A DNA stretch of 64,000 nucleotides from Butyricimonas sp. (GTDB lineage: Bacteria > Bacteroidota > Bacteroidia > Bacteroidales > Marinifilaceae). Positions 1-64,000 of this stretch are shown here, in pieces; the stretch's first letter is position 1, and every line of letters begins with the position of its first letter. The stretch covers positions 46,911 to 110,910 of the forward strand of contig JAHZBN010000007.1 of NCBI GenBank assembly GCA_019423345.1. The letters run 5' to 3'. A model generated the notes under the pieces. It was not told the origin of the DNA, made no database searches, and worked only from the letters and a program-made list of their open reading frames with translations. The position numbers and the translations under genes were made by a program.

Positions 1-2
1 AA

Positions 3-513
3 ATGCGTGAATTGACGGAGAAATTACCAAATTTTCTGCTTGGCAAAGAACCATATTATAAGACAGAAGCGAGTTCTTTCTTCACAACTTTTTATAATCT
101 GAATTGGAATGAGAATGACAGAATATCAGTTGAAGAAGTAGCCAACAGGGTAAATAATACTCTTGAAAAAGATCCCGTGAATAGAGAAAAGTTCGGAGAG
201 ATTGCAGGAAACTCGGTGAATATCTTTGGAGTAAACGACAAAAGTTCGGAGAGTCCCCTGAAAGTTCGGAGAGCAAGTTCGGAGAGACTGCGGATAAGCC
301 TAAAAACATAGGAAGAACAGCACAGAAGATTATCGATTTCGTCATTTCCGATCCTTCAATGTCAGCCGAAGCTATGGCTTATAAAATTGGTATAAGTGCT
401 CGTGCCGTAGAAAAGCAAATCGCAAAATTGCGTTCTATGGGCATTTTGTCTCGTGAAGGTGCAGACTTTGGTGGATATTGGCGTATTGTAATTAATCCTC
501 AAACCGAAAAATA
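3..513 (+). pseudogene. 3' part of a RecG-like/AlbA_2-type ATP-binding transcriptional regulator, apparently frameshifted
   Basis: ORF 3..311 stops at 309-311. A second frame is open 185..513 and encodes the expected wHTH tail (KFGETADKPKNIGRTAQKIIDFVISDPSMSAEAMAYKIGISARAVEKQIAKLRSMGILSREG). Four copies of aagttcggagag start at 189, 242, 262 and 275 in different phases. Confidence 0.5.
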
Positions 514-721
514 AGTATATAGGAATACCTTTCGAAATCATTTGGAGTCATAATAGCCACCCTGCTTATTAGGTTATATCTTTTCGCTAAATATAAAAAG
601 GCATAATAACCATGAATCCTACAATGTAAAATTGCAATTCATGGATATGTATGATAAAAAAATCACGTTTTCGCAGTAGTTTTTCCTATTTCGGTTTATA
701 TATGTATAAAAAAGCATAGAT

Positions 722-1753
722 ATGAAGACTGAAAAAGATATAGAAGAAATTCTGGATAACGTGAAAATCCCTTCGGATGAAGAAGTGGAGGCCGCGGGAA
801 TGCGGTTTGACCGTCGGATACGTCGCCTGAGGATGCGTCGTCGCGTGATGTGGGCAACGGGTTCCGTGGCGGCAGTCCTGTGTTGCGGGTTAGTGTTTAC
901 TTCTTTGTGGATGAATAGAGGGGTAAAAGAAAATCTCGGCGTGGTGGGAATACCTCGTGTCCTTACAACGGATCATCAAGTTGTCGTGCCGACATTGATT
1001 TTAGCGGATGGCAACAAGTTGAACCTGAAAGAGAGGGAAGCGGATTCTACCGCGGGGAAATCGAATATCCGGATTACAGACGACCGGGTGATCTACGATA
1101 CCGTGCCTGCCGTGCGAGAAATCGTGTACAACAGGTTAATCATTCCAACCGGGTTTACCTATAACGTCACCCTTGCCGACGGGACAGAGGTAACGCTGAA
1201 TGCCGGGAGTAGCTTGAAATACCCGGAAATATTCGTCGGGAAACAACGGGAAGTGGAATTGTCGGGTGAAGCCTATTTTAACGTGGCAAAATCGGATATT
1301 CCTTTCGAGATAAGTGTCGGCGGTTCGAAAATCCGGGTCTATGGCACCCGTTTCAACGTGAAAGAACGTCCTCAAAAGACCATCGAAACCGTTTTGATCG
1401 AGGGGAAGATCGGTTTTAAATCCCCCGGTCACAAGGAAGTCCGGGTCAGTCCAGGGGAATTAGTGTCTTATGATATGACATCGACAGGTATCAAGATACA
1501 ACCCGTGGATGTACAGTACGCCACGGCGTGGTTAGACGGTGTGTTCCGTTACCGGGACAAACCTTTGGATCTGGTGTTGGAAGACATTTCTACTTGGTAC
1601 GGGGTCTCTTTTGAATCCCGGGAAGGACTGGATAAAATAGAAGTCACTATGAATCTAAATAAAACGACACCGATAGATGAAGTTGTGTCGTTCCTTGAAA
1701 GAGTAACGAATCGAAAATTTATAAAAGAAAGGGGGTATTACACCGTGCAGTAA
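722..1753 (+). CDS. FecR-family anti-sigma factor (single TM, periplasmic FecR domain)
   Basis: 343 aa. Has a TM segment (VMWATGSVAAVLCCGLVFTSLW) and FecR-type motifs (TLADGTEVTLNAGSSLKYPE, EVELSGEAYFNV, VYGTRFNV). Sits directly upstream of an STN-bearing SusC. Confidence 0.85.
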   Translation: MKTEKDIEEILDNVKIPSDEEVEAAGMRFDRRIRRLRMRRRVMWATGSVAAVLCCGLVFTSLWMNRGVKENLGVVGIPRVLTTDHQVVVPTLILADGNKLNLKEREADSTAGKSNIRITDDRVIYDTVPAVREIVYNRLIIPTGFTYNVTLADGTEVTLNAGSSLKYPEIFVGKQREVELSGEAYFNVAKSDIPFEISVGGSKIRVYGTRFNVKERPQKTIETVLIEGKIGFKSPGHKEVRVSPGELVSYDMTSTGIKIQPVDVQYATAWLDGVFRYRDKPLDLVLEDISTWYGVSFESREGLDKIEVTMNLNKTTPIDEVVSFLERVTNRKFIKERGYYTVQ

Positions 1754-1895
1754 ACATCCTGAATCAAAAAAATTATCCCGCCAGGCAGGATAATTTCATG
1801 TGAAATCGCTATCGAATAAAATTGAGCCTTTATCATAGCGACCGTCAAACAGTAAATCGAATTTACTATTTAAAATTAATTAGTACGACAAATTT

Positions 1896-4800
1896 ATGCA
1901 AAAAAATCACATCGGCGGTATTCATATCGCTAAAAAAATCGCGTTGTGCATATTCTTGGTATCCGCGACGCTAAGTGCTTTGCCAGAGAGTACTTTCGGG
2001 GCCACATCCAGTGTGTTTCAGGTCATACAGAAGAAAGTAACGATTTCGATGAAAAATGCCACGCTGGAAACAATCCTTGCCGAAATCAATCGGCAGGCAG
2101 GACTTGATTATGGTTTCCAAAGTAACGGGGCGGTAGATAAAAACCGGAGATTCACCTTAGAAGTAACGGATGTTACCGTGGAAGAAGCTCTTAATACATT
2201 ATTGAAAGATAGTCCGTATGACTATGTCTTAGAGAAAAACCGGATCGTGATCATCATGCGGGAAAAGAAACCTGTGCAATTGATTGCCGTGACCGGACGA
2301 GTTGTGGATGAGAAAGGAAATCCTATTCCCGGGGCATCGGTACTTATTCAGGGAACCACTCAAGGGGTAGCCACGGATACAGATGGGAATTACACGATCA
2401 ACGTGCACCCGACAGATGCTTTACGGGTTTCTTTTATCGGTTATAAGACGGAAGTCGTGCCGCTCAAAGGAAAAACGAAATTAAATATTCGTTTAAATCC
2501 CACGGCAGAGAATATCGAGGAGGTGACTGTTGTTGCTTTCGGGGAACAAAAAAAGGAGAGCGTCGTTTCGGCCATTACCACCGTGGACGCGAGGACTTTG
2601 AAATCTTCAAGTAGTGATTTGACCACTCAATTTGCTGGAAAAATTTCTGGTATGATCGGCTGGCAGACGGGAGGGATTCCCGGGGCTTTGACAGAGGACG
2701 AAATGAACACGAAATTTTATATCCGGGGTATTACTTCTTTCCAGACGGATGCTAACATCGATCCTCTAATTCTTATTGATGGGGTAGAATCTTCCAAGTT
2801 GGATCTTTCCCGTATGGTACCGGAAGACATCGAAACGTTCAGCGTGATGAAAGATGCTTCGGCTACCGCCATGTACGGGGCCCGCGGGGCAAACGGGGTT
2901 ATCCTGATTACTACGAAAAAAGGAGAAGAAGGAAGTGTTTATACTTCCGTGCGTTACGAAGCGGTGTTAAGTATGCCGACAAGAGAGATCGAGGTGGTGG
3001 ACCCCGTGACTTACATGAAGATGTACAACCGGGCATTACTCTCTCGCGACCCGGCTGCGACGCCCCAATATAGCGTGGAGCGCATCGATCGTACGGGTTC
3101 CGACCTGTATCCTTCCTTTGTATACCCGGCTAATGATTGGTACGATATTCTGTTCAAAGATTATTCTATTAATCACCGTGCAGGATTGAATATTCGGGGC
3201 GGTACTCGTTTAGTGCAATATTATGCATCGGTGAATTATGCCCGGGACGAGGGAATGTTGAAAACCGACCGCTTGAATCAGTTTAAAGTAAATATTGAGA
3301 ATAATACATTCTCTTTCCGTACGAACTTGAACATCGACCTAAGTGCCGGAATTCGCTTGAATATTAATACTTCTGCCAATTTGGATAAATATCGGGGACC
3401 TAGAGCGAATGTGCAAGAGGCTTACTATATGGCCTTCAACGTGTCTCCGGTAGATTTTGCAGCTATTTATCCGGCTGATGACACTTATAATTGGCCACAC
3501 ATTCGTTTTGGTGCCACAAATACGAAACCGAATGCCAATCCTTACATGGAGATTCATAAGGGATACACCGACCGTCGCCGTTATTCTGCGGTAGCGCGGG
3601 CAGAGTATATACATAATCTGTCACCCATTCTCAAGGGATTGGAGTTGCGGGCTTCCGTATCTCTGAACCAAGTTGGTTACTATTCTAACACGTATAATAC
3701 CAGTCCTTATAAATATAACTTAAAAAATTATAATTTCGAAACAGGTAAACACCAACTGACAGCGATACAACCGGATGGTTCATATAGGACTCTATCTAGA
3801 GAGTCTCAGGCAGAAGAGCGTAGCCAAACCACACAGATGAGTTACGAGTTGAGAGGTTTGCACGTGGCGGCTTGGGGTGACCACCAAACCAGTTTAACAG
3901 CCGTGCTCAGCGGACAAGAAACTACGTATTCGGAAGTAAAGACAGTGCTGGATGGAATTCCCCAACGGAACTTAGGTTTGGCGATGCGCGGAACCTATGG
4001 GTTTAAGGACAAATATTTTCTAGAGGCGAGTTTCGGTTACAATGGTTCCGAACGTTTCGCTAAAAAACATCGTTTTGGCTTTTTCCCCGCGGTAGGAGGT
4101 GCTTGGATTGCATCGAAAGAACCTTTCCTTGCCAATCATACCTCTCATTGGCTTTCGTTCCTGAAATTCCGTCTTTCTTGGGGACAAGTCGGAAACGATG
4201 GTATTATTACGAAACCGCGTTTCGCCCATTTACCTATTTTGGGATCAACGAGTGTGGGGCACCCCGGTAATTCAGGGAATCCAGTGGAGAGAGTTGTTGT
4301 CGAATCTTATCCGAATGACAAAATCACGTGGGAGATTGCCGAACAGGTGAATCTTGGAATCGAAGCAAAATTCTTTAATGGAATCGTGGAAATCAATGCT
4401 GATATTTATCAAGAAATCCGCCACAATATCATTGATTACCGCTATACAATGCCGGAGACAACCGGTTTGGAATATTTGCAAATCGGTAACGTGGGTAAAA
4501 CCCGTTCTCGGGGTATTGATCTTGCAGGTAAAATCCAACACGCTTTCTCTCCCGATTTTTGGATGATTTTGAACGGTACTTTCACTTACAATAAAGCGAC
4601 TTACCTAGAAATCGAGCAGGCTACCAACACACCGGAATGGCAACGGAAAAAAGGCAAAGAAATATCACAGAGAATAGGTTACATTGCTGAAGGACTCTTC
4701 CGAGGACAGGCTGAAATCGACAATTCTCCGAATCAGGGGGGAACTGGAATGACGATGCCGGGAGATATTCGATATCGTGATATAAATGGAGATGGCACAA

Positions 4801-5354
4801 TCGATGTGAATGATGCCACGTATATTGGTTTTCCAACCACGCCTCGTGTAATTTACGGTTTTAGCGGTACTTTCCAATATAAAAACGTTGAATTTAATTT
4901 CTCTTTCCAAGGATCGGGTAAGCGTGCATTTTTTATGGACCCGATGAAAATCGGTCCGTTCGTGAACGATCGGGCGATGCTGAAAGCAATTTATGATGAC
5001 CACTGGAGTGAGGACAACATGAAAGAATGTCCTTTTTGGCCGCGCCTTTCTACGCAAGCCATTAATATGCATAATCCGCAAGAGAATTGGTATAGTAACA
5101 GTGCAGAACCTCGTTTTTCGACCTATTTTATGCGGAAATGCAGTTTCTTGCGTTGTACGGCTATCGAAGTGGGGTATAATCTCCCCCGGAAGGTACTTGA
5201 TAGATTAAAAATACAGAGCGTAAAGTTTTATACTCGTGTCAATAACCCCTTCCTAATTACTAATTTCAAGGTGTGGGACGTGGAGTTAGGTGACAACGGG
5301 TTCAATTACCCCATACAACGCACGTGGTCGGCCGGGTTGAATATCAGTTTCTAA
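1896..5354 (+). CDS. SusC/RagA-family TonB-dependent transducer (STN domain + carboxypeptidase-regulatory-like domain + plug + barrel)
   Basis: 1152 aa. STN-like VTISMKNATLETILAEINRQAGLDYGF; CarbopepD-like VTGRVVDEKGNPIPGASVLIQGT; plug with FSVMKDASATAMYGARGANGVILITTKKG; C-terminal aromatic residue (…GLNISF). Confidence 0.9.
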   Translation: MQKNHIGGIHIAKKIALCIFLVSATLSALPESTFGATSSVFQVIQKKVTISMKNATLETILAEINRQAGLDYGFQSNGAVDKNRRFTLEVTDVTVEEALNTLLKDSPYDYVLEKNRIVIIMREKKPVQLIAVTGRVVDEKGNPIPGASVLIQGTTQGVATDTDGNYTINVHPTDALRVSFIGYKTEVVPLKGKTKLNIRLNPTAENIEEVTVVAFGEQKKESVVSAITTVDARTLKSSSSDLTTQFAGKISGMIGWQTGGIPGALTEDEMNTKFYIRGITSFQTDANIDPLILIDGVESSKLDLSRMVPEDIETFSVMKDASATAMYGARGANGVILITTKKGEEGSVYTSVRYEAVLSMPTREIEVVDPVTYMKMYNRALLSRDPAATPQYSVERIDRTGSDLYPSFVYPANDWYDILFKDYSINHRAGLNIRGGTRLVQYYASVNYARDEGMLKTDRLNQFKVNIENNTFSFRTNLNIDLSAGIRLNINTSANLDKYRGPRANVQEAYYMAFNVSPVDFAAIYPADDTYNWPHIRFGATNTKPNANPYMEIHKGYTDRRRYSAVARAEYIHNLSPILKGLELRASVSLNQVGYYSNTYNTSPYKYNLKNYNFETGKHQLTAIQPDGSYRTLSRESQAEERSQTTQMSYELRGLHVAAWGDHQTSLTAVLSGQETTYSEVKTVLDGIPQRNLGLAMRGTYGFKDKYFLEASFGYNGSERFAKKHRFGFFPAVGGAWIASKEPFLANHTSHWLSFLKFRLSWGQVGNDGIITKPRFAHLPILGSTSVGHPGNSGNPVERVVVESYPNDKITWEIAEQVNLGIEAKFFNGIVEINADIYQEIRHNIIDYRYTMPETTGLEYLQIGNVGKTRSRGIDLAGKIQHAFSPDFWMILNGTFTYNKATYLEIEQATNTPEWQRKKGKEISQRIGYIAEGLFRGQAEIDNSPNQGGTGMTMPGDIRYRDINGDGTIDVNDATYIGFPTTPRVIYGFSGTFQYKNVEFNFSFQGSGKRAFFMDPMKIGPFVNDRAMLKAIYDDHWSEDNMKECPFWPRLSTQAINMHNPQENWYSNSAEPRFSTYFMRKCSFLRCTAIEVGYNLPRKVLDRLKIQSVKFYTRVNNPFLITNFKVWDVELGDNGFNYPIQRTWSAGLNISF

Positions 5355-5366
5355 ATTTAAATATAC

Positions 5367-7292
5367 ATGATGATGAAAAAATATTTATTATCTATACTTT
5401 GTGGCCTTTTTCTGTTGCCTGGGTGTAATTATCTCGATATGGTTCCGGAGAAAGACATTGAAACGATAGAATCGGTTTTTGAGCAACGAACGAAAGTGGA
5501 GAAATGGTGGTTGGGACTCTATTCGGATTTGATGACTGTAGTAACGAGTGCTAATAATCTCGCTTTCATGGGAGCCGATGAGTTTACGCCTAGTCCTGTT
5601 TTATACACTGCAAACTATGCAATGCCCGGTTTTTTAGTGGCAAACGGTCAGCAGATGTCACAAGAGCCTTACGGGAATATATGGCTGAGTATGTATCGAC
5701 TTATCCGAAGGGCTAATGTTTTTCTTGAGAATATCGACAACACGTACAATATGACGGAAGAGACTAAAGCCTGGTGGAAAGCAGACGTGAAGGCACTGAA
5801 GGCGTATATCTACTTTGAATTGCTTCGTACTTATGGCCCTATTTGCTTGATTCCGCAAAATATGCCTGTGGATTTGGAGGTGGAAGATTACCAATTGCCG
5901 AGGCAACCGGTGGATACCTGTTTCAAAGAGATTGTCCGGTTGCTAGACGAGGCCGAACCTGATATTCCGAGACACTCCCAACGGGATGCATTCTATGGGT
6001 TCTCTTTTACGAAAGAAGCTGTTGCTGCTTTGAGAGCCAAGGCGTTAGTTTATGCTGCTTCTCCACTTTTCAACGGGAATATATTTTATGCCAATTTTAA
6101 GAACAAGAACGGGGAATTGCTTTTTAATACTAAATATGACCGGGAAAAATGGAGGTTGGCCGCGGAAGCTGCCGACAAGGCGGCTGAAATTTGTGCGGAG
6201 GGAGACCGGGAGTTTCCGGCGAAAGGAAGCGGTAAGAAAACCACTCTTTTGAACCACATGGATGATATCGAGCAAAGCACGTACTCTATGTTCAATAATA
6301 AGGAATATCTTTTGGAGTGGAAAGGTGGAATGCCTAGAATATATACATATATTCTCCCGCGTTTGGAGGGTGATGACAATCATTTCGAATCTCTTGTATA
6401 TGGTTGTCTCTCTCCGTCCATGAAAATGGTGGAGATGTATTACACGGAAAACGGTTTACCTATAACCGCAGATGCTTACTGGAATTATGGTAACCGATAT
6501 AAATTAGGGTCAGAGAGTGCTCAGTCTTATGAGGGAGTGGTTCCATTGAATACCGATGTAATAAGACTTCATTTGCGTCGGGAACCCCGTTTTTATGCCT
6601 CCATTGCGGGAGACCGGATGTATTGGCAGCGAGGACTAAACACGCAGAACCGAGATAACAATTTGCTCGTGCAGGCACACAAGGGTGAAATACCTTGGGG
6701 GACCCAAAAAGACGTTATTGTCAGCAATGATTACCAGAACATCAGTGGTTACTGGTTGAAAAAATGGATTTATTCGTGGATTCCTACTAAAATGTATTAT
6801 CAAGGTATAACGAATGAGACTATGGCCGTTCTTCGCTTGTCAGAAGTGTATTTGATGCAAGCGGAAGCTTGGAACGAATACTTAGAGTCTCCGGATGAAG
6901 AACACGTGTACAAACCGTTGGATAAAGTACGTGTTCGGGCTGGAATTCTTCCGGTACAGGAAGCTTGGAAGAACTATTCACTGAATCCCGGAAAAGTGGA
7001 TACGAAAGAGGGGATGCGGGACATCATACGCCAAGAGTATAACATCGAGTTCGCTTTCGAAGGGCATCGCTACTGGAATATTCGTCGTTGGATGACCGCT
7101 CAGCAGGAGATGAACGGGAAAGCATACGGTTGGAATATTCTCGGAACAACGGCCAGTACATTCTATAATAACGAGAATGGACCGGTTGAGGTGGGACGTA
7201 GTTATAAATTTATTGCTCCCCGAGATTATTTTACACCTTTCAAAGCCGAGGAGATTTTGATCTCTGGAATGAAACAAAATCCGGGATGGTAA
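5367..7292 (+). CDS. SusD/RagB-family nutrient-binding outer membrane lipoprotein
   Basis: 641 aa. Lipobox (LLPGC), immediately follows SusC, SusD-type C-terminus (EFAFEGHRYWNIRRW … MKQNPGW). Confidence 0.85.
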   Translation: MMMKKYLLSILCGLFLLPGCNYLDMVPEKDIETIESVFEQRTKVEKWWLGLYSDLMTVVTSANNLAFMGADEFTPSPVLYTANYAMPGFLVANGQQMSQEPYGNIWLSMYRLIRRANVFLENIDNTYNMTEETKAWWKADVKALKAYIYFELLRTYGPICLIPQNMPVDLEVEDYQLPRQPVDTCFKEIVRLLDEAEPDIPRHSQRDAFYGFSFTKEAVAALRAKALVYAASPLFNGNIFYANFKNKNGELLFNTKYDREKWRLAAEAADKAAEICAEGDREFPAKGSGKKTTLLNHMDDIEQSTYSMFNNKEYLLEWKGGMPRIYTYILPRLEGDDNHFESLVYGCLSPSMKMVEMYYTENGLPITADAYWNYGNRYKLGSESAQSYEGVVPLNTDVIRLHLRREPRFYASIAGDRMYWQRGLNTQNRDNNLLVQAHKGEIPWGTQKDVIVSNDYQNISGYWLKKWIYSWIPTKMYYQGITNETMAVLRLSEVYLMQAEAWNEYLESPDEEHVYKPLDKVRVRAGILPVQEAWKNYSLNPGKVDTKEGMRDIIRQEYNIEFAFEGHRYWNIRRWMTAQQEMNGKAYGWNILGTTASTFYNNENGPVEVGRSYKFIAPRDYFTPFKAEEILISGMKQNPGW

Positions 7293-7359
7293 ATGAATTT
7301 ACGATTTATGATTGTAGATTTTGGATGTACGATTGTAAGAATTTAATTCTAAAAATAAG

Positions 7360-8715
7360 ATGATGAAGAATTCGATATGGATTTTATTATTGATGTTCGG
7401 TTTGTCGGCCTGCAACGATGATGACGTTGTTTTCACGCCGTTGACCGAAGGGTTGGAAATCAAATTTACACCCGTGGCAGGTGGTGCGATGATGTACTAT
7501 TCGCTGCCGAATGACAGGGATATATTTGCTATGAATGTTCGTTATAAAAACTGGCAAGGACGTGATGTGTTGAAAGTTTGTGATTACGGGAGCGATTCAC
7601 TCCTGCTGGATGGTTTTATGGAGAAGAAGGAGGTTGTTGCCCGAGTCTCTTTTGTCAATCACCGCCGCGAGGAGTCTGCATCGCAGGAGTATAATTTTTC
7701 TACACTTCCCAGTGCACCTTGGGCATTTTTCGAGGATCTTGAAGTGAGCTCAACTTGGAATGGTTTTCAGGTGGCCTATCAAACTTCTGGAGTAGCCACA
7801 GGGATGGCCCATGTTTTTTACTTGGGAGAAAATCCGTTGACTCATCGACCGGATACGATACCGGTTAGTAGTTTCCCAATTACTCAAGGGGGTGATACAG
7901 TTAAATTTGAACTGGATCGGAAATTAGAGAAGTATACGGTGGTTGTCCGCACGGAAGATTTCCAGGGATATCGGGTGAAACAGGAAATTTATCCTGACAT
8001 TGACGCTTTCCTAACCGAACAATGGACGGTAACGGCTGATGATTTCAATACCGGAGGGCTCTCCGTTGAGAATGAGAATGCGAAGACGGGCGTGAAATAC
8101 CTGTTCGATGGAGACTTGAAAGGAAAAGAACGTATGGATTATTTCCTTTCCGCATCGGGTCCCAATTTCCAGTTTACTGGTTATGACGTATATGGGACTT
8201 TTTTGGCGGGCCCCTATGCTTTTGACAAACCGATGGTGCTTGATTTGAAAGAGCAGAAAACTCCGGCTTGGGTTCGTCTGTACGCCCTTGTTCCCACGAA
8301 AGCTGGGCACGCTCAAGGTCCTGTGGAATTAGGCACGGTATGGCTTGGATGGTATGATGACAAATTACCCTGTAACCTATCGGTGTATGGCAACAGTACA
8401 ACAGCAGATCCGGATGCCGCGGGATGGGTATACTTGGGTGGTTTGAACCAGAATCCGAATGCTGAAACGGTTAATGACAAGTGGAGTTATCGTCATATAG
8501 AGAAAAACGTCAACCTTCCGAAAACGATGGAGGAATTCGATGATGCAGAGCCATTGTTCGTGGATGTTTTATTCCCTGTGGAGGATAATACGTATCGTTA
8601 TCTGAAAATAATAGTACATCAAACATTTGAAACAAAACCGTATCCGGTGGCAATGCCTAATACAAACAAGTATATTACTTTGCATGAGTTGGAGGTTTTT
8701 GTAAAAAAGAATTAA
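7360..8715 (+). CDS. surface lipoprotein of the DUF4959/DUF5126/DUF5000 type with a discoidin-like C-terminus (family call tentative)
   Basis: 451 aa. Lipobox LSAC. N-terminal pattern GGAMMYYSLPNDRDIFAMNVRY…DGF matches my memory of the DUF4959 family. Third position of a SusC/D locus. Paralogue at 27804. Confidence 0.55.
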   Translation: MMKNSIWILLLMFGLSACNDDDVVFTPLTEGLEIKFTPVAGGAMMYYSLPNDRDIFAMNVRYKNWQGRDVLKVCDYGSDSLLLDGFMEKKEVVARVSFVNHRREESASQEYNFSTLPSAPWAFFEDLEVSSTWNGFQVAYQTSGVATGMAHVFYLGENPLTHRPDTIPVSSFPITQGGDTVKFELDRKLEKYTVVVRTEDFQGYRVKQEIYPDIDAFLTEQWTVTADDFNTGGLSVENENAKTGVKYLFDGDLKGKERMDYFLSASGPNFQFTGYDVYGTFLAGPYAFDKPMVLDLKEQKTPAWVRLYALVPTKAGHAQGPVELGTVWLGWYDDKLPCNLSVYGNSTTADPDAAGWVYLGGLNQNPNAETVNDKWSYRHIEKNVNLPKTMEEFDDAEPLFVDVLFPVEDNTYRYLKIIVHQTFETKPYPVAMPNTNKYITLHELEVFVKKN

Positions 8716-8718
8716 GCT

Positions 8719-10287
8719 ATGAACAAGAGAAAATATATAATCAACTTATTATTGGCAATGGTAGCTTTGTTGGCGGGTTGTAACGAGAGTTTGGAGGATA
8801 CCTATAGCGACTATGCCGGTGATGGAAAAATTCGTTACGTGGCAAAATGCTCCGATTTAGATGTTGTTCCGGGATGGGAACGATTAATGCTCAGTTGGGT
8901 AAATGGTACAGATGCCACGATTGATAAAATAAAGGTGGCGTGGATGTTTGAAGGTCAAAGAGATTCGGTATATCTTCCGGGTACGGCTACATCTTACGAG
9001 TTGACAAACTTGGTGGATGGGACATACCAATTTTACGTGAGTGCCGTGGATAAATTTGGAAACGAATCTTTGGTGGAGACGTATTCCGGACGGCCTTATA
9101 CGCGGGATCATGAGTTGATGCGATCTTTCTCGAGAGGGATTCTCAAGTCCTTTTTCGTGAATGGGAAGATGATTTTCTTTTCTGACCAGTATAGTGCCAA
9201 TATTGTGGAAATAAAACTACAATATAAAAACTCCGGGGGAGAGACAAAATACTATGAATTCGAGAATCCGTCCAGTTACGATGCTTTAATCACCATAGAT
9301 GACGTGAGTATGAATCCGGCTGACTCGGTTTATATTCTTAGAAAAGGGACGTTGGAAAACTCTCCTGATACGGTTGTCCTTGATCCGGTGACGATTAATC
9401 GGAAGAAAAATTTCAGTGCCGGGTTCGTGCATGCTATCACGGCACGTTATGGTTATTCAACTGAAACACAAGAGAAAGAAGATGCATTTTTGGAATTTAT
9501 TGAAAATGTGGAGGAACTGGAATTGGATTATTCCATCGAATCCTTGGAAGATATACTTTTTTGTACCAATTTGAAGAAGCTTGTGGTGGGTAAGAATCGG
9601 CATTTTGTTTCTAAACAAGTTAATTCACAGGATAAAAGTCTGATACTTAAGTCTCCGGAAAAGAGTTACGCCATTCTGGAAAAAGCGGCTGAAGCGGATG
9701 TGTTGGGTTTGAAGGTTGATTACTATGGTCATAATACGGTTAGTACAATGCATTATTTCAATAAGGTGTATCCGTTTATGACGTATATGGGGTATTCTGC
9801 AGTTCCTGATGATTTAGAGATTATACCGGCGTCAGCCTTAAAGGAAAATGAGAATGGCGATAAGGTTTATTGTGACGTAGATGATGTTTACATGGATTGG
9901 GATGCTCTGGTAGATGGGAATGTAGCGACCGCGTGGTCAACTAGTACGCAACAAGAGATGCGAACTTATGAAATGTATATGGAATTAAAGGAGACAACTT
10001 CGATCAGGGGGATCAAGGTAACGCAGATTCAGACCGCAAGTGATAGAAGTGCACGGTATTTCATGCCGGAAATGATTGTTGCACAGACATCTGCTGATGG
10101 GGCAGTTTGGAAGGATGTAACCTTTTTGGAAACGAATGAATTGGGACGTGCCCTAGGTGAAGCAACCTTGTTGAAGATGCCTGAGGGCTCTCGAGATGTG
10201 AGGTATGTTCGGCTTACGTTGCGTGACGGTATTGATCTGAGTGGCAACTGGGCGTGCAGATTGGGAGATATTGTTCTTTACAAGTAA
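8719..10287 (+). CDS. surface lipoprotein, DUF4998-like N-terminus with a C-terminal F5/8 type C (discoidin)-like domain (tentative)
   Basis: 522 aa. Lipobox LAGC. N-terminal YAGDGKIRYVAKCSDLDVVPGWERLMLSW. C-terminal ATAWST…RYVRLTL pattern. Paralogue at 29150. Confidence 0.5.
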   Translation: MNKRKYIINLLLAMVALLAGCNESLEDTYSDYAGDGKIRYVAKCSDLDVVPGWERLMLSWVNGTDATIDKIKVAWMFEGQRDSVYLPGTATSYELTNLVDGTYQFYVSAVDKFGNESLVETYSGRPYTRDHELMRSFSRGILKSFFVNGKMIFFSDQYSANIVEIKLQYKNSGGETKYYEFENPSSYDALITIDDVSMNPADSVYILRKGTLENSPDTVVLDPVTINRKKNFSAGFVHAITARYGYSTETQEKEDAFLEFIENVEELELDYSIESLEDILFCTNLKKLVVGKNRHFVSKQVNSQDKSLILKSPEKSYAILEKAAEADVLGLKVDYYGHNTVSTMHYFNKVYPFMTYMGYSAVPDDLEIIPASALKENENGDKVYCDVDDVYMDWDALVDGNVATAWSTSTQQEMRTYEMYMELKETTSIRGIKVTQIQTASDRSARYFMPEMIVAQTSADGAVWKDVTFLETNELGRALGEATLLKMPEGSRDVRYVRLTLRDGIDLSGNWACRLGDIVLYK

Positions 10288-10293
10288 ATAGCC

Positions 10294-10321
10294 ATGGACG
10301 ATCGTTTTTACGGTCGTCCAT
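10294..10321 (+). other. intercistronic stem-loop (11-bp stem incl. one G-U, 6-nt loop), no U-tract
   Basis: atggacgatcg/ttttta/cggtcgtccat, between the stop at 10287 and the ATG at 10341. Confidence 0.45.
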
Positions 10322-10340
10322 CGAATACAACAAAGAAACT

Positions 10341-13300
10341 ATGTTAAAAATAAGTCATTTCATCAGACTCTTTTTTAGTGGGATATTGTTATTGAGTTTC
10401 TCCAATATATTCGGTCAAGAGCAAGAGGATAAACTCTTGCAATTGATGAAACAGGAATTGGAGTACAGCATGGAGGAGTTAAAGAAACAGGACAATATCC
10501 CCTATTACATGAATATGCGGGCGATGGACGATTATAATATGACGGTTATAAGTTCGTTCGGGGCTGTGACAACTGCCGATGAAAGCCGTATGAGAACGTT
10601 GGTACCGCAAATCCGGTTGGGAAGTCCGGAACTGGATAATTTTAAGTATAACGGGCAGGGAAGTGTTGTCGGACCTAACGCTCAAGGAGTGCGGGGAGTC
10701 GTTTTACCTCTGGATAATGATGCCCCGGATGCTATCCGGGAAGCCATCTGGCGGGAAACTTTACGACGTTACGAGTATGCCCGTAACGTATACGACCAAA
10801 CAAAGACCCGGGCAGCGGTGAGCGTGGAGGATGAAGATAAAGCACCGTGCTTTTCGGAGGCTCCGGTGGAACATTATTACGAGCCCCCCGTGGTTGTCAG
10901 TAACCGCAATACGGCGATGTTACAATCTTGGGAGCAACGGATGAACGAGGTTTCTGCCGTGTTCAAGAGTTGTCCGGAATTGCGTCAAGGATCAGCCAGT
11001 TTTAGTTATCAAGTGTTACGGACCTATTTTGTGAATAGCGAGGGGAGCGTGGTGGTGCAGAATCGTGTGTCTACCCGGATAATGTTAACGGCATCTTTGA
11101 AAGCGGCTGATGGGATGGATTTGCCGTTGAATATAAGTTATTTCGCTTACAAGCCGGAGGATTTACCGGATAATGGCCGGATCATTGCGGACGTGCAAGA
11201 CATGATTGAACGTTTATTGGCTTTACGGGATGCTCCGGTGGCCGATCCCTACACTGGTCCAGCAATTCTTTCGGGACCTGCGAGTGGTGTGTTTTTTCAC
11301 GAAATTTTCGGTCATCGTTTGGAGGGCCACCGTTTAAAATCAGGCGGTCAGACCTTCAAAAAAATGGTAGGGGAACAGGTTTTGCCCGAGGAGTTTCAAG
11401 TATATTGCGATCCGTTGCAAAAGCGTTATGCCAACACGGATTTGTACGGTCACTATGTGTATGATGACGAGGGCGTGAAAGCGCGTCGGGTGGATAACGT
11501 GGTGAATGGCGTGTTGAAAGAGTTCCTTATGAGCCGGGTTCCGTTGGACGGTTTCCCCGTGAGTAACGGTCACGGGCGTACTTCCGGAGGGGGTGATCCC
11601 GTGTCCCGGCAATCCAACTTGATTATCGAAACCAATCGTCCCTACACGGAAGATGAATTGCGTGCCATGCTGGTGGAAGAAGCCAAGAAACAAGGAAGAG
11701 AATACGGTTATTACTTTCGCTCGGTAACAAGCGGTTTCACCTACACGGGCGAGGGAGGAAGTTTGAACTCGTTTAACGTGACTCCCTTGGAAGTGTACCG
11801 GGTGTTCGTGGACGGTCGTCCGGACCAATTGGTGCGGGGTGTGGATTTGATTGGAACGCCGTTGTCAATGTTTTCCAATATTACAGCAGCCGGTGACGAG
11901 CCGAGCGTGTTTACGGGATCTTGTGGCGCGGAATCGGGTTGGGTGCCTGTAACGGCGATATCCCCCACGATATTCGTGAGCCAGATAGAGACTCAGCGGC
12001 GGGAACAAGCCCGGGATATTCCCCCGGTTTTACCTTCACCGAAACCGGAAAATAAAATTGTCAGGGACACGGATGAAACTATTTTTGCGGCTATGCGTGC
12101 CGAGTTGGACCGTAATAATGCTGCTTTGATGTTACCGAATAGTCCCAAGCCTTACTATATCTCGTACACGGTAGCCCGTTTCCGATATTTCTCGGTAGCC
12201 GGTTCGTTGGGAGGTATCCTGTTTTCGAGAGTTTCACCGTGGCAAATGAACGGGGGAGCGCGGATGATGCTAGGGGATTATCAACGTAATAATGATGTGC
12301 AGTATTCCGAACAGGTTGTTCCGGTCAAGTTACCGGCTGAGGTGGATTATGACGTGATTCGTCGCGGGTTTTGGGAATCGTCGGATATGATGTACAAATA
12401 TTCGTTGGGGATGATGGCGCAGAAAGCGAATTTCTTGCAACAGAATCCGCAATCGCCCGAGATGGCTGCTTTGCCGGAAATGCAGCAACTACCAGCCGTT
12501 ACCCGTATACAAGAACGGACAATGAAGTTCGAGATTGATCAGGCGGTTTTGGAACGGTTGGTAGCCGAAGCTTCGGCGGTATTTAAAGAGTATAAAGATA
12601 TTTATAACTCCAGCGTGGCGATTAGTGGAACAGAAATAGACCTTTATCGGTTAACCTCGGAAGGCGTGCAATTAAAGGAGCCGGGCGGACAGGTGACTTT
12701 GTCGATTATTGCGGAGGCCCGTGCTGATGACGGCTCGACTGTCGGCGATTCTTTCTCGCTCTCGTTATTGAACCCGGTAGAAATTCTCTCTATTGAAAAA
12801 ATGAAAGAACGGGTGAAAGCCTTTGCCGAAAGTTTGATGCAATTAAAGTCAGCTCCTCCGGTGGAAGAATATTACAACGGGCCGATTATGTTTGAGGGAG
12901 GAGCCGTGGCAACGATTTTGTCCGGTAATCTTCTGTATCGCGGAGGACTGATTGCGAACCGTTCGCTTGGTCCGTCTCGTGGTGGTTTGGAAGATCAGTT
13001 CGGTGGAAAGATTATAGATAGTCGATTGACTATTAAGAATTACACGACAATGAAAGAGTATAACGGAACCCCGTTATACGGGTATTACGAGATGGACGGG
13101 GATGGTGTTACTCCGGCAGCAGAGATGACGTTGGTTGAGAAAGGTGTATTTAAAAAGATGCTGAACGGACGGATTCCTGCGTTGAAAGCCCCGGAATCGA
13201 CAGGCAGTGCTCGCTTTATGTTTTCTCCGCAAAGTCCAACCATTGCGGTTGGCGTCGGGACGATTCATGTACAGGTGGATAAGGGGGATTCCCATGCGAA

Positions 13301-13646
13301 GATGAAGAAGATACTTATTAAAGCGGCAAAGGATGCCGGACAATCGTGTGCTTATATTGCGAGAGGAATTGCCGGGTCAGTTCCCGTGGTCTACCGCGTT
13401 GACCTTAAGGACGGAAAAGAAACCCGTGTCCGCACAGCCGGATTCCGTATGCCCGATTTAACGAAGTTACAGAAGATTGTGGCGATATCTTCGAAAGAAG
13501 AGGTGATGAATTTTATTCCGAATTACTATCCCGCCTCAATGATCTATCCCGCCGGAATGATTGTGGATGGTTTGGTTATCGAGAAAACTAGTCTGAAAAC
13601 AGAGAAAGAACCGGCGTTGAAAGTACCGAGACAACGGGAGGAGTGA
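10341..13646 (+). CDS. secreted double-module TldD/PmbA-family metallopeptidase
   Basis: ATG at 10341 gives a signal peptide (MLKISHFIRLFFSGILLLSFSNIFGQ). The track's 10254 start overlaps the upstream gene. TldD-type HExxxH site GVFFHEIFGHRLEGHRL. About twice the length of single TldD/PmbA proteins. Confidence 0.75.
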   Translation: MLKISHFIRLFFSGILLLSFSNIFGQEQEDKLLQLMKQELEYSMEELKKQDNIPYYMNMRAMDDYNMTVISSFGAVTTADESRMRTLVPQIRLGSPELDNFKYNGQGSVVGPNAQGVRGVVLPLDNDAPDAIREAIWRETLRRYEYARNVYDQTKTRAAVSVEDEDKAPCFSEAPVEHYYEPPVVVSNRNTAMLQSWEQRMNEVSAVFKSCPELRQGSASFSYQVLRTYFVNSEGSVVVQNRVSTRIMLTASLKAADGMDLPLNISYFAYKPEDLPDNGRIIADVQDMIERLLALRDAPVADPYTGPAILSGPASGVFFHEIFGHRLEGHRLKSGGQTFKKMVGEQVLPEEFQVYCDPLQKRYANTDLYGHYVYDDEGVKARRVDNVVNGVLKEFLMSRVPLDGFPVSNGHGRTSGGGDPVSRQSNLIIETNRPYTEDELRAMLVEEAKKQGREYGYYFRSVTSGFTYTGEGGSLNSFNVTPLEVYRVFVDGRPDQLVRGVDLIGTPLSMFSNITAAGDEPSVFTGSCGAESGWVPVTAISPTIFVSQIETQRREQARDIPPVLPSPKPENKIVRDTDETIFAAMRAELDRNNAALMLPNSPKPYYISYTVARFRYFSVAGSLGGILFSRVSPWQMNGGARMMLGDYQRNNDVQYSEQVVPVKLPAEVDYDVIRRGFWESSDMMYKYSLGMMAQKANFLQQNPQSPEMAALPEMQQLPAVTRIQERTMKFEIDQAVLERLVAEASAVFKEYKDIYNSSVAISGTEIDLYRLTSEGVQLKEPGGQVTLSIIAEARADDGSTVGDSFSLSLLNPVEILSIEKMKERVKAFAESLMQLKSAPPVEEYYNGPIMFEGGAVATILSGNLLYRGGLIANRSLGPSRGGLEDQFGGKIIDSRLTIKNYTTMKEYNGTPLYGYYEMDGDGVTPAAEMTLVEKGVFKKMLNGRIPALKAPESTGSARFMFSPQSPTIAVGVGTIHVQVDKGDSHAKMKKILIKAAKDAGQSCAYIARGIAGSVPVVYRVDLKDGKETRVRTAGFRMPDLTKLQKIVAISSKEEVMNFIPNYYPASMIYPAGMIVDGLVIEKTSLKTEKEPALKVPRQREE

Positions 13647-13689
13647 GTTTTAAATTTTAGATTTTAAATTTTGGATTAAAAATGACAAG

Positions 13690-14790
13690 ATGAAGAAGAT
13701 TTTAATTACGATATGCACGTTGTTTGCTTGTGTCATGTTATCCGTGGCACAAGGCGATAGTTACAGAATTACGGGCCAGGTGGGTAACTCCGTCAACGGG
13801 AAATTACTGTTGGTGGCTCTCACGGAAAAGGGCTTGATTGATATCGGAGAGGCGGTCATCACGAATGGAACTTTCGAGTTCACGGGCCGGATGTCGGAAA
13901 CGACGTTGGCTTACTTGATGCCGGTCCAGAGAAATGCGGCATTGGCAACCATTATGCTGGAGAATGCGAATTACACGATTACTGCGGGTACAAATGAATT
14001 GCTCGTGGAAGGCGGTGGGGAGGCTCAAAGAATATTGAAGGAGTTCAACGATTTGGAAAAATATCTGATACAAAGCGGACAACAATTGCAAGCACAAGCT
14101 AAGGCGAATCCTACACAAGCACAAAAACTGCGGGAAAATTTCAAAAAGATAATAACTCAAGTGGAGACTGAAGAATTGGCATTGTTGAACAAGTATAGCG
14201 ATACATACGTGGCCGCTTATGTTGTGTATGCCAAATTGTCACAATCCTTTGATGAAACGAAGTTGGAAGAACGCTATAATATCTTGGGAGAAAAGGCTAA
14301 AGCTACCATTTATGGCAAACAAATCGCTGCCGAACTGAAAAAGATTCAAAAATTAGCGATAGGAGCCATTGCTCCCGACTTTACGGCCCCGTTATCCGAT
14401 GGTGGTGTACTTTCTCTGCACGAGACAAAGGCTAAAGTAAAAGTTGTTGATTTCTGGGCATCTTGGTGTCAACCTTGCCGAGCAGAGAATGTGAACCTGA
14501 TAAAGATTTACAAACGCTTCCGCCCGAAGGGGTTGGAAATCATCAGCGTTTCACTCGATGACAACAAACACGCTTGGTTGGCTGCCATCGGGCAGGACGG
14601 TTGCAATTGGAAGTGTGTGTCTGATTTGAAAGGACAAAAATCAGAAATCGCCGCTGAATACCAAGTGAAAGGCATCCCTTGTACCTTTATCCTCGACGAG
14701 GAAAACCGCATCGTGGCTAAAAATCTCCGGGGTAGAGAACTAGAGAAAAAGATTGAGGAGATGTTGAAAAAGAAGAAGGATAAGGAGTAG
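13690..14790 (+). CDS. TlpA-family thiol:disulfide oxidoreductase with an N-terminal DUF4369-like domain
   Basis: 366 aa. Signal peptide. Thioredoxin CxxC site FWASWCQPCRAE. Pattern …GIPCTFILDEENRIVAKNLRG. Paralogue at 30691. Confidence 0.85.
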   Translation: MKKILITICTLFACVMLSVAQGDSYRITGQVGNSVNGKLLLVALTEKGLIDIGEAVITNGTFEFTGRMSETTLAYLMPVQRNAALATIMLENANYTITAGTNELLVEGGGEAQRILKEFNDLEKYLIQSGQQLQAQAKANPTQAQKLRENFKKIITQVETEELALLNKYSDTYVAAYVVYAKLSQSFDETKLEERYNILGEKAKATIYGKQIAAELKKIQKLAIGAIAPDFTAPLSDGGVLSLHETKAKVKVVDFWASWCQPCRAENVNLIKIYKRFRPKGLEIISVSLDDNKHAWLAAIGQDGCNWKCVSDLKGQKSEIAAEYQVKGIPCTFILDEENRIVAKNLRGRELEKKIEEMLKKKKDKE

Positions 14791-14806
14791 ATAAAACTCC
14801 TTCCCG

Positions 14807-14915
14807 GTTCTCCCCTAGGGCATGTTAGATGTAGAGATTTTAGATTTAACGATTCTTTCACTCATGGTCCTTTGTCATTTTGAATCCTAAATTCTAAATG
14901 TCCTTTGGGGAGAAC
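14807..14915. repeat. long imperfect palindrome built from tttagattt-type motifs
   Basis: Outer arms gttctcccc (14807-14815) and ggggagaac (14907-14915). Inner arms agattttagatttaacgattc and gaatcctaaattctaaat are imperfect reverse complements. Confidence 0.6.
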
Positions 14916-14949
14916 TAAATTACTTTAAAACAACTTCTAAATCAAGATT

Positions 14950-15228
14950 ATGAACAGGAGATTTAAATTAATTTTTGGGAGTGTCGCCTTTTTTGTAGGT
15001 GTGTTGTTAATGGTTTTCAGTCTATCGCATTTTATTTCAACACTGCTGATGCTTATCGGTGTGATTTTTATCCTTAACGTGTTGATTGAAAGAAAGAGTG
15101 TGTTTTTGGTGGTATCTATCATATTGACGCTACTGACGGTCTTCGTGTATGTTAATATATACGGTTTTAGGGGTATCGAACGTGTCGAACAGCGAGTAAA
15201 CAAAATAGAGTGTATTGAAAATGAATAG
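14950..15228 (+). CDS. small integral membrane protein (about 3 hydrophobic helices), unknown function
   Basis: 92 aa, dominated by hydrophobic segments (VAFFVGVLLMVFSL, LLMLIGVIFILNVLI, FLVVSIILTLLTVFVYV). AT-rich region. No family recognised. Confidence 0.4.
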   Translation: MNRRFKLIFGSVAFFVGVLLMVFSLSHFISTLLMLIGVIFILNVLIERKSVFLVVSIILTLLTVFVYVNIYGFRGIERVEQRVNKIECIENE

Positions 15229-15371
15229 TTAATAAACAAAATTCAATTTGCTCATTTTGTACACTAAAGTAATGTTTAACGATTATACATTTATTGCCTA
15301 TGGAATGATAAAAATAACTATATACCAAATAGATATGAATCATTAGTGACTAATGCCTAATTTCGAATATT

Positions 15372-15893
15372 ATGGGGGAAAAACTACTGTTATTTTTGGT
15401 GATAAGTACGCTGATCAGCCAATCGTCATGCGTTTCGGTGCATAAAAAATTGGCGAAACAGGAGAGGATAGATGCGATTTATGCGAAAATAGATAGTCGG
15501 GAGTATCGGATTGATATATACCCTCCATATAGGGTTGAAACGGATGGTCCCGTCATATATGTTCCGGAATATTTCCAAGTAAGTGGAGATTCTTTAATCT
15601 CTTGTATGCTCCAGGATAATCCTTTTTCGGGTTCGTTTCCTCCTAAAGGTTACGCGGAACAGATGAAAAGTTCGAAATATAAAATTTTTGATTATAAGCA
15701 AATCGTAACTCGTAGTGGTCGGCGGATTGTGAGTTTCTGGGTCAAAATAAAATATGTATGGGATGATATCTATTTCTTGACAAGATACGAAGATCAGTTT
15801 GTTCCTATTTATTACAAGCTTGAATTCGGGAAAACACTCAAGGTGCGAGTTCTTCAAAATGAATATCCGATGTCTGGAGTATTGTCGTTGTGA
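15372..15893 (+). CDS. hypothetical lipoprotein
   Basis: 173 aa. Signal/lipobox-like LISQSSC. No family recognised. Confidence 0.45.
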   Translation: MGEKLLLFLVISTLISQSSCVSVHKKLAKQERIDAIYAKIDSREYRIDIYPPYRVETDGPVIYVPEYFQVSGDSLISCMLQDNPFSGSFPPKGYAEQMKSSKYKIFDYKQIVTRSGRRIVSFWVKIKYVWDDIYFLTRYEDQFVPIYYKLEFGKTLKVRVLQNEYPMSGVLSL

Positions 15894-15937
15894 ATGTGGT
15901 AGCGAAAAATTTGGTATTAACCAATAATTTATGGATT

Positions 15938-16612
15938 ATGAAAAAAATAATTTTAACCTTATTTATATGCTTATCTTGCATCATAGTAGCAAACGCTAGA
16001 TTGTACCCACATGTCGTGGATACTTTGCTAAAGAGAGTAGTTAACGGCTTGGAAGTGATTCCGGTAAGAACAACCTATTATGATTCGGGAGAGATATATT
16101 GGGATTTGAGAGTCTCTGATTTTGAGAAATGTTTTCAGCGGTTCGAGAGTAAATGTCCGGGAGAAATTAATTACAAATTGAACTCTGATGAAGTGAACCA
16201 AGCTATTTATGATTGGCAGGATAAACTTTGGGAAATATATCCTCCGGAAATAAAAGCTTTAAAAGACTTTGATCTGGTACTTTTTATTGATAAAAATGGA
16301 CGTGTTTTTGCAGTGGAGTTTTCTATGCCCGATGAAGCGTTTCAGAAACTGGAAGAACTCCCGGAGAATACGTTGAAAAACTTTTACCAAAATTTGATAA
16401 AAAAGAAGTGTAAAGCTTTTAAAGAAATAGATTTCCATGTTTTGGATTCTAATAATGATTTCGATAGACCGGAATATACAACCATCTGGTTGAGAAAGGT
16501 TGGTTATGACATATTCGGTACATTTAACCCGTTGAATTTACCGAGAGAAGAGTTCAGAAGATTGATCGAAGAGGAAGAGGCAAGAATGAAAAGCCAGCAG
16601 AAAGAACAATAA
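15938..16612 (+). CDS. secreted hypothetical protein (shares a core motif with 31805 and 32461 products)
   Basis: ATG at 15938 gives the signal peptide MKKIILTLFICLSCIIVANA. The track's GTG at 15890 adds a non-hydrophobic extension. Core LVLFIDKNGRVFAVEFSMP. Confidence 0.5.
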   Translation: MKKIILTLFICLSCIIVANARLYPHVVDTLLKRVVNGLEVIPVRTTYYDSGEIYWDLRVSDFEKCFQRFESKCPGEINYKLNSDEVNQAIYDWQDKLWEIYPPEIKALKDFDLVLFIDKNGRVFAVEFSMPDEAFQKLEELPENTLKNFYQNLIKKKCKAFKEIDFHVLDSNNDFDRPEYTTIWLRKVGYDIFGTFNPLNLPREEFRRLIEEEEARMKSQQKEQ

Positions 16613-16633
16613 GTCTTCTTCCTTGTGAATACC

Positions 16634-16681
16634 CTTATTCCTTCATAATTACTATGATGAGAAGTAATTATGAAGAATAAG
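16634..16681 (+). terminator. strong stem-loop downstream of the 15938 gene (18-bp stem with one bulge)
   Basis: cttattccttcataattac / tatgatgagaa / gtaattatgaagaataag. No clear U-tract, so terminator function is uncertain. Confidence 0.4.
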
Positions 16682-16863
16682 TAGGCGAAAGATACATATA
16701 AAATGAGGATCGTTTCAGGGTTTGTCAAAAAGCGGTCCTCTTTTTAAATTTTTTGCCTGCTTGCAGAGAATGTTTGGCCTTTTGTTTTCCGGTTTTGTTT
16801 GCAAATATCAATAATCACTACAACCGCCGGGGCTGATTTTACGAGGTGTAAAATCAATAATCT

Positions 16864-17265
16864 ATGGAAAACAAAAAGACCAATACTTTGATACATTTGA
16901 ACGGCCTCCGTTATGGTGAGGGACATATATTTCTTTGGTGGGAGAATTATTGGCGGCGGCTTTTGTACGTTGACATTCTTTACATTGAGGGATCGGGCAG
17001 TTATTGTGAATTTCACGCGATCGACGGGAGTCGGATGACGATTTCTTATCGTTTGGGGGTGATGAAACACTCGTTACCGGACGACACGTTTATCCGGATA
17101 CACCAGAGTTTCATCTTGAACTGGCGTTACATCGATACATTTGTGGGCAATAGCGTGAAAATCGGTGACCGATGGTTTCCGGTAGGTCGGACTTATCGTC
17201 CCCACCTGCTGCAAGTGTTGCATTTCCCGAAACTTCCCCTGCAAAATAGTAAACAAGAGTTATAA
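16864..17265 (+). CDS. stand-alone LytTR-domain DNA-binding protein (no receiver domain)
   Basis: 133 aa. LytTR pattern ILYIEGSGSYCEFHAIDGSRMTISYRLGVMKHSLPDDTFIRIHQSFILNWRYI. Confidence 0.75.
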   Translation: MENKKTNTLIHLNGLRYGEGHIFLWWENYWRRLLYVDILYIEGSGSYCEFHAIDGSRMTISYRLGVMKHSLPDDTFIRIHQSFILNWRYIDTFVGNSVKIGDRWFPVGRTYRPHLLQVLHFPKLPLQNSKQEL

Positions 17266-17329
17266 TTATCATCTTTAATCACCAATCCGCCTGGAGAATC
17301 GGCCATCGGCGGCTTTTCCTGGGTGTTGG

Positions 17330-17640
17330 TATGTAATATGTCAATCACGGCTATAAGAGGGTAATAGATTTTTTTAGTCGCCAGAAACATGAAAAAAATG
17401 GGAGTTCCCTTAGATATGATAGTTTTAAACACAAGGCTAACAGGGGAAGAGATAGAACGGTTGTAACTTCAACGTGTAGAGAGATTGTGATCGCTAATTT
17501 TCTCATGCCATGTTTCAAAAATTCTCTCTCGGCTTTTATTTCTAGCGGAATGATATGTTGTTGATCTTGTAAAATATAATCGATTTTGGCATGACTGTTT
17601 TTACTTTCTTGTAACCAGTAGTTCAGTTGACGTTTGTAAT
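17330..17640 (-). pseudogene. remnant of the C-terminus of a DUF4143-type AAA ATPase gene
   Basis: The minus strand reads YKRQLNYWLQESKNSHAKIDYILQDQQHIIPLEIKAERE…. A stop lies 3 codons upstream. The expected tail (…IYYPLIAV) is in another frame (ORF 17193..17432). Confidence 0.35.
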
Positions 17641-17969
17641 TTTTTTATTCCTCAAGTTAATTTGCATTGAATCCAAGGTTGTCGATACTTGTTGTATTTA
17701 TTATACTAAATACCCGAACATCTTTCGTTGCGTGCAGGGTGTTCTTAGGGATTAAACACGTATCACTTTCGAATCAAAGACGTTTCAAAGACGTTCAGAA
17801 GTGTCTTTGATTCGGGAGAGAAAGGCTGTTGTTGCCTGTTTGTTGGAGATGCTTGTTGGTGATTCTTCGTTTTATTACATGAATTGTTTTGGGGACTTTT
17901 GTTGGAGCGGGTCCCTGTTTTTATGAATGAGAGAAATGTGGGACTTATCCTGAATATGTAGTGAAAAAT

Positions 17970-18001
17970 GTCGTTTGTGAAAAGATTCGGTCGTTTGTGA
18001 A
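17970..18001 (+). promoter_or_regulatory. exact 12-bp direct repeat gtcgtttgtgaa x2, 20 bp start-to-start (candidate LytTR-type binding site)
   Basis: Copies at 17970-17981 and 17990-18001, immediately upstream of a TAnnTTTG box. Confidence 0.4.
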
Positions 18002-18030
18002 TTAGAATTTTATACGGGGAATGCATGCCC

Positions 18031-18038
18031 TACCTTTG
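18031..18038 (+). promoter_or_regulatory. Bacteroidota -7 promoter box (TAnnTTTG)
   Basis: tacctttg, 39 nt upstream of the ATG at 18077. Confidence 0.4.
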
Positions 18039-18076
18039 CTTCAGAAAACAAAGAAAATTTTAAATATAAACGAGCG

Positions 18077-18700
18077 ATGGCAATAGTAGACGAAAATATT
18101 CGAGGAAAGATCGGGAATTCGGTTTTCTACCGGGTCGGGGTTGTAACACGGGTGAGGAGTGCGGCAACGAGTTACACGGATGCGAATACGACAAAACAAC
18201 AGGAAAGCCGTTCCCGTTTGAGGGTGGCGATACGTTTTTACCGACGTTTGGTGGAGATCGGGTTACAGGAGGCGTGGTATCTGGCGGCTAAAGGAACCGG
18301 AAAAAGTGGGTACAATTTCTTTTTGAAATTAAACATGATGGTTTTTAAGCCTAACGGGAAGATTGGAGATTTTGCCCGATTGCAGTTGACGATTGGAATG
18401 TTGCAGAAGGTAAATCATCTCATGGCACGTGTTGACGGGGAAGATACGGTTTCCTTGTCATGGGAGAAGGCAGAGTATCTTCCTTCAGCGGGGGCAGGGG
18501 ATGAGTTGGTGGTTGTCGTGCTTTATGCCGATCGTTCGTTTTCTCCGGAATTTGTTAAGACTAACGGGGAGACAAGAGGTGACGAGGAAGCCACTTTTCG
18601 TTTACAACGTAAACGGGGGACGGCGGCTCACTTGTACTGTTTCTTCCGGGGAAAGAACGGGGAAGCGTATTCTCCGAGCCAATATCTTGGGGTTTCATGA
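18077..18700 (+). CDS. unknown-function protein, paralogue A (resembles what I recall as the DUF6266 family)
   Basis: 207 aa. Shares blocks with the 20048 product: IRGKIGNSV / LLGKARKSV, TTKQQESRSRLRVAIRFYRRL / TPEVLAQRARMKALVQLSRQL, and C-terminal LYCFFRGKNGEAYSPSQ / LYCFATLKNGKGASDSQ. Confidence 0.5.
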   Translation: MAIVDENIRGKIGNSVFYRVGVVTRVRSAATSYTDANTTKQQESRSRLRVAIRFYRRLVEIGLQEAWYLAAKGTGKSGYNFFLKLNMMVFKPNGKIGDFARLQLTIGMLQKVNHLMARVDGEDTVSLSWEKAEYLPSAGAGDELVVVVLYADRSFSPEFVKTNGETRGDEEATFRLQRKRGTAAHLYCFFRGKNGEAYSPSQYLGVS

Positions 18701-18914
18701 TTTTAGATTTACGATTGGGTGATTAAGGTATTTCCGAATAGAAGATTACTTTATAAACCTTATAGATTAATAGAAGACGAGGCGTTTAATTGTTCCTGAC
18801 GTGTCGTTACGGGGGAGACTTGGGTGAGGGTAAAAGGGAACAGGTAATTTTAATACAGAGAAATATGGCAAAAAGAGAGACAAGTAAAAGAGAAGAAATG
18901 ACAGAGGTGAAGAA

Positions 18915-19313
18915 TTGTATCGTTACGGCTTTACGGCTTTGGAAGGAGTGAAAGGTGTGGTCGGGGCGGTTGGCAAGGTGATTGACCGCCTGACACTCCC
19001 GGCGAGGGAGAAGCGGCAATTGGAAGCGGAATTATTGGAATTGCTGGTTGAACACGAGAAGGAGATGGCCCGATCCCGCTCGACAGTGGTGGTGGAAGAG
19101 GCCCGGGGAAACTGGTTGCAGCGATCATGGAGGCCGTTGGTGATGTTGGTGTTTGCGTTGATCGTTCTCGTGGGAACGTTCACGACGTTGCCTATCCTTT
19201 CCGATACTTCTCGTTTTTGGGATTTATTGGAAATCGGCTTGGGTGGTTACGTGGTCGGACGGGGTGGAGAAAAAATGGCCGCAGCCATTTTTAGGTTAAA
19301 AGCTAAAAAGTAA
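18915..19313 (+). CDS. 3TM-type holin (the 'holin of 3TMs, for gene-transfer release' family)
   Basis: 132 aa (TTG start in track; exact start uncertain). Has GVVGAVGKVIDRL…EKRQLEAELLEL…GNWLQRSWRPLVMLVFALIVLVGTF, typical of this holin family. Confidence 0.65.
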   Translation: MYRYGFTALEGVKGVVGAVGKVIDRLTLPAREKRQLEAELLELLVEHEKEMARSRSTVVVEEARGNWLQRSWRPLVMLVFALIVLVGTFTTLPILSDTSRFWDLLEIGLGGYVVGRGGEKMAAAIFRLKAKK

Positions 19314-19353
19314 AAGTTAAAAACTTGGTTAACTAAATTTTTTATTTATGGCA

Positions 19354-19382
19354 TTTTCAATTTTCAATTCTTCATTTTCAAT
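19354..19382 (+). repeat. ttttcaa-type heptamer repeat tract
   Basis: ttttcaattttcaattcttcattttcaat. Translates to the artefactual FSIFNSSFSI at the head of track ORF 19348. Confidence 0.7.
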
Positions 19383-19398
19383 CGTGAACCATCGCTTG

Positions 19399-19956
19399 AT
19401 GGGAGACAGGGTGGTTCACTTGGTGAGCGCAAAGAATACCCGGCGTTTGGAGGGGCCGGACATGATCGTGTTACATTACACGGCGGGAACGAGTGCTGAA
19501 AGTTCTGCACTTTTCCTGACTCGTCCTGACGTGTCGGCTTCGGCTCATCTGGTGATTGGGCGGGATGGGGAGGTGTTTCAACTGGTGCCTTTCAACATTG
19601 AGGCATGGCACGCTGGGAAAAGTTGGTATGCCGGACGTGGCGGGTTGAATCATTATTCGATCGGAATAGAGCTGGATAACTTGGGGAAACTCCGCTTCTC
19701 GGGTGATTTGTTTATCGCGGAGTGTGGGCGTGTGGTGCCGCTTGATGAGGTTTACACGGATTGTTCCGGTGATAGCCCGACATACTGGCATCGCTACACG
19801 GCAAGACAGATCCGGGTGTTACGGGAAATCTGTACTCTACTGGAAGAGAACTACCCGATTCGTGACGTGGTGGGACACTCGCTAATCACGCCGAGAAAGA
19901 TCGATCCGGGCCCGGCGTTGGAATTCGCATTTAGCGAATTTCAAGATAAAAATTAA
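19399..19956 (+). CDS. N-acetylmuramoyl-L-alanine amidase (Amidase_2 / AmpD-PGRP type)
   Basis: MIVLHYTAGTS…ASAHLVIGRDGEVFQLVP…AWHAGKS…SIGIELDNLG…VVGHSLITPRKIDPGP. The ATG at 19399 avoids the repeat-encoded extension (alternative start 19348). Confidence 0.85.
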   Translation: MGDRVVHLVSAKNTRRLEGPDMIVLHYTAGTSAESSALFLTRPDVSASAHLVIGRDGEVFQLVPFNIEAWHAGKSWYAGRGGLNHYSIGIELDNLGKLRFSGDLFIAECGRVVPLDEVYTDCSGDSPTYWHRYTARQIRVLREICTLLEENYPIRDVVGHSLITPRKIDPGPALEFAFSEFQDKN

Positions 19957-20015
19957 AAGTTAGAAACTAAAAATATACCTTCTTGGGGCAGGGCCCGCCC
20001 CGGGAGTGTAGAGTT

Positions 20016-20044
20016 CATTTTCAATTCTTAATTTCAATTTTAAA
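20016..20044 (+). repeat. ttttcaa-type repeat tract
   Basis: cattttcaattcttaatttcaattttaaa, directly 5' of the ATG at 20048. Confidence 0.6.
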
Positions 20045-20047
20045 ATT

Positions 20048-20677
20048 ATGGCAGAATTTAATTCGTATTTATTAGGAAAAGCAAGGAAATCAGTAGGTAA
20101 CATCACATTGTGTTACACGAGAGGGAAAAACATTGCCAAGGCGAAGGTATTTTCTCGAAAGGATAACCCGACGCCGGAGGTACTGGCACAGCGGGCAAGG
20201 ATGAAAGCGTTAGTGCAATTATCCCGACAGTTGTTGCCGGTGATCCGGAAAGGTTTTGTCGGAATCGGCAAAGGCTCGGCGGCAAACGCTTTCACCTCGG
20301 TGAATATGTCTCGGGTTTCGGTGGACGAGCGGAATGTGGCAACCGTGGATTTTGACCGCTTACTTTGTGCTTCTGGAATGTTGTATCCACCGAAGGTGGA
20401 AGTGACTTACTCGGAAGAGAACAAGATGTATTCTTTCGTGCAAGAAATGCAGGACGAGGAGAACGGCTACGCTTTCAATGATGACGTGGTGTACGCCATG
20501 TTATACGAAACGGTACTTGGTCGTGCCCGTTTGGTAACGTTACGAGCTCGTGGCGAGAACGGTAACACTACTTATGCTCTCCCAGAGGAGTGGAGTAACG
20601 AGAATGTGAAACTATATTGTTTTGCCACGTTGAAGAACGGGAAGGGAGCTTCGGATAGCCAAGTGATGACGTTGTAA
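20048..20677 (+). CDS. unknown-function protein, paralogue B of the 18077 product
   Basis: 209 aa. Same block structure as the 18077 product (see there). Confidence 0.5.
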   Translation: MAEFNSYLLGKARKSVGNITLCYTRGKNIAKAKVFSRKDNPTPEVLAQRARMKALVQLSRQLLPVIRKGFVGIGKGSAANAFTSVNMSRVSVDERNVATVDFDRLLCASGMLYPPKVEVTYSEENKMYSFVQEMQDEENGYAFNDDVVYAMLYETVLGRARLVTLRARGENGNTTYALPEEWSNENVKLYCFATLKNGKGASDSQVMTL

Positions 20678-21051
20678 GCTGTGATTTGCGATTTTGAATT
20701 CGAGGATTCAAGAGTTTCAATGATCGAGTGATTTTAACGAGGATGAAGTTTCATGTTTCCGGTATGGAATTCCTGCCGGAGGCATGAGACTCATCGTTAT
20801 CGCAGATGGCGGATAACTTGTTGACGGGAGTTTTTTTAGTATTATTGGTGGAGTGATCAGTTCCCTTGCCGTGACTTGGGTGAAGCGATGGTAGGAGAGA
20901 AGGAGATAAGATGCTTGGGGGTAAAATTCGTTTTAAAACCTAAACGAGTTAAAATTTAACATTGTTAAATGTAATTTTTCCCCATTTTTTGAAGTAAAAA
21001 TGGATAGGTAAACATGATATATATAAAAGTGGATAAAAATTACGAAAAGAT

Positions 21052-22200
21052 ATGATAAGGAAGAACAAAATAAACATAGAAAGCGAAGATTGGGAAATGG
21101 CTGAAAGGGCGATAAAGCAGTCGGGGACGGTGAAAGAGAAGCTTACTAGCCAAGAGATTGGGAAAGAAACATTTTCGGGTAAAGTTGAAGAGTGGGTTGA
21201 GGCAGTTCATGGGGTTTCGAAAATAGATAAGAAAAAAGCAGTTGAAAAGATGTTGGCCGAGTTAAAGAAGCGAGATCGGAAAAAGAGGGCGGTTCGTGTG
21301 TGGTGGACAGCGGGAGGATCGGTGGCTGCGGCAATACTTGTGTTCTTTACCTTGACACAGTGGTTACAATGGGGAAAAGAGACATCGGACGAGGAGAAGA
21401 TTACGACTGTCGCTTTGACCGAGATAAAGGTACCGACTTTGATCACGATGGAGAGAGAACATGGTGTATTATCTCAAGAAATATTAGATCTGAAGAAAGC
21501 AAAAGAGGGATACCGTGTAAAGGGATCGGGAAAAAAGGAAGAAACGGATGTTGATACGAGTGAGCCGATTCGTTATAATCGAGTTGTAATTCCCGCGGGT
21601 TTCACTTATAAAGTAAGACTTGCCGATGGGTCTGTCGTGACGTTAAATGCTGGTAGTGAACTGAAGTTCCCGGAGGAGTTTCGAGATTCATTACGTGAGG
21701 TGGAGTTTACGGGAGAGGCATATTTTGAGGTGGAGAAATCAGATAAGCCTTTTATCGTGAAGGCCGGAGATTCACGAGTACAGGTTTATGGGACACGTTT
21801 CAATTTATTTTATAGTGAGAAACTTGCTTTGGCCGAGGCTGTTTTGGTTGAAGGAAGTATAGGTATGACGGCGAATGGTAAAGAAACTAAGATTATTCCC
21901 CATCAACGGGTATGGTATTCCATGAAGGATTCATTGATGCGTACTGAAAATGTCGATCCGGCAGATTACTTGACTTGGTTGGGTAATAGTTTTAAATATA
22001 ATAGGACCAGATTGGATAAAATTGTTTTTGATATAGCTCAATGGTACGGGGTAGAAATCAAGATTGCTCCGGGCTTGGAGAAACAGGCATATAGCTTGGA
22101 GTTTGATCGATCAGCCACTATTGATTGGGTGGTGCGTGCTTTAGGACTGATTATTGACAAACCGATTAAAACAGAGGGAGGTGCATATTATATAGAGTAA
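21052..22200 (+). CDS. FecR-family anti-sigma factor
   Basis: 382 aa. TM segment WWTAGGSVAAAILVFFTL. Motifs RLADGSVVTLNAGSELKFPE, EVEFTGEAYFEV, VYGTRFNL. Paralogue of 722..1753. Confidence 0.85.
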   Translation: MIRKNKINIESEDWEMAERAIKQSGTVKEKLTSQEIGKETFSGKVEEWVEAVHGVSKIDKKKAVEKMLAELKKRDRKKRAVRVWWTAGGSVAAAILVFFTLTQWLQWGKETSDEEKITTVALTEIKVPTLITMEREHGVLSQEILDLKKAKEGYRVKGSGKKEETDVDTSEPIRYNRVVIPAGFTYKVRLADGSVVTLNAGSELKFPEEFRDSLREVEFTGEAYFEVEKSDKPFIVKAGDSRVQVYGTRFNLFYSEKLALAEAVLVEGSIGMTANGKETKIIPHQRVWYSMKDSLMRTENVDPADYLTWLGNSFKYNRTRLDKIVFDIAQWYGVEIKIAPGLEKQAYSLEFDRSATIDWVVRALGLIIDKPIKTEGGAYYIE

Positions 22201-22350
22201 ATTCACATTTACCTAAAAAAGAGAACCTTCTCAGAGAAGATTCCCTTTTGAAACATAACTCAAAGGTTCGATTTCTCAGGTCTGACACCTTTGGTGGATG
22301 TTCATCATTACAACGTAAGTAAAACGTTACATTTAATTTCTCACAAATTT

Positions 22351-25300
22351 ATGAAAAAGAAAGTGGAAATCATTAAAACAAGGGCAAATAAAATTGCCGT
22401 CGGTATATTTTTGTTGTTTATTTCGACGTTGTATTGCCCCAAACAACTTTTTGCTTCTGAATTTATAGAAGTACAACAACAGCAAGATCAAAAGAAGGTT
22501 ACTTTAAATATGAAAGACAGGACGCTAGTAAATATCCTGTCGGAAATTAAAAGACAAACGGGTTTGGCTTATGGTTTTCGCGATAATCGGGATGCGACTT
22601 CGAATGAACGTTTCTCGATTCAAGTGAAAGAAGTAAGTGTCGATTCCGCTTTGAGCGTGTTGTTGAAAGAATCAAAATATTCTTATCAGATCGTGGGTGA
22701 TTTAATCTTGATCAGTACTAAAAAAGATACAACAACCGAAGACCAGAAGAATTTGATCATGGTAAAGGGAACGATTGTTGACGAGAATGGGAATCCGATT
22801 CCCGGGGCAACAATTCTTGTTCACGGGACGTCCCGGGGTATAGCTTCGGATATGGAAGGACGGTATTCCATCGAGGCAAAACCAGATGACGTGTTGAAAA
22901 TTACCTTTGTCGGTTATAAAGATGAAGTGATTCCGATCAAAGGGAAAACTAAAATCGATGTTCGTTTGAACCCGACGGTTGAAAATATTGAGGAGGTTGC
23001 CGTGGTGGCTTTCGGTACGCAGAAAAAGGAAAGTGTGGTTTCAGCTATTACGACGGTAGACGCTTCCATGTTAAAGTCTTCCAATAGTGATTTGACTTCC
23101 CAGTTTGCGGGGAAAATTGCCGGTATGATCGGGTGGCAGCAGGGAGGTATTCCCGGAGCCTTGACAGAAGAAGAGATGAATACTAAATTTTACATTCGTG
23201 GTATCACGTCTTTCCAATCCGGGGCAAATATTGATCCTTTGATCTTGTTGGATGGGGTGGAGGCTTCTAAGTTGGATTTGGCTCGTATTGATCCGGAGGA
23301 TATCGAAACATTCAGTGTGATGAAAGATGCTTCTGCCACGGCGATGTATGGAGCCAGAGGAGCGAATGGAGTGATTATCGTGACGACCAAGAAGGGACAG
23401 GAGGGTTCGGTTTATACTTCTGTTCGTTATGAGGCGATAGCGACTATGCCGACGGATGAGATTGATGTTGTGGATCCCGTCACGTGGATGGAGATGTATA
23501 ATCAAGCTCTTTTAAGCCGGGATCCTAATGCTACTCCTAAATACTCGGCCGAACGAATTGCCAGAACAGGAAGTAAGAAATATCCTGATTTCGTTTATCC
23601 GGCAAATGATTGGTATAATGTCTTGTTCAAGAATTTCTCGATAAACCATCATATGGGAATCAATATCCGGGGTGGGTCGAAAGTGATTCAATATTATGCT
23701 TCCGTTAATCATAACCGGGATCAAGGTATGTTGAAGACAGACCGATTGAATCAATTTAAGGTGAATATTAATAATAATAATACTTCTTTTCGTTTGAATT
23801 TGAATATCGATTTGAGTAAAGGTATTAAATTGGTTGTAAATTCTTTTACCACTCTCGATTCTTATCATGGTCCCCTGGAGGATGTAAGAACTGCTTATTC
23901 TTTGGCTTTTTACGCTAATCCGGTGGATTTTGCCCCGACTTACCCGGCAGATGACACCTATAATTGGCCGCATTTACGTTTTGGAAAGTCTCGTGATAGT
24001 GATAATCCTTATGCCTTGATTCAACGGGGATACGTGGATCGGAGTCGTTTCTCGACAATAAATCGGTTGGAATACATCCAGAATCTTTCTTTTCTGTTGA
24101 AAGGGCTTGAATTCCGGGGGGATGTTTCTTTTAGTCAAGCGGGTTATTATTCCAATCCGTACATGACAACACCTTTCTATTACAGCTTGTTGGATTATGA
24201 TCATGTTACCGGTAAACACACGTTAGAAGCATTAAATCCAGATGAAGGGAAAAGAACTTTATTGAAGGGAAGTGGAACGACAACTGGATCGAATCAGTTG
24301 GCATATAATATTAAGATTTTGCACACGGCTGCTTGGAAAGATCACACGACTTCTTATCTGGCCGTGTTGTCCGGACAGGAGTCTTTACAGTCAACTCCCA
24401 ATAGCGTGTTAGACGGTATTCGTCGGCGTAACCTGGGATTGTCGATGCGTCTTTCATACGGTTATAAAGAGCGTTATTATCTTGAAGGCAGTTTCGGTTA
24501 TAATGGTTCTGAACGTTTTGCAAAGGATCATCGGATGGGATTTTTCCCGTCGGTAGGAGGTGCTTGGGTGGTTTCCAAAGAACCGTTTTTATTAGGTTCC
24601 TCGAAGTGGTTATCATTCTTGAAATTAAGATTATCCTACGGGAAGGTCGGGAATGATGGTATCATTGATACTCCGCGTTTTGTTCATCTTCCGAGTATTG
24701 GGCAGGATCAACCGTCTGGCTCGTTCCGTCCGGGATTGGGACAGATTTCAAGGTATAGAATCACGGGTTACCAGAATAATGATGTAACTTGGGAGATTGC
24801 AGAACAGGCGAATTTGGGGCTTGAGACCAAGTTTTTTAATGGATTGTTTGAGGCTACGGTAGATATATATCAGCAGGTTCGTCATAACGTGCTGGCCAAT
24901 CGTACTGTTATTCCGGAGGCTATGGGATTGGGTTTGCAACCATTGGATAATATTGGTAAGGTAAGGTCTCGCGGGCTTGATTTTGCCGGTAAGATTCAAC
25001 ACGCGTTTAACTCGGATCTTTGGGTGATTTTGAATGGGACATTTACTTACAGTAAAGCAACTTATCTGAAAATCGAGGAAGCTGCCGATAAACCGGAATG
25101 GCAATGGAAAAAAGGACACGATATTTCACAACAGGTCGGTTATATCGCGGAAGGTTTGTTCCGAGACCAGATGGAAATTGATAATTCTCCCGTGCAGGGA
25201 GGGGATTTAATGCCGGGAGATATTCGTTATCGAGACATAAATGATGATGGCGTGATAGATGTGAAGGATGCCGTGCATATCGGTTTCCCGACGACTCCAC

Positions 25301-25806
25301 GTATCATTTATGGATTTAATGGTTTTATTAATTATAAAGGATTAGAGTTCAGTTTTGCATTCCAGGGATCCGGACAACGGGGATTCTTTATTAATCCGGC
25401 AGCAATTTCTCCTTTTTATGGGAATCATGCTTTGCTTACGGCGATTTATAAGGATCACTGGTCTGTGGATAATCAGGCGGAAAGACCGTTATGGCCCCGA
25501 TTGTCAACAAAAAGTATCACGGCTCACAATCCACAGGAAGATTATACAACAGATAAAGAAACTCGAATGAGTACCTATTTTTTGAAAGAGTGTCGTTTCT
25601 TGCGTTGTACTTCGTTGGAATTAGGATATAATCTTCCCAAAAAGTGGTCACGTAAACTGGCATTGAAAAACTTAAAGGTGTACGTGCGTGCCAATAACCC
25701 GTTCCTGATTTCGAATTTTGATCTTTGGGATGTGGAGTTAGGGGGAAATGGATTTAATTATCCGATACAAAAAACCTATTCGGTTGGTTTAAATGTAAAC
25801 TTTTAA
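22351..25806 (+). CDS. SusC/RagA-family TonB-dependent transducer with STN domain
   Basis: ATG at 22351 (MKKKVEIIKTRANK…); the track's TTG at 22291 is an unlikely extension. STN VTLNMKDRTLVNILSEIKRQTGLAYGF. Long runs identical to the 1896 product (e.g. FSVMKDASATAMYGARGANGV, NTKFYIRGITSFQ). Confidence 0.9.
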   Translation: MKKKVEIIKTRANKIAVGIFLLFISTLYCPKQLFASEFIEVQQQQDQKKVTLNMKDRTLVNILSEIKRQTGLAYGFRDNRDATSNERFSIQVKEVSVDSALSVLLKESKYSYQIVGDLILISTKKDTTTEDQKNLIMVKGTIVDENGNPIPGATILVHGTSRGIASDMEGRYSIEAKPDDVLKITFVGYKDEVIPIKGKTKIDVRLNPTVENIEEVAVVAFGTQKKESVVSAITTVDASMLKSSNSDLTSQFAGKIAGMIGWQQGGIPGALTEEEMNTKFYIRGITSFQSGANIDPLILLDGVEASKLDLARIDPEDIETFSVMKDASATAMYGARGANGVIIVTTKKGQEGSVYTSVRYEAIATMPTDEIDVVDPVTWMEMYNQALLSRDPNATPKYSAERIARTGSKKYPDFVYPANDWYNVLFKNFSINHHMGINIRGGSKVIQYYASVNHNRDQGMLKTDRLNQFKVNINNNNTSFRLNLNIDLSKGIKLVVNSFTTLDSYHGPLEDVRTAYSLAFYANPVDFAPTYPADDTYNWPHLRFGKSRDSDNPYALIQRGYVDRSRFSTINRLEYIQNLSFLLKGLEFRGDVSFSQAGYYSNPYMTTPFYYSLLDYDHVTGKHTLEALNPDEGKRTLLKGSGTTTGSNQLAYNIKILHTAAWKDHTTSYLAVLSGQESLQSTPNSVLDGIRRRNLGLSMRLSYGYKERYYLEGSFGYNGSERFAKDHRMGFFPSVGGAWVVSKEPFLLGSSKWLSFLKLRLSYGKVGNDGIIDTPRFVHLPSIGQDQPSGSFRPGLGQISRYRITGYQNNDVTWEIAEQANLGLETKFFNGLFEATVDIYQQVRHNVLANRTVIPEAMGLGLQPLDNIGKVRSRGLDFAGKIQHAFNSDLWVILNGTFTYSKATYLKIEEAADKPEWQWKKGHDISQQVGYIAEGLFRDQMEIDNSPVQGGDLMPGDIRYRDINDDGVIDVKDAVHIGFPTTPRIIYGFNGFINYKGLEFSFAFQGSGQRGFFINPAAISPFYGNHALLTAIYKDHWSVDNQAERPLWPRLSTKSITAHNPQEDYTTDKETRMSTYFLKECRFLRCTSLELGYNLPKKWSRKLALKNLKVYVRANNPFLISNFDLWDVELGGNGFNYPIQKTYSVGLNVNF

Positions 25807-25812
25807 TGTATC

Positions 25813-27750
25813 ATGATTATGAGAAAATATTTTATATCTGTTATTATAATTGTTGCATTGTCTTTTATGGCTTGTGGCGATTATCTGGATCAGGTGCCGG
25901 AAAAGGATGTGGAGACATTTGAATCCATTTTCGAACGTAGAGCGAGTGCTGATATTTGGTTAACGCAAGCTACGGAGTTTATGGCTGGTGTTTCTTTTTC
26001 GGGGTTTGGTAGTAATGCGGGAGTTGTGGGGGCGGATGAGTTTGTTACCGGAAATTATATTCGCGATAACAATACGGCTAAATTATTTAATATTGCGGAC
26101 GGTCTGCAAATGAGTCAGGATCCGTTAGGTAATATCTGGACAACAACTTATTATTCGATTCGGATGTTGAACACGTTTATTTCTAATATTGATAACGTGT
26201 ACGATTTGACGGCAGCAGAGAAGAGAAATTGGAAAGCCGAGGCAATTGCAGTGAAAGCTTTTTATTATTTTGAATTGGTGAGACGTTACGGACCCATTGT
26301 ATTAGTGCCGAAAAATATTGATGTGAATGCAGATTTGGCAGAAATGCAGATTCCTCGTTCACATGTGGATACTTGTTTTAACGAGATTGTTCGTTTGTTG
26401 GATGAAGCGATTCCGGATTTGTTATATGGTAAAGAAAGGTTGATTTCTCATAAACTCTTCTTGAGTAAGGAAGGAGCGATGGCATTGAAAGCTCGCGTGT
26501 TACTTTATCAAGCATCCCCTCTTTTCAACGGGAATGAGTATTACGTGAATTTTAAGGGGAAAAAGGGAGAATCTTTGTTTAGTGCTGAATATGATCCTGA
26601 AAAATGGAAACGGGCAGCCGAAGCTGCAGATGCCGCTGTGGAGATGTGTGAAAGCCAGGGATATAAATTAAAGACAGGTGAAGGAAATAAGGCAACCAAG
26701 TTGTTAAATCAGATGCGAGATATTGAAATGTCAATTTGGGAACCGAATTACGAGGGAGAGGAGGCTATTTTCTTGACCGGAAATGCAAATATAATGAATT
26801 CTTATGTCATGTTTACATTACCTCTTTTCCCCGAAGGTCATTCTGATCGATATGCGCTGTTGACCGGGTGTGTGGCTCCGAGTATGAAGATGGTTGAAAT
26901 GTTTTATACCAAAAATGGTCTTCCTTTGAACGTGGATAAGGAATGGGATTATGCAAATCGTTACAAATTGGGACGGGAAGTGAACAATGATTACCAGAAT
27001 GTTGTGGCTTTGAACGAGGATGTTTTGAATCTTCATCTTAAACGGGAACCCCGTTTCTATGCCAATGTGGCAGCTGATCGCTGTTATTGGCAACGCGGTC
27101 CCGCCGCGAACAAAAATATGCTTGTGCAGGCTTATCGGGGAGAGGCATTTGGAATCCACGAATCTTTTCTGCTGTATTCTCAACCACAAAATTTGTGTGG
27201 CTATTACGTGAAGAAATTCTCTCGTTCGGAGGTACAGACTTATCAATATACGAGTAATACCGGTAGTTTGGGAGATTGTCGGTGGCCAATGATCCGTTTG
27301 GCAGAACTTTATTTGATTCAGGCTGAGGCGTGGAATGAGTATTTGAGCAAACCGGATGATAAGGTGTATGAACCTTTAAATAAAGTACGCAGGCGTGCCG
27401 GTATTCCCGACGTGGAAGTTGCTTGGAAAGAATTTTCTACTCAACCGCAAAAGATAGAGTCAAAAGAAGGAATGAGAGAGATTATTCAGCAGGAAAATTT
27501 TGTGGAATTTGCTTTTGAAGGTCATCGCTTTTGGGATTTGCGACGTTGGAAATTGGCTCACTTGGAGTTGAATGATAAAATTTTGGGATGGAATGTTTTG
27601 GGAGAGAATGCCCGTACGTTTTATAATAATTTCGAAGGACCGGTGGTTGTATGGGATAAGACGAAGTTCGTGGCTCCGCGAGATTATCTCTTCCCGATAA
27701 AGGCGGAAGAGGCTATGATTGCCGGGTATGTGCAGAATCCCGGATGGTAA
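25813..27750 (+). CDS. SusD/RagB-family lipoprotein
   Basis: 645 aa. Lipobox FMAC. C-terminus EFAFEGHRFWDLRRW…VQNPGW. Paralogue of 5367. Confidence 0.85.
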   Translation: MIMRKYFISVIIIVALSFMACGDYLDQVPEKDVETFESIFERRASADIWLTQATEFMAGVSFSGFGSNAGVVGADEFVTGNYIRDNNTAKLFNIADGLQMSQDPLGNIWTTTYYSIRMLNTFISNIDNVYDLTAAEKRNWKAEAIAVKAFYYFELVRRYGPIVLVPKNIDVNADLAEMQIPRSHVDTCFNEIVRLLDEAIPDLLYGKERLISHKLFLSKEGAMALKARVLLYQASPLFNGNEYYVNFKGKKGESLFSAEYDPEKWKRAAEAADAAVEMCESQGYKLKTGEGNKATKLLNQMRDIEMSIWEPNYEGEEAIFLTGNANIMNSYVMFTLPLFPEGHSDRYALLTGCVAPSMKMVEMFYTKNGLPLNVDKEWDYANRYKLGREVNNDYQNVVALNEDVLNLHLKREPRFYANVAADRCYWQRGPAANKNMLVQAYRGEAFGIHESFLLYSQPQNLCGYYVKKFSRSEVQTYQYTSNTGSLGDCRWPMIRLAELYLIQAEAWNEYLSKPDDKVYEPLNKVRRRAGIPDVEVAWKEFSTQPQKIESKEGMREIIQQENFVEFAFEGHRFWDLRRWKLAHLELNDKILGWNVLGENARTFYNNFEGPVVVWDKTKFVAPRDYLFPIKAEEAMIAGYVQNPGW

Positions 27751-27803
27751 ACGAATTTTAGATTTACGATTTTGATTGTAGATTTTAATCTTTTAAAAAT
27801 AGA

Positions 27804-29135
27804 ATGATGAAAAATACAATTTTGATATTATTGTTGATATTCGGATTGTTTGCCTGTGAGGACAACGATTCCTACTTTGATGCTTCGATCCCCCAGGAAA
27901 ATGTTCGGTTCAAGGCCATTCCGGGAGGGGCTGTTATGCATTACACCTTACCTGAAAATACGGATATTTTTGCCGTTAAGGCAGAGTATGAAGATTACAA
28001 GGGAAAGAAAATGATCAAGATTGCCTCTTATGCTTATGATTCACTCGTGCTTGACGGGTTTAATGAAGCTCGAAATAACGTGCCGGTGCGGGTGTCATTG
28101 TTGAATCAAAGTAACGAGGCATCGAAAGCGATGGAGTTTACTTTCAATACACAGGATTCTGGTCCGGTGGCTTTCTTTAACGATATAGAGGTGTTACCTT
28201 ATTGGGATGGATTTCAGGTAAAATATAAGGTCCCCGGAGCTGCTACCGGACTTTGTAACGTGTTTTTTATCGGAACGAATCCCATGACTCGGGAGCTGGA
28301 TACTCTTTTATTGGAAACTTTCGCTATTGAGGCCGGGGAGAATGTGAAATATTTTTCTTTAGCTCAAAAAAGGGACGTGAATACTGTTGTCGTGAAAACG
28401 GAAGATTTTAGGGGGAATGTGGCCATGCAGAAAGTATACGAGGGAGTTGCTTCATATAACGTGGGGAAATTGGATCCATCGAATTTCGAGTGGCTGGATC
28501 CGTTCTCTTTGTCCGTGGAGAACGATAATCAAGGATTTATGGTCGGTTGGAAGTATCTTTTTGATGGTGATGTAAAAGGTTCTCGGAAATTGGCTTTTCA
28601 AGAATCTTGGGGTACAGCAATGCCTCCGGCGAATATGTATTCTTTTGTAACTGTTCCCTACGCAGTGAATAAGCCGGATGCCCCGAAATATTTTATTTTG
28701 GATATCAAGGAACCCAAGCAAGTTTCTAGTATTAGGATGTATGGAATGTTAAATCTGAATAGCCTGACAAAACCCTCTGTTTTCGTAACGTGTTACGGTA
28801 CGATGTTACCTAATGAGGTGACAATATATGCATCTAATAATAAAGATGATAATACTTCTTGGGTCAAGGTGGGTAATTTTTATCAGTCGTTGACAGCGGC
28901 GGTTCCATGGATACAACGTGCCGGTGATGTTGATGGTTCCACGAAAATAAAGACGACAAGTGAACTTGAAGCCGTGGAACCATGCTACCTTACGGTTAAT
29001 TTTTCTGTTGATAATCCTCCTTACAGGTATTTCAAGGTTGAATTTAACAGTGTTTTTAAAGAGATACCGAATCAATATTATAAAAATACCACGGAACGGG
29101 TGACTTTGCATGAGGTTGAAGTATACGGGAAATAA
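27804..29135 (+). CDS. DUF4959/DUF5000-type surface lipoprotein (tentative), paralogue of 7360
   Basis: 443 aa. Lipobox LFAC. GGAVMHYTLPENTDIFAVKAEY…DGF. C-terminal VTLHEVEVYGK. Confidence 0.55.
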   Translation: MMKNTILILLLIFGLFACEDNDSYFDASIPQENVRFKAIPGGAVMHYTLPENTDIFAVKAEYEDYKGKKMIKIASYAYDSLVLDGFNEARNNVPVRVSLLNQSNEASKAMEFTFNTQDSGPVAFFNDIEVLPYWDGFQVKYKVPGAATGLCNVFFIGTNPMTRELDTLLLETFAIEAGENVKYFSLAQKRDVNTVVVKTEDFRGNVAMQKVYEGVASYNVGKLDPSNFEWLDPFSLSVENDNQGFMVGWKYLFDGDVKGSRKLAFQESWGTAMPPANMYSFVTVPYAVNKPDAPKYFILDIKEPKQVSSIRMYGMLNLNSLTKPSVFVTCYGTMLPNEVTIYASNNKDDNTSWVKVGNFYQSLTAAVPWIQRAGDVDGSTKIKTTSELEAVEPCYLTVNFSVDNPPYRYFKVEFNSVFKEIPNQYYKNTTERVTLHEVEVYGK

Positions 29136-29149
29136 TAAATAGACGAATT

Positions 29150-30673
29150 ATGAAGAGAATATATATAGTCATTGTTTTGACGGCAATATTTGCCGGAATC
29201 TTTGCCGGGTGTGAGGACCAGGAAGATACGTGGGATGATTATGCGGGTAATGGTCGGATTCGTTACACGGGAAAATGTACGGATGTTTCTTTGGAATTGG
29301 GATGGGAGAGTGTGGTTGTTTCTTGGAAAAATACGTTGGATCCGAATCGGGAAAATATCTTGATAGAGTGGGTTGGTGGAGAGCAGACCGGAGATTCGCT
29401 TTTGACGAAGGATATGGAAAGTTGCACGATTAAAAATTTAGGTAACGTGACATACACGTTTCGTGTGTATGCTATGGATAAAGAAGGGAGGCGTTCTTTG
29501 GGTGCCGAGGCTTATGGGCGGCCTTTTTCCATGGCACATGAAGCGTTGAATGGGTTTACCCCGGTTGTAACGAAATGTTTTCCTTTGGGAGGGGATAAAC
29601 TGGTTCTCTATTTTGATCGCTGGCAAAATACTTTAGCGGAAGCAAGTCTTCGGTATTACAAAAAATCGAATCCGAACGAACTGATTACTTTGGAATTAAC
29701 AGATACGGATAGTATCCTGAAACAAAGGTATTACGTGGTGGAGGATATTGATGTAAACAAGGATGTAGTAGTGGAACGGAAAGGTCAATTACAAGAACTT
29801 CCCGGTGTGGATATTGTTTTTACCCCCCTGCCGTTGGATGTACATCAGCGAATATTTAATAGTGATTTTGTTCGGGAGATTCAAACTCATTACTTTATTG
29901 AAGAACTGGATGAGAATTTTATTAACACGGTAGAGGTGTTAGAGTTTGATTATGATTTGTCTACATTGGAAGACTTGTTGTATTTCCCGAATTTGAAAAA
30001 AGTGATATTAGGAAAGAATCGATACTTGTATGAGGCATATAAAGATGCCGTTAAGCAGAGTGTGTTAGCGGACACGGCGGCTAGTCGATTCGCCTTAGAG
30101 GTACTCCATGAATTGCAAGGAGTGGAAGTGGAGAGATATAACAAGCATTATTTCCCGAATCCATTGTCAGTGCTGAAAGAACAAGGACATTCTAAGGTCC
30201 CTACTACATTAAATTATCTGACGGCCACGGGAATAACGGTTTCGCCTTCCGATCAAACCGGGTATAATGCTCATCCTGAATTTTTATTAGATAATAATCA
30301 AGCGACGATATGGAATCCTCAGCAGATAAATACTTTCCGACAACATGAATTGCTTATCGATTTAGGTAAAGTGGAGTCCGTGTCCGGCTTTAAAGTGGTG
30401 CAAGATGCCACGAACCCGATTAGTAGTCCATGGGACACGAAACATAATTTCCGTCCGAGCTTGCTAAAAGTGTTAGTGTCAAAAGATCTAGCATCTTGGG
30501 AAGGGGCTACTTTTGATGAGGATAATGAGATCGGGAATACGGCAGGAGAGATCACGTTACTTCGTATGAAACTGCCTAAAGAAATCAGGTATGTCAAAAT
30601 AACCGTGAGTGATCAGGCTTATTACGCGAATTTTGGTGTGATCTTGGCTGATTTTGTCGCCTTTAGTGAATGA
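29150..30673 (+). CDS. DUF4998-like surface lipoprotein with discoidin-like C-terminus (tentative), paralogue of 8719
   Basis: 507 aa. Lipobox FAGC. YAGNGRIRYTGKCTDVSLELGWESVVVSW. Confidence 0.5.
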   Translation: MKRIYIVIVLTAIFAGIFAGCEDQEDTWDDYAGNGRIRYTGKCTDVSLELGWESVVVSWKNTLDPNRENILIEWVGGEQTGDSLLTKDMESCTIKNLGNVTYTFRVYAMDKEGRRSLGAEAYGRPFSMAHEALNGFTPVVTKCFPLGGDKLVLYFDRWQNTLAEASLRYYKKSNPNELITLELTDTDSILKQRYYVVEDIDVNKDVVVERKGQLQELPGVDIVFTPLPLDVHQRIFNSDFVREIQTHYFIEELDENFINTVEVLEFDYDLSTLEDLLYFPNLKKVILGKNRYLYEAYKDAVKQSVLADTAASRFALEVLHELQGVEVERYNKHYFPNPLSVLKEQGHSKVPTTLNYLTATGITVSPSDQTGYNAHPEFLLDNNQATIWNPQQINTFRQHELLIDLGKVESVSGFKVVQDATNPISSPWDTKHNFRPSLLKVLVSKDLASWEGATFDEDNEIGNTAGEITLLRMKLPKEIRYVKITVSDQAYYANFGVILADFVAFSE

Positions 30674-30690
30674 TGATTAATGAGGTTATC

Positions 30691-31782
30691 ATGAAAAGAA
30701 TCATGTTATTTATTGCTTGCATGGCCCTTTTGGGGCTATGCAATGCTCAAAGAGGTTACCGGATTACGGGTAATTTGGGGCAACTACAGCAGGATACTTT
30801 TTATTTGGTCGTTCCCAATCTGAACGGGACTGTAAATGTGTTGGGCGTATCAATACTCAAGGAGGGGAATCTTGAGTTTGCAGGACAAGTTCCAGAACCC
30901 GTGATGGCAACGATCATGACATCTGATCGGCAGGGAATGATCCCGTTAATGTTGGAAAATACCGATTATTCTGTACAGATTGGAACAGAGTCTATTGAAG
31001 TGAAGGGTGGAGTAGAACAGGCTGTTTTTAATCAGTTTAATACCTTACAGAGGGAAGCTAAAAAGCAACAGCAAAAGTTACAATCTGATATGAAGACTGC
31101 CTATGAGGATGCAAACCAGATGCGGGTTCAGGCTCTTTCCGGACAGGCACAAAAGTTTATGCAGGATATGCAAAAACGTCAAACAGAGATCGTGAAAGAG
31201 AATGCGAATACCAGTACCGCCGCATATATCGTATTGACTTGTGGTTTACAGGCTCCTGTTGAACAGTTGCAGGAATTGTATAACTTATTGGGCGAACGAG
31301 CTAAGAATTCTGTGTATGGGAGAATTATTGCTGCCCAGTTGTCGGAACTCGGACGTGTGGCTGTTGATAAAGTGGCACCGGATTTTACGGTGAATAGTCC
31401 GGAAGGGAAACCGATTTCGTTGCATGGAATTAAAGCTAAGGCGAAGTTAGTGGACTTTTGGGCATCATGGTGCGGTCCCTGTCGGGCAGAAAATCCTAAC
31501 GTGATCCGGTTGTACAAAAAGTATCGTGATAAAGGCCTGGAAGTGTTGGGGGTATCTTTGGATGACGACAAATCTAAGTGGGTGCAGGCGATCATGGAGG
31601 ATGGGTTGCCTTGGTTGAACGGTTCCGATTTGAAAGGACAGGCATCGGAGGTGGCTCGAGTATATGGTGTACGGAGTATCCCTTTCACGTTATTATTGGA
31701 CGAGAACAATCGAATTGTAGCTAAGAATCTTCGGGGGAAAGAGTTGGCGAAAAAGATAGAGGAACTACTAAAATCTAAATAA
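30691..31782 (+). CDS. TlpA-family thiol:disulfide oxidoreductase (DUF4369-like N-terminus)
   Basis: ATG at 30691 gives the signal peptide MKRIMLFIACMALLGLCNAQ. CxxC site FWASWCGPCRAE. Paralogue of 13690. Confidence 0.85.
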   Translation: MKRIMLFIACMALLGLCNAQRGYRITGNLGQLQQDTFYLVVPNLNGTVNVLGVSILKEGNLEFAGQVPEPVMATIMTSDRQGMIPLMLENTDYSVQIGTESIEVKGGVEQAVFNQFNTLQREAKKQQQKLQSDMKTAYEDANQMRVQALSGQAQKFMQDMQKRQTEIVKENANTSTAAYIVLTCGLQAPVEQLQELYNLLGERAKNSVYGRIIAAQLSELGRVAVDKVAPDFTVNSPEGKPISLHGIKAKAKLVDFWASWCGPCRAENPNVIRLYKKYRDKGLEVLGVSLDDDKSKWVQAIMEDGLPWLNGSDLKGQASEVARVYGVRSIPFTLLLDENNRIVAKNLRGKELAKKIEELLKSK

Positions 31783-31804
31783 TTGAAAATGTAAATTTCT
31801 AGTT

Positions 31805-32299
31805 ATGAAAAGAATTATAATGCTGTTAGGTATCTGTTTTTGTATTTCCGGCGTGTATGCGCAAAAGTTTGAGGCAACCCCTCTTGATGAACAAGGGGAC
31901 GTGTACGAGGTAAAAATCAGGCAGTTTAACAAGTTGTTCGGTAAATGGTTTACCGCAGAACGGGTTGCAGAACCAACAGATGGAGATGTGGCACAACGAT
32001 CGGCATGGAGGGATTCGTGTGCGGTAAAATTGCTAACCCCGGAATTGAAAGAAATCTTAAAGGAGGCAGCAGATAAGGGTGGAGGTAGTTTCTGGATAGC
32101 CTTTTATTGCGATTCAGATGGAAAAATTCAGACGGTGACATTCACGATGTCATCATCCGTGTACGTGAATTTACCTAACAAAATACTACAAGAACTTTAT
32201 CGGCGGGCAATGGATATCGTTATGAATCCGGGCTACTATAAATTCGACGGGGAACACGATTATGCGATTGATACAATAGAATTGATGCAACGAGTGTAA
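31805..32299 (+). CDS. secreted hypothetical protein ('W' of a W-X-Y cassette)
   Basis: 164 aa. Signal peptide MKRIIMLLGICFCISGVYAQ. Core FWIAFYCDSDGKIQTVTFTM. Its 3' end (…TIELMQRV*) recurs as a relic at 33188-33217. Confidence 0.45.
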   Translation: MKRIIMLLGICFCISGVYAQKFEATPLDEQGDVYEVKIRQFNKLFGKWFTAERVAEPTDGDVAQRSAWRDSCAVKLLTPELKEILKEAADKGGGSFWIAFYCDSDGKIQTVTFTMSSSVYVNLPNKILQELYRRAMDIVMNPGYYKFDGEHDYAIDTIELMQRV

Positions 32300-32304
32300 A
32301 ATTT

Positions 32305-32445
32305 ATGGTTAAGAAAGAGCGTTTGAAAAGAATTATATGGATTCTGTTGTTGGCAGTCTTTTTTATGTAAATTTTATGAGCGGGCTATTCTCCTAATGGT
32401 ACCCCGTCTTTAATTTTTAGCTTGTGGCCGTTTGTATGGTATTAA
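32305..32445 (+). pseudogene. internally deleted copy of the HExxH lipoprotein gene (X')
   Basis: The first ~20 codons (MVKKERLKRIIWILLLAVFF, stop at 32368-70) match the start of 33224. 32386-32445 matches the last ~20 codons and stop of 33224..34021. Confidence 0.6.
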
Positions 32446-32460
32446 TTAAATAAAAGAGAT

Positions 32461-33168
32461 ATGAGGAAAATATTTTTTTTGGTGATTGTTTTGTTTGCGA
32501 TGCAGCACCTTTCAGCCCAGAAATTTGTTTTGATGAAAGATACAGAGAGGATTGAAAGCAAAGATAGTTGTGTCTATCGAGTGGAAGGGTATGACCAATT
32601 GATCTCGAAAGAGAAATTCAGACATTATATTGTGATACGTTCGCGATCTTTGGAAAGTGCGTGGTTGGACTGGTTGAGTTGGTCGGTGCTTCCTCGAGAA
32701 ATTCGTCCGTTTATCAAAAAGTGTGAACCCGGTCTAGCGCGTCCCATGTTTGGGCCTCGTCGGCTTTTTAATACTTATAGAGGTTTGATGTTAGAGTTTG
32801 TTCTTGATGGGCATGGAAATATTATAACCGTATTTTTTTATGTCAGTAAAGAAATACGTGATAAGATAACGGAAAAGCATCTGAAAAAGATGTATAATGC
32901 TATAATGAAACACAAAATGCCCTTGCCAGTAGTGGAGGAAATCTTGGCTTTAAAAAAGGAATTTTATAAATGGAATGATCTGTCACCGGATTCGACTCGC
33001 ATACGGTGTCAGGTAGATATTGGCGAACAGATAGAATTTTTTGAAGAGTTGAAAAATTTCGATTGGCAGGAGTTGAAAGAGATATACAAAGAACGTGAGA
33101 AGAAGTGGAAAGAGTATCAAGAGAAGAAGTGGAAAGCACTAAAGGAAAGGGAGGGTTGTACTAATTGA
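32461..33168 (+). CDS. secreted hypothetical protein ('Y'), Lys/Glu-rich C-terminus
   Basis: 235 aa. Signal peptide MRKIFFLVIVLFAMQHLSAQ. Core LMLEFVLDGHGNIITVFFYV. Confidence 0.5.
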   Translation: MRKIFFLVIVLFAMQHLSAQKFVLMKDTERIESKDSCVYRVEGYDQLISKEKFRHYIVIRSRSLESAWLDWLSWSVLPREIRPFIKKCEPGLARPMFGPRRLFNTYRGLMLEFVLDGHGNIITVFFYVSKEIRDKITEKHLKKMYNAIMKHKMPLPVVEEILALKKEFYKWNDLSPDSTRIRCQVDIGEQIEFFEELKNFDWQELKEIYKEREKKWKEYQEKKWKALKEREGCTN

Positions 33169-33223
33169 TTAATAGGTATTGAGTGAGTATACGATTGAAT
33201 TGATGAAACGGGTATAAAACTTT

Positions 33224-34021
33224 ATGGTTACGAAAGAGTGTTTGAAAAGGATTATATGGATTCTATTGTCAGCAGTCTTCTTGGTGGGATGTTACGATGA
33301 CGGAAATTATATAACAGAAGAAGAAACGATTGAAAGCGAGAGCCTTTTCTATTACGAGTCGGAGGAAGTTTCGTTGAGTATGGTCTTGTCATTATTTGAT
33401 ATAATAAATAGTGATCCGGGCATACCGAAGGAGAATATCGTACGTATGTGTGAGAATATTTGCAATGCAGTTAATTTCGAATTTCCCCGGTTAAGAGATG
33501 TTATTCGCGCACTTGTGAATTTGAAAAACATAAGGATGAGGATAATTTTAGCTAAAACAGGGGAAATAAAAGAAGGATATGCAGATTGGGATGACAAGGT
33601 GATTAGGATAAAAGAAAAGTGGGTTTTGGGTGATCCTTCTATAATTATTCATGAAATGATACATCAGTTACAATTCAGTTTATGTGGCGGTTCGGCTTAT
33701 ATGCGATCGGATTTTGAACGTAATATTGAATTTGAAGCATACCTTATAATGGATATAAGTATGGCTGAAGCTTGGCTAAAACAGGGGATGATTCCTGATG
33801 CGAGTAAATTACATTTCCTGTATGGAGTGGATGATACGGTTCTCGTTATGGATTATATCAATTTTTTATGTAGGGTCTATGAACGGACCATTAGTAAGGA
33901 AGAGTTTGTATCAGAATTTAATCGTTTTGCTGAGAAATTTGAGGCTTACCTGGGGGCTGAATATTCTCCTAGTGGTACCCCGTCTTTAATTTTTAGCTTG
34001 TGGCCGTTTGTATGGTATTAA
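33224..34021 (+). CDS. lipoprotein with an HExxH zincin-like motif ('X')
   Basis: 265 aa. Lipobox FLVGC. IIIHEMIHQLQF motif. No specific family recognised. Confidence 0.55.
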   Translation: MVTKECLKRIIWILLSAVFLVGCYDDGNYITEEETIESESLFYYESEEVSLSMVLSLFDIINSDPGIPKENIVRMCENICNAVNFEFPRLRDVIRALVNLKNIRMRIILAKTGEIKEGYADWDDKVIRIKEKWVLGDPSIIIHEMIHQLQFSLCGGSAYMRSDFERNIEFEAYLIMDISMAEAWLKQGMIPDASKLHFLYGVDDTVLVMDYINFLCRVYERTISKEEFVSEFNRFAEKFEAYLGAEYSPSGTPSLIFSLWPFVWY

Positions 34022-34036
34022 TTAAATAAAAGAGAT

Positions 34037-34411
34037 ATGAGGAAAATATTTTTTTTGGTGATTGTTTTGTTTGCGATGCAGCACCTTTCAGCCCAGAAAT
34101 TTGTTTTGATGAAAGATACAGAGAGGATTGAAAGCAAAGATAGTTGTGTCTATCGAGTGGAAGGGTATGACCAATTGATCTCGAAAGAGAAATTCAGACA
34201 TCATATTGTGATACGTTCGCGATCTTTGGAGAGTGCGTGGTTGGATTGGTTGAGTTGGTCGGTTCTTCCTCGAGAAATTCGTCCGTTTATCAAAAAATGT
34301 AAGCCCGGTCTAGCGCGTCCAATGTTGGGAACTCGTCAGCTTTTTGATACTTATAGAGGTTTGATGTTAGAGTTTTTTCTTGATGGGCAAAGCAGGAGGT
34401 TTGGGCTATAA
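34037..34411 (+). pseudogene. internally deleted copy of Y (Y')
   Basis: The first 55 codons are nucleotide-identical to 32461. Identity runs to about codon 117, then joins sequence resembling the last codons and 3' flank of Y (…attgattaa[c/t]aggt…). Confidence 0.55.
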
Positions 34412-34535
34412 TTGATTAACAGGTGCTGAGAGTGTGTTTGGGGATATGGTTACTATATTTAGAAAATCTAAATGCCCATGAGTGGTCAGAAATGAAAGAG
34501 AAATATAATAATAATTGTAAGGTGTTTGAAAAATA

Positions 34536-35768
34536 ATGTTAAGTGGTAAAAATATGGGAAATAGGATGTCGGTAAAGAACTTAGGTTGGAGAAGTAAAAA
34601 ATGTAATAAATCTGTATTGTCATTTTTAATAGTGGTTTTATGCCCTTTGTTACTTGAGGCTGCGTCTGCTACGAGGGATAGTGCTGTGATCTCCTCGATC
34701 TTGAATTACAGAGATTCTCATGGTGTACCTGTTGTCAGCGTGTCCATAAATGGTAGAGGATATTCTTTCCTGTTTGACACAGGGGCGGGAATGACCTGTA
34801 TTTCGGATAAGGTGGTTAGCGAGGTGGGATTGTCTCTCCGTTTGACGAGTAACTATATCGTGGGGATGGATGGGAATGTGTCTTATGCCACGATTCCTTC
34901 GCTTGTTTTCGGTAGTGTGAAAGCGGATAGTCTTGAAGCCATTGTGTTGCCCGGGAATAATCTTAGTTTGAGGACACTCGGTATTGATGGGATTATCGGG
35001 GCTAACGCACTTACGGATTTTGTTGTGACGTTTGATGCTAAGTCGGGTACAATCACGCTTTTGCGTCATGTGCTTGACGAACAGGTGGATTGGATTCCGA
35101 TGAAATTATGGGATGGACTTCCCCTGCTAACGCTTAAATTGCGTGGAAAGGAAGAGTTGTATGATGTCCCGGGAGTGTTTGATAGTGGAAGTAGTATGGG
35201 AGCTTTCGGCTTGCCTTCGGTGAAAGGTTTTGAGGAGTGGATTGCTGCCGGACTTATTGATAGCGTGGAAGAGGGGCAGGGGACCACCACGCTTATGCTT
35301 GGCGGTAGAGTGGGGATGGATAAATTATATCGAGGTAAATTGCAAGAATGTCATATCGGGAGTGGAGTTTTTTCCGGAATCCCGGTATACACGGGAGGAA
35401 TCGACTATCTGTTACTTTGTTTCAAAATCACGGATCTCGGCAAGCTAACACTGGATTATCCGAACAAACGTTTCAGTTTTACTGCTTACGAGGATGCTAC
35501 CGTTTGGGAAGGGGATCGACGTCCCGTGACCACGGCAGCGATTAACGGGGAACTCAAGATTACGGCCGTGTGGGGAAAGGAGGCCCTTGAAAAGCTTGCA
35601 CCCGGTTACACGGTGATCGCTTTTGATGGCAAACCGACAAATAAAGTACCCATCGGGATTCCCAATATTGACCTGTTTATCGGGATGATTAAGGCCAAAA
35701 CGGTGACGGTGCGAGATGCGGAGGGAAAGGAACAAGTATTACCTGCGACCTTATTTTTGACAGAATAA
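34536..35768 (+). CDS. secreted twin retropepsin-like aspartic protease with a PDZ-like C-terminus
   Basis: 410 aa. Two catalytic-type motifs, FLFDTGAGMTCIS and GVFDSGSSMGAFG. Hydrophobic N-terminal segment. Start (34536, 34554 or 34566) is ambiguous. Confidence 0.6.
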   Translation: MLSGKNMGNRMSVKNLGWRSKKCNKSVLSFLIVVLCPLLLEAASATRDSAVISSILNYRDSHGVPVVSVSINGRGYSFLFDTGAGMTCISDKVVSEVGLSLRLTSNYIVGMDGNVSYATIPSLVFGSVKADSLEAIVLPGNNLSLRTLGIDGIIGANALTDFVVTFDAKSGTITLLRHVLDEQVDWIPMKLWDGLPLLTLKLRGKEELYDVPGVFDSGSSMGAFGLPSVKGFEEWIAAGLIDSVEEGQGTTTLMLGGRVGMDKLYRGKLQECHIGSGVFSGIPVYTGGIDYLLLCFKITDLGKLTLDYPNKRFSFTAYEDATVWEGDRRPVTTAAINGELKITAVWGKEALEKLAPGYTVIAFDGKPTNKVPIGIPNIDLFIGMIKAKTVTVRDAEGKEQVLPATLFLTE

Positions 35769-35972
35769 AAAAAGGTTCATTTGCGATTTTAGAAGGTATG
35801 TTTTTTATCCCTGTATGAGGTTGATTTTCACTCGCAAATGTATGACGTTGTTGTAAAATTTGAACGAGTTGATATTGAGTTTTGTATTTACATTATTACT
35901 TAATTTCCAGAGAAGGAGGAAATAATCAGAAATTTTTGTATAAATTCGCCTAAATAATCTTTTGGTTTATAC

Positions 35973-36521
35973 ATGGAAGTCTGCCGGAATGATGACGATC
36001 TAGGTTTTTTGTTAATGCGTTTTAATCAACGTGATACTTCTGCATTTGCAACGATTTATATGGATTTTTTTACAGAACTTCATGTTTATGCTAATCGCTT
36101 ATACTGTAATACATCTGAATCGGCAGCAGATGCCGTACAAGAGGCATTTTGTTATTTGTGGGAACGGCATGATGTAATTTTTGATAGTTTGACGAAGATA
36201 AAAGCATTTTTATTTGTTGCAATAAAGAATCGGTATAAGAATCACGTGAATCATTTGGGTGTGAGGCAGAAATATAAAGATGCGATGGAACGGGAAACTT
36301 CTTTTGTAGAGGATGTTTTAGATAGTGAGCTGGCAACCTCTTTGTTAGAATATGTGGAGTATATTCCGGATCCAGAGGGGAAAGTAATGAAACTTTATTT
36401 GGCAGGGTTAGATGCAGAGGAAATAGCGGATCATATGAAATTGAGTATTCGGACTGTCTATAATGCGAAATCAAGAGCTGTCGGTATGTTGAAAAAGTTC
36501 TTTTCATTGGGGAATCGATAA
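35973..36521 (+). CDS. ECF-type sigma-70 family RNA polymerase sigma factor
   Basis: 182 aa. Region 2 (AADAVQEAFCYLWERHD…AFLFVAIKNRYKNHV) and region 4 HTH (LYLAGLDAEEIADHMKLSIRTVYNAKSRAV). Confidence 0.8.
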   Translation: MEVCRNDDDLGFLLMRFNQRDTSAFATIYMDFFTELHVYANRLYCNTSESAADAVQEAFCYLWERHDVIFDSLTKIKAFLFVAIKNRYKNHVNHLGVRQKYKDAMERETSFVEDVLDSELATSLLEYVEYIPDPEGKVMKLYLAGLDAEEIADHMKLSIRTVYNAKSRAVGMLKKFFSLGNR

Positions 36522-36531
36522 TGTTTTAAAG

Positions 36532-37314
36532 ATGAAGGTATTTTATGTTACGTTGTATTTGTTATTCGTGTTGTCTTTGACAGCGAAAGCACAGGATTCG
36601 GTAAAGGTGGCTTTGGTACAGGCACATTTGGCATGGGGTGATGTGGATGCCAATTTGCGGGATTTTGATAAGCGTGTGCGTTCGTGTAAGGGATGTGACA
36701 TGATCGTGTTCCCGGAGCTTTTCACTTCCGGGTGTGAAATGAAGAAGCGAGATAAAGAGGAAGCGGTATGTTCAAAAGATGGGGTGGCTTCTTATTATCC
36801 GTTAGTGATCAAACGGATGAGGAAATGGGCGAAACGTTCGGGGGCGTTGGTTGTCGGTTCTACGATTTATAAAGAGGAGGGGAAATATTATAACCGGTTA
36901 TTGGCTGTTTATCCGGATGGGAAATACGAGTATTACGATAAACACAATTGTTTTAAAAAAGGTAGCTTCTCTCCCGGAGACCGTCATCTGGCGTTGGAAT
37001 GGAAAGGGATACGCTTCTCGACTTATATTTGTTATGACTTGCGCTTCCCGGAGTGGAGTCGGAATCATGGAGAGTATGATGTTGCAATTTATATTGCAAA
37101 TTGGCCGGAATCCCGACGAGACGACTGGAATCGACTTTTGCGGGAACGAGCTATCGAGAATGAGGCGTATGTCATTGCCGTTAACTGTGCTGGAGCGGAT
37201 TTAACGGGACTTATGTATCGAGGGGAGAGTTGCGTGATCGCTCCGGACGGGGAGGTAAGGGTGAAGTGCAGAGATTATAGGGATGACATCGTGGTTTATG
37301 AGGTTATGAAGTAG
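36532..37314 (+). CDS. carbon-nitrogen hydrolase (nitrilase superfamily, YafV/omega-amidase-like)
   Basis: 260 aa. Glu-Lys-Cys triad context (MIVFPELF, YDKHN, STYICYDLRFPEW). Unusual hydrophobic N-terminus MKVFYVTLYLLFVLSLTAKAQ. Confidence 0.8.
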   Translation: MKVFYVTLYLLFVLSLTAKAQDSVKVALVQAHLAWGDVDANLRDFDKRVRSCKGCDMIVFPELFTSGCEMKKRDKEEAVCSKDGVASYYPLVIKRMRKWAKRSGALVVGSTIYKEEGKYYNRLLAVYPDGKYEYYDKHNCFKKGSFSPGDRHLALEWKGIRFSTYICYDLRFPEWSRNHGEYDVAIYIANWPESRRDDWNRLLRERAIENEAYVIAVNCAGADLTGLMYRGESCVIAPDGEVRVKCRDYRDDIVVYEVMK

Positions 37315-37330
37315 CTTTAGAGATAAAATA

Positions 37331-37369
37331 TTATAAATAAAGCGTCCTTTCGGGACGCTTTATTTATAA
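37331..37369. terminator. bidirectional rho-independent terminator between convergent genes
   Basis: Perfect 17-bp stem ttataaataaagcgtcc / tttcg / ggacgctttatttataa, with A/T runs on both sides. Confidence 0.8.
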
Positions 37370-37384
37370 TATTTATGAACTAAC

Positions 37385-39172
37385 TTAGTCCAATTTCAGC
37401 ACCGCAAGGAACGCCTTCTGTGGAACTTCGACGTTACCGATTTGTTTCATTCGTTTCTTTCCTTTTTTCTGTTTTTCCAATAGTTTACGTTTACGGGAGA
37501 TATCACCACCGTAACATTTCGCAGTCACATCCTTGCGAACAGCCTTGATGGTTTCACGGGAAATAATCTTCGCACCGATTGCAGCTTGAATCGCAATATC
37601 GAATTGCTGACGGGGAATCAGTTCTTTCAACTTCTCGCAAATGCGTTTCCCGAAGGAATAAGCGTTATCAAAGTGGATCAAGGCAGACAGGGCGTCCACG
37701 GATTCACCATTCAGCAGTATATCCAATTTCACGAGGTTGGCTCTACGATAGCCAATTTGGAAATAGTCGAAAGAGGCATAGCCTTTTGTGATACTCTTCA
37801 GCTTGTCGTAGAAGTCAAACACGATTTCAGCCAGTGGCATCTCGTAGTTCAACTCGATCCGGTTTCCTGTCAGGTAGTGTTGCTTTATCAACACGCCTCG
37901 CTTGCCGAGACAAAGAGTCATAATTTGACCGATGTAGTCGGTGGGCGTGATGATTTGTGCTTTTATATAAGGCTCCTCGATATAGTCCAGCACGGTGGGG
38001 GCAGGCATATCGGAGGGGTTGTGCATTTCGAAAACTTCGCCTTTCGTGGTGTGGGCAATGTACATAACATTAGGGACCGTGGTAATCACGTTCATGTTGA
38101 ACTCCCGGTCCAAACGTTCCTGCACGATTTCCATGTGGAGCATCCCGAGGAACCCGCAACGGAATCCAAAGCCCAGGGCGGCTGAAGATTCAGGCTCGAA
38201 GGTCAGGGAAGCATCGTTTAGCTGTAATTTCTCGATGGAGGTACGCAGGTCCTCGTAATCCTCCGAATCAATCGGGTAGATTCCGGCAAAGACCATGGGT
38301 TTTACTTCCTCGAATCCCTCGATGGCGGCGGCGCATGGACGTTCCACGTGAGTGATGGTATCCCCGACTTTTACCTCGGATGAAGTTTTGATACCGGAAA
38401 TAATGTATCCTACATCCCCCGTTTTGAGTTCATTACGAGGTTCTTGTTCTAGGCGTAATACACCAATTTCATCTGCATCGTATTCTTTGCCCGTGCTCAC
38501 GAATTTCACGATATCACCTTTTTTCAAGCTACCGTTCATGATACGGCAATAGGTGATAATTCCGCGGAAAGAGTTGAATTCCGAGTCGAACACCAAAGCC
38601 TGAAGAGGAGCGTCGGGATCACCCGTGGGTGCGGGAATCCGTTCCACAACCGCTTCCAGTATTTTATCTACACCCAATCCGGTTTTTCCACTGGCTTCAA
38701 TAATATCGTCCCGGTCGCATCCGATCAGTTCTTCAATCTGGTCTTTCACTTCCTCCGGCATGGCATTGGGCATATCCATCTTGTTCAAGACGGGAATGAT
38801 CTCCAGGTTGTTGTCAATGGCAAGATAAAGGTTCGAGATGGTTTGTGCCTGAATTCCTTGCGTGGCATCGACAATCAGTAGCGCACCCTCGCAGGCTGCA
38901 ATGGAACGTGATACCTCGTACGAGAAGTCCACGTGTCCCGGGGTATCTATCAGGTTTAGAACATATTTCTCTCCCTTGTAATGATAATCCATCTGTATTG
39001 CGTGGCTCTTGATGGTGATACCTCGCTCTCGTTCCAGATCCATATCGTCAAGCACCTGTGCTTGTAAATCTTTCCCTACTACAGTTCCGGTCGTTTCCAG
39101 TAAACGGTCAGCAAGTGTACTCTTACCGTGGTCAATATGTGCGATTATACAGAAATTTCTAATGTTCTTCAT
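37385..39172 (-). CDS. lepA: elongation factor 4 (LepA)
   Basis: 595 aa. [34 protein letters not shown]-terminal LepA-specific region. Confidence 0.95.
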
Positions 39173-39196
39173 CTACGAAATTTTAGATTTAGGCTG

Positions 39197-39204
39197 CAAA
39201 GATA
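39197..39204 (-). promoter_or_regulatory. -7 promoter box (TAnnTTTG) for lepA
   Basis: The minus strand reads tatctttg, about 25 nt upstream of the lepA ATG. Confidence 0.4.
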
Positions 39205-39261
39205 ATGATTTTCCGGAATTATTCATTTAGTAACCACTTCCATAGGGGAATAATAGGATAA

Positions 39262-39294
39262 AAATAACACCTCTCGTACGAAAGGCGTTATTTT
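39262..39294 (-). terminator. candidate terminator after pstS
   Basis: Minus strand aataacgcc…ggtgttatt stem (one G-U) followed by a U-rich run. Confidence 0.4.
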
Positions 39295-39327
39295 GTTTTA
39301 TGGATAAAAATTGAAGTGTATGCTTGA

Positions 39328-40389
39328 TTATTTCAACACGGATTGCCCGTTGTAAGTGACTGATTTTAGTAATGCTTTTGCATTCTTTACTGCCTTTTCC
39401 GGGAGCGGGGAGTAGTTTACTTTCGTGGTTAAGGCTTGGGCCTCTGCGTCCAGCATCCAGTTCAATAGTTTCAATGTTTCTTCGGCTTGGGCTTGATTTC
39501 TATCGGCATAGGCTTGCTCCTTGTACAGGATGATCCATGTGAAACAACTGATCGGATAGGCATCCGGGGCTGCCGAGTTGGTGATCATTGTACGGGTATC
39601 GGCGGGCATATCTCCTTTCGCCGCGGCTGAGATGCTTTCAGTGTTTGGGGTAATAAAGTTTCCGGCCGCATTTCTCATCTGGGCGAATTGGATTTTCATG
39701 GCAAAAGCATATTCGGAACCCACGTAACCGATGGAACCTTCAGTTTGACTGATTACTCCGGCAACGCCCGGGTTACCTTTAGCGGCCATACCTACCGGCC
39801 ATTTTAATGATTTTCCGGTTCCAATCTTCTCGGCCCATTCCGGACTTACTTTGGTCATGTAGTCACTGAACACGAAAGTGGTTCCACTGCCATCTGAACG
39901 ATAGACTGGACTCATGGCTTTGTCGGGTAAGTTCACGCCGGGATTGATGGCTGCAATACGACTGTCGTTCCATTTCGTGATTTTACCCAAGTAAATATCG
40001 GCGATAATGTCCCCGGTTAGTTTCAAGTTGTCTACTCCCGGAAGGTTGTACGCCACCACCACGGCTCCCATGCACGTCGGGATGTGAACTACCGTTGCGG
40101 GCATTTCGTTCATTTCTTTGTCGGATAGATAGGCGTCGGACCCTCCAAAATCTACGATTTTGTCTTTCAGGCTACGAATACCACCACCACTACCTATGCC
40201 CCCGTAGGTGATGGAGTTACCTGTTTTATCTTGATAGGTTTTGAATGCAAGGTTATAGAAGGGAAGAGGGAAGGTTGCCCCTGCTCCAGAGATGGATACT
40301 TTTTTAGCGGGACCGTTCACGTCATTTGTTGCGTTGCTGCTAAAAATGACAGCTAACATAAGAACTGTGGTTAAAAGTAAGTTTTTCAT
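39328..40389 (-). CDS. pstS: PstS-family phosphate-binding protein (no adjacent pstCAB)
   Basis: 353 aa. Signal peptide. GAGATFPLPFYN…GGIGSGGGIRSL…YRSDGSGTT. Confidence 0.8.
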   Translation of the reverse strand: MKNLLLTTVLMLAVIFSSNATNDVNGPAKKVSISGAGATFPLPFYNLAFKTYQDKTGNSITYGGIGSGGGIRSLKDKIVDFGGSDAYLSDKEMNEMPATVVHIPTCMGAVVVAYNLPGVDNLKLTGDIIADIYLGKITKWNDSRIAAINPGVNLPDKAMSPVYRSDGSGTTFVFSDYMTKVSPEWAEKIGTGKSLKWPVGMAAKGNPGVAGVISQTEGSIGYVGSEYAFAMKIQFAQMRNAAGNFITPNTESISAAAKGDMPADTRTMITNSAAPDAYPISCFTWIILYKEQAYADRNQAQAEETLKLLNWMLDAEAQALTTKVNYSPLPEKAVKNAKALLKSVTYNGQSVLK

Positions 40390-40557
40390 TTTCTATTCAT
40401 TTAAATAAATTGTTTTCTTTCTTTTTTGCGACTGCAAGTTCCGCTGATTATGTGAATCTAATGTTTCGAAACGGTTATTTTTTTGTTACGCGGTAGGGTG
40501 TAAGGGAGTGGTGGATTTGTTGATCCACAAGAGATGAGTGACGTTTGGAAGCTTGTA

Positions 40558-41751
40558 TTATGCCTTGGATTCTTTTGTCGGTAATATCAAGTTTAAAATG
40601 ACACCCAATAAGGCGGCAAGACCTATGCCGGACATGGAGAAATTACCCCATTCGAAGGCAGCCCCTCCAATACCGAAGGTTAGGATGAGAGAGACGATAA
40701 TCATGTTGCGGGTGTTGGAAAGATCAACTTTGTTCTGGATTAGATTGCTCATTCCTAAAGAGGCGATTGTTCCGAACAGGAGTAACATGATTCCACCCAA
40801 AACAGATGCAGGGATGGATTTTAACAAGGCGCTGATTTTGCCAAAAACAGAAAAAACGATTCCCGTTACAGCGGCAATCCGAATTACGGCAGGGTTTGTG
40901 ACCTTTGTTAAAGACACGGCTCCGGTAACTTCGGAATACGTGGTTACGGGAGGTCCCCCCACTAATCCTGCGAAAACGCAGGCAAGACCATCACCTAGTA
41001 GTGTACGATGTAAGCCGGGTTTTTTCACGAAATCTTTACCGGCAACACTGTTCACCGCATAGACATCCCCGATGTGTTCGATCACGGGAGCGATGGCTAC
41101 AGGAACCATATAGATAATGGCTGCCCAAGAGAAATCGGGTGTCACGAACTGGGGAAGGGCAAACCAGGCGGCTTCTTTGATCGGGGCAGTGTCCACGTTA
41201 TAGAATAAAAGTGCCACGAGATATCCGACAATGATTCCGCAGAATATAGGGATTAATTTTAACAGTCCCCTGCCTTTCAGAGAGACGATGACAGCAGTGA
41301 TTAGGGAGATAAGGGCCAATACCCAGTTCTCGCTTGCCATTTTTACCCCGGAGCCTGCCAGGGAAAGCCCGATTAATATGATTACCGGACCGATGACGAT
41401 CGGGGGAAATAGTTTCTTGATAAAGTCGGTGCCTCGTAATTTTACCAACAGGCTCATAAGTCCGTAGACCGCACCCACGGCAACCATTCCGGAGAGGGCT
41501 CCGGCCATACCGTACAATTCACTGGCTTTGATGATTGGGGCGATGAATGCGAAACTACTTCCGAGGAAGATGGGAACGATGCCTTTCGTCACAAGATGGA
41601 AAATTAATGTTCCGATTCCTGCTGTCAGAAGTGCTGTCGATGGATCCAAGCCTACGAGTAGGGGGACGAGTACTGTTGAACCGAAAGCAACGAAAAGAAA
41701 TTGTACCCCGATAACTCCTTTTTGGAAGGCTGAAAGGTGATTCGCATCCAT
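40558..41751 (-). CDS. uraA: NCS2-family uracil/xanthine permease
   Basis: 397 aa. Close to the UraA pattern (QFLFVAFGSTVLVPLL…GIGTLIFHLVTKGIVPIFLGSSFAFIAPI…LFPPIVIGPVIILIGL). Confidence 0.75.
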   Translation of the reverse strand: MDANHLSAFQKGVIGVQFLFVAFGSTVLVPLLVGLDPSTALLTAGIGTLIFHLVTKGIVPIFLGSSFAFIAPIIKASELYGMAGALSGMVAVGAVYGLMSLLVKLRGTDFIKKLFPPIVIGPVIILIGLSLAGSGVKMASENWVLALISLITAVIVSLKGRGLLKLIPIFCGIIVGYLVALLFYNVDTAPIKEAAWFALPQFVTPDFSWAAIIYMVPVAIAPVIEHIGDVYAVNSVAGKDFVKKPGLHRTLLGDGLACVFAGLVGGPPVTTYSEVTGAVSLTKVTNPAVIRIAAVTGIVFSVFGKISALLKSIPASVLGGIMLLLFGTIASLGMSNLIQNKVDLSNTRNMIIVSLILTFGIGGAAFEWGNFSMSGIGLAALLGVILNLILPTKESKA

Positions 41752-41785
41752 GATTATGTATATTCAGATGATTTGACAAACTGAA

Positions 41786-41793
41786 CAAAGGTA
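41786..41793 (-). promoter_or_regulatory. -7 promoter box for the permease gene
   Basis: The minus strand reads tacctttg, about 35 nt upstream of the ATG at 41751. Confidence 0.4.
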
Positions 41794-41824
41794 GTTATTT
41801 GGCGGTGATTTTCAAAAAAAGCCT

Positions 41825-41832
41825 TACTTTTG
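41825..41832 (+). promoter_or_regulatory. -7 promoter box for yicC-gmk-nadD
   Basis: tacttttg, 32 nt upstream of the ATG at 41864. Confidence 0.4.
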
Positions 41833-41863
41833 TGGTTAAATGTTTGTATTTAAAACAAGAGCT

Positions 41864-42742
41864 ATGATAAAATCAATGACCGGTTTCGGTAAAGCAACAG
41901 TGGACTGCGGGACAAAGAAAGTGATCGTGGAGGTAAAAAGTCTGAATTCAAAACAATTGGATATTAATTTGAGAACTCCAAGTATTTACAAAGAGAAGGA
42001 TATTGAGATCCGGAATATGATAAAGAACGTTCTGGAGCGCGGGAAGGTGGACGTGTATATCTATTTTGATAACGCGGAGGACGAGAAGGATGTTGCCGTA
42101 AACCAATCGGTTGTGAAACAGTATTACCACCAGATGCTGGAAGTTGCCGGGTCACTGGGTGTAGAAATCAACAAGAGCGAGTTATTGCAGACGATCATGC
42201 GTTTCCCCGATACGATGCAAGCCAAGATGGAGGAGTTAGATGAAGAAGGTTGGAATTGCTTGAAAAGTGCTATCGAGAAAGCGTTGGCGGACGTTGACGC
42301 TTTCCGTATTCAAGAGGGTAAAGTTTTGATTGCAGATATTTTGAAACGGATCGAGTTGATCAAAAGTTTATCTGGTGAAGTACCCCAATTCGAGAAACAA
42401 CGAGTGGTTACCATCAAGCAACGCTTGCAAGACAAGATGAAGGAGTGGGGAGAGATCAAAAATATTGACGAGAACAGGTTAGAGCAGGAAATTATCTATT
42501 ATTTGGAAAAACTGGATATCACGGAAGAGAAAGTTCGTTTGGCAAATCATTGTAAATATTTTGTCGAGACCGTGGAGAAAGAAGAGGCCCCGGGACGTAA
42601 ACTCGGATTCATCGCCCAGGAAATCGGTCGCGAAATCAATACCATGGGTTCCAAAGCCAATGATCACGACATTCAAAAACTGGTTGTCCGCATGAAAGAC
42701 GAACTGGAAAAAATAAAGGAACAAAGCCTCAATGTTTTGTAA
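41864..42742 (+). CDS. yicC: YicC/YloC-family protein
   Basis: MIKSMTGFGKA start, C-terminal GRKLGFIAQEIGREINTMGSKAND. The track's 41840 start adds 8 unlikely residues. Confidence 0.85.
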   Translation: MIKSMTGFGKATVDCGTKKVIVEVKSLNSKQLDINLRTPSIYKEKDIEIRNMIKNVLERGKVDVYIYFDNAEDEKDVAVNQSVVKQYYHQMLEVAGSLGVEINKSELLQTIMRFPDTMQAKMEELDEEGWNCLKSAIEKALADVDAFRIQEGKVLIADILKRIELIKSLSGEVPQFEKQRVVTIKQRLQDKMKEWGEIKNIDENRLEQEIIYYLEKLDITEEKVRLANHCKYFVETVEKEEAPGRKLGFIAQEIGREINTMGSKANDHDIQKLVVRMKDELEKIKEQSLNVL

Positions 42743-42819
42743 CTTGTTACAAAACATTGAAACTAAAAGATAAAAGCTAATAACTAAAAGTTGAAAATTG
42801 GAAAGAGTATTCGGTCTCA

Positions 42820-42854
42820 TTTTCAATTTTCAATTTTCAATTTTCAATTTTCAA
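42820..42854 (+). repeat. (ttttcaa)x5 perfect tandem heptamer
   Basis: Five exact units ending 5 nt before the gmk ATG. Translates as FQFSIFNFQFS in track ORF 42791. Confidence 0.9.
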
Positions 42855-42859
42855 TTGTT

Positions 42860-43420
42860 ATGGGTAAGGTAATCATATTTTCAGCCCCTAGCGGATCGGG
42901 GAAAAGTACGATCGTGAATTACTTGTTGGCGAAGGATTTCGGGTTGGAGTTTTCTGTGTCGGCAACGTGCAGGGCTCCCCGGGGAGAAGAGAAACATGGG
43001 AAAGAGTATTATTTCTTTTCAACAGATGAATTTAAAGAGAGAATTGAGGCGGGGGATTTCCTAGAGTGGGAAGAGGTTTATCCGGGATGTTTCTACGGGA
43101 CGTTGAAAAGTGAATTGGAACGAATTTGGAAGGCTGGTCATGCCGTGGTATTTGACGTGGATGTCGTTGGCGGGGTGAATATCAAGAAAATATTCGGAGA
43201 TCAGGCGTTATCAGTCTTTATTAAAGCTCCTTCCGTAGAGGTTTTGCGGCAACGGTTGATCGGGCGAGGTACGGATTCGATGGAGAAAATCGAGCAACGT
43301 GTGGCGAAGGCAGAGTATGAAATGACATTTGCCGATAAATTTGACGTGGTCATCGTGAATGACAACTTGGATACGGCTTTAGTCGAAGCGGAAAAGGCAG
43401 TAAAAGATTTTTTGAAATAA
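42860..43420 (+). CDS. gmk: guanylate kinase
   Basis: MGKVIIFSAPSGSGKSTIV P-loop, …ATCRAPRGEEKHGKEYYF. Confidence 0.9.
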   Translation: MGKVIIFSAPSGSGKSTIVNYLLAKDFGLEFSVSATCRAPRGEEKHGKEYYFFSTDEFKERIEAGDFLEWEEVYPGCFYGTLKSELERIWKAGHAVVFDVDVVGGVNIKKIFGDQALSVFIKAPSVEVLRQRLIGRGTDSMEKIEQRVAKAEYEMTFADKFDVVIVNDNLDTALVEAEKAVKDFLK

Positions 43421-43424
43421 TCGT

Positions 43425-44015
43425 ATGATGCTGGGTAAAGAAGAGGATAGAAAACCTATCGGGCTTTTTTTCGGATCGTTTAACCCGATTCATAATGGGC
43501 ACGTGGGGATTGCTCGCTACTTGTTGGAAAAAAAGCTATGTGCGGAAGTGTGGTTTGTGGTCAGTCCCTGTAATCCGTTTAAAGTGGATCGTTTTCTTTT
43601 GCCGGAAACGGATCGTTTTGCGATCGTGAGTGCCGCTATCCGGGGAATTCCCGGGATGAAAGCTTGTGATGTGGAGTTTTCTATGTCTAAACCTTCTTAC
43701 ACGGTCGATACCTTGCGAGTCCTGTTTGATCGGTATCCCGGTCGGCAGTTTGCTTTGATCATCGGGGAAGATAACGTACCGGATTTCCCGAAATGGAAGG
43801 ATTATCATTGGATCGAGGCACATTGTTCCATCTTTGTTTATCCCCGTCCGGGAATGGTGACTTCTGAAGAATCTCCGAGTATGACGTTCATCGATGCGCC
43901 TTTGTTTCCCTTGTCTGCTACCGAGATCCGGGAAATGATTCGAAAAGGAAATGATATTTCAAGTTTGGTTCCAAATGAGGCTTTATCGTTGATCTGGAAG
44001 TTGTATTCAAAATAA
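43425..44015 (+). CDS. nadD: nicotinate-nucleotide adenylyltransferase
   Basis: 196 aa. GLFFGSFNPIHNGHVGIA (HxGH motif), …SATEIRE. Confidence 0.9.
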   Translation: MMLGKEEDRKPIGLFFGSFNPIHNGHVGIARYLLEKKLCAEVWFVVSPCNPFKVDRFLLPETDRFAIVSAAIRGIPGMKACDVEFSMSKPSYTVDTLRVLFDRYPGRQFALIIGEDNVPDFPKWKDYHWIEAHCSIFVYPRPGMVTSEESPSMTFIDAPLFPLSATEIREMIRKGNDISSLVPNEALSLIWKLYSK

Positions 44016-44149
44016 GTGAGTTTGTTATGCGATGTAAAACAAAATTGGCAGAGATATTCCACATCTCATAACGTGCTCACTTATTTCACAGAACAATGCT
44101 TGTTGGAAAATTTGGATAGAAGAAGATCATGTTACCATGATGAACATCT

Positions 44150-44345
44150 TGCCAGCTTCACTTCCCGAAAGCTACATAAACAGTTACGTCTTGGCAGGTT
44201 TTCTGACTTGTTTCCTTTTCGTCGCCTTCCCATCCATGTACAGACAGTGGCAGTAGAGACTAAAGTTTCGAAACTTACAGCTGCGGGTACAGTTCCCGAC
44301 TCTCACGGGATTCCCTCGTAATGTCACGAAGAACATTACCTCTCC
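44150..44345 (-). promoter_or_regulatory. cobalamin (B12) riboswitch, with no recognisable downstream CDS
   Basis: The minus strand reads GAGGGAAUCCCGUGAGAGUCGGGAACUGUACCCGCAGCUGUAAG … CUGCCACUG … GAUGGGAAGGCGAC … AAGUCAGAAAACCUGCCAAG (B12 box at 44193-44208). Confidence 0.85.
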
Positions 44346-44355
44346 AATACGTTTA

Positions 44356-44363
44356 CAAACATA
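44356..44363 (-). promoter_or_regulatory. -7 promoter box driving the riboswitch
   Basis: The minus strand reads tatgtttg, about 10-15 nt upstream of the first aptamer helix. Confidence 0.45.
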
Positions 44364-44366
44364 GGG

Positions 44367-44405
44367 AAAATAATTGAAAATTGGAAATTGAAGATTGAAA
44401 ATTAT
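44367..44405 (-). repeat. ttttcaa-type repeat tract (minus-strand orientation)
   Basis: The plus strand reads aaaataattgaaaattggaaattgaagattgaaaatt. Lies directly upstream of the riboswitch -7 box. Confidence 0.6.
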
Positions 44406-44554
44406 TCTTTTTCATGGGGTTCGTGTTTTTTCGAATAATTATGAGATGTGTTGTATAATTATGCATGAAAAATAAAATGTAACATTCATATTTTAAGATG
44501 ATTGCAATTAAATTTGAGAATTCGAAAACGTTGTAAAAAGTCGAAAACAAGTTG

Positions 44555-44562
44555 TACTTTTG
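44555..44562 (+). promoter_or_regulatory. -7 promoter box for the YitT-family gene
   Basis: tacttttg, 51 nt upstream of the ATG at 44613. Confidence 0.4.
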
Positions 44563-44612
44563 TGCGGTTAAAAATAAGCGAAATTAATAACTAAAATAAA
44601 ATAAGTTGTAGT

Positions 44613-45524
44613 ATGGGATTTGTAACTAAGGAGAAATTGTTCTCCAAGGATTTCTTTATCACCTACGGATGGCTGTTGGGTGGTTGTTTTGTGTTTGCAT
44701 TAGGGGCTGTATTATTTGCCGAGCCTTACGGTTTTGCTCCTGGGGGAACATATGGTCTGTCTATGGTATTTCATCATTTGTGGGGGTGGGAGACTGAAAT
44801 TGCGGCCCTTTGTATGGATGTGCCTTTGTTGTTGTTGGGCATCTATTTCTTGGGAGGAATGTTTGGTGTGAAAACCATTATCTGTACGTTTGCTATTCCG
44901 GCGTTCATGCGCTTGATCCACTACGTTTACGGTTATGATGCTTTGTTGGAGCCGGGAATTACAGACCGAACGATGTTGAATGAGCAGTTGCTGTCGGCTA
45001 TTTTCGGGGGTATTGTTTATGGTATCGGTATCGGTATGATTTTCAAAGCACGGGCGACTTCCGGGGGATCGGATATTATTTCCATGATTTTGAACAAGTA
45101 CACTCATATTTCTTTAGGAACATTGGTAATTATCGTGGATTGCACGATTACTTTGTCAACGGTTGTAGCCTTCGGAGACTGGCGTTTGCCCATGTATTCT
45201 TGGATTATCGTGTTCATTGAAGGTAAGGTGATCGACTTGATTGTTGAAGGTGCTTCTGTTCACAAGACGTTGATGATCGTGACCAAGGAGATGGATACCG
45301 TGAAAAATATAATTTTGAACGATATTAACCGCGGAGCTACAATTTTACCAGCTATCGGGGCTTATAAAGGAGAGTCGCGTGAGATGATCTACACGATATT
45401 AACCCGTCGCGAGATGATGGTTTTACGTCACAAGATTCGTGAAATCGACCCAGAGGCTTTTATAAATGTTATTGATTCCAGAGAAATATTAGGGAAAGGA
45501 TTTAAGTCACTGGATGCAGAATAA
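44613..45524 (+). CDS. YitT-family membrane protein (DUF2179 C-terminus)
   Basis: 303 aa. Multi-TM N-terminus with GGTYGLSMV, C-terminal …ILTRREMMVLRHKIREIDPEAFINV. Confidence 0.8.
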   Translation: MGFVTKEKLFSKDFFITYGWLLGGCFVFALGAVLFAEPYGFAPGGTYGLSMVFHHLWGWETEIAALCMDVPLLLLGIYFLGGMFGVKTIICTFAIPAFMRLIHYVYGYDALLEPGITDRTMLNEQLLSAIFGGIVYGIGIGMIFKARATSGGSDIISMILNKYTHISLGTLVIIVDCTITLSTVVAFGDWRLPMYSWIIVFIEGKVIDLIVEGASVHKTLMIVTKEMDTVKNIILNDINRGATILPAIGAYKGESREMIYTILTRREMMVLRHKIREIDPEAFINVIDSREILGKGFKSLDAE

Positions 45525-45547
45525 AAAAGAGGCGAAAGCCTCTTTTT
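45525..45547 (+). terminator. rho-independent terminator
   Basis: aaaagaggc/gaaa/gcctctttt plus T-run, immediately after the stop at 45524. Confidence 0.75.
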
Positions 45548-45565
45548 ACAATGAATATATACACT

Positions 45566-45592
45566 AAAAAAGAGCCGTATGGCTCTTTTTTT
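45566..45592 (-). terminator. rho-independent terminator for the RND operon
   Basis: aaaaaagagcc/gtat/ggctcttttttt, abutting the stop of the 45591..45884 gene. Confidence 0.7.
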
Positions 45593-45884
45593 AATACATA
45601 TCCGTAATATCCCAGACAAATGCTCGGATACCGTTCTCTTTATTCACCTCGTCAAGATTCTTGACATATTTCAAGATCAGAGGAACCATTTCATCTTCCA
45701 CGATCGTCATGGTGGCGGAATTCATCTCCGGCCAAGTATGAGTTCCCATTCTGGGTTCTCCATCCACGGTTCCCGCTCCGTTGACCAGAGGCCATTGTGT
45801 GAATCCTCGTATTTGTAATTGATCAAGGATAAAAGCAACCCGTTCTGTTAGGGCTTGGTTATATGATATAAATACTGCTTTCAT
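45591..45884 (-). CDS. small P-II-like transporter-associated protein (resembles the PG0541 family as I recall it)
   Basis: 97 aa. Last gene of the RND operon. No TM segments. Confidence 0.5.
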   Translation of the reverse strand: MKAVFISYNQALTERVAFILDQLQIRGFTQWPLVNGAGTVDGEPRMGTHTWPEMNSATMTIVEDEMVPLILKYVKNLDEVNKENGIRAFVWDITDMY

Positions 45885-45900
45885 AGTGTTTTAGATTTTA

Positions 45901-45940
45901 GATTTTAGATTTACGATTCTGAAATCGTAAATCTAAAATC
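45901..45940. repeat. perfect 18-bp stem / 4-nt loop hairpin made of the tttagatttacgatt motif
   Basis: gattttagatttacgatt ctga aatcgtaaatctaaaatc. Two further tttagatt units lie at 45889-45903. Confidence 0.85.
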
Positions 45941-45949
45941 AAATATTAC

Positions 45950-48900
45950 TTATTTCTTTTTCGGAAGATCTCTTTCCGGGTTAAAATCAGCCATGAACTT
46001 GAATTGTTTGCTGAGGATCTTTTTCTTGTCACGGCTACCACTCTTGTCCATGGCAGCGTAAACAGCCGGAACAATAATCATCGTGATAATCGTGGAGAAG
46101 ACCATACCACCGATTACGGCGATACCCATCGGTCTCCAAGTTTCAGAACCCTCACCAGCACTAATTGCCATCGGCACCATACCTAAGATGGTGGTTAACG
46201 AGGTCATCAATACCGGACGCAAACGAGAACGACAAGCCATCGCAATCGCGTCGTACAAGCGGATACCCCGTTCACGCATCAGGTTGATGAAATCGATCAG
46301 CACAATACCGTTCTTCGTAACGATACCAACCAGCATGACGGCTCCTAAAGCAGCAACGATACTTAATGTCGTGTTCGTGAGTAATAATGCCAAAATTACA
46401 CCGGTGAATGCAAACGGGATTGCCAACATAATGATGAACGGCATCTTGAATGATTCGAACTGGGCTGCCATCACGATGTATACTAACATCAAGGACAAAA
46501 GTAATAACATGGTCAATGAACCGAAAGATTCCTGTTGATCTTCGAAACTACCACCAATGTACATCGTCACGTCTTGTGGAATATCTTCCATGTTATCGAT
46601 AAGAGCCTGGGCAGCACCTGCGATCTCTCCCAATGCGACACCTGCTGCGGGAGTAATCGAAACCTTTAGGATACGTTGTTTACTCTTACGTTCAATATTT
46701 GGCGGGGAGAAATATTCTTTGATTTCTCCAAGTTCTTTCAGACGTACTTTTTCTCCTTTACCATCGGTGATTAGAATATTTTCTACGTCAGTAATAGAGG
46801 AGCGATATTTCTCATCAAGACGAACGATAATATCATATTCTTCACCATCTTCTTTGAATTTACTATTACGATACCCGTAAATACGATTACGTAAATAACT
46901 TCCTACATCTGATGTACTTAGTCCGTGGCGAGCTAATTTATCTTGATCGAGAACAATCTGTAATTCAGACTTATCTTCATCCCGACTGATCTTGATGTCT
47001 TCTGCTCCCGGAATCTTTCTAGCTTGTTCTGCAATCGCATGAGCTAGGTTCGTGGTTGTATTGAAATCATGCCCCATGATCTCGATGTCAACATTGTTAC
47101 CACTCATTGAACCTCCACTTGATGTGGTTACCGTGTACTGGAGAATATCAGGAAAACGTTTTAAAATTCCGCGAACTTGGTCGGCTATCTCAAAAACACT
47201 GCGGCTACGTTCTTTTAAGTCGAGAGTTCTCAAACGCATATTCAAGATATTATTACCAGTACTGTTCATCATAGAAGCGAAAGAAGCTTCCTCTTCGCTA
47301 CCATATGACAAGTTGATCAATGTGATTTCCGGGATTTCAGCACGAATGATGGAGTCAATGTCTAAAGCTACCTTTTTCGTAACCTCAACTCGTTGTCCTG
47401 ATTGCATCTTGGCATATACACTCATGTAGTTCTGGTCATTCTGAGGCATGAAGTCCGTTTTGATCAACTTTGCAAGGGTTAATGATGCAAAGAACAAAGC
47501 GAACATAGAAACAATTGTAACCGTTTTGTGACGAAGAACCCAACGAATGAGTTTTTCATATGCGGAATCAAGTTTATCCAGCATTCTGGACACAAAACGA
47601 TAGAAACTGAATTTACCTGTATCTGTGTTATCTTGGATTTTCATCAACTGGGATGAAAGCATTGGTGTTAACGAGATAGCGGTTATCGTAGAGGTACATA
47701 CCGTGATACAAACGATCCAACCTAATTGCTTGAACAGAATACCGGTCATTCCGGTTACTAATGTTAATGGGAAGAACACGGCAACTGTTACAAGGGTTGT
47801 TACAATTACAGATAACCAAACTTCGTTTGTACCATATTTGGCGGCTTCCCGTGGGCGGCTTCCTCGGTCAATATGTTTTGTGATATTTTCAAGTACCACA
47901 ATAGCATCATCCACTACCATACCGATCGCAATGGAGAGAGAGGATAATGAAATCACGTTGAGTGATTCTCCCGTTGCGAACAGGTAGATAAAGGCAACAA
48001 TCAAAGAGATCGGAATGGTTAAGGCAATAATGAATGTTGCTCTCCATCGTCCTAGGAATAGGAATACGACTAAGACCACGAAGATCAAAGCGTACATTAA
48101 GGATTCCTGTAGGTTATTGATAGATTTCACAATAAAATCGGAGTTATCCGAAATGATTTGAAATTTGATATCCGAAGGCAATTCTTTCATTGCTTTCTCG
48201 ATCTCTTTTTTAGCTTGATTAGCCACGGCCACAGCATTGGCATCAGTTTGTTTGGTTACCATCAAAACACCACCATTTCCTCTATTAATGGTTTGCTCCA
48301 GTGTGATATCTTTCAAGGTATCACGGACAGTTGCAACATCATGTAAATAGATCGTCTTGTTGTTTTGTGTTCCCAACACGAGGTTTTTGATTTGATCACT
48401 TTCATCAAATTCACCTTCAACACGTAGCGTGTAGTCCATGTCTCCCATCTTCACGTTACCGGAAGAGATATCCTGATTTTCGGTCAAAATTTTATTCCCG
48501 ATTTGTTCCAATGTTAAGTTGTAAGCATCCAGTTTATTCGGATCAAGGTCTACATACACCACGCGTACAGGAGAACCGGCAATGTTCACGGATGCAACCC
48601 CATCTACCCGGTTCAAACGAGTGATTAATTTATCGTCTAGGATCTTGTCAATACCAGGATAGGATTCTTTAGCTGTTACAGCATAAATAAGGATAGGCAT
48701 CATGGAGGTATTGAAACGCATGATGGTCGGACGGTCAATATCGTCCGGAAGATTATTCATCGCTTTATCCACGGCATCCCGTACGTCATTTGAAGCTTCG
48801 TCCAAATTTACTTCCCATTCGAACTCTAGTGAAATTACCGCCAAATTATCATAAGACGTGGAGGTCATTTCTTTTAAGTCGTCTACCGAGTTTAATTGAT

Positions 48901-49105
48901 CCTCTAGGATCTTTGCTACGTTCTCTTCAATATCGGCAGCGTTGGCTCCAGGATAGGTCGCCATGACCGTAATGTAAGGTGGGTCCATTTTTGGATACTG
49001 GTCCACTGGCAATTGTATATAGGAGGCAACACCCAATACCATGATGGCAAGGAAAACCATTAAGGTTGAAATGGGTTTGTTGACCGCTGTATTATATATA
49101 CTCAT
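45950..49105 (-). CDS. RND efflux transporter permease (AcrB/HAE1-like)
   Basis: 1051 aa, 12-TM/two-loop RND architecture, typical N-terminus MSIYNTAVNKPISTLMVFLAIMVLG. Confidence 0.95.
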   Translation of the reverse strand: MSIYNTAVNKPISTLMVFLAIMVLGVASYIQLPVDQYPKMDPPYITVMATYPGANAADIEENVAKILEDQLNSVDDLKEMTSTSYDNLAVISLEFEWEVNLDEASNDVRDAVDKAMNNLPDDIDRPTIMRFNTSMMPILIYAVTAKESYPGIDKILDDKLITRLNRVDGVASVNIAGSPVRVVYVDLDPNKLDAYNLTLEQIGNKILTENQDISSGNVKMGDMDYTLRVEGEFDESDQIKNLVLGTQNNKTIYLHDVATVRDTLKDITLEQTINRGNGGVLMVTKQTDANAVAVANQAKKEIEKAMKELPSDIKFQIISDNSDFIVKSINNLQESLMYALIFVVLVVFLFLGRWRATFIIALTIPISLIVAFIYLFATGESLNVISLSSLSIAIGMVVDDAIVVLENITKHIDRGSRPREAAKYGTNEVWLSVIVTTLVTVAVFFPLTLVTGMTGILFKQLGWIVCITVCTSTITAISLTPMLSSQLMKIQDNTDTGKFSFYRFVSRMLDKLDSAYEKLIRWVLRHKTVTIVSMFALFFASLTLAKLIKTDFMPQNDQNYMSVYAKMQSGQRVEVTKKVALDIDSIIRAEIPEITLINLSYGSEEEASFASMMNSTGNNILNMRLRTLDLKERSRSVFEIADQVRGILKRFPDILQYTVTTSSGGSMSGNNVDIEIMGHDFNTTTNLAHAIAEQARKIPGAEDIKISRDEDKSELQIVLDQDKLARHGLSTSDVGSYLRNRIYGYRNSKFKEDGEEYDIIVRLDEKYRSSITDVENILITDGKGEKVRLKELGEIKEYFSPPNIERKSKQRILKVSITPAAGVALGEIAGAAQALIDNMEDIPQDVTMYIGGSFEDQQESFGSLTMLLLLSLMLVYIVMAAQFESFKMPFIIMLAIPFAFTGVILALLLTNTTLSIVAALGAVMLVGIVTKNGIVLIDFINLMRERGIRLYDAIAMACRSRLRPVLMTSLTTILGMVPMAISAGEGSETWRPMGIAVIGGMVFSTIITMIIVPAVYAAMDKSGSRDKKKILSKQFKFMADFNPERDLPKKK

Positions 49106-49165
49106 ATTTTAAGTTTTAAATTTTGAATTTTAGATTTCAGGCGTATCAATCCGTGAATTAAATGT

Positions 49166-50203
49166 TTACTTGTTAATCGAAAGTGGTGAGCCATCAACCA
49201 AACGTCCTTGTCCGACAACAATTAGTTCGTCACCCTCATGAATTTCGTTACTGATTAATTCAACCTTATCATCAAAACGTTTACCGAGTTTTACTCCAAC
49301 GCGTTTCGCCTTACCATTTTTATTCAAGAATACATAACGATCGTTAGAACCTTGTAATTTCAATACGGCAATAGCCGGAGCAACTACGGTTTCGGTATTA
49401 CCGATGAAGAAATTGATTGTACCGTACATACCCGGTCTTAAAGCTTCGTTTTTGTTTGGAATCTTGACTTCAACGGTAAAGGTTCTAGATGCCGGATCTA
49501 TACTCGGATAGACGATACTTACTTTTCCTTCGAACACTTGGTCTGGATAAATGTTACTTTTTAATTCAACTTTTGTTCCGGGTTTCACCGTTAAGTAATA
49601 TTGCTCGGATAAATTTACATAAGCTTTTACCGGATCTATTTTTTCAATGGCAATAATAGAGGGTTTGGTTGCTCCACCGAAAGAAGTTCCCGTGTAGAGT
49701 TCTTTATCTTCAAAATATTTTCCGGTAACAACTCCATCAAAAGGAGCAAGCATTTTTGTGTTCTCTTTCAAGAACTCCACGTTTGCCTTGGCCACTTCAT
49801 ATTGTGTTACAGCTGCGTCGTAAGCTTGTTTAGAAATACTTCCCGTTTTATTTAATTGAATGGCGCGATTATATTCTGTTTCCAAGTTTTTTAGTTGAAC
49901 TTCAGCTTGTACGAGTTGAGTTTTATCCATTTCTACGAGTACTTGCCCTTTTTTGATCTGATCTCCAACTTCCACGTGTATTTTTTCAATTCTTCCTGTG
50001 GCAGCAGGAGCGTAAAAGACTTGTTTATCAGCATTTAGGTTTGCAGCATACTCCAAAGTTCTGGCAATATCCGTTTTCTCTAGTTTTTGTACTTTAACGG
50101 GAATTGCTTCCACGACATCACCCTCTGTCGTCTTATCTTTTTTGCCTGAGCAACTGGCAAGGATAGCTATCGCTATAATCGATAAAATGAAATTCTTTAC
50201 CAT
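49166..50203 (-). CDS. RND efflux periplasmic adaptor (MFP) lipoprotein
   Basis: 345 aa. Lipobox LASC. Coiled-coil plus barrel pattern. Confidence 0.9.
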   Translation of the reverse strand: MVKNFILSIIAIAILASCSGKKDKTTEGDVVEAIPVKVQKLEKTDIARTLEYAANLNADKQVFYAPAATGRIEKIHVEVGDQIKKGQVLVEMDKTQLVQAEVQLKNLETEYNRAIQLNKTGSISKQAYDAAVTQYEVAKANVEFLKENTKMLAPFDGVVTGKYFEDKELYTGTSFGGATKPSIIAIEKIDPVKAYVNLSEQYYLTVKPGTKVELKSNIYPDQVFEGKVSIVYPSIDPASRTFTVEVKIPNKNEALRPGMYGTINFFIGNTETVVAPAIAVLKLQGSNDRYVFLNKNGKAKRVGVKLGKRFDDKVELISNEIHEGDELIVVGQGRLVDGSPLSINK

Positions 50204-50238
50204 TGTATTTCTTTTTTTGTTTTATTATTCAAGTTGTT

Positions 50239-51525
50239 TTATCGAGGAAGTTGATTATACAGTTTTTCCAAACTTACTTGTGCTTGTAGCAAGCTTAGAA
50301 TTGCTTCCGTGTAATTTGTTTCTGCTTGCAGGTAGTTATTATTTGCTTGTGTCAAATCCAAACTGGAAACAGCTCCCAGCTCGTATTTTCTCTGGTAATT
50401 CTTTAATACCCGCGTGGCAACATCGATATTCTCTTTTTGCAGGTTGTAATTTTCCATGGCGTTTTTCAAGTTGAATTTCAACTGTTCGTCCTGCACGTTC
50501 AACTGGTCTTGCAACAAACTTTTCTGTATATAAGATTGTTCCAATGTGATTTTGGCTTGTTTAACCTTGGAGTCCCGTTGCAAACCGGAGAAAATTGGAA
50601 TGTTCATCGTGAGGCCGGCCGTGTGTTTCGGGCTCATATCCAATTCTGGTTTCAAAATCTTGTAATTGAAGTTGTAATTACCGGAGATCGTGGGAGCATA
50701 ACTCCATTTTTCCAATCCCAACATCTTTTTATTCAACTCGGTTTGCGTGGTAATCAATTGGTAGCTCACGTTGTTATTGATGTCAAATTTTTCAACATAC
50801 AAGCGAGAGGATTTATCGTTTTCCAGGAACATATCCAAGGCATCCGTGAGTTTGATCGGGGTTCCTGCTTCCAATCCCAGTTGGAGACGCAATAAGTTAT
50901 AATTTACGGCAACCGTTCTTTCCATAGATAGTAAGCTGTTTTTCAGTTGTCCCACGTTAATGCGGATTTGGTCCACGTCCGTCTCTTCAACTGTTCCGGC
51001 CTTGTACATGTTATCGGTGTGCTTGTAGATTTTATTCATATTCTCTAGGTTCTGACGCAGAATGTCGAGCATTCTCTCGGAGACCAACACCGTGTAGTAT
51101 GAATTATAAATATTCTCAATAATGTCCAGTTCCGTGGATTCAACTTCTTGCTCGGTCAAACGTACAGCGATTTTACTGGTTTGTAAGCCAAGGATCCATT
51201 GTCCGCTGAACAATAATTGTTGCAAACCTACCGTAAGGTTAGACTGGTCTTTCATTTTTATCGCTTGATTGCCGAAATTCATCTTGTAATTGAAATTCGT
51301 GGAATACGTTACAGTTCCATTAACTTGTGGCAACCCTTGCGACACGGATTCCCGTACCTTCTGGCGATACAAATCAATATTCATCTGCGAAGATTGCAGT
51401 TCCTTGTTGTGCTTGATGGCAAACTCCACTGCTTGTTGCAGCGATATCGTTTGCGGCGCTTCCTGTGCGCAAAGCATCCATGGCACGAAAAACATCAGGA
51501 GGAAAAGAGTCATTCCTTGTTTCAT
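50239..51525 (-). CDS. TolC-family outer membrane efflux protein
   Basis: 428 aa. Signal peptide. Duplicated OEP repeats (…LSLQQAVEFAIKHNKELQ…). Confidence 0.9.
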   Translation of the reverse strand: MKQGMTLFLLMFFVPWMLCAQEAPQTISLQQAVEFAIKHNKELQSSQMNIDLYRQKVRESVSQGLPQVNGTVTYSTNFNYKMNFGNQAIKMKDQSNLTVGLQQLLFSGQWILGLQTSKIAVRLTEQEVESTELDIIENIYNSYYTVLVSERMLDILRQNLENMNKIYKHTDNMYKAGTVEETDVDQIRINVGQLKNSLLSMERTVAVNYNLLRLQLGLEAGTPIKLTDALDMFLENDKSSRLYVEKFDINNNVSYQLITTQTELNKKMLGLEKWSYAPTISGNYNFNYKILKPELDMSPKHTAGLTMNIPIFSGLQRDSKVKQAKITLEQSYIQKSLLQDQLNVQDEQLKFNLKNAMENYNLQKENIDVATRVLKNYQRKYELGAVSSLDLTQANNNYLQAETNYTEAILSLLQAQVSLEKLYNQLPR

Positions 51526-51613
51526 AGATTATAGATTTAATTATTTATTTTTTCCGGGAAATTTCTCAAGTGTTTTTTCTCTCGTAACAAAACTTGTACC
51601 AAAAAAAAATCGA

Positions 51614-52249
51614 TCACCCGTCTTTTGGTTGTTTTGCCGTGTCCCTTAGGCGTTCAAATTCTTTTAGACCTTTTTCTGTGGATATAGCGTAAATGAAATT
51701 GATAAAGATCGTTGAAATAATTACCGAAATCGGATATTCAAGCTTACTGGTGATTTCAGGATCTTTCAGAAAGTGCAATTGTTTACCTAACAGGTACAAT
51801 TGTAATTCTTTGTCAATATCCTTCCGGAAGAGTTCTTGTTTTATACCGTTATCCAGTAATGCCACGAGAAATTTCTTCGTTGACTCCTCTTCTTGCTTGG
51901 CTACTCTTTCGTACACGGCCGGGTGGTATTTCCTTAAATCAAAATGATTGGCAGGTAAGCGGCTACCCAAGTCACTCACCATGAAATCCCGAATTTCGCT
52001 CATGACCACGATCGGGTTTTTCTTGGCTAGTTGATTAACATCCGTGTTTTTTATTTTTTCATCTCTCCTGTACAACATCACTTGCTCCACCACGTCGTCT
52101 TTATTGGCAAACTGTTGGTAGAGTGTTTTTTTCGAAATTTTCAAGTGATTCGCTATATCATCCATGGAGGTACTTCTTAATCCGAATCTCAAAAAAAGAT
52201 CTGAGATAGCGGCTATAAGTTCCCTTTTTTGTTTTATATTTTCTTCCAT
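51614..52249 (-). CDS. TetR/AcrR-family transcriptional regulator
   Basis: 211 aa. N-terminal HTH FLRFGLRSTSMDDIANHLKISKKTLYQQF. Confidence 0.85.
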   Translation of the reverse strand: MEENIKQKRELIAAISDLFLRFGLRSTSMDDIANHLKISKKTLYQQFANKDDVVEQVMLYRRDEKIKNTDVNQLAKKNPIVVMSEIRDFMVSDLGSRLPANHFDLRKYHPAVYERVAKQEEESTKKFLVALLDNGIKQELFRKDIDKELQLYLLGKQLHFLKDPEITSKLEYPISVIISTIFINFIYAISTEKGLKEFERLRDTAKQPKDG

Positions 52250-52274
52250 AGCTGATGCCTTAGTGTTTGTACTT

Positions 52275-52302
52275 GGAAACGAAACGTGATTAAAACGTTT
52301 CC
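52275..52302. promoter_or_regulatory. candidate TetR operator palindrome
   Basis: ggaaacg-N14-cgtttcc, between the -7 box (52308-52315) and the TetR ATG (52249). Confidence 0.35.
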
Positions 52303-52307
52303 ATGTG

Positions 52308-52315
52308 CAAAAGTA
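52308..52315 (-). promoter_or_regulatory. -7 promoter box for the TetR-efflux operon
   Basis: The minus strand reads tacttttg. Confidence 0.4.
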
Positions 52316-52410
52316 TATAAATATTGTTCCACTAATACGGCATGTGTGTTAAAGTATTGTTAAAACTCTTATTGGGCGCAACTTTTCAATGATTTTAATC
52401 TTATTACATC

Positions 52411-52442
52411 ATTTTCAATTTTCAATTCTCCATTTTCAATTC
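52411..52442 (+). repeat. ttttcaa-type repeat tract
   Basis: attttcaattttcaattctccattttcaattc, directly upstream of the dnaG -7 box. Confidence 0.65.
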
Positions 52443-52450
52443 CATTATTC

Positions 52451-52458
52451 TATCTTTG
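52451..52458 (+). promoter_or_regulatory. -7 promoter box for dnaG, ending 4 nt before the ATG
   Basis: tatctttg at 52451-52458; ATG at 52463. Confidence 0.35.
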
Positions 52459-52462
52459 TGTC

Positions 52463-54388
52463 ATGATTGATCAGGCTACCATACAGAAAATTTTTGATGC
52501 GGCGGATATATACGAGGTGGTTTCCGATTTCGTGAGTTTAAAAAAGCGAGGAGTGAACTATCTCGGGTTGTGTCCGTTTCATAACGAGAAGACAGGTTCG
52601 TTCACCGTTTCCCCGGCAAAAGGCATATATAAATGTTTCGGTTGCGGGAAAGGGGGAAATGCCGTGAATTTTATCATGGAACATGAGCAGATGTCTTACG
52701 TGGAGGCATTGAAATATCTGGCCGAGAAATATCATATCCCGGTTGAGGAAAAGGAATTAACAGAGGAACAGAAGAAGGAGAAGACGGAACGGGAGAGTAT
52801 GTTAATTGTCTCTTCATATGCGAACGAGTATTTTCAATATCAACTGTGGAACACGGACGAGGGGCGTTCCGTGGGATTGGGGTACTTGCGTCAACGAGGT
52901 ATCAGTGACGAGATGATTCGCAAATTCGGTTTGGGCTATAACCCGGAAGGTTGGGGGGCGTTCACGAAAACGGCTCAAGAAAAGGGCTACAAGAAAGAGT
53001 TTCTCGTGAAGACGGGATTGACCATCGAGAACGAGAAAGGACTTTTCGACCGATTCCGCGCCCGGGTGATGTTTCCCGTGCTTGATTTGGCGGGTAAGGT
53101 GATTGCTTTCGGGGGACGAACGATGACTGCTGATAAAAAGATTTCAAAATACCTGAATTCCCCGGAGTCCGAAATATATCACAAGAGCAAGACCCTTTAC
53201 GGAATATTCTTTGCCAAGAAATCGATCGTACAGCAAGATCGTTGTATCTTGGTGGAAGGCTACACGGACGTAATCTCTTTTCACGCGAAAGGAATTGAGA
53301 ACGTGGTGGCTTCTTCGGGAACCTCTTTGACGATCGATCAGATCCGATTGATTCGTCGGCTGACTCCGAACGTGACAATTATTTATGATGGGGATGCTGC
53401 CGGGATTAAGGCCTCTTTGCGGGGAATCGATCTCGTGCTGGAAGAGGGATTGAACGTGAGGGTGCTTTTACTGCCGGACGGGGAGGATCCGGATTCTTTT
53501 GCCCGGAGTCATACACCGCAAGATTTGGCGGACTTTATCGCGAATAACGAGACGGATTTTATAAATTTCAAGACTAAATTATTGCTGGGTTCTGCGGGGG
53601 ATGATCCGGTTGAACGGGCTCGCCTGATCACGGACATCGTGCGAAGTATTGCCAAGATTCCAGATAACATCGTGCGTTCTGTCTATGTGCGGGAAACTGC
53701 TCACCAGTTGGACGTTGAGGAACGGGTTTTATATACCGAGATTGCTAAGGTCCGCTTGAAGAACGAAGAACAACCTTCCAAGTCTCCTGTTATGACTCCA
53801 GAATTGAAAGTAACAACCCCGACACGAGGAGCGACTCCTTGTGACATCGAGGAAAGTGTGTTGATTCGTTACCTGCTTTTATTCGGGGATAGCGAGTTGT
53901 ACGAGGAGGAACGTAACGGATATATGCGAAGTGTGAGTGTCGGGGAATTCATTATCCGGGAACTTGGGGAAGATGATTTGGAATTGTTGAATCCCGTGTT
54001 CCGTACAATGCAACAGGAATATCAGCGTCAGTATGAGTCTCCGTCGTTTATACCGGCCCGTTATTTTATTTCTTATCCAGATATAAAAGTGAGTACTATG
54101 GCTGCTAATATCCTGAGTGAACCTTACGAGTTAAGCAAAATTTGGTATAAGATGGATAGTTTTGTCGAGACGGAACAAATGAAACTCGGTGAACTTTTAC
54201 CTAAAATACTAGACAATTACAAGATGCGAAGAGTAGAAATGCTTTCCCGGGATATAGATAATCGCATTCTTGAATTACAAAATAGTAAAGATCCTTCACA
54301 GATTGTGGAACTCCTCAAGCGCAAAAATGCCATCAATGTTATTCGTCGTAAACTAAATGAGAAATTGGGGCGTACAGGGATCCATTAA
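52463..54388 (+). CDS. dnaG: DNA primase
   Basis: 641 aa. Zinc ribbon CPFHNEKTGSFTVSPAKGIYKCFGCGKGG. TOPRIM (ILVEGYTDVI…IYDGDAAG). Confidence 0.95.
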   Translation: MIDQATIQKIFDAADIYEVVSDFVSLKKRGVNYLGLCPFHNEKTGSFTVSPAKGIYKCFGCGKGGNAVNFIMEHEQMSYVEALKYLAEKYHIPVEEKELTEEQKKEKTERESMLIVSSYANEYFQYQLWNTDEGRSVGLGYLRQRGISDEMIRKFGLGYNPEGWGAFTKTAQEKGYKKEFLVKTGLTIENEKGLFDRFRARVMFPVLDLAGKVIAFGGRTMTADKKISKYLNSPESEIYHKSKTLYGIFFAKKSIVQQDRCILVEGYTDVISFHAKGIENVVASSGTSLTIDQIRLIRRLTPNVTIIYDGDAAGIKASLRGIDLVLEEGLNVRVLLLPDGEDPDSFARSHTPQDLADFIANNETDFINFKTKLLLGSAGDDPVERARLITDIVRSIAKIPDNIVRSVYVRETAHQLDVEERVLYTEIAKVRLKNEEQPSKSPVMTPELKVTTPTRGATPCDIEESVLIRYLLLFGDSELYEEERNGYMRSVSVGEFIIRELGEDDLELLNPVFRTMQQEYQRQYESPSFIPARYFISYPDIKVSTMAANILSEPYELSKIWYKMDSFVETEQMKLGELLPKILDNYKMRRVEMLSRDIDNRILELQNSKDPSQIVELLKRKNAINVIRRKLNEKLGRTGIH

Positions 54389-54396
54389 ACAGAAAT

Positions 54397-54422
54397 TTCC
54401 CCGGTTTTCAAAAGCCGGGGAA
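54397..54422. terminator. bidirectional terminator between convergent dnaG and the lipoprotein gene
   Basis: ttccccgg/ttttcaaaag/ccggggaa, flanked by aaattt/aaatttt. Confidence 0.65.
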
Positions 54423-54432
54423 GGAAATTTTA

Positions 54433-55428
54433 CTAAAAATTGTATAACGCATGTAACTGGAAGAATAATTCTGTTCCGTCTTGGAATATACATTTGCAAC
54501 GAGGGGAAAGACGTTCTAGTTTCACGAATTCCCATTCTCCGATTTTCTCATCTTTATCCGTGAAAACAATAACACTTTCTCGCATATTTTTTTGAATAAG
54601 TTCTGTGGCCAATTCTTCATAACGTCCTTCATTCGTGTAATATATTTCCTTTATTAGTGCTTGAATGCTACTAAATTGTTCAACCGTTGAGCGAATCCGG
54701 ATGTTATTGAATTCTGTTACTAAATATAAATTCCCATTTTCAATATTCATGGAAAGGTTGTAGTGATCTCCTCCTTCTTTTAGTAGTGTAATTTCTCTTA
54801 GCATTCTCTTTGCGATAAGTCCGGAGACCATGTCATCATCATTTATATTCATTTTGATCGTTGCGCTGTAAGGAGGATATTCTTCTACTTGTATAGCCTC
54901 AGAGGTTTCTTTGTTGTATTGTTGTACTTGGCGAAATAAAACTTTTTCCTCGTTATAAACTTTAGTTTCAAGGTAAACATTGGTACTATAATTAATTGTT
55001 GCAATGAAATGAAGATCATTTTTAGACTGGTCCGTCTTGGAGGAAGGAAAGAAGATTTCCATGAATCCGGCAGCATTGATTGTGGTGTCGAAGTCCTGTT
55101 TGTCTTTATTCCAAACTAGTTTCATTCCGGTAAACGTGTTCTCTTTGCTTGGGTCTGAACTACGAGAGTTTATAAAATCGAGAATATTAAAATCAAAGTT
55201 TATATGGTAATAATTCATTATATCGAATATAGAATTATTTTTTCCCATTTCGTTAAACTCTTTAGCCAAGGTTACGCATGAGTTGATATTGTCTTCGATT
55301 AAAGTTCTTAATTCGGAAGAGGGCAACTTCGTGTATGGCTTGTCGTAATCGGTAATAATTTTGTCATCGTCATCGCTACATGCTACAAGAGTCGTAAGCA
55401 GACATAATACATACAAGATTTTTTTCAT
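54433..55428 (-). CDS. hypothetical lipoprotein, last gene of the HK-RR operon
   Basis: 331 aa. Lipobox LVACSDDDD. No family recognised. Confidence 0.5.
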   Translation of the reverse strand: MKKILYVLCLLTTLVACSDDDDKIITDYDKPYTKLPSSELRTLIEDNINSCVTLAKEFNEMGKNNSIFDIMNYYHINFDFNILDFINSRSSDPSKENTFTGMKLVWNKDKQDFDTTINAAGFMEIFFPSSKTDQSKNDLHFIATINYSTNVYLETKVYNEEKVLFRQVQQYNKETSEAIQVEEYPPYSATIKMNINDDDMVSGLIAKRMLREITLLKEGGDHYNLSMNIENGNLYLVTEFNNIRIRSTVEQFSSIQALIKEIYYTNEGRYEELATELIQKNMRESVIVFTDKDEKIGEWEFVKLERLSPRCKCIFQDGTELFFQLHALYNF

Positions 55429-55633
55429 TTCTTTATTTTTATGGTGATAATTTCCGCGAAAATATAAAAAATGACATAGTTTACATAGGGCGTTGAAATT
55501 ATTCTTGCGGGAATTTAATTTATTCTTATTTTCTATTTTTAGAAAGTCATTTTCATACGATTATGTCGCATGATGGGTGAATTGTGTTGTATATTTGCTA
55601 TATATTATGGTCGAGTGATTGGTGAAGGTAGGT

Positions 55634-56344
55634 TTAGCTTGGTGAAGGGGCGGTAATTAGCATATATCCTTCTTCGTAATCATTTCCGATGTACTCGATC
55701 TTGATGGATGGATCCTTTTTTAATGGTTGCCTGATTCGACACACGTATTCCTTTATCCTTTTTCTTTTGCCAATGGTGGCATCTTTCCAAATTCCCTTCA
55801 TGATGTAATCCATGTTGGCAATTTGATTGCTTTTGACGCATAGTAATTGTAGAAGGCGTGCTTCGCTGGAACTTAGCAGGGTTGCTTCTCCTTGGATGGT
55901 TACCGTGCGTGTAACAACATTAAATGTTGTGATGGGAGAGAGTTCATACACGTGTGGGACGTTTAAGCATGTAATCATTTTATGGCGAAGGGCTTTCAAA
56001 TGGGCGATCAAAACATCCGGAGTACGGTTTTTGGGAATGAATTCATCTGCCCCGGCATCCAGTGCGGCGATTTCTTTTTCCGGTTCTCCGTGGGAAGTAT
56101 AGATGATAATACGTGTTAGCGGGTCTTTCTTCCGGATCAATCGGGTTACTTCGATCCCGTCTTTCTGAGGCATGTTGAGATCGAGTAGTAGAATATCGGG
56201 CTTTTGACGATTGTAGGCATCCCATGCTTTTTCCCCGTCTGCGGCGATGTCGACTATGAATTCGTTTTCTTCTAGGATGATTTTTGTTAATTCAGCTTCG
56301 AGTTCATAGTCTTCTGCATAAAGAATCCTCATCTTGTTTCCCAT
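55634..56344 (-). CDS. OmpR/PhoB-type response regulator (receiver + winged helix)
   Basis: Receiver: ILYAEDY…PDILLLDLNMPQKDG…AGADEFIPK. C-terminal winged-helix LSSSEARLLQLL…YVCRIRQPL. The start may be the inner ATG (MRILYAED). Confidence 0.85.
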   Translation of the reverse strand: MGNKMRILYAEDYELEAELTKIILEENEFIVDIAADGEKAWDAYNRQKPDILLLDLNMPQKDGIEVTRLIRKKDPLTRIIIYTSHGEPEKEIAALDAGADEFIPKNRTPDVLIAHLKALRHKMITCLNVPHVYELSPITTFNVVTRTVTIQGEATLLSSSEARLLQLLCVKSNQIANMDYIMKGIWKDATIGKRKRIKEYVCRIRQPLKKDPSIKIEYIGNDYEEGYMLITAPSPS

Positions 56345-56353
56345 CTTGTTGTT

Positions 56354-57682
56354 TTATTTTATAGGTAATATCACGGTAAAGGTTGTGCCTGTTCCTACCA
56401 CGCTTTCCGCTGTAATCGATCCCCCGTGTGCCCGAACAACCATTCGTGCGAAATACAGACCTTGCCCGTGGCCATTGATTTTCGTGTCGTTTTGGTGATC
56501 ACCCCTGTGGTAGCGCTTGAAGATATGTTTCAAGGCTTCGGGGGTGATACCCGTACCGTTGTCTTTCACCTCGATGCGAATAGCGTTTGGGTTGATGTCT
56601 TTACACGTGATTCGGATATGTACTTTTTCTCCGGCATATTTTAAAGCGTTATCGATTAAATTTAGGAATACCGGTTGTAAAAAATTAGGGTCTCCGGCTA
56701 TCACGTGTCGATCGGAAAGGTATTGGAGTTGAATATCGGCCTGTTTCTCTTTTACTATATTCCATGAGTCCGAACAACTTAGTTCATCCAACATTTCATA
56801 CAGGTTAAAATCTTTAATTTTCAAGCGCAAACCATGGGCATCCGTGGATTGAAGTAATATCCGGCTGATGGATTGTAATACGTTATTCAATTCGGTTGTA
56901 CTCTTTCCCAGTAAGATTTTTTGTTCGGGAGGAAGAGTTTTGTAAAGTATGTAGTGAAGTTTAAGTTCGGTTTCAATGGGGCGTTTCAAGTCATGTACGA
57001 TATTATGCACGAAAATCTCTCGGTATTTTCCGGCTCTTTTCTCCCAATGAAGCGTGTGAAAAAGCGAAATAACACAGAAAATAAGTAGCAGGGAAATGAA
57101 AAAAACTAATGAGATATGTCCGGAAGCCAAGTCTAAAAATAGTGTGAGAGGGTAATTATAAGAGGCGTATAACGTGTCTTTGGCAAGAAAACCTAACGGA
57201 ATCTTTAATTCACACTCTTGGGAAGAGTTTCGATGGGGTGGATAGGAATCTTTGATTTGATGGATACTATCCTCGATGGCAAAATGAATGGCAAAATTTT
57301 TGATGACATGGGTATCTCGTTTTGCTTGCAAGTAGGAGTGAAAGTGTTGCAAGGTCCAACGGGAGGTATCCTGTATGTCGTAATCACTTTGTTCGATAAT
57401 TTGATATATTTTGTCTTCTGGTTTTAATTGAAAACGGAAAATCTGATCGTTTATGACATAGGTTAATCGGTTATTCTTTGGATTGAAACTGACGGTTTGT
57501 TTCGGATCTGCCATTTTCATGTTAAAATCATAAATCGTGTTGGTGATCCATTCATTTTGCTGATTGATGTATATTGTTTTTTCATGTCGGTATAATTGTT
57601 CTATGTAAATTAATTGATTAAATAGAATAATTATCCCGGCAAGAATGGCAATAAACCAGTAATATCTTAAACTCCGATCCAT
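56354..57682 (-). CDS. sensor histidine kinase (2 TM, ~170-aa periplasmic loop, HisKA + HATPase_c)
   Basis: The start at 57682 (MDRSLRYYWFIAILAG…) is preferred. The track's 57955 start overlaps the divergent peptide gene. H-box FVHNIVHDLKRPI. G-boxes DNGTGI, GHGQGL, GTGTTF. Confidence 0.85.
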   Translation of the reverse strand: MDRSLRYYWFIAILAGIIILFNQLIYIEQLYRHEKTIYINQQNEWITNTIYDFNMKMADPKQTVSFNPKNNRLTYVINDQIFRFQLKPEDKIYQIIEQSDYDIQDTSRWTLQHFHSYLQAKRDTHVIKNFAIHFAIEDSIHQIKDSYPPHRNSSQECELKIPLGFLAKDTLYASYNYPLTLFLDLASGHISLVFFISLLLIFCVISLFHTLHWEKRAGKYREIFVHNIVHDLKRPIETELKLHYILYKTLPPEQKILLGKSTTELNNVLQSISRILLQSTDAHGLRLKIKDFNLYEMLDELSCSDSWNIVKEKQADIQLQYLSDRHVIAGDPNFLQPVFLNLIDNALKYAGEKVHIRITCKDINPNAIRIEVKDNGTGITPEALKHIFKRYHRGDHQNDTKINGHGQGLYFARMVVRAHGGSITAESVVGTGTTFTVILPIK

Positions 57683-57705
57683 TTTCGGTATTCTTTCCGT
57701 TTTGT

Positions 57706-57713
57706 CAAAGATA
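57706..57713 (-). promoter_or_regulatory. -7 promoter box for the HK-RR operon
   Basis: The minus strand reads tatctttg, about 24 nt upstream of the HK ATG. Confidence 0.4.
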
Positions 57714-57720
57714 TTGATTT

Positions 57721-57738
57721 TGCAACCCACGTGCAACC
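57721..57738. promoter_or_regulatory. direct repeat TGCAACC-N4-TGCAACC (11-bp phasing), candidate OmpR-type response-regulator site
   Basis: tgcaacccacgtgcaacc in the 112-bp divergent intergenic region between the HK and peptide genes. Confidence 0.3.
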
Positions 57739-57794
57739 GTTTTCTTCGAAAATTAAGCTTTAAAGGTCTATTTTTATCACAAAAATTTACGATT

Positions 57795-58031
57795 ATGAAG
57801 AAAAAGTGGTACGTGTTAATAATTTTAATGTTTATGGCCTGTGCGATCATGTTGAACTTGGATTTGAGTATCCAAGGGAATAGTAATAACAATTCCACGT
57901 TAACCTTAGAAAATATTGAAGCTTTGGGATCCCCGGAATCCGGGGGAGGCTTCAAATATTGTATTCAAGCGGGGGGATATTGTTTTGAGAATGGGATTAA
58001 AGTTAAAGGTATATCAATGAAGGACGAATGA
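57795..58031 (+). CDS. NVEALA-family-like small membrane-anchored/secreted peptide
   Basis: 78 aa from the ATG at 57795: MKKKWYVLIILMFMACAIMLNL…TLENIEALGSPESGGGFKYCIQAGGYCFENGIKVKGISMKDE. The NIEALG motif is in the place of NVEALA. ATGA overlap with the next gene. Confidence 0.6.
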   Translation: MKKKWYVLIILMFMACAIMLNLDLSIQGNSNNNSTLTLENIEALGSPESGGGFKYCIQAGGYCFENGIKVKGISMKDE

Positions 58032-59068
58032 AACATTTGGTATTATATTGTTTGTTAGGAAGTCTCTCTCTAGGATGCACGGAGCATGGCATGGAGAGTG
58101 ATAGTTTGAAAGTTATAAAAAGTGAACGGGTAATTACCACTCGTTTGGTCGACATGTCACGTTGGGGGATACATGAGGTAAACGGGTTCGTGAAACAGGG
58201 AGATCGGATTGTAGTGGAAACGGGAGGCGAATACGGAGAGATCAAGACCATTGATTTGGATGGTCCGGGGACGTTGGATTTGACCGGTCGAGGAGAATCT
58301 TTAAATGATCGTTTCCGGAGTTTGAGCTCGTTCAACTCGTTTGACGGGAAGACCGTGACGGCCTTGGATTTCAGGAAGGGAGAGCTGATTGTGAAGTCGA
58401 TCTCTTCTCTCGCTCGTTCTGGCAACTCGGAGACCGTAGTCCAGCTTCCCTCGGGTGAACAACATTTGATTGCGGCACAGGTCGGGGATCGAGTGATCGC
58501 CACGGGCTTGTATGAAAAGGGACGCTACTTGCTATATTCCTTACCGGATCAGTCGGCACGTTATTCTCTTTCTTACCCGGATCATCCCGTTTATCCCGGC
58601 TTGCAGGAAAAGACAAAAGCGATGCTTTACGCTAGCAACGTGTTGCGTGTTCGTCCGGATGGAGGAGCGTTTGTTTGTGCCGACATGTATAGCGGGGTTA
58701 TAGACTTTTGCCGGGTGACGGCTGATTCTATCGAGCGGGTACGATTGGTTCGATTACATTACCCGGAAGTCGAGGTATCGGAAATCCCTTCTTCACGAGT
58801 GACTTATTGCCAGGGGAACCGTTTCGGTTTTCTGGATGTTGCGGTAACAGAAGATAAGGTGTATGCCCTTTATTCCGGGAAAACCTACAAGATGGATCGG
58901 GGCAGGGCTTTTGAATCTAACTGCCTGCTCGTGTATGATTGGGAAGGGAACCTGATCCGGACACTTTATTTTGGTGATGCCTTGACGGGGATTAGCTATG
59001 ACCGGGAAGAGGGGATGTTGTACGGGATTACGGAAGACGGGAGTTTGATACGTGTGAATTGTCTATGA
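58028..59068 (+). CDS. 6-bladed beta-propeller lipoprotein (TolB-like / BF3164-family-like)
   Basis: 346 aa. Lipobox SLSLGC. C-terminal pattern VYALYSG…LLVYDWEGNLIRTLYFGDALTGISYDREEGMLYGITEDGSLIRV. Confidence 0.6.
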   Translation: MKHLVLYCLLGSLSLGCTEHGMESDSLKVIKSERVITTRLVDMSRWGIHEVNGFVKQGDRIVVETGGEYGEIKTIDLDGPGTLDLTGRGESLNDRFRSLSSFNSFDGKTVTALDFRKGELIVKSISSLARSGNSETVVQLPSGEQHLIAAQVGDRVIATGLYEKGRYLLYSLPDQSARYSLSYPDHPVYPGLQEKTKAMLYASNVLRVRPDGGAFVCADMYSGVIDFCRVTADSIERVRLVRLHYPEVEVSEIPSSRVTYCQGNRFGFLDVAVTEDKVYALYSGKTYKMDRGRAFESNCLLVYDWEGNLIRTLYFGDALTGISYDREEGMLYGITEDGSLIRVNCL

Positions 59069-59080
59069 AAATGTAAGATT

Positions 59081-60808
59081 ATGTTAGCGATAAAAAGTAT
59101 TCCAATATATTTTATTTTACTATTGGCCCCGGTGTTATGGCACTTGGATCATTCGTTACCGGGAATAACAGCGGGTTTTGTAGGAGTATTATTACTGGTC
59201 ATTTGTTCTGTCTTGTTCTTTAAACATCGCGGTTGCCGTTTTAATTTGGTAGATTTATTGTTCGTGTTGTTCGTGGTCTGGTACGTGGGGCGAACAGTTG
59301 GAACGGTGTCTTCCATGTATACTTGGAAGTTATTGTTAGGGAGTGCAGCCATTATTTTGTACGCTTATGTTAGAAATATCGAGCTGAAAGCGATCTACTT
59401 TAACGTGCTTTTTATTGCAGGAATTTTTCAGGCGATATGGTTTTTTGTCCAGTTACTAGGTTTGTTTCCCTCGTATAACTATTTATACCCGGGGACAGGA
59501 GGATTTATGAATCCTGCTATTCTTGCTGTTTTTCTCGCTATAGCTTGTTTAGCCGGGGTGGTTGGTTTTTATTATAAAGAGAGGGTGTATGTGCGTGTAC
59601 TCCGGGGGGCGGGAGTAATATTACTACTTGTCACGTTAGGATGGCTAGCATCTCGTGCGGCTTGGGTTGGTTTAATGCTAGGCATTTTATGGATCGTGCT
59701 GGTCGGAAGGCGATGGAGATTTACCCGTTTCTTGGAAAATATGTTCAAACAATATCGTTTTGGGAAGTATATTCTATTCTTGCTTGTGATTGCCATCTCT
59801 GCAAGCGTGATTTATATTCTTTATTTGTTGCATCCGGCTTCCGTGCAGGGACGTTTTTTAATCTGGCAAGTTGCCGGGAGAATGTTCCTAGATGCTCCAT
59901 GTTTTGGTGGTGGTTCTTTCGCCGCGTTGTATATGCCTGCGCAAGGAGCGTGGCTCGAAGCGCATCCCGGGTCTTCCTTCGCGATGGTTGCAGGGAATAA
60001 TGAACATGTCTTTAATGAATTTCTACGAGTGGCTTGTGAAACCGGGATTGTGGGGTTACTTCTTTTCGTGGGGTTAGTCGTGACGTGTTTTTATTTTGCT
60101 GCAAAAGGGAATCGAATTTCTCGCTTTACCGGGGGTATTTTAGTCGTGATTTTGGCATTCGGTTTGTTTAGTTATCCTCTTTCCGTCGAGGTTGTAGGTG
60201 CCATTGCTATTATTTCTTTAGCTGTTATATCTCGTGATGCACGTCACGCGAGAGAATGGGTTGTTAGTTTGGATAATAGTTTCACTTTTATACTAAGGAT
60301 AGCCGTGGTCTTGTTCGTTTTTGTGTTGACTATCGAGTATTATCACGAGAAAAAGGCGGATGTTCTCTTGACAAAGACACGAGGAACGGAACCTGTGAAT
60401 TGGAACGAGCTAAAGACATGTTACGAGCGTTTGGGGGGTAATCCTGATTTTGTCCTGTGTTACGGGCGAACTTTGTTTACCCGTGGCGAATTTTCGAACG
60501 CTTTACCCGTTCTTGAAAGAGGTTTTTTGTTAAGACCGACTTCCGAACTTGTTTGCGATCTGGGTAGATGCTACATGTACCGGGGACAGTGGAAGGAGGC
60601 AGAACAAAAATATCGTCTTGCAGCCAATATGGTTCCCGCGTATATCACGCCCCGTCATCTCTTGTTTAAATTGTATGATATGCAAGGAATGTCACGAGAG
60701 GCAGGGCAAGAGGCAGAGTACATGCTGACAATGCCCGTGAAGATTGTAAACTCTTCCGTGATTAGAGCCCGTGGACAAGCAAGGGAATTTTTGAAAAGTA
60801 AAGAGTGA
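59081..60808 (+). CDS. O-antigen ligase/polymerase-like (Wzy_C) polytopic membrane protein with a C-terminal TPR region
   Basis: 575 aa, about 10+ TM segments. Wzy_C-type loop NEHVFNEFLRVACETGIVGLLLF. TPR-like tail (…RGQWKEAEQKYRLAANMVP…). Confidence 0.75.
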   Translation: MLAIKSIPIYFILLLAPVLWHLDHSLPGITAGFVGVLLLVICSVLFFKHRGCRFNLVDLLFVLFVVWYVGRTVGTVSSMYTWKLLLGSAAIILYAYVRNIELKAIYFNVLFIAGIFQAIWFFVQLLGLFPSYNYLYPGTGGFMNPAILAVFLAIACLAGVVGFYYKERVYVRVLRGAGVILLLVTLGWLASRAAWVGLMLGILWIVLVGRRWRFTRFLENMFKQYRFGKYILFLLVIAISASVIYILYLLHPASVQGRFLIWQVAGRMFLDAPCFGGGSFAALYMPAQGAWLEAHPGSSFAMVAGNNEHVFNEFLRVACETGIVGLLLFVGLVVTCFYFAAKGNRISRFTGGILVVILAFGLFSYPLSVEVVGAIAIISLAVISRDARHAREWVVSLDNSFTFILRIAVVLFVFVLTIEYYHEKKADVLLTKTRGTEPVNWNELKTCYERLGGNPDFVLCYGRTLFTRGEFSNALPVLERGFLLRPTSELVCDLGRCYMYRGQWKEAEQKYRLAANMVPAYITPRHLLFKLYDMQGMSREAGQEAEYMLTMPVKIVNSSVIRARGQAREFLKSKE

Positions 60809-60883
60809 ATGTCATGACACCAAATATATTTTTTGCAAAAAAGAGTTTTTGAACCTATTGTATGAATTATTAAAAAGTTGATT

Positions 60884-62158
60884 ATGAAAAAAACGAAGTT
60901 TTGGTTTTTGGGAATAATCTTAGCCTTGATTTATTCCTGTTCAGACGACTTTGATGCCGTCGAGGAATCCCCTCAAGATTTTGGGATTTCGGAAGCACAG
61001 TCTTATTTTGAGACGAATGCGACGGATTTAGCTCCGCTTATGTTCTCGAATCCTCTCGCGAGGTCGACTAATTTGGTGATGCCGGAATTGATCCCGGAGT
61101 GGGATAAGGCAATAGAAAGTATTGAAGATGATTACCAAATAACGGAGATACCTCTTTGGTCCCAGCCGAATGTAATTTGCGTGGAAAGTATCATTAAAGA
61201 TTATGAATTCTTTGCTGAAAATAGCATATCTTGTGGACGTCGCTTGGTGATAGCACGAGGAAGTGATGGGAAGACGGATATGTTTGTGGCCACGTTGATC
61301 CCTGATGAGAAATATTCAAAAAATCCTGAGGGAGCTTTTACTGGGCGTGTACTTTATTCGGAACTCAATGGTAAGTTTAGAAAAGCCGTGAGGTATAAAA
61401 ATGGAGAATTAGAAGGGGACTTGTTAATAGTAGGAGCTTATGGTTTTGCAATACAGACAGAGAAAGATGTCCCCACGGGTTATTCTAAACTTACTTTCAT
61501 GGAAGGAAATCCCGTTTTACGAGCCGCAACATATTCTAATAGTGAAAGTGGGGGAGGAAGCTGGGGAGGCGGTGGCGGCGGAGGTGGAATTGGCGGAGGC
61601 GGAATTGGTGGCGGTGGTAGCGGAACTGGAGGAAGTGGAGGTGGAACTGGAGGTGGATATGATCCAGATTATGACCTAGGAGTTGCTGCTCGAGAAAAAA
61701 TAATATCAGATTTGAATTATGGTAAGACGCAGATGGTATACGTGCAGCCGAGAAGTATTGGGGGATATAATTTACTTGATGGAGCTGGACTTGTAACAAA
61801 TACGTATGGTATAGCCACGTCATGTTTCAATTTTTTAAATGAAATGACGCGGAAGCAACTTCAGCTATTTGGTAATTCTGTAGGATATTTGGGAGTAGGG
61901 ATAAGTTTTGCTCAAACAATTATCGCATTTACTGATGGTGATATTACGGGTAACGACATTTTAGGAGCTGTTTCTACGGCACTCGGTGCTGCTAGTTATG
62001 CTTTTGCTGCTGCTGGATTGTTTCCTGTTGCTGGAGTGGTTGGCATTGTTTCTACAATGATAAATTTAGCAGGACAATCTTTGTTAATTCAAGTTCCTTT
62101 AGAAGATGGTCATAATGTTTATGTATACATATCACCGAATATGACATCATTTGCTTAA
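60884..62158 (+). CDS. lipoprotein with N-terminal globular domain, ~36-aa poly-Gly linker and a glycine-zipper-rich hydrophobic C-terminal domain (candidate membrane-active toxin)
   Basis: ATG at 60884. Lipobox LIYSC. Linker GGGSWGGGGGGGGIGGGGIGGGGSGTGGSGGGTGGG. C-terminus VGYLGVGISFAQTIIAF … ILGAVSTALGAASYAFAAAGLFPVAGVVGIVSTMINLAG. Confidence 0.6.
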   Translation: MKKTKFWFLGIILALIYSCSDDFDAVEESPQDFGISEAQSYFETNATDLAPLMFSNPLARSTNLVMPELIPEWDKAIESIEDDYQITEIPLWSQPNVICVESIIKDYEFFAENSISCGRRLVIARGSDGKTDMFVATLIPDEKYSKNPEGAFTGRVLYSELNGKFRKAVRYKNGELEGDLLIVGAYGFAIQTEKDVPTGYSKLTFMEGNPVLRAATYSNSESGGGSWGGGGGGGGIGGGGIGGGGSGTGGSGGGTGGGYDPDYDLGVAAREKIISDLNYGKTQMVYVQPRSIGGYNLLDGAGLVTNTYGIATSCFNFLNEMTRKQLQLFGNSVGYLGVGISFAQTIIAFTDGDITGNDILGAVSTALGAASYAFAAAGLFPVAGVVGIVSTMINLAGQSLLIQVPLEDGHNVYVYISPNMTSFA

Positions 62159-62256
62159 TTTTGTTGTGAACTAACGTTTTTGTTAATAGCATTATTCTGA
62201 GTAGCTTGATATTTTTTATATTAGGCTACTTGGAATAATGTAAAATATTAAAGTTA

Positions 62257-62730
62257 ATGAAAAAATATCGTCGTTCTTTTTGGGCAGCATCCTGTGTAAA
62301 TTCAATGATAATACCATGGATAGTAGCGTTTGTATTCAGTTATTTATCAGTTAAAGATAGAATAGATATTTCGAGAGTACTTTCTTTTTATGGATTGATA
62401 TTTGGGGGTATTCCAACTTTAGTCATTTTGGCTTATTTCTTCGTGTCGGAGTTTTATGTTATCTTGTCAGATGATGCGTTGATCTTAAAGAATGCGATTT
62501 GTCCGTTTTGGAAGAAGAAAGTGTATTATAATGACATGGTGAAAGTAAAGATAATTTACTATGGAGGTGGTCCTTCAATTCCTTTCATGAAAATAGCTAC
62601 CACCAAGGCACAACGATCGGGGCGTTATTATCTGGATCGTGTTCGTCTTAAAGATTTTCCAGAGATAATAGATTTTTTGAGGGAGAAGGGGATTGAAGTT
62701 TATGTAAAGGGGATGGAATGTTTTAAATGA
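62257..62730 (+). CDS. two-TM protein with soluble C-terminal domain, array member A1
   Basis: 157 aa. TM1 IIPWIVAFVFSYL, TM2 GLIFGGIPTLVILAYFFV. Also LILKNAICPFWKKKVYY … RYYLDRVRLKDFPEIIDFLREKGIEV. Confidence 0.6.
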   Translation: MKKYRRSFWAASCVNSMIIPWIVAFVFSYLSVKDRIDISRVLSFYGLIFGGIPTLVILAYFFVSEFYVILSDDALILKNAICPFWKKKVYYNDMVKVKIIYYGGGPSIPFMKIATTKAQRSGRYYLDRVRLKDFPEIIDFLREKGIEVYVKGMECFK

Positions 62731-62781
62731 AACATAGTAGAGAACAAGAACTATAGATAATTTTGTAAGAAACAATAACAA

Positions 62782-63237
62782 ATGAAAACCTTCCGTCGTT
62801 CTTTTGGGAAAACAACAACATTTAAACATATGTTCATGCCGTTTTTAATACCCTTATTGTTGTTTTTTATTTTTTACGATTATAATCTTAATTCAGTAGC
62901 ATGGTGTTATTTACTTTTAGTAGTATTAATATTTTTAATCGCTCTTATTTTTCAATTATTTTATATAGTATTGGAAGATAATTTTTTTGTTATAAAGAAT
63001 GGAATTTGTCCATTTTTGTATGAAAAACATTTTTATAAGAATGTAGAAAAAGTAAATATCAAACGTCCTGGAGGAATGACCCCTCCCTATATTCAAGTTA
63101 TTACGAAGAAAAATAGAAAACATGCGTGGAAATATATTATAGATTTAGTAGCTCCAAAAGAATATGACAAATTAGTTGAGGCTATTAAGTCAAAAGGTGT
63201 TATTGTTGATAACGAGAATCTTGTAAATTGGAATTAA
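62782..63237 (+). CDS. two-TM protein, array member B1 (divergent subtype)
   Basis: 151 aa. MKTFRRSFG…, FVIKNGICPFLYEKHFY, …YDKLVEAIKSKGV. Confidence 0.6.
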   Translation: MKTFRRSFGKTTTFKHMFMPFLIPLLLFFIFYDYNLNSVAWCYLLLVVLIFLIALIFQLFYIVLEDNFFVIKNGICPFLYEKHFYKNVEKVNIKRPGGMTPPYIQVITKKNRKHAWKYIIDLVAPKEYDKLVEAIKSKGVIVDNENLVNWN

Positions 63238-63314
63238 TGTATAAGATTGAATTAGAAAATGTGAATTTTTAACAGGTAAGAGCATTAGAGAATTGATAAT
63301 GAATATTATATTTT

Positions 63315-63782
63315 ATGAAAACATTCCGTAATTCTTTTTGGTCGGGTCGATGGGTACAATCAATATTTATACCATGGACGGTAGCGAATGTATTATGTGT
63401 TTTGATTGTAATGAATAATGTTGATTTTACGAAATTATTCTCATGGTATGGATTGATAATACTTTTACCGAACTTGTTATTTTATGGCATAGTATTCTTA
63501 TCAGAATTTTATATTATATTCTCGAATGACGCTTTAATCCTAAAAAATGCCATTTGTCCGTTTTGGACGAAAAAGGTTTTTTATGGAGATCCGGTAAAAT
63601 TAAAGATTATTTATTTTAGTGGCTATACAATACCTTACATACAAATCATAAGAGGTGCAAGAAAATTTGCTTGGCGTTATTATCTAGATCGTGTTCGTCT
63701 TAAAGATTTTCCCGCAATAATAGATTATTTGAGAGAGAAAGGGATTGAAGTTCATGTCAATGGAATGGAATATTTTAAATGA
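63315..63782 (+). CDS. two-TM protein, array member A2
   Basis: 155 aa. LILKNAICPFWTKKVFY … RYYLDRVRLKDFPAIIDYLREKGIEV. Closest to A1. Confidence 0.6.
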   Translation: MKTFRNSFWSGRWVQSIFIPWTVANVLCVLIVMNNVDFTKLFSWYGLIILLPNLLFYGIVFLSEFYIIFSNDALILKNAICPFWTKKVFYGDPVKLKIIYFSGYTIPYIQIIRGARKFAWRYYLDRVRLKDFPAIIDYLREKGIEVHVNGMEYFK

Positions 63783-63832
63783 AACATAGTAGAGAACAAG
63801 AACTATAGATAATTTTGTAAAAACAATAACAA

Positions 63833-64000
63833 ATGAAAACATTCCGTCGTTCTTTTTGGCAAGCAACTACCTCTAAATGGTATATCACGTTTACGGTAAT
63901 AGTGGCGATTTTAATCACGCCTTTCGTTTATTTTGCAACTCATTCTTTGGGAGCTTGTTTACTATTGTTATTAATATGGAGCCTCGTGTGTTTTCCCATA
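63833..64000 (+). CDS. two-TM protein, array member B2 (5' partial, runs off the window)
   Basis: ATG at 63833 after an intergenic spacer nearly identical to 62731-62781. Reads MKTFRRSFWQATTSKWYITFTVIVAILITPF…; open to the window end. Confidence 0.5.
   Translation, partial: MKTFRRSFWQATTSKWYITFTVIVAILITPFVYFATHSLGACLLLLLIWSLVCFPI

Follow-up and report, generated by a model that had tools for sequence, protein, structure and literature searches.

The window, by which we mean the whole 64-kb stretch of Butyricimonas DNA that was analysed, carries on its plus strand a small cluster comprising DUF6266a, the remnant of a helix-turn-helix gene, a holin, an amidase and DUF6266b, preceded by a promoter of the Bacteroidota type, a pair of exact direct repeats and, further upstream, a gene for a protein with a LytTR domain (Table 1). 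The closest loci are those of B. virosa (95% protein identity) and Ca. B. faecavium (93%). The LytTR protein consists of the LytTR domain only, matching PF04397 over residues 35-118 with 40 bits (cut-off 22.6, E=4.6e-10), and in the PDB it matches the LytTR domain 3d6w (E=1e-4), with AgrA weakly matched. The structural model of DUF6266a (pLDDT 85, pTM 0.76) has an N-terminal three-stranded sheet with three helices and a C-terminal FN3-like beta-sandwich. Comparison of this model with the PDB and with viral predicted structures returned generic FN3 domains only and no informative match, and DUF6266a was rejected as its own DNA-binding regulator, the model being without a match to a DNA-binding fold. 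A search of the literature on DUF6266, and on LytTR proteins with holins in Bacteroidota, found nothing relevant.

In relatives, the gene between DUF6266a and the holin encodes a 99-aa MerR/excisionase-like helix-turn-helix protein, here called HTH99. It is internally deleted in the window and, in the same way, in three B. virosa-like loci (L001, L020 and L021), and the full gene is present in L002 and other relatives. The original prediction regarded the LytTR gene as the only DNA-binding gene nearby; this is correct for the present strain, because its HTH99 has been internally deleted, and does not extend to the relatives, in which HTH99 lies inside the operon. The holin and the amidase are the only proteins of the cluster that match phage-lysis families in PHROG, and a phage origin of the cluster was rejected, with no relatives of DUF6266 in IMG/VR and no PHROG match for DUF6266. 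Between the amidase gene and DUF6266b there is a GC-rich hairpin, GGGGCAGGGCCCGCCCC (19985-20005), which may be a terminator or an attenuator, and DUF6266b is perhaps expressed separately; because this terminator-like hairpin intervenes, transcription through to DUF6266b is uncertain.

Table 1. Features of the locus, in window coordinates.
Feature	Position	Strand	Remarks
LytTR DNA-binding protein	16864..17265	+	133 aa, receiver-less; PF04397; candidate reader of the repeats
Conserved upstream module	17770..17815	+	3-4 tandem 11-mers (CAAAGACGTTT, CAAAGACGTT) and hairpin, stem CGAATCAAAGAC / GTCTTTGATTCG
Degenerate distal third repeat	17949..17960	+	21 nt upstream of repeat 1; CCTGAATATGTA in the window, GTCGAATATGTA in close relatives
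Direct repeat 1	17970..17981	+	GTCGTTTGTGAA; TTTGTGAA invariant across 14 diverged sequences
Direct repeat 2	17990..18001	+	GTCGTTTGTGAA; ends 29 nt before the -7 box
-33 element position	18008..18011	+	19 nt before the -7 box; inferred via the spacing rule in Table 3 of PMC6193735
Bacteroidota-type -7 box	18031..18038	+	TACCTTTG; kept in all related promoters
Invariant leader block	18041..18053	+	TCAGAAAACAAAG; longest invariant run beside the box (footprint alignment)
DUF6266a	18077..18700	+	PF19781; first gene after the promoter
HTH99 remnant	18866..18952	+	28 codons, MAKRETSKREEMTEVKNCIVTALRLWKE; in-frame internal deletion removed ~71 codons
Three-TM holin	18915..19313	+	GTA_holin_3TM; PHROG 3427, holin
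N-acetylmuramoyl-L-alanine amidase	19348..19956	+	Amidase_2; PHROG amidase/endolysin families
DUF6266b	20048..20677	+	Distantly paralogous to DUF6266a (22% identity); closes the cluster

The two copies of GTCGTTTGTGAA are exact and 20 nt apart from start to start, and the region reads, in order, AAAAAT, GTCGTTTGTGAA, AAGATTCG, GTCGTTTGTGAA, TTAGAATTTTATACGGGGAATGCATGCCC and TACCTTTG, the last of which conforms to TAnnTTTG and is separated by 38 nt from the start codon of DUF6266a. The exact 12-bp repeats at 17970 and 17990, the box at 18031-18038 and the ATG at 18077 are all as first described. With the G of the box placed at about -5, an assumption that carries the established geometry of Bacteroides promoters over to this site, repeat 1 lies at about -73/-62 and repeat 2 at about -53/-42, in agreement with the earlier placement of the repeats at roughly -40 to -75. 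The TTTG expected some 19 nt upstream of the -7 box appears as TTTT in the window and as TTG or GTTG in relatives. The -33 element of the window is weak because TTTT replaces TTTG, and this poor -33 is read as a weak, activator-dependent element. The transcript should start within the invariant leader block downstream of the box, the predicted position being about 18043.

For exact direct repeats of at least 12 nt with offsets of 13-30, the expectation in 64 kb of Markov-1 random sequence is 0.075; six were observed in the window, of which the other five belong to coding sequence or to a simple tandem of 7-mers. When up to two mismatches were allowed, no further copies of GTCGTTTGTGAA were found near the repeats, and two weak matches elsewhere in the window are within chance. 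The TAnnTTTG box alone is not significant (36 occurrences on the plus strand of the window, 35.9 expected); the one at 18031-18038 is the sole box on this strand between 17137 and 21500, and its distance to the repeats is fixed in relatives. Some further candidate elements were discarded. A small ORF (17801-17926, 41 aa), considered as a leader peptide, has its frame broken by a 1-nt indel in the closest relative, L001. The 800-nt intergenic region contains no Rfam family at gathering thresholds, and at permissive E-values only a chance miRNA match on the hairpin. A scan for sigma-70 promoters and terminators, which is not applicable to Bacteroidota, gave counts at the level of shuffled sequence.

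About 100 loci with homologues of DUF6266a (42-99% identity) were collected and annotated with family HMMs built from the first loci. Group A (at least 57% identity) has the full cluster, with the LytTR gene 0.4-2.7 kb upstream; among the 35 loci of this group for which sufficient sequence before DUF6266a was available, 33 have it. Group B (50-53%) consists of stand-alone DUF6266a genes, with the lysis genes absent and no regulator gene nearby, and in group C (42-46%) the cluster is present and a LytTR gene is absent within 6 kb. Group B, formed by L011 and L067-L083, adjoins pentose-phosphate genes, and L011 also has a divergent ECF sigma/FecR/SusC trio; one member of the group B protein cluster is annotated as Butyricimonas virosa, the species of L001. 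The synteny was seen only within Butyricimonas-like genomes, and a search for homologues of LytTR gave 22 matches only, on short contigs, with no more distant contexts gained.

The 800-nt gap between LytTR and DUF6266a in the window holds what remains of a minus-strand DUF4143 ATPase gene (17520-17650, an AAA_14/DUF4143 C-terminus with a weak Pfam match, E=7e-4), and at this spot relatives have a SLFN/AlbA ATPase, a PDDEXK_2 nuclease or a SMEK/MC6/DUF2326 island. Since relatives hold different inserted genes there, the gap between LytTR and the promoter is an insertion hot spot, and the distance from LytTR to the repeats varies with insertions of 0.4-2.7 kb.

In about 90 related Butyricimonas-type loci, DUF6266a is preceded by two or three direct repeats with a phasing of 20-22 nt, and in every lineage (groups A, B and C1) 28-30 nt separate the end of the proximal repeat from the -7 box. 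Among 28 non-redundant upstream regions, 10-mers recur at 8/10 match with an offset of 20 in 13, of 21 in 5 and of 22 in 7, these offsets exceeding by far all others as well as the shuffles, which gave about 1.2 on average and 6 at most. A scan with a matrix derived from the repeats, for pairs at 19-22 nt spacing, over 657 kb of loci and the 64-kb window (about 720 kb), found them at this position and on this strand only, confined to -92 to -130 before DUF6266a start codons, and gave 0 pairs in shuffled windows. The same scan located the distal third repeat also in L022-L027, L030, L042, L052 and L094. In a diverged region of 370 nt compared across 14 diverged sequences, the conserved islands are the repeat cores, the -7 box, the 13-nt leader TCAGAAAACAAAG and the upstream hairpin module; the footprint shows conservation of TTTGTGAA in repeat 1, of the greater part of repeat 2 and of CGAATATG in the distal repeat. 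Group B promoters have three full copies (e.g. GTCGTTTGTGTA-N9-GTTGTTTGTGAG-N8-GTCGTTTATGAA), and the repeats of group C1 read ATTGTCACGTTT / ATTGTCACACAA. Even at only 45-50% protein identity the architecture and geometry of the repeats are preserved, whereas the stretches between the elements have diverged.

On the basis of these comparisons, the repeats appear to be a genuine, conserved operator of the activator type. The proposal of LytTR-type repeats is borne out, in that a conserved cis-element with the length, phasing and position typical of LytTR sites is present. Its description as belonging to a lysis-cassette promoter needs correction, the first gene being DUF6266a and the same repeat-promoter module also driving stand-alone DUF6266a genes without holin or amidase.

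The repeat sequence has diverged among lineages into about seven types, namely GTyGTTTGTGAA (type a), GTCGTTTTTAAA (a'), GGyGTTGGTGAG (b), GyGTCTGTGTCA (c), the L007 type (d), TCGGAAAGGAA (e) and ATTGTCAC (C1), which pair one-to-one with LytTR types that are mutually only 29-45% identical (protein identities for this co-variation were computed on MAFFT alignments). Mosaic loci are informative in this respect. L055 and L016 are 87% identical in DUF6266a and 96% in HTH99, but only 29% in LytTR, and their repeats are unrelated (TCGGAAAGGAA vs GGTGTTGGTGAG); DNA homology between these two loci begins exactly at the start codon of DUF6266a. L016 shares its repeat type with L009, with LytTR proteins 88% identical and HTH99 proteins 42% identical, and differs in its repeats from L005, with LytTR at 34% and HTH99 at 98% identity. 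L059, L007 and L048 have HTH99 proteins 93-99% identical, yet present three repeat types. From these comparisons it follows that the repeat type goes with the LytTR gene, and not with HTH99 or DUF6266a, and the mosaic loci whose homology starts at the DUF6266a ATG, as in the pairs L055/L016, L016/L005 and L059/L048, indicate recombination between cassettes. The phylogeny of HTH99, holin and amidase differs from that of DUF6266a and LytTR.

Because repeat and LytTR types co-vary one-to-one across the mosaic loci, LytTR is the best candidate for the reader of the repeats, and the protein encoded at 16864 keeps the role of candidate regulator that it had been given at the outset. LytTR and the repeats are physically linked and lie on the same side of the breakpoint, so their co-variation perhaps reflects mere inheritance as one recombination block. 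The type a motif is also found before the stand-alone DUF6266a of group B, and in assembly ODME01 a full type c locus with LytTR (L062) and a stand-alone DUF6266a (L061) share a TGTGTCA-type motif. A motif shared by two loci is in keeping with a lineage-specific factor that acts in trans on two or more targets.

In our assessment, binding and activation by LytTR are the best explanation of the repeats and a rather probable one, because length, spacing and position match those of published LytTR operators. Binding, activation over repression, the transcription start, the operon extent and the signal controlling LytTR are parts of a scheme that we infer from the DNA, as follows. The two exact repeats and the degenerate third copy would be the operator of an activator-dependent Bacteroidota promoter, to which the receiver-less LytTR protein would bind with one repeat per LytTR domain, the bound proteins lying on one DNA face because the repeats are phased two helical turns apart. 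Placed beside the weak -33, on a repeat 2 that ends 29 nt before the -7, the bound protein would help RNA polymerase to start at about 18043, giving a transcript of DUF6266a and then, probably, the HTH remnant, the three-TM holin, the amidase and DUF6266b. An unlinked stand-alone DUF6266a that has three copies of the motif is probably turned on by this LytTR protein as well.

In 13 lineages, the 260 nt upstream of the LytTR gene contain neither a matrix pair nor any single site that exceeds background, which sets this gene apart from most LytTR systems and counts against LytTR as the reader; autoregulation of LytTR via the same repeats was rejected. As regards a membrane partner, no conserved membrane-protein gene adjoins LytTR, whose flanking genes vary by lineage; in L016 and L018 it is located directly after TldD/PmbA or thioredoxin genes. 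Immediately before the LytTR ATG there is a conserved leader (16815-16863, CCGCCGGGGCTGATTTTACGAGGTGTAAAATCAATAATCT), recognisable across LytTR types of 30-40% identity, which may be a translational or transcriptional control element.

A wider proposal, which we put forward tentatively and with more doubt than confidence, is that LytTR together with the operator-promoter makes up a portable specificity cassette that diverges fast. At least seven cognate protein/repeat types would be exchanged by recombination at the DUF6266a start codon, ahead of a DUF6266-holin-amidase module that is otherwise conserved, and each cassette would govern the unlinked DUF6266a paralogue too. On this view, a domesticated lysis/release programme of gut Bacteroidales would be under a one-component switch that is receiver-less and strain-specific, with the 11-mer array and its hairpin as a second control element. 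The exchangeable LytTR/operator cassettes are, in our view, the most interesting aspect of the system.

Other readings of the repeats have to be weighed against activation by LytTR. They may be a real activator site that is read by a regulator encoded elsewhere, for instance of the AraC/XylS or response-regulator type, with LytTR as a mere syntenic neighbour, which we consider unlikely. Direct repeats phased at 20-21 bp and abutting the -35 are also typical of AraC/XylS activators, group C1 and the stand-alone DUF6266a loci (group B and L061) have repeats built in this way but lack a LytTR gene within 6 kb, and variable insertions separate LytTR from the repeats. Nevertheless, close loci (HTH99 96-98%, DUF6266a 87%) have unrelated repeats and the linked LytTR changes with them, so that an unlinked factor would need to alter its specificity in step with the local swap, which seems the less economical reading. 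In addition, each unit, in which 12 nt form a single conserved block and some 8 nt vary, suits one LytTR domain better than a bipartite AraC site, and no gene of the AraC/XylS or response-regulator type was found near any locus. If LytTR is the protein that binds, it might do so as a repressor or an architectural protein instead of an activator: the sign of regulation is not fixed by sequence, and AlgR, a LytTR protein, also represses (PMC4064291). We hold this to be improbable, as sites that lie wholly upstream of the -33, at a fixed distance and with a poor -33, have the layout of an activator-dependent LytTR promoter.

HTH99, which is present in the operons of groups A and C1, could also read the repeats, in a positive or negative autoregulation like that of BldC or Xis on head-to-tail direct repeats, given the ability of small MerR-like proteins to occupy direct repeats in multimeric form (PMC5859096). 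This is very improbable, since near-identical HTH99 proteins are found with different repeats (L016/L005, 98%; L059/L007/L048, 93-99%), the repeat type of L016 and L009 is shared despite 42% HTH99 identity, the gene is deleted in the window, L001, L020 and L021, yet repeats and operon genes are intact there, and group B promoters have the repeats and no HTH99 gene. HTH99 was rejected as the reader of the 11-mer array as well, the type of neither element tracking that of HTH99. The exactness of both copies could also suggest a recent local duplication, or chance, without any function, but the retention of architecture and geometry to 45-50% protein identity while the intervening sequence diverges, together with the low expectation per window given above, makes this hardly conceivable.

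LytTR proteins bind sites of 8-13 bp that form a pair of imperfect direct repeats with about 12 bp between them, for which the exact spacing is critical (PMC4064291), and in LytTR regulatory systems (LRS) 9-bp repeats with spacers of 11-13 bp are found 4-11 bp upstream of the -35 (PMC6193735). In the Bacteroides examples, repeats and spacer are each 11 bp long, and a further 11 bp lie between the repeats and the downstream TGTA-19-TATCTTTG (PMC6193735). The operator in the window, a 12-bp repeat with an 8-bp spacer, can equally be described as a 9-bp core and a spacer of 11 bp, and its proximal repeat lies 6-7 nt before the inferred -33 position; it has the marks of a LytTR operator, with at least two repeats of 8-13 bp, a period of 20-22 bp and a distance of 4-11 bp from the -35/-33. 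The LytTR consensus is [TA][AC][CA]GTTN[AG][TG]. CGTTTGT agrees with it at 7/9 positions, and several lineage variants keep (C/T)GTT, whereas types d and e (GGAAA-type) do not.

HdrRM/BrsRM of S. mutans and the LRS-like operons of Bacteroides thetaiotaomicron and B. ovatus have, as here, a small receiver-less LytTR regulator (PMC6193735). Also as here, their paired direct repeats lie a few bp upstream of the -35/-33, those of Bacteroides before a TAnnTTTG promoter, and the targets of the S. mutans LRS include bacteriocin and cell-death functions (PMC6193735). In the LRS of Zou et al., however, a membrane inhibitor is co-transcribed, whereas no conserved membrane-inhibitor gene is found beside the present LytTR, and the autoregulatory repeats of LRS precede their own operon, whereas here the operator precedes a neighbouring operon and an unlinked gene. 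The up to three repeats seen here are a further difference, and the LRS-like regulators of Bacteroides have transmembrane segments, which the LytTR protein of the window lacks. The locus is not a classical LytTR regulatory system, membrane partner and self-regulation site both being absent.

In the LytSR-lrgAB and cidABC systems of Firmicutes, a LytTR regulator is tied to holin-type and murein-hydrolase functions. The present locus differs from these in having a phage-type 3-TM holin and an Amidase_2 endolysin-like enzyme, and in that DUF6266a comes first among the targets and is the most constant of them. VirR boxes share the 12+8 layout of the repeats in the window, with 12-bp units set 8 bp apart. 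The sites of AgrA, ComE, PlnC/D and VirR resemble those described here as direct repeats of 8-13 bp, about 12 bp apart and abutting the promoter (PMC4064291), but these regulators have a phospho-receiver and a cognate kinase, neither of which LytTR has here, and they differ from the present system, with its -33/-7 promoter and Bacteroidota host. For AlgR of Pseudomonas aeruginosa, the 9-mer core is CCGTTCGTC and the algD-RB3 site is CCGTTTGTC (PMC4064291). The repeat sequence TCGTTTGTG matches at 7/9 positions and contains CGTTTGT, which is present in algD-RB3, and the resemblance to AlgR half-sites pointed out in the original prediction holds. AlgR sites are, however, usually single, scattered and far upstream or downstream, and not paired at 12-bp spacing (PMC4064291).

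Judging from sequence comparisons, the operator and LytTR most likely constitute a previously uncharacterised switch of gut-bacterial lysis genes, of a familiar kind. If LytTR reads the repeats, a defined regulator, operator and target set would be available for a chromosomal holin-amidase module that lies outside prophages and is common within a human gut bacterial genus, and DUF6266 would gain its first functional handle. It would also mean that a LytTR regulator is workable without a receiver domain or a membrane partner. LytTR domains are poorly understood compared with helix-turn-helix proteins, and the locus would provide a natural series of diverged LytTR/operator pairs, usable for the study of LytTR sequence specificity. 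Should the link to LytTR fail, the geometry of repeats and promoter would still mark a dedicated activator site.

In the conserved module upstream of the repeats, the last 11-mer copy pairs with an inverted copy, forming in the window a perfect stem of 12 bp. The module is also present in L003, L007, L009, L011, L018, L047, L055, L061, L067 and L073, and its hairpin has compensatory changes between lineages, with double changes in 8 of the 14 predicted pairs. In groups A and B it occurs together with the repeat-promoter, being located upstream in most loci and in the 5' leader in those of the L018 and L055 type. The sequence type of the 11-mers follows neither HTH99 nor the A/B pairing, and whether the module belongs to the switch is uncertain.

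In L009 and L007, an ECF sigma gene is found between DUF6266b and FecR/SusC. No sigma gene is present in the corresponding part of the window (20678-21051), before FecR (21052-22200), and tblastn with the L009 sigma protein gave no match in the 64 kb. The left end of the window contains, at 189-290, four copies of AAAGTTCGGAGAG in the 3' part of an ORF that enters from the left, an unrelated coding repeat, and a cobalamin riboswitch (RF00174, 91.9 bits) is located on the minus strand at 44176-44358.

Follow-up and report, generated by a model that had tools for sequence, protein, structure and literature searches.

The DNA analysed here (the window) is a 64-kb stretch of a Butyricimonas contig in which, between two polysaccharide-utilisation loci, a holin gene and a peptidoglycan amidase gene are bracketed by two genes for small paralogous proteins. 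The locus raises the question of what a phage-type lysis pair does outside a phage, and what part the bracketing proteins play in it. The four ORFs of positions 18077–20677 are all intact and lie on one strand in the order DUF6266 paralogue A, PF11351 holin, Amidase_2 and DUF6266 paralogue B (Table 1); both this order and the ORF coordinates agree exactly with the original prediction. Its inventory of four genes was correct, but it overlooked a LytTR gene upstream and two gene relics. The ORFs of at least 100 amino acids between 722 and 37314 specify SusC/SusD/FecR-type polysaccharide-utilisation proteins, thioredoxin-like proteins, or unknowns without a PHROG match, and Pfam and PHROGs searches revealed no capsid, tail, terminase or integrase gene among them. 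As had been claimed for phage structural and integrase genes, no phage genes lie within 15 kb of the cassette on either side. Phage structural and integrase genes were likewise lacking from the Pfam annotation of the contigs that encode related cassettes, and from the 25 PHROG families listed, of 64 in all, for 148 flank proteins of related loci. The cassette does not lie within a phage or prophage genome, here or in the flanks of related loci, and its proposed status as a chromosomal module that is not part of a prophage is supported for the window and for about 45 related loci.

Table 1. Coordinates of the cassette genes, relics and upstream elements in the window
Feature	Position	Strand	Description	Basis
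LytTR gene	16864..17265	+	Stand-alone LytTR DNA-binding protein, 133 aa; candidate cassette activator	Pfam
Distal operator-like element	17763..17821	+	Two 11-bp direct repeats TCAAAGACGTT, 17774-17795	
Proximal direct repeats	17970..18001	+	Two exact 12-nt copies of GTCGTTTGTGAA; candidate LytTR binding site	
Promoter-like box	18031..18038	+	TACCTTTG, match to the Bacteroidetes -7 motif TAnnTTTG	Sequence read directly
Paralogue A	18077..18700	+	DUF6266 protein, 207 aa	Pfam
HTH_17/MerR-like gene relic	18856..18951	+	31 codons	DNA alignment with L010
Holin	18957..19313	+	PF11351 (GTA_holin_3TM), 118 aa from GTG 18957	Pfam, PHROGs
Amidase	19348..19956	+	Zinc N-acetylmuramoyl-L-alanine amidase (Amidase_2), 202 aa, AmpD/AmiD-like	Pfam, PHROGs
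Paralogue B	20048..20677	+	DUF6266 protein, 209 aa; architecture same as A	Pfam
Small membrane protein pseudogene	20797..20894 (approx.)	+	Relic of a ~52-aa protein; frameshifted, N-terminally truncated	

The identities proposed for the two lysis genes were supported by Pfam and PHROGs alike. The longest holin ORF (18915–19313) opens at a TTG codon at 18915, but the GTG codon of the 118-residue form, the one called in relatives, is likely the true start. The product matches PF11351 (1.3e-9) and phrog_3427 (8.6e-23), and shares 42% identity with the holin annotated in Pseudoalteromonas phage HS6. It had been described as a holin with three transmembrane segments; the family assignment stands, but hydropathy analysis gave one unambiguous segment, at residues 60–82 of the 118-residue form. 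The amidase gene follows after a gap of 35 nt, and its product matches PF01510 (2e-26) and phrog_1794 (3e-28). HMMER alignments to AmpD and AmpDh2 revealed that the LHYT, GHS and DPGP motifs, which carry the zinc ligands, are kept. The protein shares about 40% identity with endolysins from phages of Alphaproteobacteria, and its best relatives in PDB and NCBIfam are AmpD, AmpDh2 and AmiD. AmpD is a cytoplasmic recycling enzyme, a 1,6-anhydro-MurNAc-L-Ala amidase; assignment of the window protein as an AmpD equivalog was rejected, since it scored 94.8 bits against the NCBIfam cutoff of 143 bits (NF008758). It contains no hydrophobic segment and hence no signal peptide, so that, as in holin-endolysin cassettes, a holin of a recognised family lies directly beside a peptidoglycan hydrolase free of a signal peptide. 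Full lysis of a diderm cell needs a spanin or another outer-membrane disruptor. In the search for a spanin or disruptin, no ORF for a lipoprotein or type II membrane protein was found in 18077–21052; to our knowledge, spanins have not been described from the Bacteroidota.

Paralogues A and B were assigned to DUF6266 (PF19781; gathering score 23.4 bits, model of about 198 positions), A with 28.5 bits over model positions 4–198 and B with 25.8 bits over positions 4–187, and the same family was matched by 66 of 74 diverse relatives. They are 25% identical over 178 residues (E 1e-5), and the three common blocks on which their paralogy had been proposed are visible in the alignment. B is 97% identical to a protein of a Butyricimonas virosa MAG. 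The prediction that neither protein has a transmembrane segment or signal peptide agrees with the Kyte-Doolittle profiles, in which the highest 19-residue mean of A, B and the amidase does not exceed 1.1. An AlphaFold2 model of A (pLDDT 88, pTM 0.77) predicts a small beta region with three helices in the N-terminal half, which is basic, and an FN3/Ig-like sandwich in the C-terminal half, which is acidic. Foldseek matched the predicted fold to generic FN3 domains only, the N-terminal domain alone matched no PDB fold, and these fold searches gave no clue to the function of A and B. The N-terminal halves of both are strongly basic (pI 10.8–11.6). DUF6266 is a large family (5448 clusters at 50% identity) that goes unmentioned in the literature searched. 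Neither A nor B has a PHROG family, an INPHARED match or an IMG/VR relative, and neither was matched in the plasmid collections searched.

The proposed check of whether holin and amidase co-occur with A and B gave a clear result within the clade: of the 38 informative loci of Butyricimonas and Odoribacter, 37 have the order A-holin-amidase-B. One truncated, B-only copy exists (L058). The cassette is also multi-copy, a feature that the original prediction had missed, with diverged copies numbering at least nine in the isolate genome of B. muris GBG-M4, at least five in B. synergistica DSM 23225 and at least three in Odoribacter sp. AF15-53. In three comparisons, dN/dS was 0.09–0.20 for A, 0.08–0.14 for B, 0.11–0.19 for the holin and 0.10–0.11 for the amidase, while dN of the cassette genes was 10–17 times that of lepA from the same loci. 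All four genes are under purifying selection, and the cassette is therefore not a decaying remnant. That it is what is left of a prophage or mobile element, without present function, might have been suspected from the phage-type holin and amidase, from the two degraded accessory genes of the window copy, from the truncated copy and from the IS66 elements beside some others. This reading is largely refuted, and we regard it as very improbable: besides the selection on all four genes, the order is intact across two genera, the flanks examined contain no phage structural, integrase or terminase genes, and A and B are foreign to the phage and plasmid collections searched.

The two degraded genes belong to families that are intact elsewhere. 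Between A and the holin, a gene of the HTH_17 family is intact in L007, L010, L024, L026 and L031 (133 aa in L010), and its homologue in L059 matches HTH_17 at 4.9e-12; relative to L010, the window copy has lost about 215 nt of its centre, including the HTH. Downstream of B, a small membrane protein family without a lipobox occurs in L007, L013, L025 and L054, and a 52-residue gene is called at that place in L010. Its pseudogene in the window was found by a tblastn match at 20838–20906 (E 1.6e-5) and by three-frame translation against L010, L007 and L013. With two accessory genes degraded, this copy may be regulated differently or may be in the course of being lost.

DUF6266 genes also occur away from lysis genes. 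Distant Bacteroidota have adjacent A-like and B-like genes (L063 and L066) or a fusion of the two (P0322), and solo DUF6266 genes occur in L004 and L060, in each case with no holin or amidase within 8–10 kb. Judged by this distribution, the A/B pair predates the cassette and is the more widespread of the two, which makes it more likely that the lysis module was recruited into the pair. The same occurrences imply that A and B have a role of their own and that the lysis genes are the added part, and they run counter to the earlier suggestion that A and B are dedicated lysis accessories. They also bear on the idea that A and B belong to the lysis machinery itself, as leaderless cationic proteins that cross the holin lesion and disrupt the outer membrane in the manner of spanins or disruptins, or as regulators of the holin. 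No spanin is recognisable in the cassette, A and B have N-terminal halves of the basic character this would call for, and the two genes tightly bracket holin and amidase in nearly every locus; but phage homologues were found for the holin and amidase and none for A and B, and pairs, fusion and solo genes away from lysis genes point to a lysis-independent role. We therefore consider this explanation unlikely.

The suggestion that the cassette is possibly regulated gained support from the region upstream, where a dedicated LytTR regulator is followed by operator-like direct repeats. The regulator, encoded 800 bp before the cassette, matches the Pfam LytTR domain at residues 35–118 (4.6e-10) and has neither a receiver nor any other domain. 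About half of the cassettes, that of the window included, follow such a stand-alone LytTR gene (about 16 related loci), and the others follow capsule loci. The LytTR gene changes faster than the cassette genes, with 63% versus 79–88% identity between the window and L010. The two GTCGTTTGTGAA copies are spaced 20 bp start to start, lie 30 nt upstream of the TACCTTTG box, have no further match within one mismatch anywhere in the window, and are kept in the orthologous locus L010. The box itself lies 39 nt before the ATG of A and matches TAnnTTTG, the -7 promoter consensus of Bacteroidetes; the motif is found at the same place in L010, L013, L046, L047 and L049, and a sigma-70 promoter scan gave nothing above background. 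Other LytTR-linked cassettes carry exact repeat pairs at a pitch of 20–22 bp, about 95–140 nt before the ATG of A, with a sequence that varies between paralogous cassettes. The pair exceeded every shuffle in 7 of 16 LytTR-linked loci, tied with the best shuffle in 2 more, and was not significant in 7; none of 13 capsule-linked loci had a pair exceeding the shuffles. Published LytTR operators are paired direct repeats of about 9 bp with an 11–13 bp spacer, upstream of the regulated promoter (PMC6193735), and the geometry of the GTCGTTTGTGAA pair fits these experimentally defined operators, making it a candidate LytTR binding site. Farther upstream, a 24-nt imperfect inverted repeat encloses the TCAAAGACGTT repeats; in L026, L028, L046, L013 and L007, this intergenic region contains arrays with an 11-bp period whose sequence is unlike that of the window. 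No repeats of the GTCGTTTGTGAA type were seen upstream of the LytTR gene (16612–16864), and autoregulation is thus not indicated. No plausible membrane-protein ORF for a transmembrane inhibitor lies beside the LytTR gene of the window, and in L007 and L010 the ORFs after LytTR do not encode membrane proteins. Since about 14 cassettes, all behind capsule loci, have neither a LytTR gene nor repeats, LytTR control is not general.

The surroundings of the related cassettes vary, and downstream neighbours are not conserved. Cassettes recur where capsule loci end and next to ECF-sigma/FecR/SusC loci, and some copies adjoin IS66. Several lie beside defence-type genes (AbiEii, AAA_21+RloB, DUF4276+AAA, SMEK/CTD, DUF2326 and AAA_14/DUF4143).

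Capsule loci determine phage susceptibility in Bacteroides, and the many copies next to such loci, together with the copies near defence-type genes, the copy number and the elevated dN, would suit an abortive-infection system in which fast-evolving, FN3-bearing A and B sense phage and trigger premature suicide through holin and amidase, different copies covering many phages. Against this, PADLOC models match none of the proteins, whole-gene dN/dS gives no sign of positive selection, other lineages possess A/B pairs free of any effector, and transcriptional control by LytTR suggests that expression, not post-translational sensing of phage, is the trigger; defence seems to us improbable. The capsule and ECF-sigma/FecR/SusC neighbourhoods could also be read as pointing to non-lytic envelope maintenance, in which the amidase and the membrane protein remodel or recycle peptidoglycan locally for capsule-export or SusC/SusD machineries and A and B are cytoplasmic, possibly nucleic-acid-binding, factors of these loci. 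The kinship of the amidase to AmpD, AmpDh2 and AmiD fits such a role, and many copies per genome would be more easily tolerated were they non-lethal. Yet Pfam and PHROGs both identify the membrane protein as a holin, the amidase falls well below the AmpD cutoff and resembles phage endolysins, SusC/FecR loci abound in these genomes to a degree at which adjacency may be coincidental, and the downstream neighbours change from locus to locus. Taken as a whole, with both its parts, the maintenance reading is decidedly unlikely.

We tentatively favour, at somewhat less than even confidence, a domesticated holin-amidase module, gated at the level of transcription, by which the cell would be lysed or opened and A and B, basic proteins without leaders, set free in a manner like that of type 10 secretion systems. 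On this reading the cassette is no prophage fragment; it is one of several copies of a lysis or release module that its hosts, the Odoribacteraceae, maintain. Such a module would have arisen when a phage-derived holin and a leaderless zinc amidase were inserted between the two genes of an older DUF6266 pair. The LytTR protein would bind the GTCGTTTGTGAA repeats and activate a promoter at about 18031, and A, holin, amidase and B, to judge by strand and spacing, would be expressed together. As expected of their families, the holin would permeabilise the inner membrane, and the leaderless amidase would enter the periplasm through the holin lesion and cut the stem peptides of peptidoglycan. In the last and weakest step A and B, probably as a heteromer, would leave as cargo by the same route, whether a subpopulation lyses or cells leak without lysing, as happens in type 10 systems. 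With a private regulator or an adjoining capsule locus for each, the many diverged copies could be triggered independently. Several features weigh against this reading: the holin has a single clear predicted transmembrane segment, the amidase is by sequence nearest to AmpD, an outer-membrane disruptor is not recognised in the cassette, and three to nine lytic cassettes per genome look hazardous. The capsule-linked cassettes, the 7 LytTR-linked loci whose repeat pair is not significant, the missing inhibitor gene and repeats at the LytTR gene, and the two degraded accessory genes of the window copy also speak against it.

Regulated self-lysis and type 10 secretion have been reported from a small number of Proteobacteria and Firmicutes, pathogens for the most part, and we know of nothing comparable described for gut Bacteroidota, in which the release of vesicles, DNA and enzymes shapes community behaviour. 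The module is compact and easily manipulated, with a candidate activator and a candidate operator besides its four genes, and it is conserved, selectively maintained and multiplied within genomes. Should it lyse or open cells on command, programmed lysis would become accessible to study in commensal anaerobes, DUF6266 would gain its first functional foothold and engineered Bacteroidota might acquire an inducible release tool; should it serve defence or envelope remodelling instead, a multi-copy architecture with private regulators would still be unusual. A more speculative idea, which we think doubtful, is that the A/B heteromer represents an unrecognised, Bacteroidota-wide class of leaderless extracellular or envelope-active proteins, and that in Odoribacteraceae each variant pair has received a private holin-amidase exit and regulator. 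A and B could then be a matrix, eDNA-binding or particle-forming component, the basic N-terminal half perhaps binding nucleic acid or anionic polymers and the C-terminal half serving as an Ig-like display domain, and the cassettes would amount to a set of altruistic-lysis or release devices, each triggered on its own and linked to capsule and glycan-utilisation loci.

Among the closest known systems is type 10 secretion, in which non-prophage holin/endolysin cassettes of Yersinia, Serratia, Salmonella and Clostridioides release leaderless cargo; examples are the lysis cassette of Yersinia entomophaga (Tc toxin), ChiWXYZ of Serratia, the chitinase and typhoid toxin of Salmonella and TcdE/TcdL of C. 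difficile (PMC10847048, PMC10109510). The Butyricimonas cassette shares with them a chromosomal, non-prophage holin adjoining a leaderless peptidoglycan hydrolase, co-orientation with genes for signal-peptide-free proteins, and a dedicated transcription factor encoded next to the cassette. It differs in its phylum, in its PF11351 holin, in having an Amidase_2 enzyme and not a muramidase or endopeptidase, in the lack of spanin genes, in a putative cargo that is a small paralogous pair and not a toxin or enzyme, and in its three to nine diverged copies per genome.

The LytTR systems HdrRM and BrsRM of Streptococcus mutans combine a receiver-free regulator with an adjacent transmembrane inhibitor, and carry the direct repeats of the target promoter upstream of their own operon too, for positive autoregulation (PMC6193735). 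The cassette resembles them in its receiver-free LytTR protein, in direct repeats at a pitch of about 20–21 bp before the target promoter and in a proposed output linked to cell death or lysis; it lacks the membrane-inhibitor gene and repeats at the LytTR gene, and its target is a phage-type holin-amidase pair, not bacteriocin, competence or cid/lrg genes. In staphylococci, the holin-like cid/lrg genes are controlled by LytSR.

The gene transfer agent of Rhodobacter capsulatus possesses the lysis holin that is the namesake of PF11351, a family to which the phage holin TeaA of ICP1 also belongs. The holin family is common to both, as would be the use of a host-regulated holin and endolysin for release, not phage propagation. 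The capsid, portal, terminase and tail genes of a gene transfer agent cluster are present in neither the window nor the related loci, the type of endolysin differs and the cassette bears no sign of DNA packaging; the family name of the holin is its sole tie to gene transfer agents. In Pseudomonas aeruginosa, the pyocin-associated Hol/Lys pair brings about explosive cell lysis with release of vesicles and eDNA. Hol/Lys is single-copy and lies inside a tailocin cluster, whereas the present cassette is tailocin-free and multi-copy, but the likeness is that of a domesticated phage lysis module under host control which would empty the contents of a subpopulation.

ORF calling in the window recovered the four co-oriented open reading frames of the cassette at the positions given in the original prediction, and both middle genes, holin and amidase, fall into the lysis category of PHROGs. 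The paralogy of A and B, the two DUF6266 (PF19781) proteins, was confirmed by alignment (25% identity, E 1e-5), which includes the proposed N-terminal, central and C-terminal blocks; B is 97% identical to its homolog in a Butyricimonas virosa MAG. Together with the names given to close homologs, this assigns the window to B. virosa or a near relative. Hydropathy analysis revealed no hydrophobic stretch in either protein, as expected of proteins said to be without a transmembrane segment, and none in the amidase. The holin had been described as a 3TM protein. It does belong to the corresponding family (PF11351), but hydropathy indicated only one unambiguous transmembrane segment, so that "3TM" is here a family name and not a demonstrated feature. 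The amidase could be aligned with AmpD and AmpDh2 over conserved LHYT, GHS and DPGP motifs, which hold the Zn ligands; its score as an AmpD equivalog was far under the cutoff.

Features of the cassette and its surroundings, in window coordinates
Feature	Position	Strand	Remarks
First utilisation locus	722-14790		FecR, SusC, SusD, DUF4959, DUF4998/F5_F8, thioredoxin-like
Two uncharacterised genes (173 and 240 aa)	15372-16612		Upstream of LytTR gene
LytTR gene (133 aa)	16864-17265	+	LytTR DNA-binding domain only (Pfam)
Distal element	17763-17821		11-bp repeats and inverted copy
Direct repeats, two exact copies of GTCGTTTGTGAA	17970-18001		20 bp apart; candidate LytTR site
TACCTTTG, promoter-like motif			30 nt downstream of GTCGTTTGTGAA repeats; 39 nt upstream of A ATG
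A (DUF6266 paralogue)	18077-18700	+	ORF call; DUF6266 gathering score passed (Pfam)
HTH_17/MerR-like relic, 31 codons	18856-18951		Both ends kept; ~215 nt of centre deleted relative to related locus L010
Holin	18915-19313	+	PF11351, GTA_holin_3TM (Pfam); phrog_3427 at 9e-23 (PHROGs)
Amidase	19348-19956	+	PF01510 (Pfam); phrog_1794 at 3e-28 (PHROGs)
B (DUF6266 paralogue)	20048-20677	+	ORF call; DUF6266 gathering score passed (Pfam)
Pseudogene of ~52-aa membrane protein	about 20797-20894		Frameshifted and truncated
Second utilisation locus	21052-31782		FecR, SusC, SusD, DUF4959, DUF4998/F5_F8, thioredoxin-like

The neighbourhoods of A/B homologs display the same order, namely A, 0–3 small genes, holin, amidase and B, on contigs with differing flanks. 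In a census of one genome per GTDB species, a pattern scan with the B-clade alignment yielded 40 loci, in all of which ORFs were called and searched with profiles of the five window proteins. The amidase lies directly upstream of B in 37 of the 38 loci having sequence upstream of B, and the A-holin-amidase-B set is complete wherever the flank is sufficient (32/32 loci). The exception, L058, is a truncated remnant with B alone; L059 and L038 carry additional genes behind A. Isolate genomes contain multiple diverged copies, whose B proteins show 41% to 74% identity to that of the window: at least nine in B. muris GBG-M4, at least five in B. synergistica DSM 23225 and at least three in Odoribacter sp. 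AF15-53, all lower bounds because the scan, confined to the B-clade, relied on three peptide patterns.

Selection was assessed in three comparisons, the window against the related loci L010, L007 and L013, the window and L010 loci both being situated upstream of lepA. The dN/dS values were 0.09–0.20 for A, 0.11–0.19 for the holin, 0.10–0.11 for the amidase and 0.08–0.14 for B, with dN some 10–17 times that of lepA; the cassette genes are thus fast-evolving yet constrained. The suggestion that the cassette might be a domesticated remnant, in the sense of a decaying one, is untenable with dN/dS at 0.08–0.20 in all four genes.

The amidase shares ~40% identity with endolysins from phages of Alphaproteobacteria, and the holin 42% with the holin annotated in Pseudoalteromonas phage HS6. 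For A and B there is no PHROGs family, no match in INPHARED (50,697 phage records), no relative in IMG/VR and no match among plasmids. These results mark the lysis genes, but not A and B, as phage-derived. Derivation of the whole unit from a prophage or mobile element was rejected, the flanks being non-phage in the window and in 12 annotated contigs. Around the cassette itself phage genes are indeed missing, as originally predicted: all ORFs of at least 100 aa between 722 and 37314 are without phage structural, terminase or integrase genes. Screening of 148 flank proteins of related loci against PHROGs gave no phage structural or integrase family among the 25 listed of the 64 matched. A dead prophage remnant is all but ruled out.

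A profile search for DUF6266 returned 5448 clusters at 50% identity (E <=1e-3), nearly all of ~205–220 aa. In two distant loci, L063 and L066, A-type and B-type genes are adjacent (13–40 bp apart), gene 1 being nearest A and gene 2 nearest B in each case, and neither a holin nor an amidase lying within 10 kb. P0322, from one lineage, is a 446-aa fusion of two DUF6266 copies, from which A and B would be predicted to form a heteromer, and solo genes occur in Pedobacter lusitanus (L060) and in a Butyricimonas-like contig (L004). The order in L018 differs, being holin, amidase, A, B. The A/B pair is probably an older unit than the cassette, to judge from these arrangements. A and B had been proposed as two accessory proteins dedicated to the lysis module; the pairs, fusion and solo genes without lysis genes reverse this relationship, and suggest that, in Odoribacteraceae, holin and amidase together were taken up into an A/B pair that already existed. 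In L068 (7045-8657), a distant DUF6266 gene has as its neighbours a serine recombinase (Resolvase/HTH_7) and a locus for nonulosonic-acid/capsule-type biosynthesis, a further case of the family being associated with capsule genes; the contig stops straight after the DUF6266 gene.

The AlphaFold2 model of A (pLDDT 88, pTM 0.77) comprises a small N-terminal beta region (residues 1–28), three helices (39–89) and an FN3/Ig-like C-terminal sandwich (113–206). The helical part is strongly basic (pI 10.8 in A, 11.6 in B) and the FN3 part acidic. Foldseek with the full-length model gave generic FN3 domains only, and the N-terminal 112 residues modelled separately gave no fold match. The DUF6266 profile retrieved nothing from PDB sequences, even at E = 10, while 74 members searched against Pfam at E = 1 revealed no recurring second family; no mention of DUF6266 was found in the literature. 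A fold-based function was dropped, none being legible from the predicted structure. That A and B serve as outer-membrane disruptors or holin regulators is considered unlikely.

Clustering of neighbour genes defined two upstream contexts. A LytTR-only gene precedes ~16 cassettes, including that of the window, where an 800-bp non-coding stretch separates it from A. Within this stretch GTCGTTTGTGAA occurs as a repeat pair with no further copies in the 64 kb, and is not found upstream of the LytTR gene itself; TACCTTTG is taken here to be a Bacteroidetes -7-type motif. Repeat pairs with a 19–23 bp pitch were sought in the 140 nt upstream and scored against shuffles: 7 of 16 LytTR-linked loci exceeded every shuffle and two more equalled the best one, with a significant pair in 0/13 capsule-linked loci. 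Paralogous cassettes differ in repeat sequence (at least five distinct sequences), and divergence is more rapid in the LytTR proteins than in the genes of the cassette. Experimentally defined LytTR operators consist of 9-bp repeats, separated by 11–13 bp, that immediately precede the promoter (PMC6193735), and the geometry of the repeats here agrees with this. Unlike the canonical two-gene LytTR regulatory system, the cassette's LytTR gene has no adjacent membrane inhibitor gene.

An invertible promoter in the 800-bp region was also considered and rejected: there are no flanking inverted repeats of the Bacteroidales-invertase kind, only a short local palindrome. A sigma-70 and terminator scan, uninformative for Bacteroidetes promoters, remained at background, and a search for RNA elements gave no Rfam family or tRNA close to the cassette. 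Short arrays of direct repeats with 11-bp periodicity were seen between LytTR and A in L026 (7533-7599), L028 (7831-7874), L046 (1135-1178), L013 (9695-9716) and L007 (9738-9759); their sequence varies by locus and they look like locus-specific protein-binding arrays.

In the second context, ~14 cassettes are placed behind a capsule locus (glycosyltransferase, DegT and Wza/Wzc-like genes), at its 3' end, with a conserved 120–195-aa gene upstream. Neither this gene nor a 232-aa gene found behind A in three loci has a Pfam or NCBIfam match, and no relationship between the two was detectable. Eight capsule-linked loci (L001, L030, L032-L034, L040-L042) share a different conserved region ~60–130 nt upstream of A, consisting of promoter-like TAATATTGCATTCG followed by a short hairpin, ATCAACGAGAGTTGAT. 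The window cassette lies between two tandem polysaccharide-utilisation loci that are paralogous to each other. Non-lytic envelope remodelling tied to capsule or glycan-utilisation loci is considered an improbable function.

The first utilisation locus includes an unusual 1130-aa PmbA/TldD-like protein. The FecR gene of the second (21052) has no adjoining ECF sigma gene, nor a sigma remnant in 20677-21052; in the related locus L013 such a gene sits between B and FecR. Downstream of the second locus, a 410-aa protein (34536-35768) possesses a retroviral-type aspartyl protease domain (Asp_protease_2/gag-asp_proteas, E ~3e-11). Related loci likewise have the 173- and 240-aa genes upstream of LytTR, with no evidence tying them to the cassette; compared with uncharacterised genes behind the second utilisation locus they gave E 0.036 or no similarity. 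They belong to arrays of ~170–250-aa genes before LytTR, some with signal peptides, also seen in L013 (2796-9032), L007 (6392-8908) and L018 (1017-5941). Since in L007 and L018 they come after large DUF6443/YD-shell (Rhs-type) toxin genes, they could be arrays of immunity or lipoprotein genes. The linkage of Rhs toxin and lysis cassette resembles lysis-dependent Tc toxin release.

In relatives, A and holin have a small HTH_17/MerR-like gene between them, intact in L010 at 133 aa, and B is followed by a ~52-aa membrane-protein gene, intact in L007, L010, L013, L025 and L054, which could specify an antiholin, a LytTR inhibitor or an outer-membrane factor. With relics of both, the window copy is streamlined or partly eroded. 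In L010 an IS66 insertion lies between LytTR and the cassette. Defence-type genes directly adjoin several cassettes (L010 4819-9248, L015 11237-13096, L007 13067-14792, L018 6674-8118 and L049/L050), among them SMEK/CTD with DUF2326 and RhuM, AAA_21 with RloB, DUF4276 with an AAA ATPase, and AbiEii. An abortive-infection system would fit the copies in such neighbourhoods, but A and B have no PADLOC match, and this explanation appears doubtful.

What is established is the gene content of the unit, its conservation, the selection acting on it, its presence in multiple copies, the occurrence of A/B independently of lysis genes, and an operator-like architecture. The best-supported reading, a tentative one, is that of a holin-amidase module under host control and gated at transcription, which would open or lyse the cell and so release leaderless A/B. 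LytTR would bind the repeats upstream of A, the four genes would be co-transcribed, holin and amidase would be active and, most conjecturally, A/B would be the cargo of cell opening. Novelty resides in the phylum, in the partnership with a large family that is uncharacterised, in the insertion within an apparently ancient paralogue pair and in the multi-copy state with private regulators; no literature on these, including a Bacteroides capsule-flanking amidase, was found. Domesticated lysis cassettes serving regulated release are themselves of a known kind, and the proposed functional likeness is to type 10 secretion systems.

Follow-up and report, generated by a model that had tools for sequence, protein, structure and literature searches.

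A conserved cobalamin riboswitch of Butyricimonas heads a candidate stand-alone non-coding RNA

Riboswitch-led RNAs that act beyond their own operon are, to our knowledge, described only from Listeria, Enterococcus and a Desulfovibrio, and we know of none from the Bacteroidota. EutX of Enterococcus faecalis and Rli55 of Listeria monocytogenes are non-coding RNAs headed by an AdoCbl riboswitch with its own promoter and without an ORF in cis. These RNAs of Firmicutes belong to the eut locus and reportedly carry a tail with ANTAR-type dual hairpins that sequester EutV, and B12 is said to truncate them. AspocR of Listeria is an orphan cobalamin riboswitch pointing at a convergent gene; it is said to overlap pocR, a regulator of the B12 pathway, and to work as an antisense RNA. 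Trans-acting riboswitch RNAs are also represented by the Listeria SAM riboswitches SreA and SreB and by a Desulfovibrio SAM-I riboswitch/sRNA, all of which are terminated leaders of real operons. Bacteroidota are dominant in the human gut, where competition for corrinoids is fierce; they are without Hfq and very few of their sRNAs have been characterised. Kissing-loop platforms of cobalamin riboswitches have been dissected for P. megaterium metE (repressing) and A. halodurans cobT (activating) (PMC10327014). In these switches, an L5 (xCCCG)-L13 kissing loop stabilises P13, and without the kissing loop an alternative helix that shares P13 bases is the more stable one (PMC10327014).

Here, a stretch of 64,000 nucleotides from Butyricimonas sp. 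(the window) was analyzed. An earlier note, made from the sequence by a model, had proposed an orphan B12 aptamer on the minus strand, preceded by a TAnnTTTG box and aimed antisense into nadD. A scan with the Rfam cobalamin model RF00174 confirmed the aptamer at 44358..44176 with 91.9 bits (E = 1.7e-21), far above the gathering score of 31.5. The alignment covered model positions 1-189 of 189, and the aptamer was the sole Rfam match within the window. All motifs quoted before, GGGAAUCCCGUG, CCCGCAGCUGUAAG, GCCACUG, GGGAAGGC and AAGUCAGAAAACCUGCC, could be read in the sequence. The features of the locus are as follows.

44613..45524, plus strand: divergent gene for a YitT/DUF2179 membrane protein (Pfam YitT_membrane and DUF2179)
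44356..44363, minus strand: -7 promoter box TATGTTTG (TAnnTTTG) of the Bacteroidota type, read directly
44176..44358, minus strand: cobalamin riboswitch aptamer (RF00174), 183 nt, with peripheral P6-P11 domain and B12 box
44154..44173, minus strand: hairpin P13, AGCUU-UCGGGAAGUG-AAGCU, invariant in sequence in 15 distinct tails
44127..44147, minus strand: 6-codon ORF (MFIMVT*) opened by an invariant AUG (44147..44145)
44126..44141, minus strand: hairpin H2, AUCAUG-GUAA-CAUGAU, followed by a pyrimidine-rich stretch
44087..44110, minus strand: 24-nt element UUUUCCAACAAGC-AU-UGUUCUGUG, invariant in all copies
44009..44087, minus strand: hairpin H3, 79 nt, with A-tract and U-tract flanks (GAAAUAA...UUAUUUU)
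43838..44062, minus strand: 74-aa ORF without Pfam match, starting inside a structured hairpin
43425..44015, plus strand: nadD (Pfam CTP_transf_like), convergent neighbour, stop codon at 44013-44015

The promoter box is found where the earlier note had placed it and is kept as TATGTTTG, TACGTTTG or TATCTTTG in the four related genome loci L001-L004. An exact -33 TTTG was absent at the expected distance, and the sigma-ABfr -7 box alone is present and conserved. From the position of the box, transcription is inferred to start at ~44350. As had been noted before, no B12-related gene lies downstream, and none was found by Pfam among all 28 window ORFs scanned (21 to 62 kb). There is also no candidate for a B12 gene regulated in cis, as no conserved ORF lies between the riboswitch and the terminator on that strand and the genes that come next are convergent.

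The earlier note had described only short hairpins in the 100+ nt behind the aptamer. This held for H2, which was located at 44141..44126, but P13/L13, the invariant single-stranded motif at 44110..44087 and the 79-nt hairpin that reaches the nadD stop codon had been overlooked. The tail of ~170 nt comprises the P13/L13 hairpin, the invariant AUG, H2, the invariant 24-nt element and H3. In P13, 98.6% of cells in an alignment of the 15 distinct tails are paired. The CGGG of L13 (UCGGGAAGUG) is complementary to the CCCG of L5 (44287..44284, minus strand) over 4 contiguous pairs, both of which strands are invariant, so that this is complementarity only, without covariation; L5 reads ACCCG compared with UCCCG in the consensus. 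By analogy with the metE and cobT platforms, L13 is the putative kissing-loop partner of L5. H2 showed compensatory changes in 3 of its 6 pairs, with 100% of cells paired, and no covarying antiterminator for it could be identified, since the sequence upstream stays invariant where H2 changes. The 24-nt element occurs a single time in the window (0.01 occurrences expected by chance).

H3 is a long hairpin within the tail region, which folds with z = -4.0. Compensatory changes were observed in 10 of its 29 pairs, 93% of cells are paired and the 11-nt apical loop AUCUCUGCCAA (44055..44045) is invariant. Its flanks read GAAAUAAGUGAGC...GCUCACUUAUUUU in the window and ...CUUAACUUUUUU in L004. A stable hairpin with a U-tract directly after it and an A-tract on the 5' side fits the layout of an intrinsic bidirectional terminator, and H3 is probably the terminator of the RNA. 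A pairing of the H3 loop with the 5' strand of P1 or with the GGCAAGAUG region was considered by eye and rejected, as the invariant loop faces a varying partner and L004 and L054 have lost the pairing. In a relaxed Rfam scan of the tail against known RNA families, only far sub-threshold matches of miRNA hairpins to H3 were obtained.

To determine the distribution of the unit, metagenomes were scanned with the tail motif, which gave 32 genuine loci. Together with L001-L004 and the window this makes 37 copies of Butyricimonas type, in which the conserved unit consists of promoter, aptamer and the ~170-nt tail. Each copy carries the aptamer and P13 signatures, plus the H3 loop where the contig extends so far, and a 38th copy, L054, was found via its YitT gene. 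The unit is intact in contigs of up to hundreds of kb, and a fusion of the aptamer to a transporter gene, spanning an assembly gap, was seen in no relative. L019 and L034 show hybrid riboswitches, which may or may not be real recombinants. Five environmental matches that would have widened the distribution all represent one identical, unrelated coding sequence without riboswitch and are therefore attributed to chance. Searching 533 kb of related DNA with an nhmmer profile of the tail returned only the orthologous copies and a palindromic self-match of H3, that is, no second tail copy and no homology to paralogous or Odoribacter leaders. A description of the element, or of any Butyricimonas riboswitch RNA, was not found in the literature.

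Orthologous aptamers scored 90-96 bits in eight other loci (including L001-L004, L008, L022 and L054), are 80-98% identical between lineages and keep the B12 box AAGUCAGAAAACCUGCC, GCCACUG and GGGAAGGC invariant. The tail of the window is 84% identical to that of L003 and 60% to that of L004, compared with 70 and 46% for the adjacent promoter spacer, the least conserved part, and with identities of ~0.45 (L003) and 0.21-0.43 (L004) at four-fold sites of the flanking genes. Over the whole structure, 94.8% of cells are paired versus 37-45% in slid controls, and the observed covariation score was reached in 0 of 500 shuffles. H2 and H3 together contain 13 pairs with compensatory changes. Since the tail is conserved beyond saturated synonymous sites and shows these compensatory changes, it is concluded to be under selection. 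P13 and the alternative helix described below consist entirely of invariant bases, so that covariation supports neither of them.

Pairing is also possible between the first half of the invariant element and the P13 5' arm plus L13 (44172..44161). The alternative hairpin closed in this way is the minimum-free-energy fold in 15 of 15 lineages (-17.7 to -22.8 kcal/mol) and is 4-13 kcal/mol more stable than the fold with P13 and H2 (-8.2 to -9.5 kcal/mol), which is the relation required by the dissected kissing-loop switches (PMC10327014). As all its pairs are invariant, covariation cannot test the alternative hairpin. Two arrangements were considered as ligand-dependent terminators, H2 with the CU-rich tract behind it and the alternative hairpin with AUUGUUCUGUG; neither passes a simple terminator scan.

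A possible origin of the RNA is indicated by Odoribacter. In the Odoribacter locus L055, a riboswitch leads genes for a BtuF-like and a DUF4465 protein; divergent from these lie TPR, YitT, BtuC-like and BtuD-like genes, followed on the opposite strand by PG0541 and AcrB, so that the order is [DUF4465 <- BtuF-like <- riboswitch][TPR -> YitT -> BtuC-like -> BtuD-like][<- PG0541 <- AcrB]. The window has [tail <- riboswitch][YitT ->][<- PG0541 <- AcrB], and the PG0541-family proteins of both loci are 80% identical. In both loci the riboswitch thus points away from YitT and has PG0541 and AcrB on the far side, which makes the two positions syntenic; as the L055 riboswitch leads a transporter-type operon, the orphan probably goes back to the leader of a BtuF-type operon for corrinoid transport whose genes were lost in Butyricimonas. 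Orthology is based on synteny alone: the aptamer shares 63-64% identity with the Odoribacter BtuF leader, which does not exceed the 62-65% shared with a paralogous riboswitch, ribo C, and orthology inferred from aptamer sequence was therefore dropped as uninformative. The L055 leader is 233 nt long and has classical terminator hairpins, whereas the Butyricimonas tail is dissimilar to it, and no similarity between the two was found. The earlier note had considered a relic left by loss of a btuB-type gene. Its idea of a lost gene is probably right, but L055 points to a BtuF-type gene and to an ancient loss.

Taken together, the RNA is neither an mRNA leader nor a dedicated antisense RNA to nadD. 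With its conserved promoter box and no conserved coding frame, it is best read as a riboswitch-controlled non-coding RNA, which the earlier note had listed among its possibilities, and it is the first candidate for a riboswitch-led non-coding RNA in the Bacteroidota. More specifically, it may be a stand-alone RNA of ~345 nt, from ~44350 to ~44005 on the minus strand, that derives from a BtuF-operon leader and acts in trans as a signal of the B12 state; for this full reading the chances appear about even. With corrinoid bound, the L5-L13 kissing loop (CCCG/CGGG) would lock P13. Without corrinoid, the more stable alternative would form, in which the P13 5' arm and L13 pair with UUUUCCAACAAGC ~60 nt downstream, giving a long hairpin followed by the U-rich AUUGUUCUGUG. 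B12 status would in this way decide on exposure of the invariant element, and possibly also between a transcript that stops behind the alternative hairpin and one that extends into the H3 domain. As a trans-acting molecule, the RNA would then have an RNA or a protein as its partner. A more specific version, in which corrinoid exposes or allows an effector domain formed by the 24-nt element and the H3 loop, so that an exapted B12-status sRNA would be the first trans-acting riboswitch-gated RNA in the Bacteroidota, is put forward tentatively and is less likely than not.

This arrangement resembles EutX and Rli55 in that B12 status is expected to choose the form of the RNA and hence the available effector domain. 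Their logic is possibly reversed: here the competition between P13 and the alternative hairpin could make B12 a requirement for the long or exposed form. Unlike EutX and Rli55, the Butyricimonas RNA has no hexaloop pair (the P13 loop has 10 nt and the H2 loop a variable 4-6 nt), no eut or pdu genes are present in the window, and the tail with H2, the invariant motif and H3 is unrelated. As in the cobT platform, P13 and a larger hairpin downstream, with a U-rich stretch behind it, exclude each other (PMC10327014). The metE and cobT switches gate a terminator before a gene, whereas here the competing helix uses an invariant motif 60 nt away and no gene follows. SreA, SreB and the Desulfovibrio SAM-I RNA likewise differ, as the operon of the Butyricimonas RNA is lost and its 3' domain is dedicated and conserved.

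The locus represents a genus-wide case of a B12 aptamer under strong selection after gene loss. It would offer a handle on the exaptation of leaders into independent RNAs, on kissing-loop platforms that gate something other than a gene and on B12-dependent post-transcriptional control in gut Bacteroidota, for which it may also be a natural B12 reporter scaffold. If the role of the RNA is only local or structural, it mainly is a caution against calling orphan riboswitches antisense to the gene downstream.

Possible targets in trans were searched with RNAduplex, by pairing the invariant elements with the initiation regions of 48 window genes, of local genes and of 18 genes from two B12 loci, which together cover <100 kb of relevant genome. 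Only background pairing was obtained within this set. A lone match of -20.6 kcal/mol on the TP_methylase gene of L047 is not conserved in L049 and was rejected.

Explanations in cis or at the level of translation also have some room, given the invariant AUG and the constant YitT gene. No neighbour of the RNA other than YitT is constant in all loci, and in every locus that is long enough YitT lies on the opposite strand, ~500 nt upstream of the tail motif. In Odoribacter it stands within corrinoid-type transport clusters, with BtuC/D-like genes downstream and a BtuF-like gene with riboswitch upstream, or with CobN/ExbB. As sRNA genes frequently adjoin their targets, the RNA might regulate YitT locally in response to B12, by promoter coupling or by action on the YitT mRNA. 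This is considered unlikely: the RNA is transcribed away from YitT, which has its own TAnnTTTG box TACTTTTG at 44555-44562 on the plus strand, ~190 nt from the riboswitch box, and the spacer between the two promoters is the least conserved sequence of the locus. Predicted pairing of the tail with the YitT initiation region (-11.1 kcal/mol) was at the level of the background mean (-12.0 kcal/mol), and the adjacency may be simply inherited. Nothing that links YitT/DUF2179 to corrinoids was found in the literature.

The AUG is invariant in 18 of 18 distinct tails, always 9 nt after P13 and with an A at -2 or -3, and P13/L13 lie in the region at which a ribosome independent of a Shine-Dalgarno sequence would load. 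Interplay of a B12 riboswitch with a uORF is documented for the B12 switches of M. tuberculosis (PMC11260477). It is therefore conceivable, though just as unlikely as regulation of YitT, that the riboswitch controls translation of a mini-ORF and that translation itself, not the peptide, determines how stable the RNA is, whether Rho has access or how the tail folds. The ORF that is opened by the AUG speaks against this, since it varies between 5 and 23 codons, has F, S or P as second codon, stops in the H2 loop, the H2 3' arm or the H3 base depending on the lineage, and passes through the invariant motif in different frames in L002 and L008. There is also no downstream cistron for coupling. The AUG lies within a predicted helix (pair 35:66, with one compensatory change), which could explain its invariance. 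A conserved small protein encoded in the tail was rejected on account of the variable length and frame of the ORF, and the regulated micro-ORF suggested in the earlier note is weakened by the same observations.

Returning to the downstream side, the nadD stop at 44015 given in the earlier note was confirmed. The RNA is convergent with nadD, whose last ~7 nt are overlapped by the H3 3' arm in the window and in most loci, and the U-tract after H3 is short in the window (UUAUUUU), so that some read-through is conceivable. NaMN is the CobT substrate for activation of the lower ligand, which provides an imaginable metabolic rationale for a B12-controlled antisense RNA, or transcriptional interference, at the nadD 3' end that would link NaMN use to B12. 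Such a role is very unlikely. H3 ends at 44009, and with its covariation support and its A- and U-tracts the RNA should end at the nadD stop codon. In addition, the downstream gene is exchanged without loss of the RNA: in L004, genes for a radical SAM and a TonB_C protein lie between the RNA and nadD, with TonB_C as the convergent neighbour; in L008 and L014 another convergent gene follows, and in L054 a TonB_C remnant. H3 stays with the RNA in these cases, and conservation thus follows the RNA and YitT, not nadD. In AspocR-type regulation a specific conserved target is overlapped, whereas here the terminator hairpin stops at the stop codon of a neighbour that is nadD, TonB_C or another gene; the proposed aim into nadD is therefore abandoned. 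The 74-aa ORF named in the earlier note exists, but as a gene it is unsupported, since it has no Pfam match and its DNA differs in L004 and L008.

Still less probable is that the locus is a functionless relic, a leader decaying after loss of the B12 transport genes. No gene stands behind the riboswitch, its syntenic counterpart in Odoribacter is followed by BtuF-like and DUF4465 genes, and the BtuC/D-like genes that come after YitT there do not come after it in the window, all of which is compatible with decay. However, the aptamer keeps its 90-96 bits in every lineage together with the promoter box, conservation of the tail far exceeds that of synonymous sites and of the adjacent spacer, and H2/H3 pairing is kept through the 13 compensated pairs, while neutral DNA so diverged would not align. 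The remaining explanation, that the RNA buffers or soaks up corrinoid, or that it only insulates convergent or divergent units as a structured bidirectional terminator, with the aptamer kept solely as part of a stable RNA, draws on the layout of H3 and on its position abutting the stop codon of whichever gene converges, but it is the least probable of all, as a terminator needs no promoter, no 183-nt aptamer at 90+ bits, no invariant single-stranded 24-nt element and no invariant 11-nt loop, and a single RNA species is unlikely to reach the copy number needed for buffering B12.

The hairpin behind the aptamer has a counterpart in ribo C, the paralogous riboswitch on L045. The same element, GCUUU-CGGGAAA-AAAGC, is present there right after the aptamer, and L5 and L13 are complementary likewise.

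The minus-strand cobalamin aptamer proposed in the earlier note was confirmed by an Rfam scan: RF00174 matched over its full length at 44358..44176 (-) with 91.9 bits (E = 1.7e-21), above the gathering score of 31.5 bits, and no other Rfam family was detected in the 64-kb window. All motifs quoted there are present in the sequence, including the TAnnTTTG promoter box. Two plus-strand genes, nadD and YitT/DUF2179, are separated by 597 nt, and the aptamer lies between them. The claim that this riboswitch is an orphan was also borne out, as a Pfam scan identified no B12-related gene downstream of the aptamer or among the 28 window ORFs from 21 to 62 kb. The features of the locus are:

44363..44356, minus strand: promoter box TAnnTTTG, read in the sequence as TATGTTTG
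44173..44154, minus strand: P13-type hairpin, AGCUU-UCGGGAAGUG-AAGCU
44141..44126, minus strand: short hairpin H2
44110..44087, minus strand: 24-nt element, UUUUCCAACAAGC-AU-UGUUCUGUG
44087..44009, minus strand: H3, a 79-nt irregular hairpin with the base GAAAUAA...UUAUUUU
43425-44015, plus strand: nadD (CTP_transf_like), preceded by gmk and yicC
44613-45524, plus strand: YitT/DUF2179 membrane-protein gene

Just upstream of the promoter box, four tandem TTT(T/C)CAAT-like repeats (ttttcaatcttcaatttccaattttcaatta; 44371-44401, read on the minus strand) are kept in the lineages of B. virosa and B. synergistica and are not conserved in the genome locus L004. These repeats may serve as an UP-like element or as the binding site of a protein. 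On its other side, YitT adjoins a PG0541-family accessory gene (45591-45884) that belongs with the RND efflux operon at 45950-51525 (AcrB, HlyD_D23, OEP). Further away, the DUF4959 and DUF4998 proteins at 27804-30673 apparently lie at the end of a SusC/SusD-like cluster, judged by ORF sizes only.

The earlier note had seen only short hairpins downstream of the aptamer. H2 was among them, but the P13 hairpin, the 24-nt element and H3 had been missed. Compared with shuffled sequence, this tail has a much stronger fold (z = -4.0), and the CGGG in the P13 loop is complementary to the CCCG of aptamer loop L5. The 3' arm of H3 spans the nadD stop codon in reverse complement. With an A-tract on one side of the stem and a U-tract on the other, H3 is built like an intrinsic terminator that works in both directions. 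With this layout a transcript starting at ~44350 should end at ~44005-44009, giving an RNA of ~345 nt that overlaps nadD by a few nt only. Rfam gave no match to the tail with the cut-off relaxed to E = 10, and no second copy was found in 533 kb of related DNA.

The window is B. virosa-like, with nadD 97% identical to that of a B. virosa MAG, and the aptamer was identified, with position and orientation unchanged, in B. virosa and B. synergistica as well as in two uncultured Butyricimonas (90-96 bits). When metagenomes were scanned for the invariant tail motif, 37 loci matched, of which five were rejected as chance matches to one identical, unrelated coding sequence without riboswitch. These contigs (L013, L026, L037, L042 and L043) are from environmental metagenomes and share an identical ~490-nt coding stretch that contains the 22-nt tail motif and has no Rfam match. 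The remaining 32 are Butyricimonas-type loci from the human gut; with the four genome loci L001-L004 and the window they make up 37 copies, all with aptamer and P13 signatures and, wherever the contig extends that far, the H3 loop. A further lineage, L054, was reached via its YitT gene.

At the four-fold degenerate sites of YitT, gmk, nadD and yicC, identity of the window is ~45% to B. synergistica (L003) and 21-43% to L004; these sites are near saturation. The RNA parts are far better conserved: promoter and aptamer are 93% and 80% identical to L003 and L004, respectively, the tail 84% and 60%, and the spacer between the divergent promoters 70% and 46%. Among the proteins, nadD diverges much faster (61-98% amino acid identity between the window and orthologues in L001-L044) than YitT (85-100%), gmk (77-98%) and yicC (81-100%).

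An explicit structure was tested on an alignment of 15 distinct tails. Compensatory changes were found in 3/6 pairs of H2 (100% of cells paired) and 10/29 pairs of H3 (93% paired). For the whole structure, 94.8% of cells were paired compared to 37-45% when it was slid by 1-3 columns, and 0/500 shuffles reached the observed covariation score. The invariant blocks are P13/L13, an AUG 9 nt after P13, the 24-nt element and the 11-nt H3 apical loop AUCUCUGCCAA. The ORF from this AUG varies from 5 to 23 codons and its frame through the invariant element differs between L002 and L008; therefore, the tail is an RNA and a small-protein gene was rejected. Regulatory translation of a mini-ORF is also unlikely.

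Ribo C, a paralogous Butyricimonas riboswitch that leads a TonB-dependent receptor gene, carries this hairpin too, as GCUUU-CGGGAAA-AAAGC immediately behind its aptamer, which indicates that P13/L13 is the normal platform element in this clade. Experiments have shown that in ligand-bound corrinoid riboswitches, a kissing loop between L5 (consensus UCCCG) and L13 stabilises P13; without it, a competing helix must exceed P13 in stability, and in an activating switch terminator and P13 have bases in common (PMC10327014). In the orphan, the invariant UUUCC..AAGC ~60 nt further downstream can serve as pairing partner for the P13 5' arm and L13 (GCUU..GGAAG). This closes a long hairpin that has H2 as its tip and the U-rich invariant AUUGUUCUGUG on its 3' side. 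This alternative is the minimum-free-energy fold in 15/15 lineages (-17.7 to -22.8 kcal/mol, compared to -8.2 to -9.5 for P13 plus H2). The best reading we infer from these folds is a two-state platform. With corrinoid bound, P13 and the kissing loop would form and leave the 24-nt element free; without corrinoid, the long hairpin would sequester this element and may terminate transcription before H3. Covariation is uninformative here, since every base of both helices is invariant.

The chances appear about even that the orphan yields a trans-acting, B12-gated RNA. Pairing of the invariant elements with translation-initiation regions of the window, of local genes including YitT and nadD, and of two B12 loci was no better than background. 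This speaks against a local effect on YitT, to which we give little credence despite the constant position of that gene: YitT is always divergent from the RNA, ~250 nt from the promoter box.

Downstream, the gene that converges on the RNA is usually nadD. In L004 it is a TonB_C gene, separated from nadD by a radical-SAM gene; in L008/L014 another gene takes this place, and L054 holds a TonB_C remnant. The remnant (L054:2374-2440 (-)), a short piece of the 3' end directly after the H3 terminator, corresponds to L004:7840-7909, where the gene is intact, and is a footprint of gene gain and loss at the downstream boundary of the RNA. As YitT is constant and the downstream gene variable, the conserved unit consists of promoter, aptamer and tail, and it goes with the YitT side rather than with nadD. 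The idea that the RNA is aimed antisense into nadD thus fails on these other convergent genes and on H3, which should end the RNA at the end of nadD, and is very unlikely.

YitT is very well conserved (~87% identical to Odoribacter), and the Odoribacter sp. locus L055 reads DUF4465 <- BtuF-like <- cobalamin riboswitch, then TPR -> YitT -> BtuC-like -> BtuD-like, then <- PG0541-family <- AcrB. The window reads tail <- riboswitch, then YitT ->, then <- PG0541-family <- AcrB, with PG0541 proteins 80% identical to those of L055. By this shared synteny the orphan sits where Odoribacter has a riboswitch leading the operon of a corrinoid ABC-transporter binding protein; the BtuF/DUF4465 and BtuC/D genes are missing here from Butyricimonas. 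The gene order supports descent from a transporter-operon leader. Aptamer identity, 63-64% to the Odoribacter leader and 62-65% to the in-genome paralog, does not discriminate, and the Odoribacter leader, 233 nt long, does not resemble the tail in sequence. The suggestion of a relic of a lost B12 gene therefore stands as an account of origin and not beyond it; that the RNA is now inert is highly improbable, and a role as mere terminator or insulator is scarcely credible.

Odoribacter YitT/DUF2179 genes lie among corrinoid-type transport genes (L055:1-6700, L052:3501-6321, L050:1-4412), with BtuC-like and BtuD-like genes downstream and riboswitch, BtuF-like and DUF4465 upstream, or with CobN, ExbB and DUF2149. 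This hints at a link of the uncharacterised YitT protein to corrinoid or metal-chelate transport.

In function, the RNA is closest to the riboswitch-led non-coding RNAs of Firmicutes, EutX/Rli55, AspocR and SreA/B. Their only common point is an own-promoter aptamer heading a non-coding RNA, whereas tail, genomic context and probable logic differ. The tail has no ANTAR-type dual hairpins, so homology to EutX/Rli55 was rejected. The searchable literature yielded no account of this RNA, nor of a comparable element in Bacteroidota.

Two low-coverage metagenome contigs (2.7x for L019) carry hybrid cobalamin aptamers, L019:8050-8244 (+) and L034:1079-1273 (+), with 112.7 and 107.2 bits. In both, the 5' third and all upstream DNA derive from the TonB-receptor/CbiK locus with its ribo C (98.5% identical to L045), and the 3' part is orphan, tail and nadD. 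The junction lies within a 22-nt core common to both riboswitches (L019:8127-8148), and the right half of L034 matches L030, a normal contig linked to YitT, with 100% identity along 1107 nt. The hybrids are either small-k-mer assembly chimeras or real recombination between paralogous riboswitches.

Butyricimonas also has back-to-back divergent cobalamin riboswitches ~130 nt apart (L047:5407-5607 (-) and 5737-5944 (+)), one in front of a TBDR-CbiK-PepSY_TM-cbi gene operon and its partner in front of a second TonB-dependent receptor. A third riboswitch, 4.5 kb away (L047:908-1108 (-)), precedes another receptor, and this layout is repeated in L046, L048, L049 and L045. The ribo C leader (L045:40-75 (-)) contains a 7-codon uORF, AUG UUG CCC AAA AGA CUA UGU UAA, whose end overlaps the receptor start codon (AUGUUAA).
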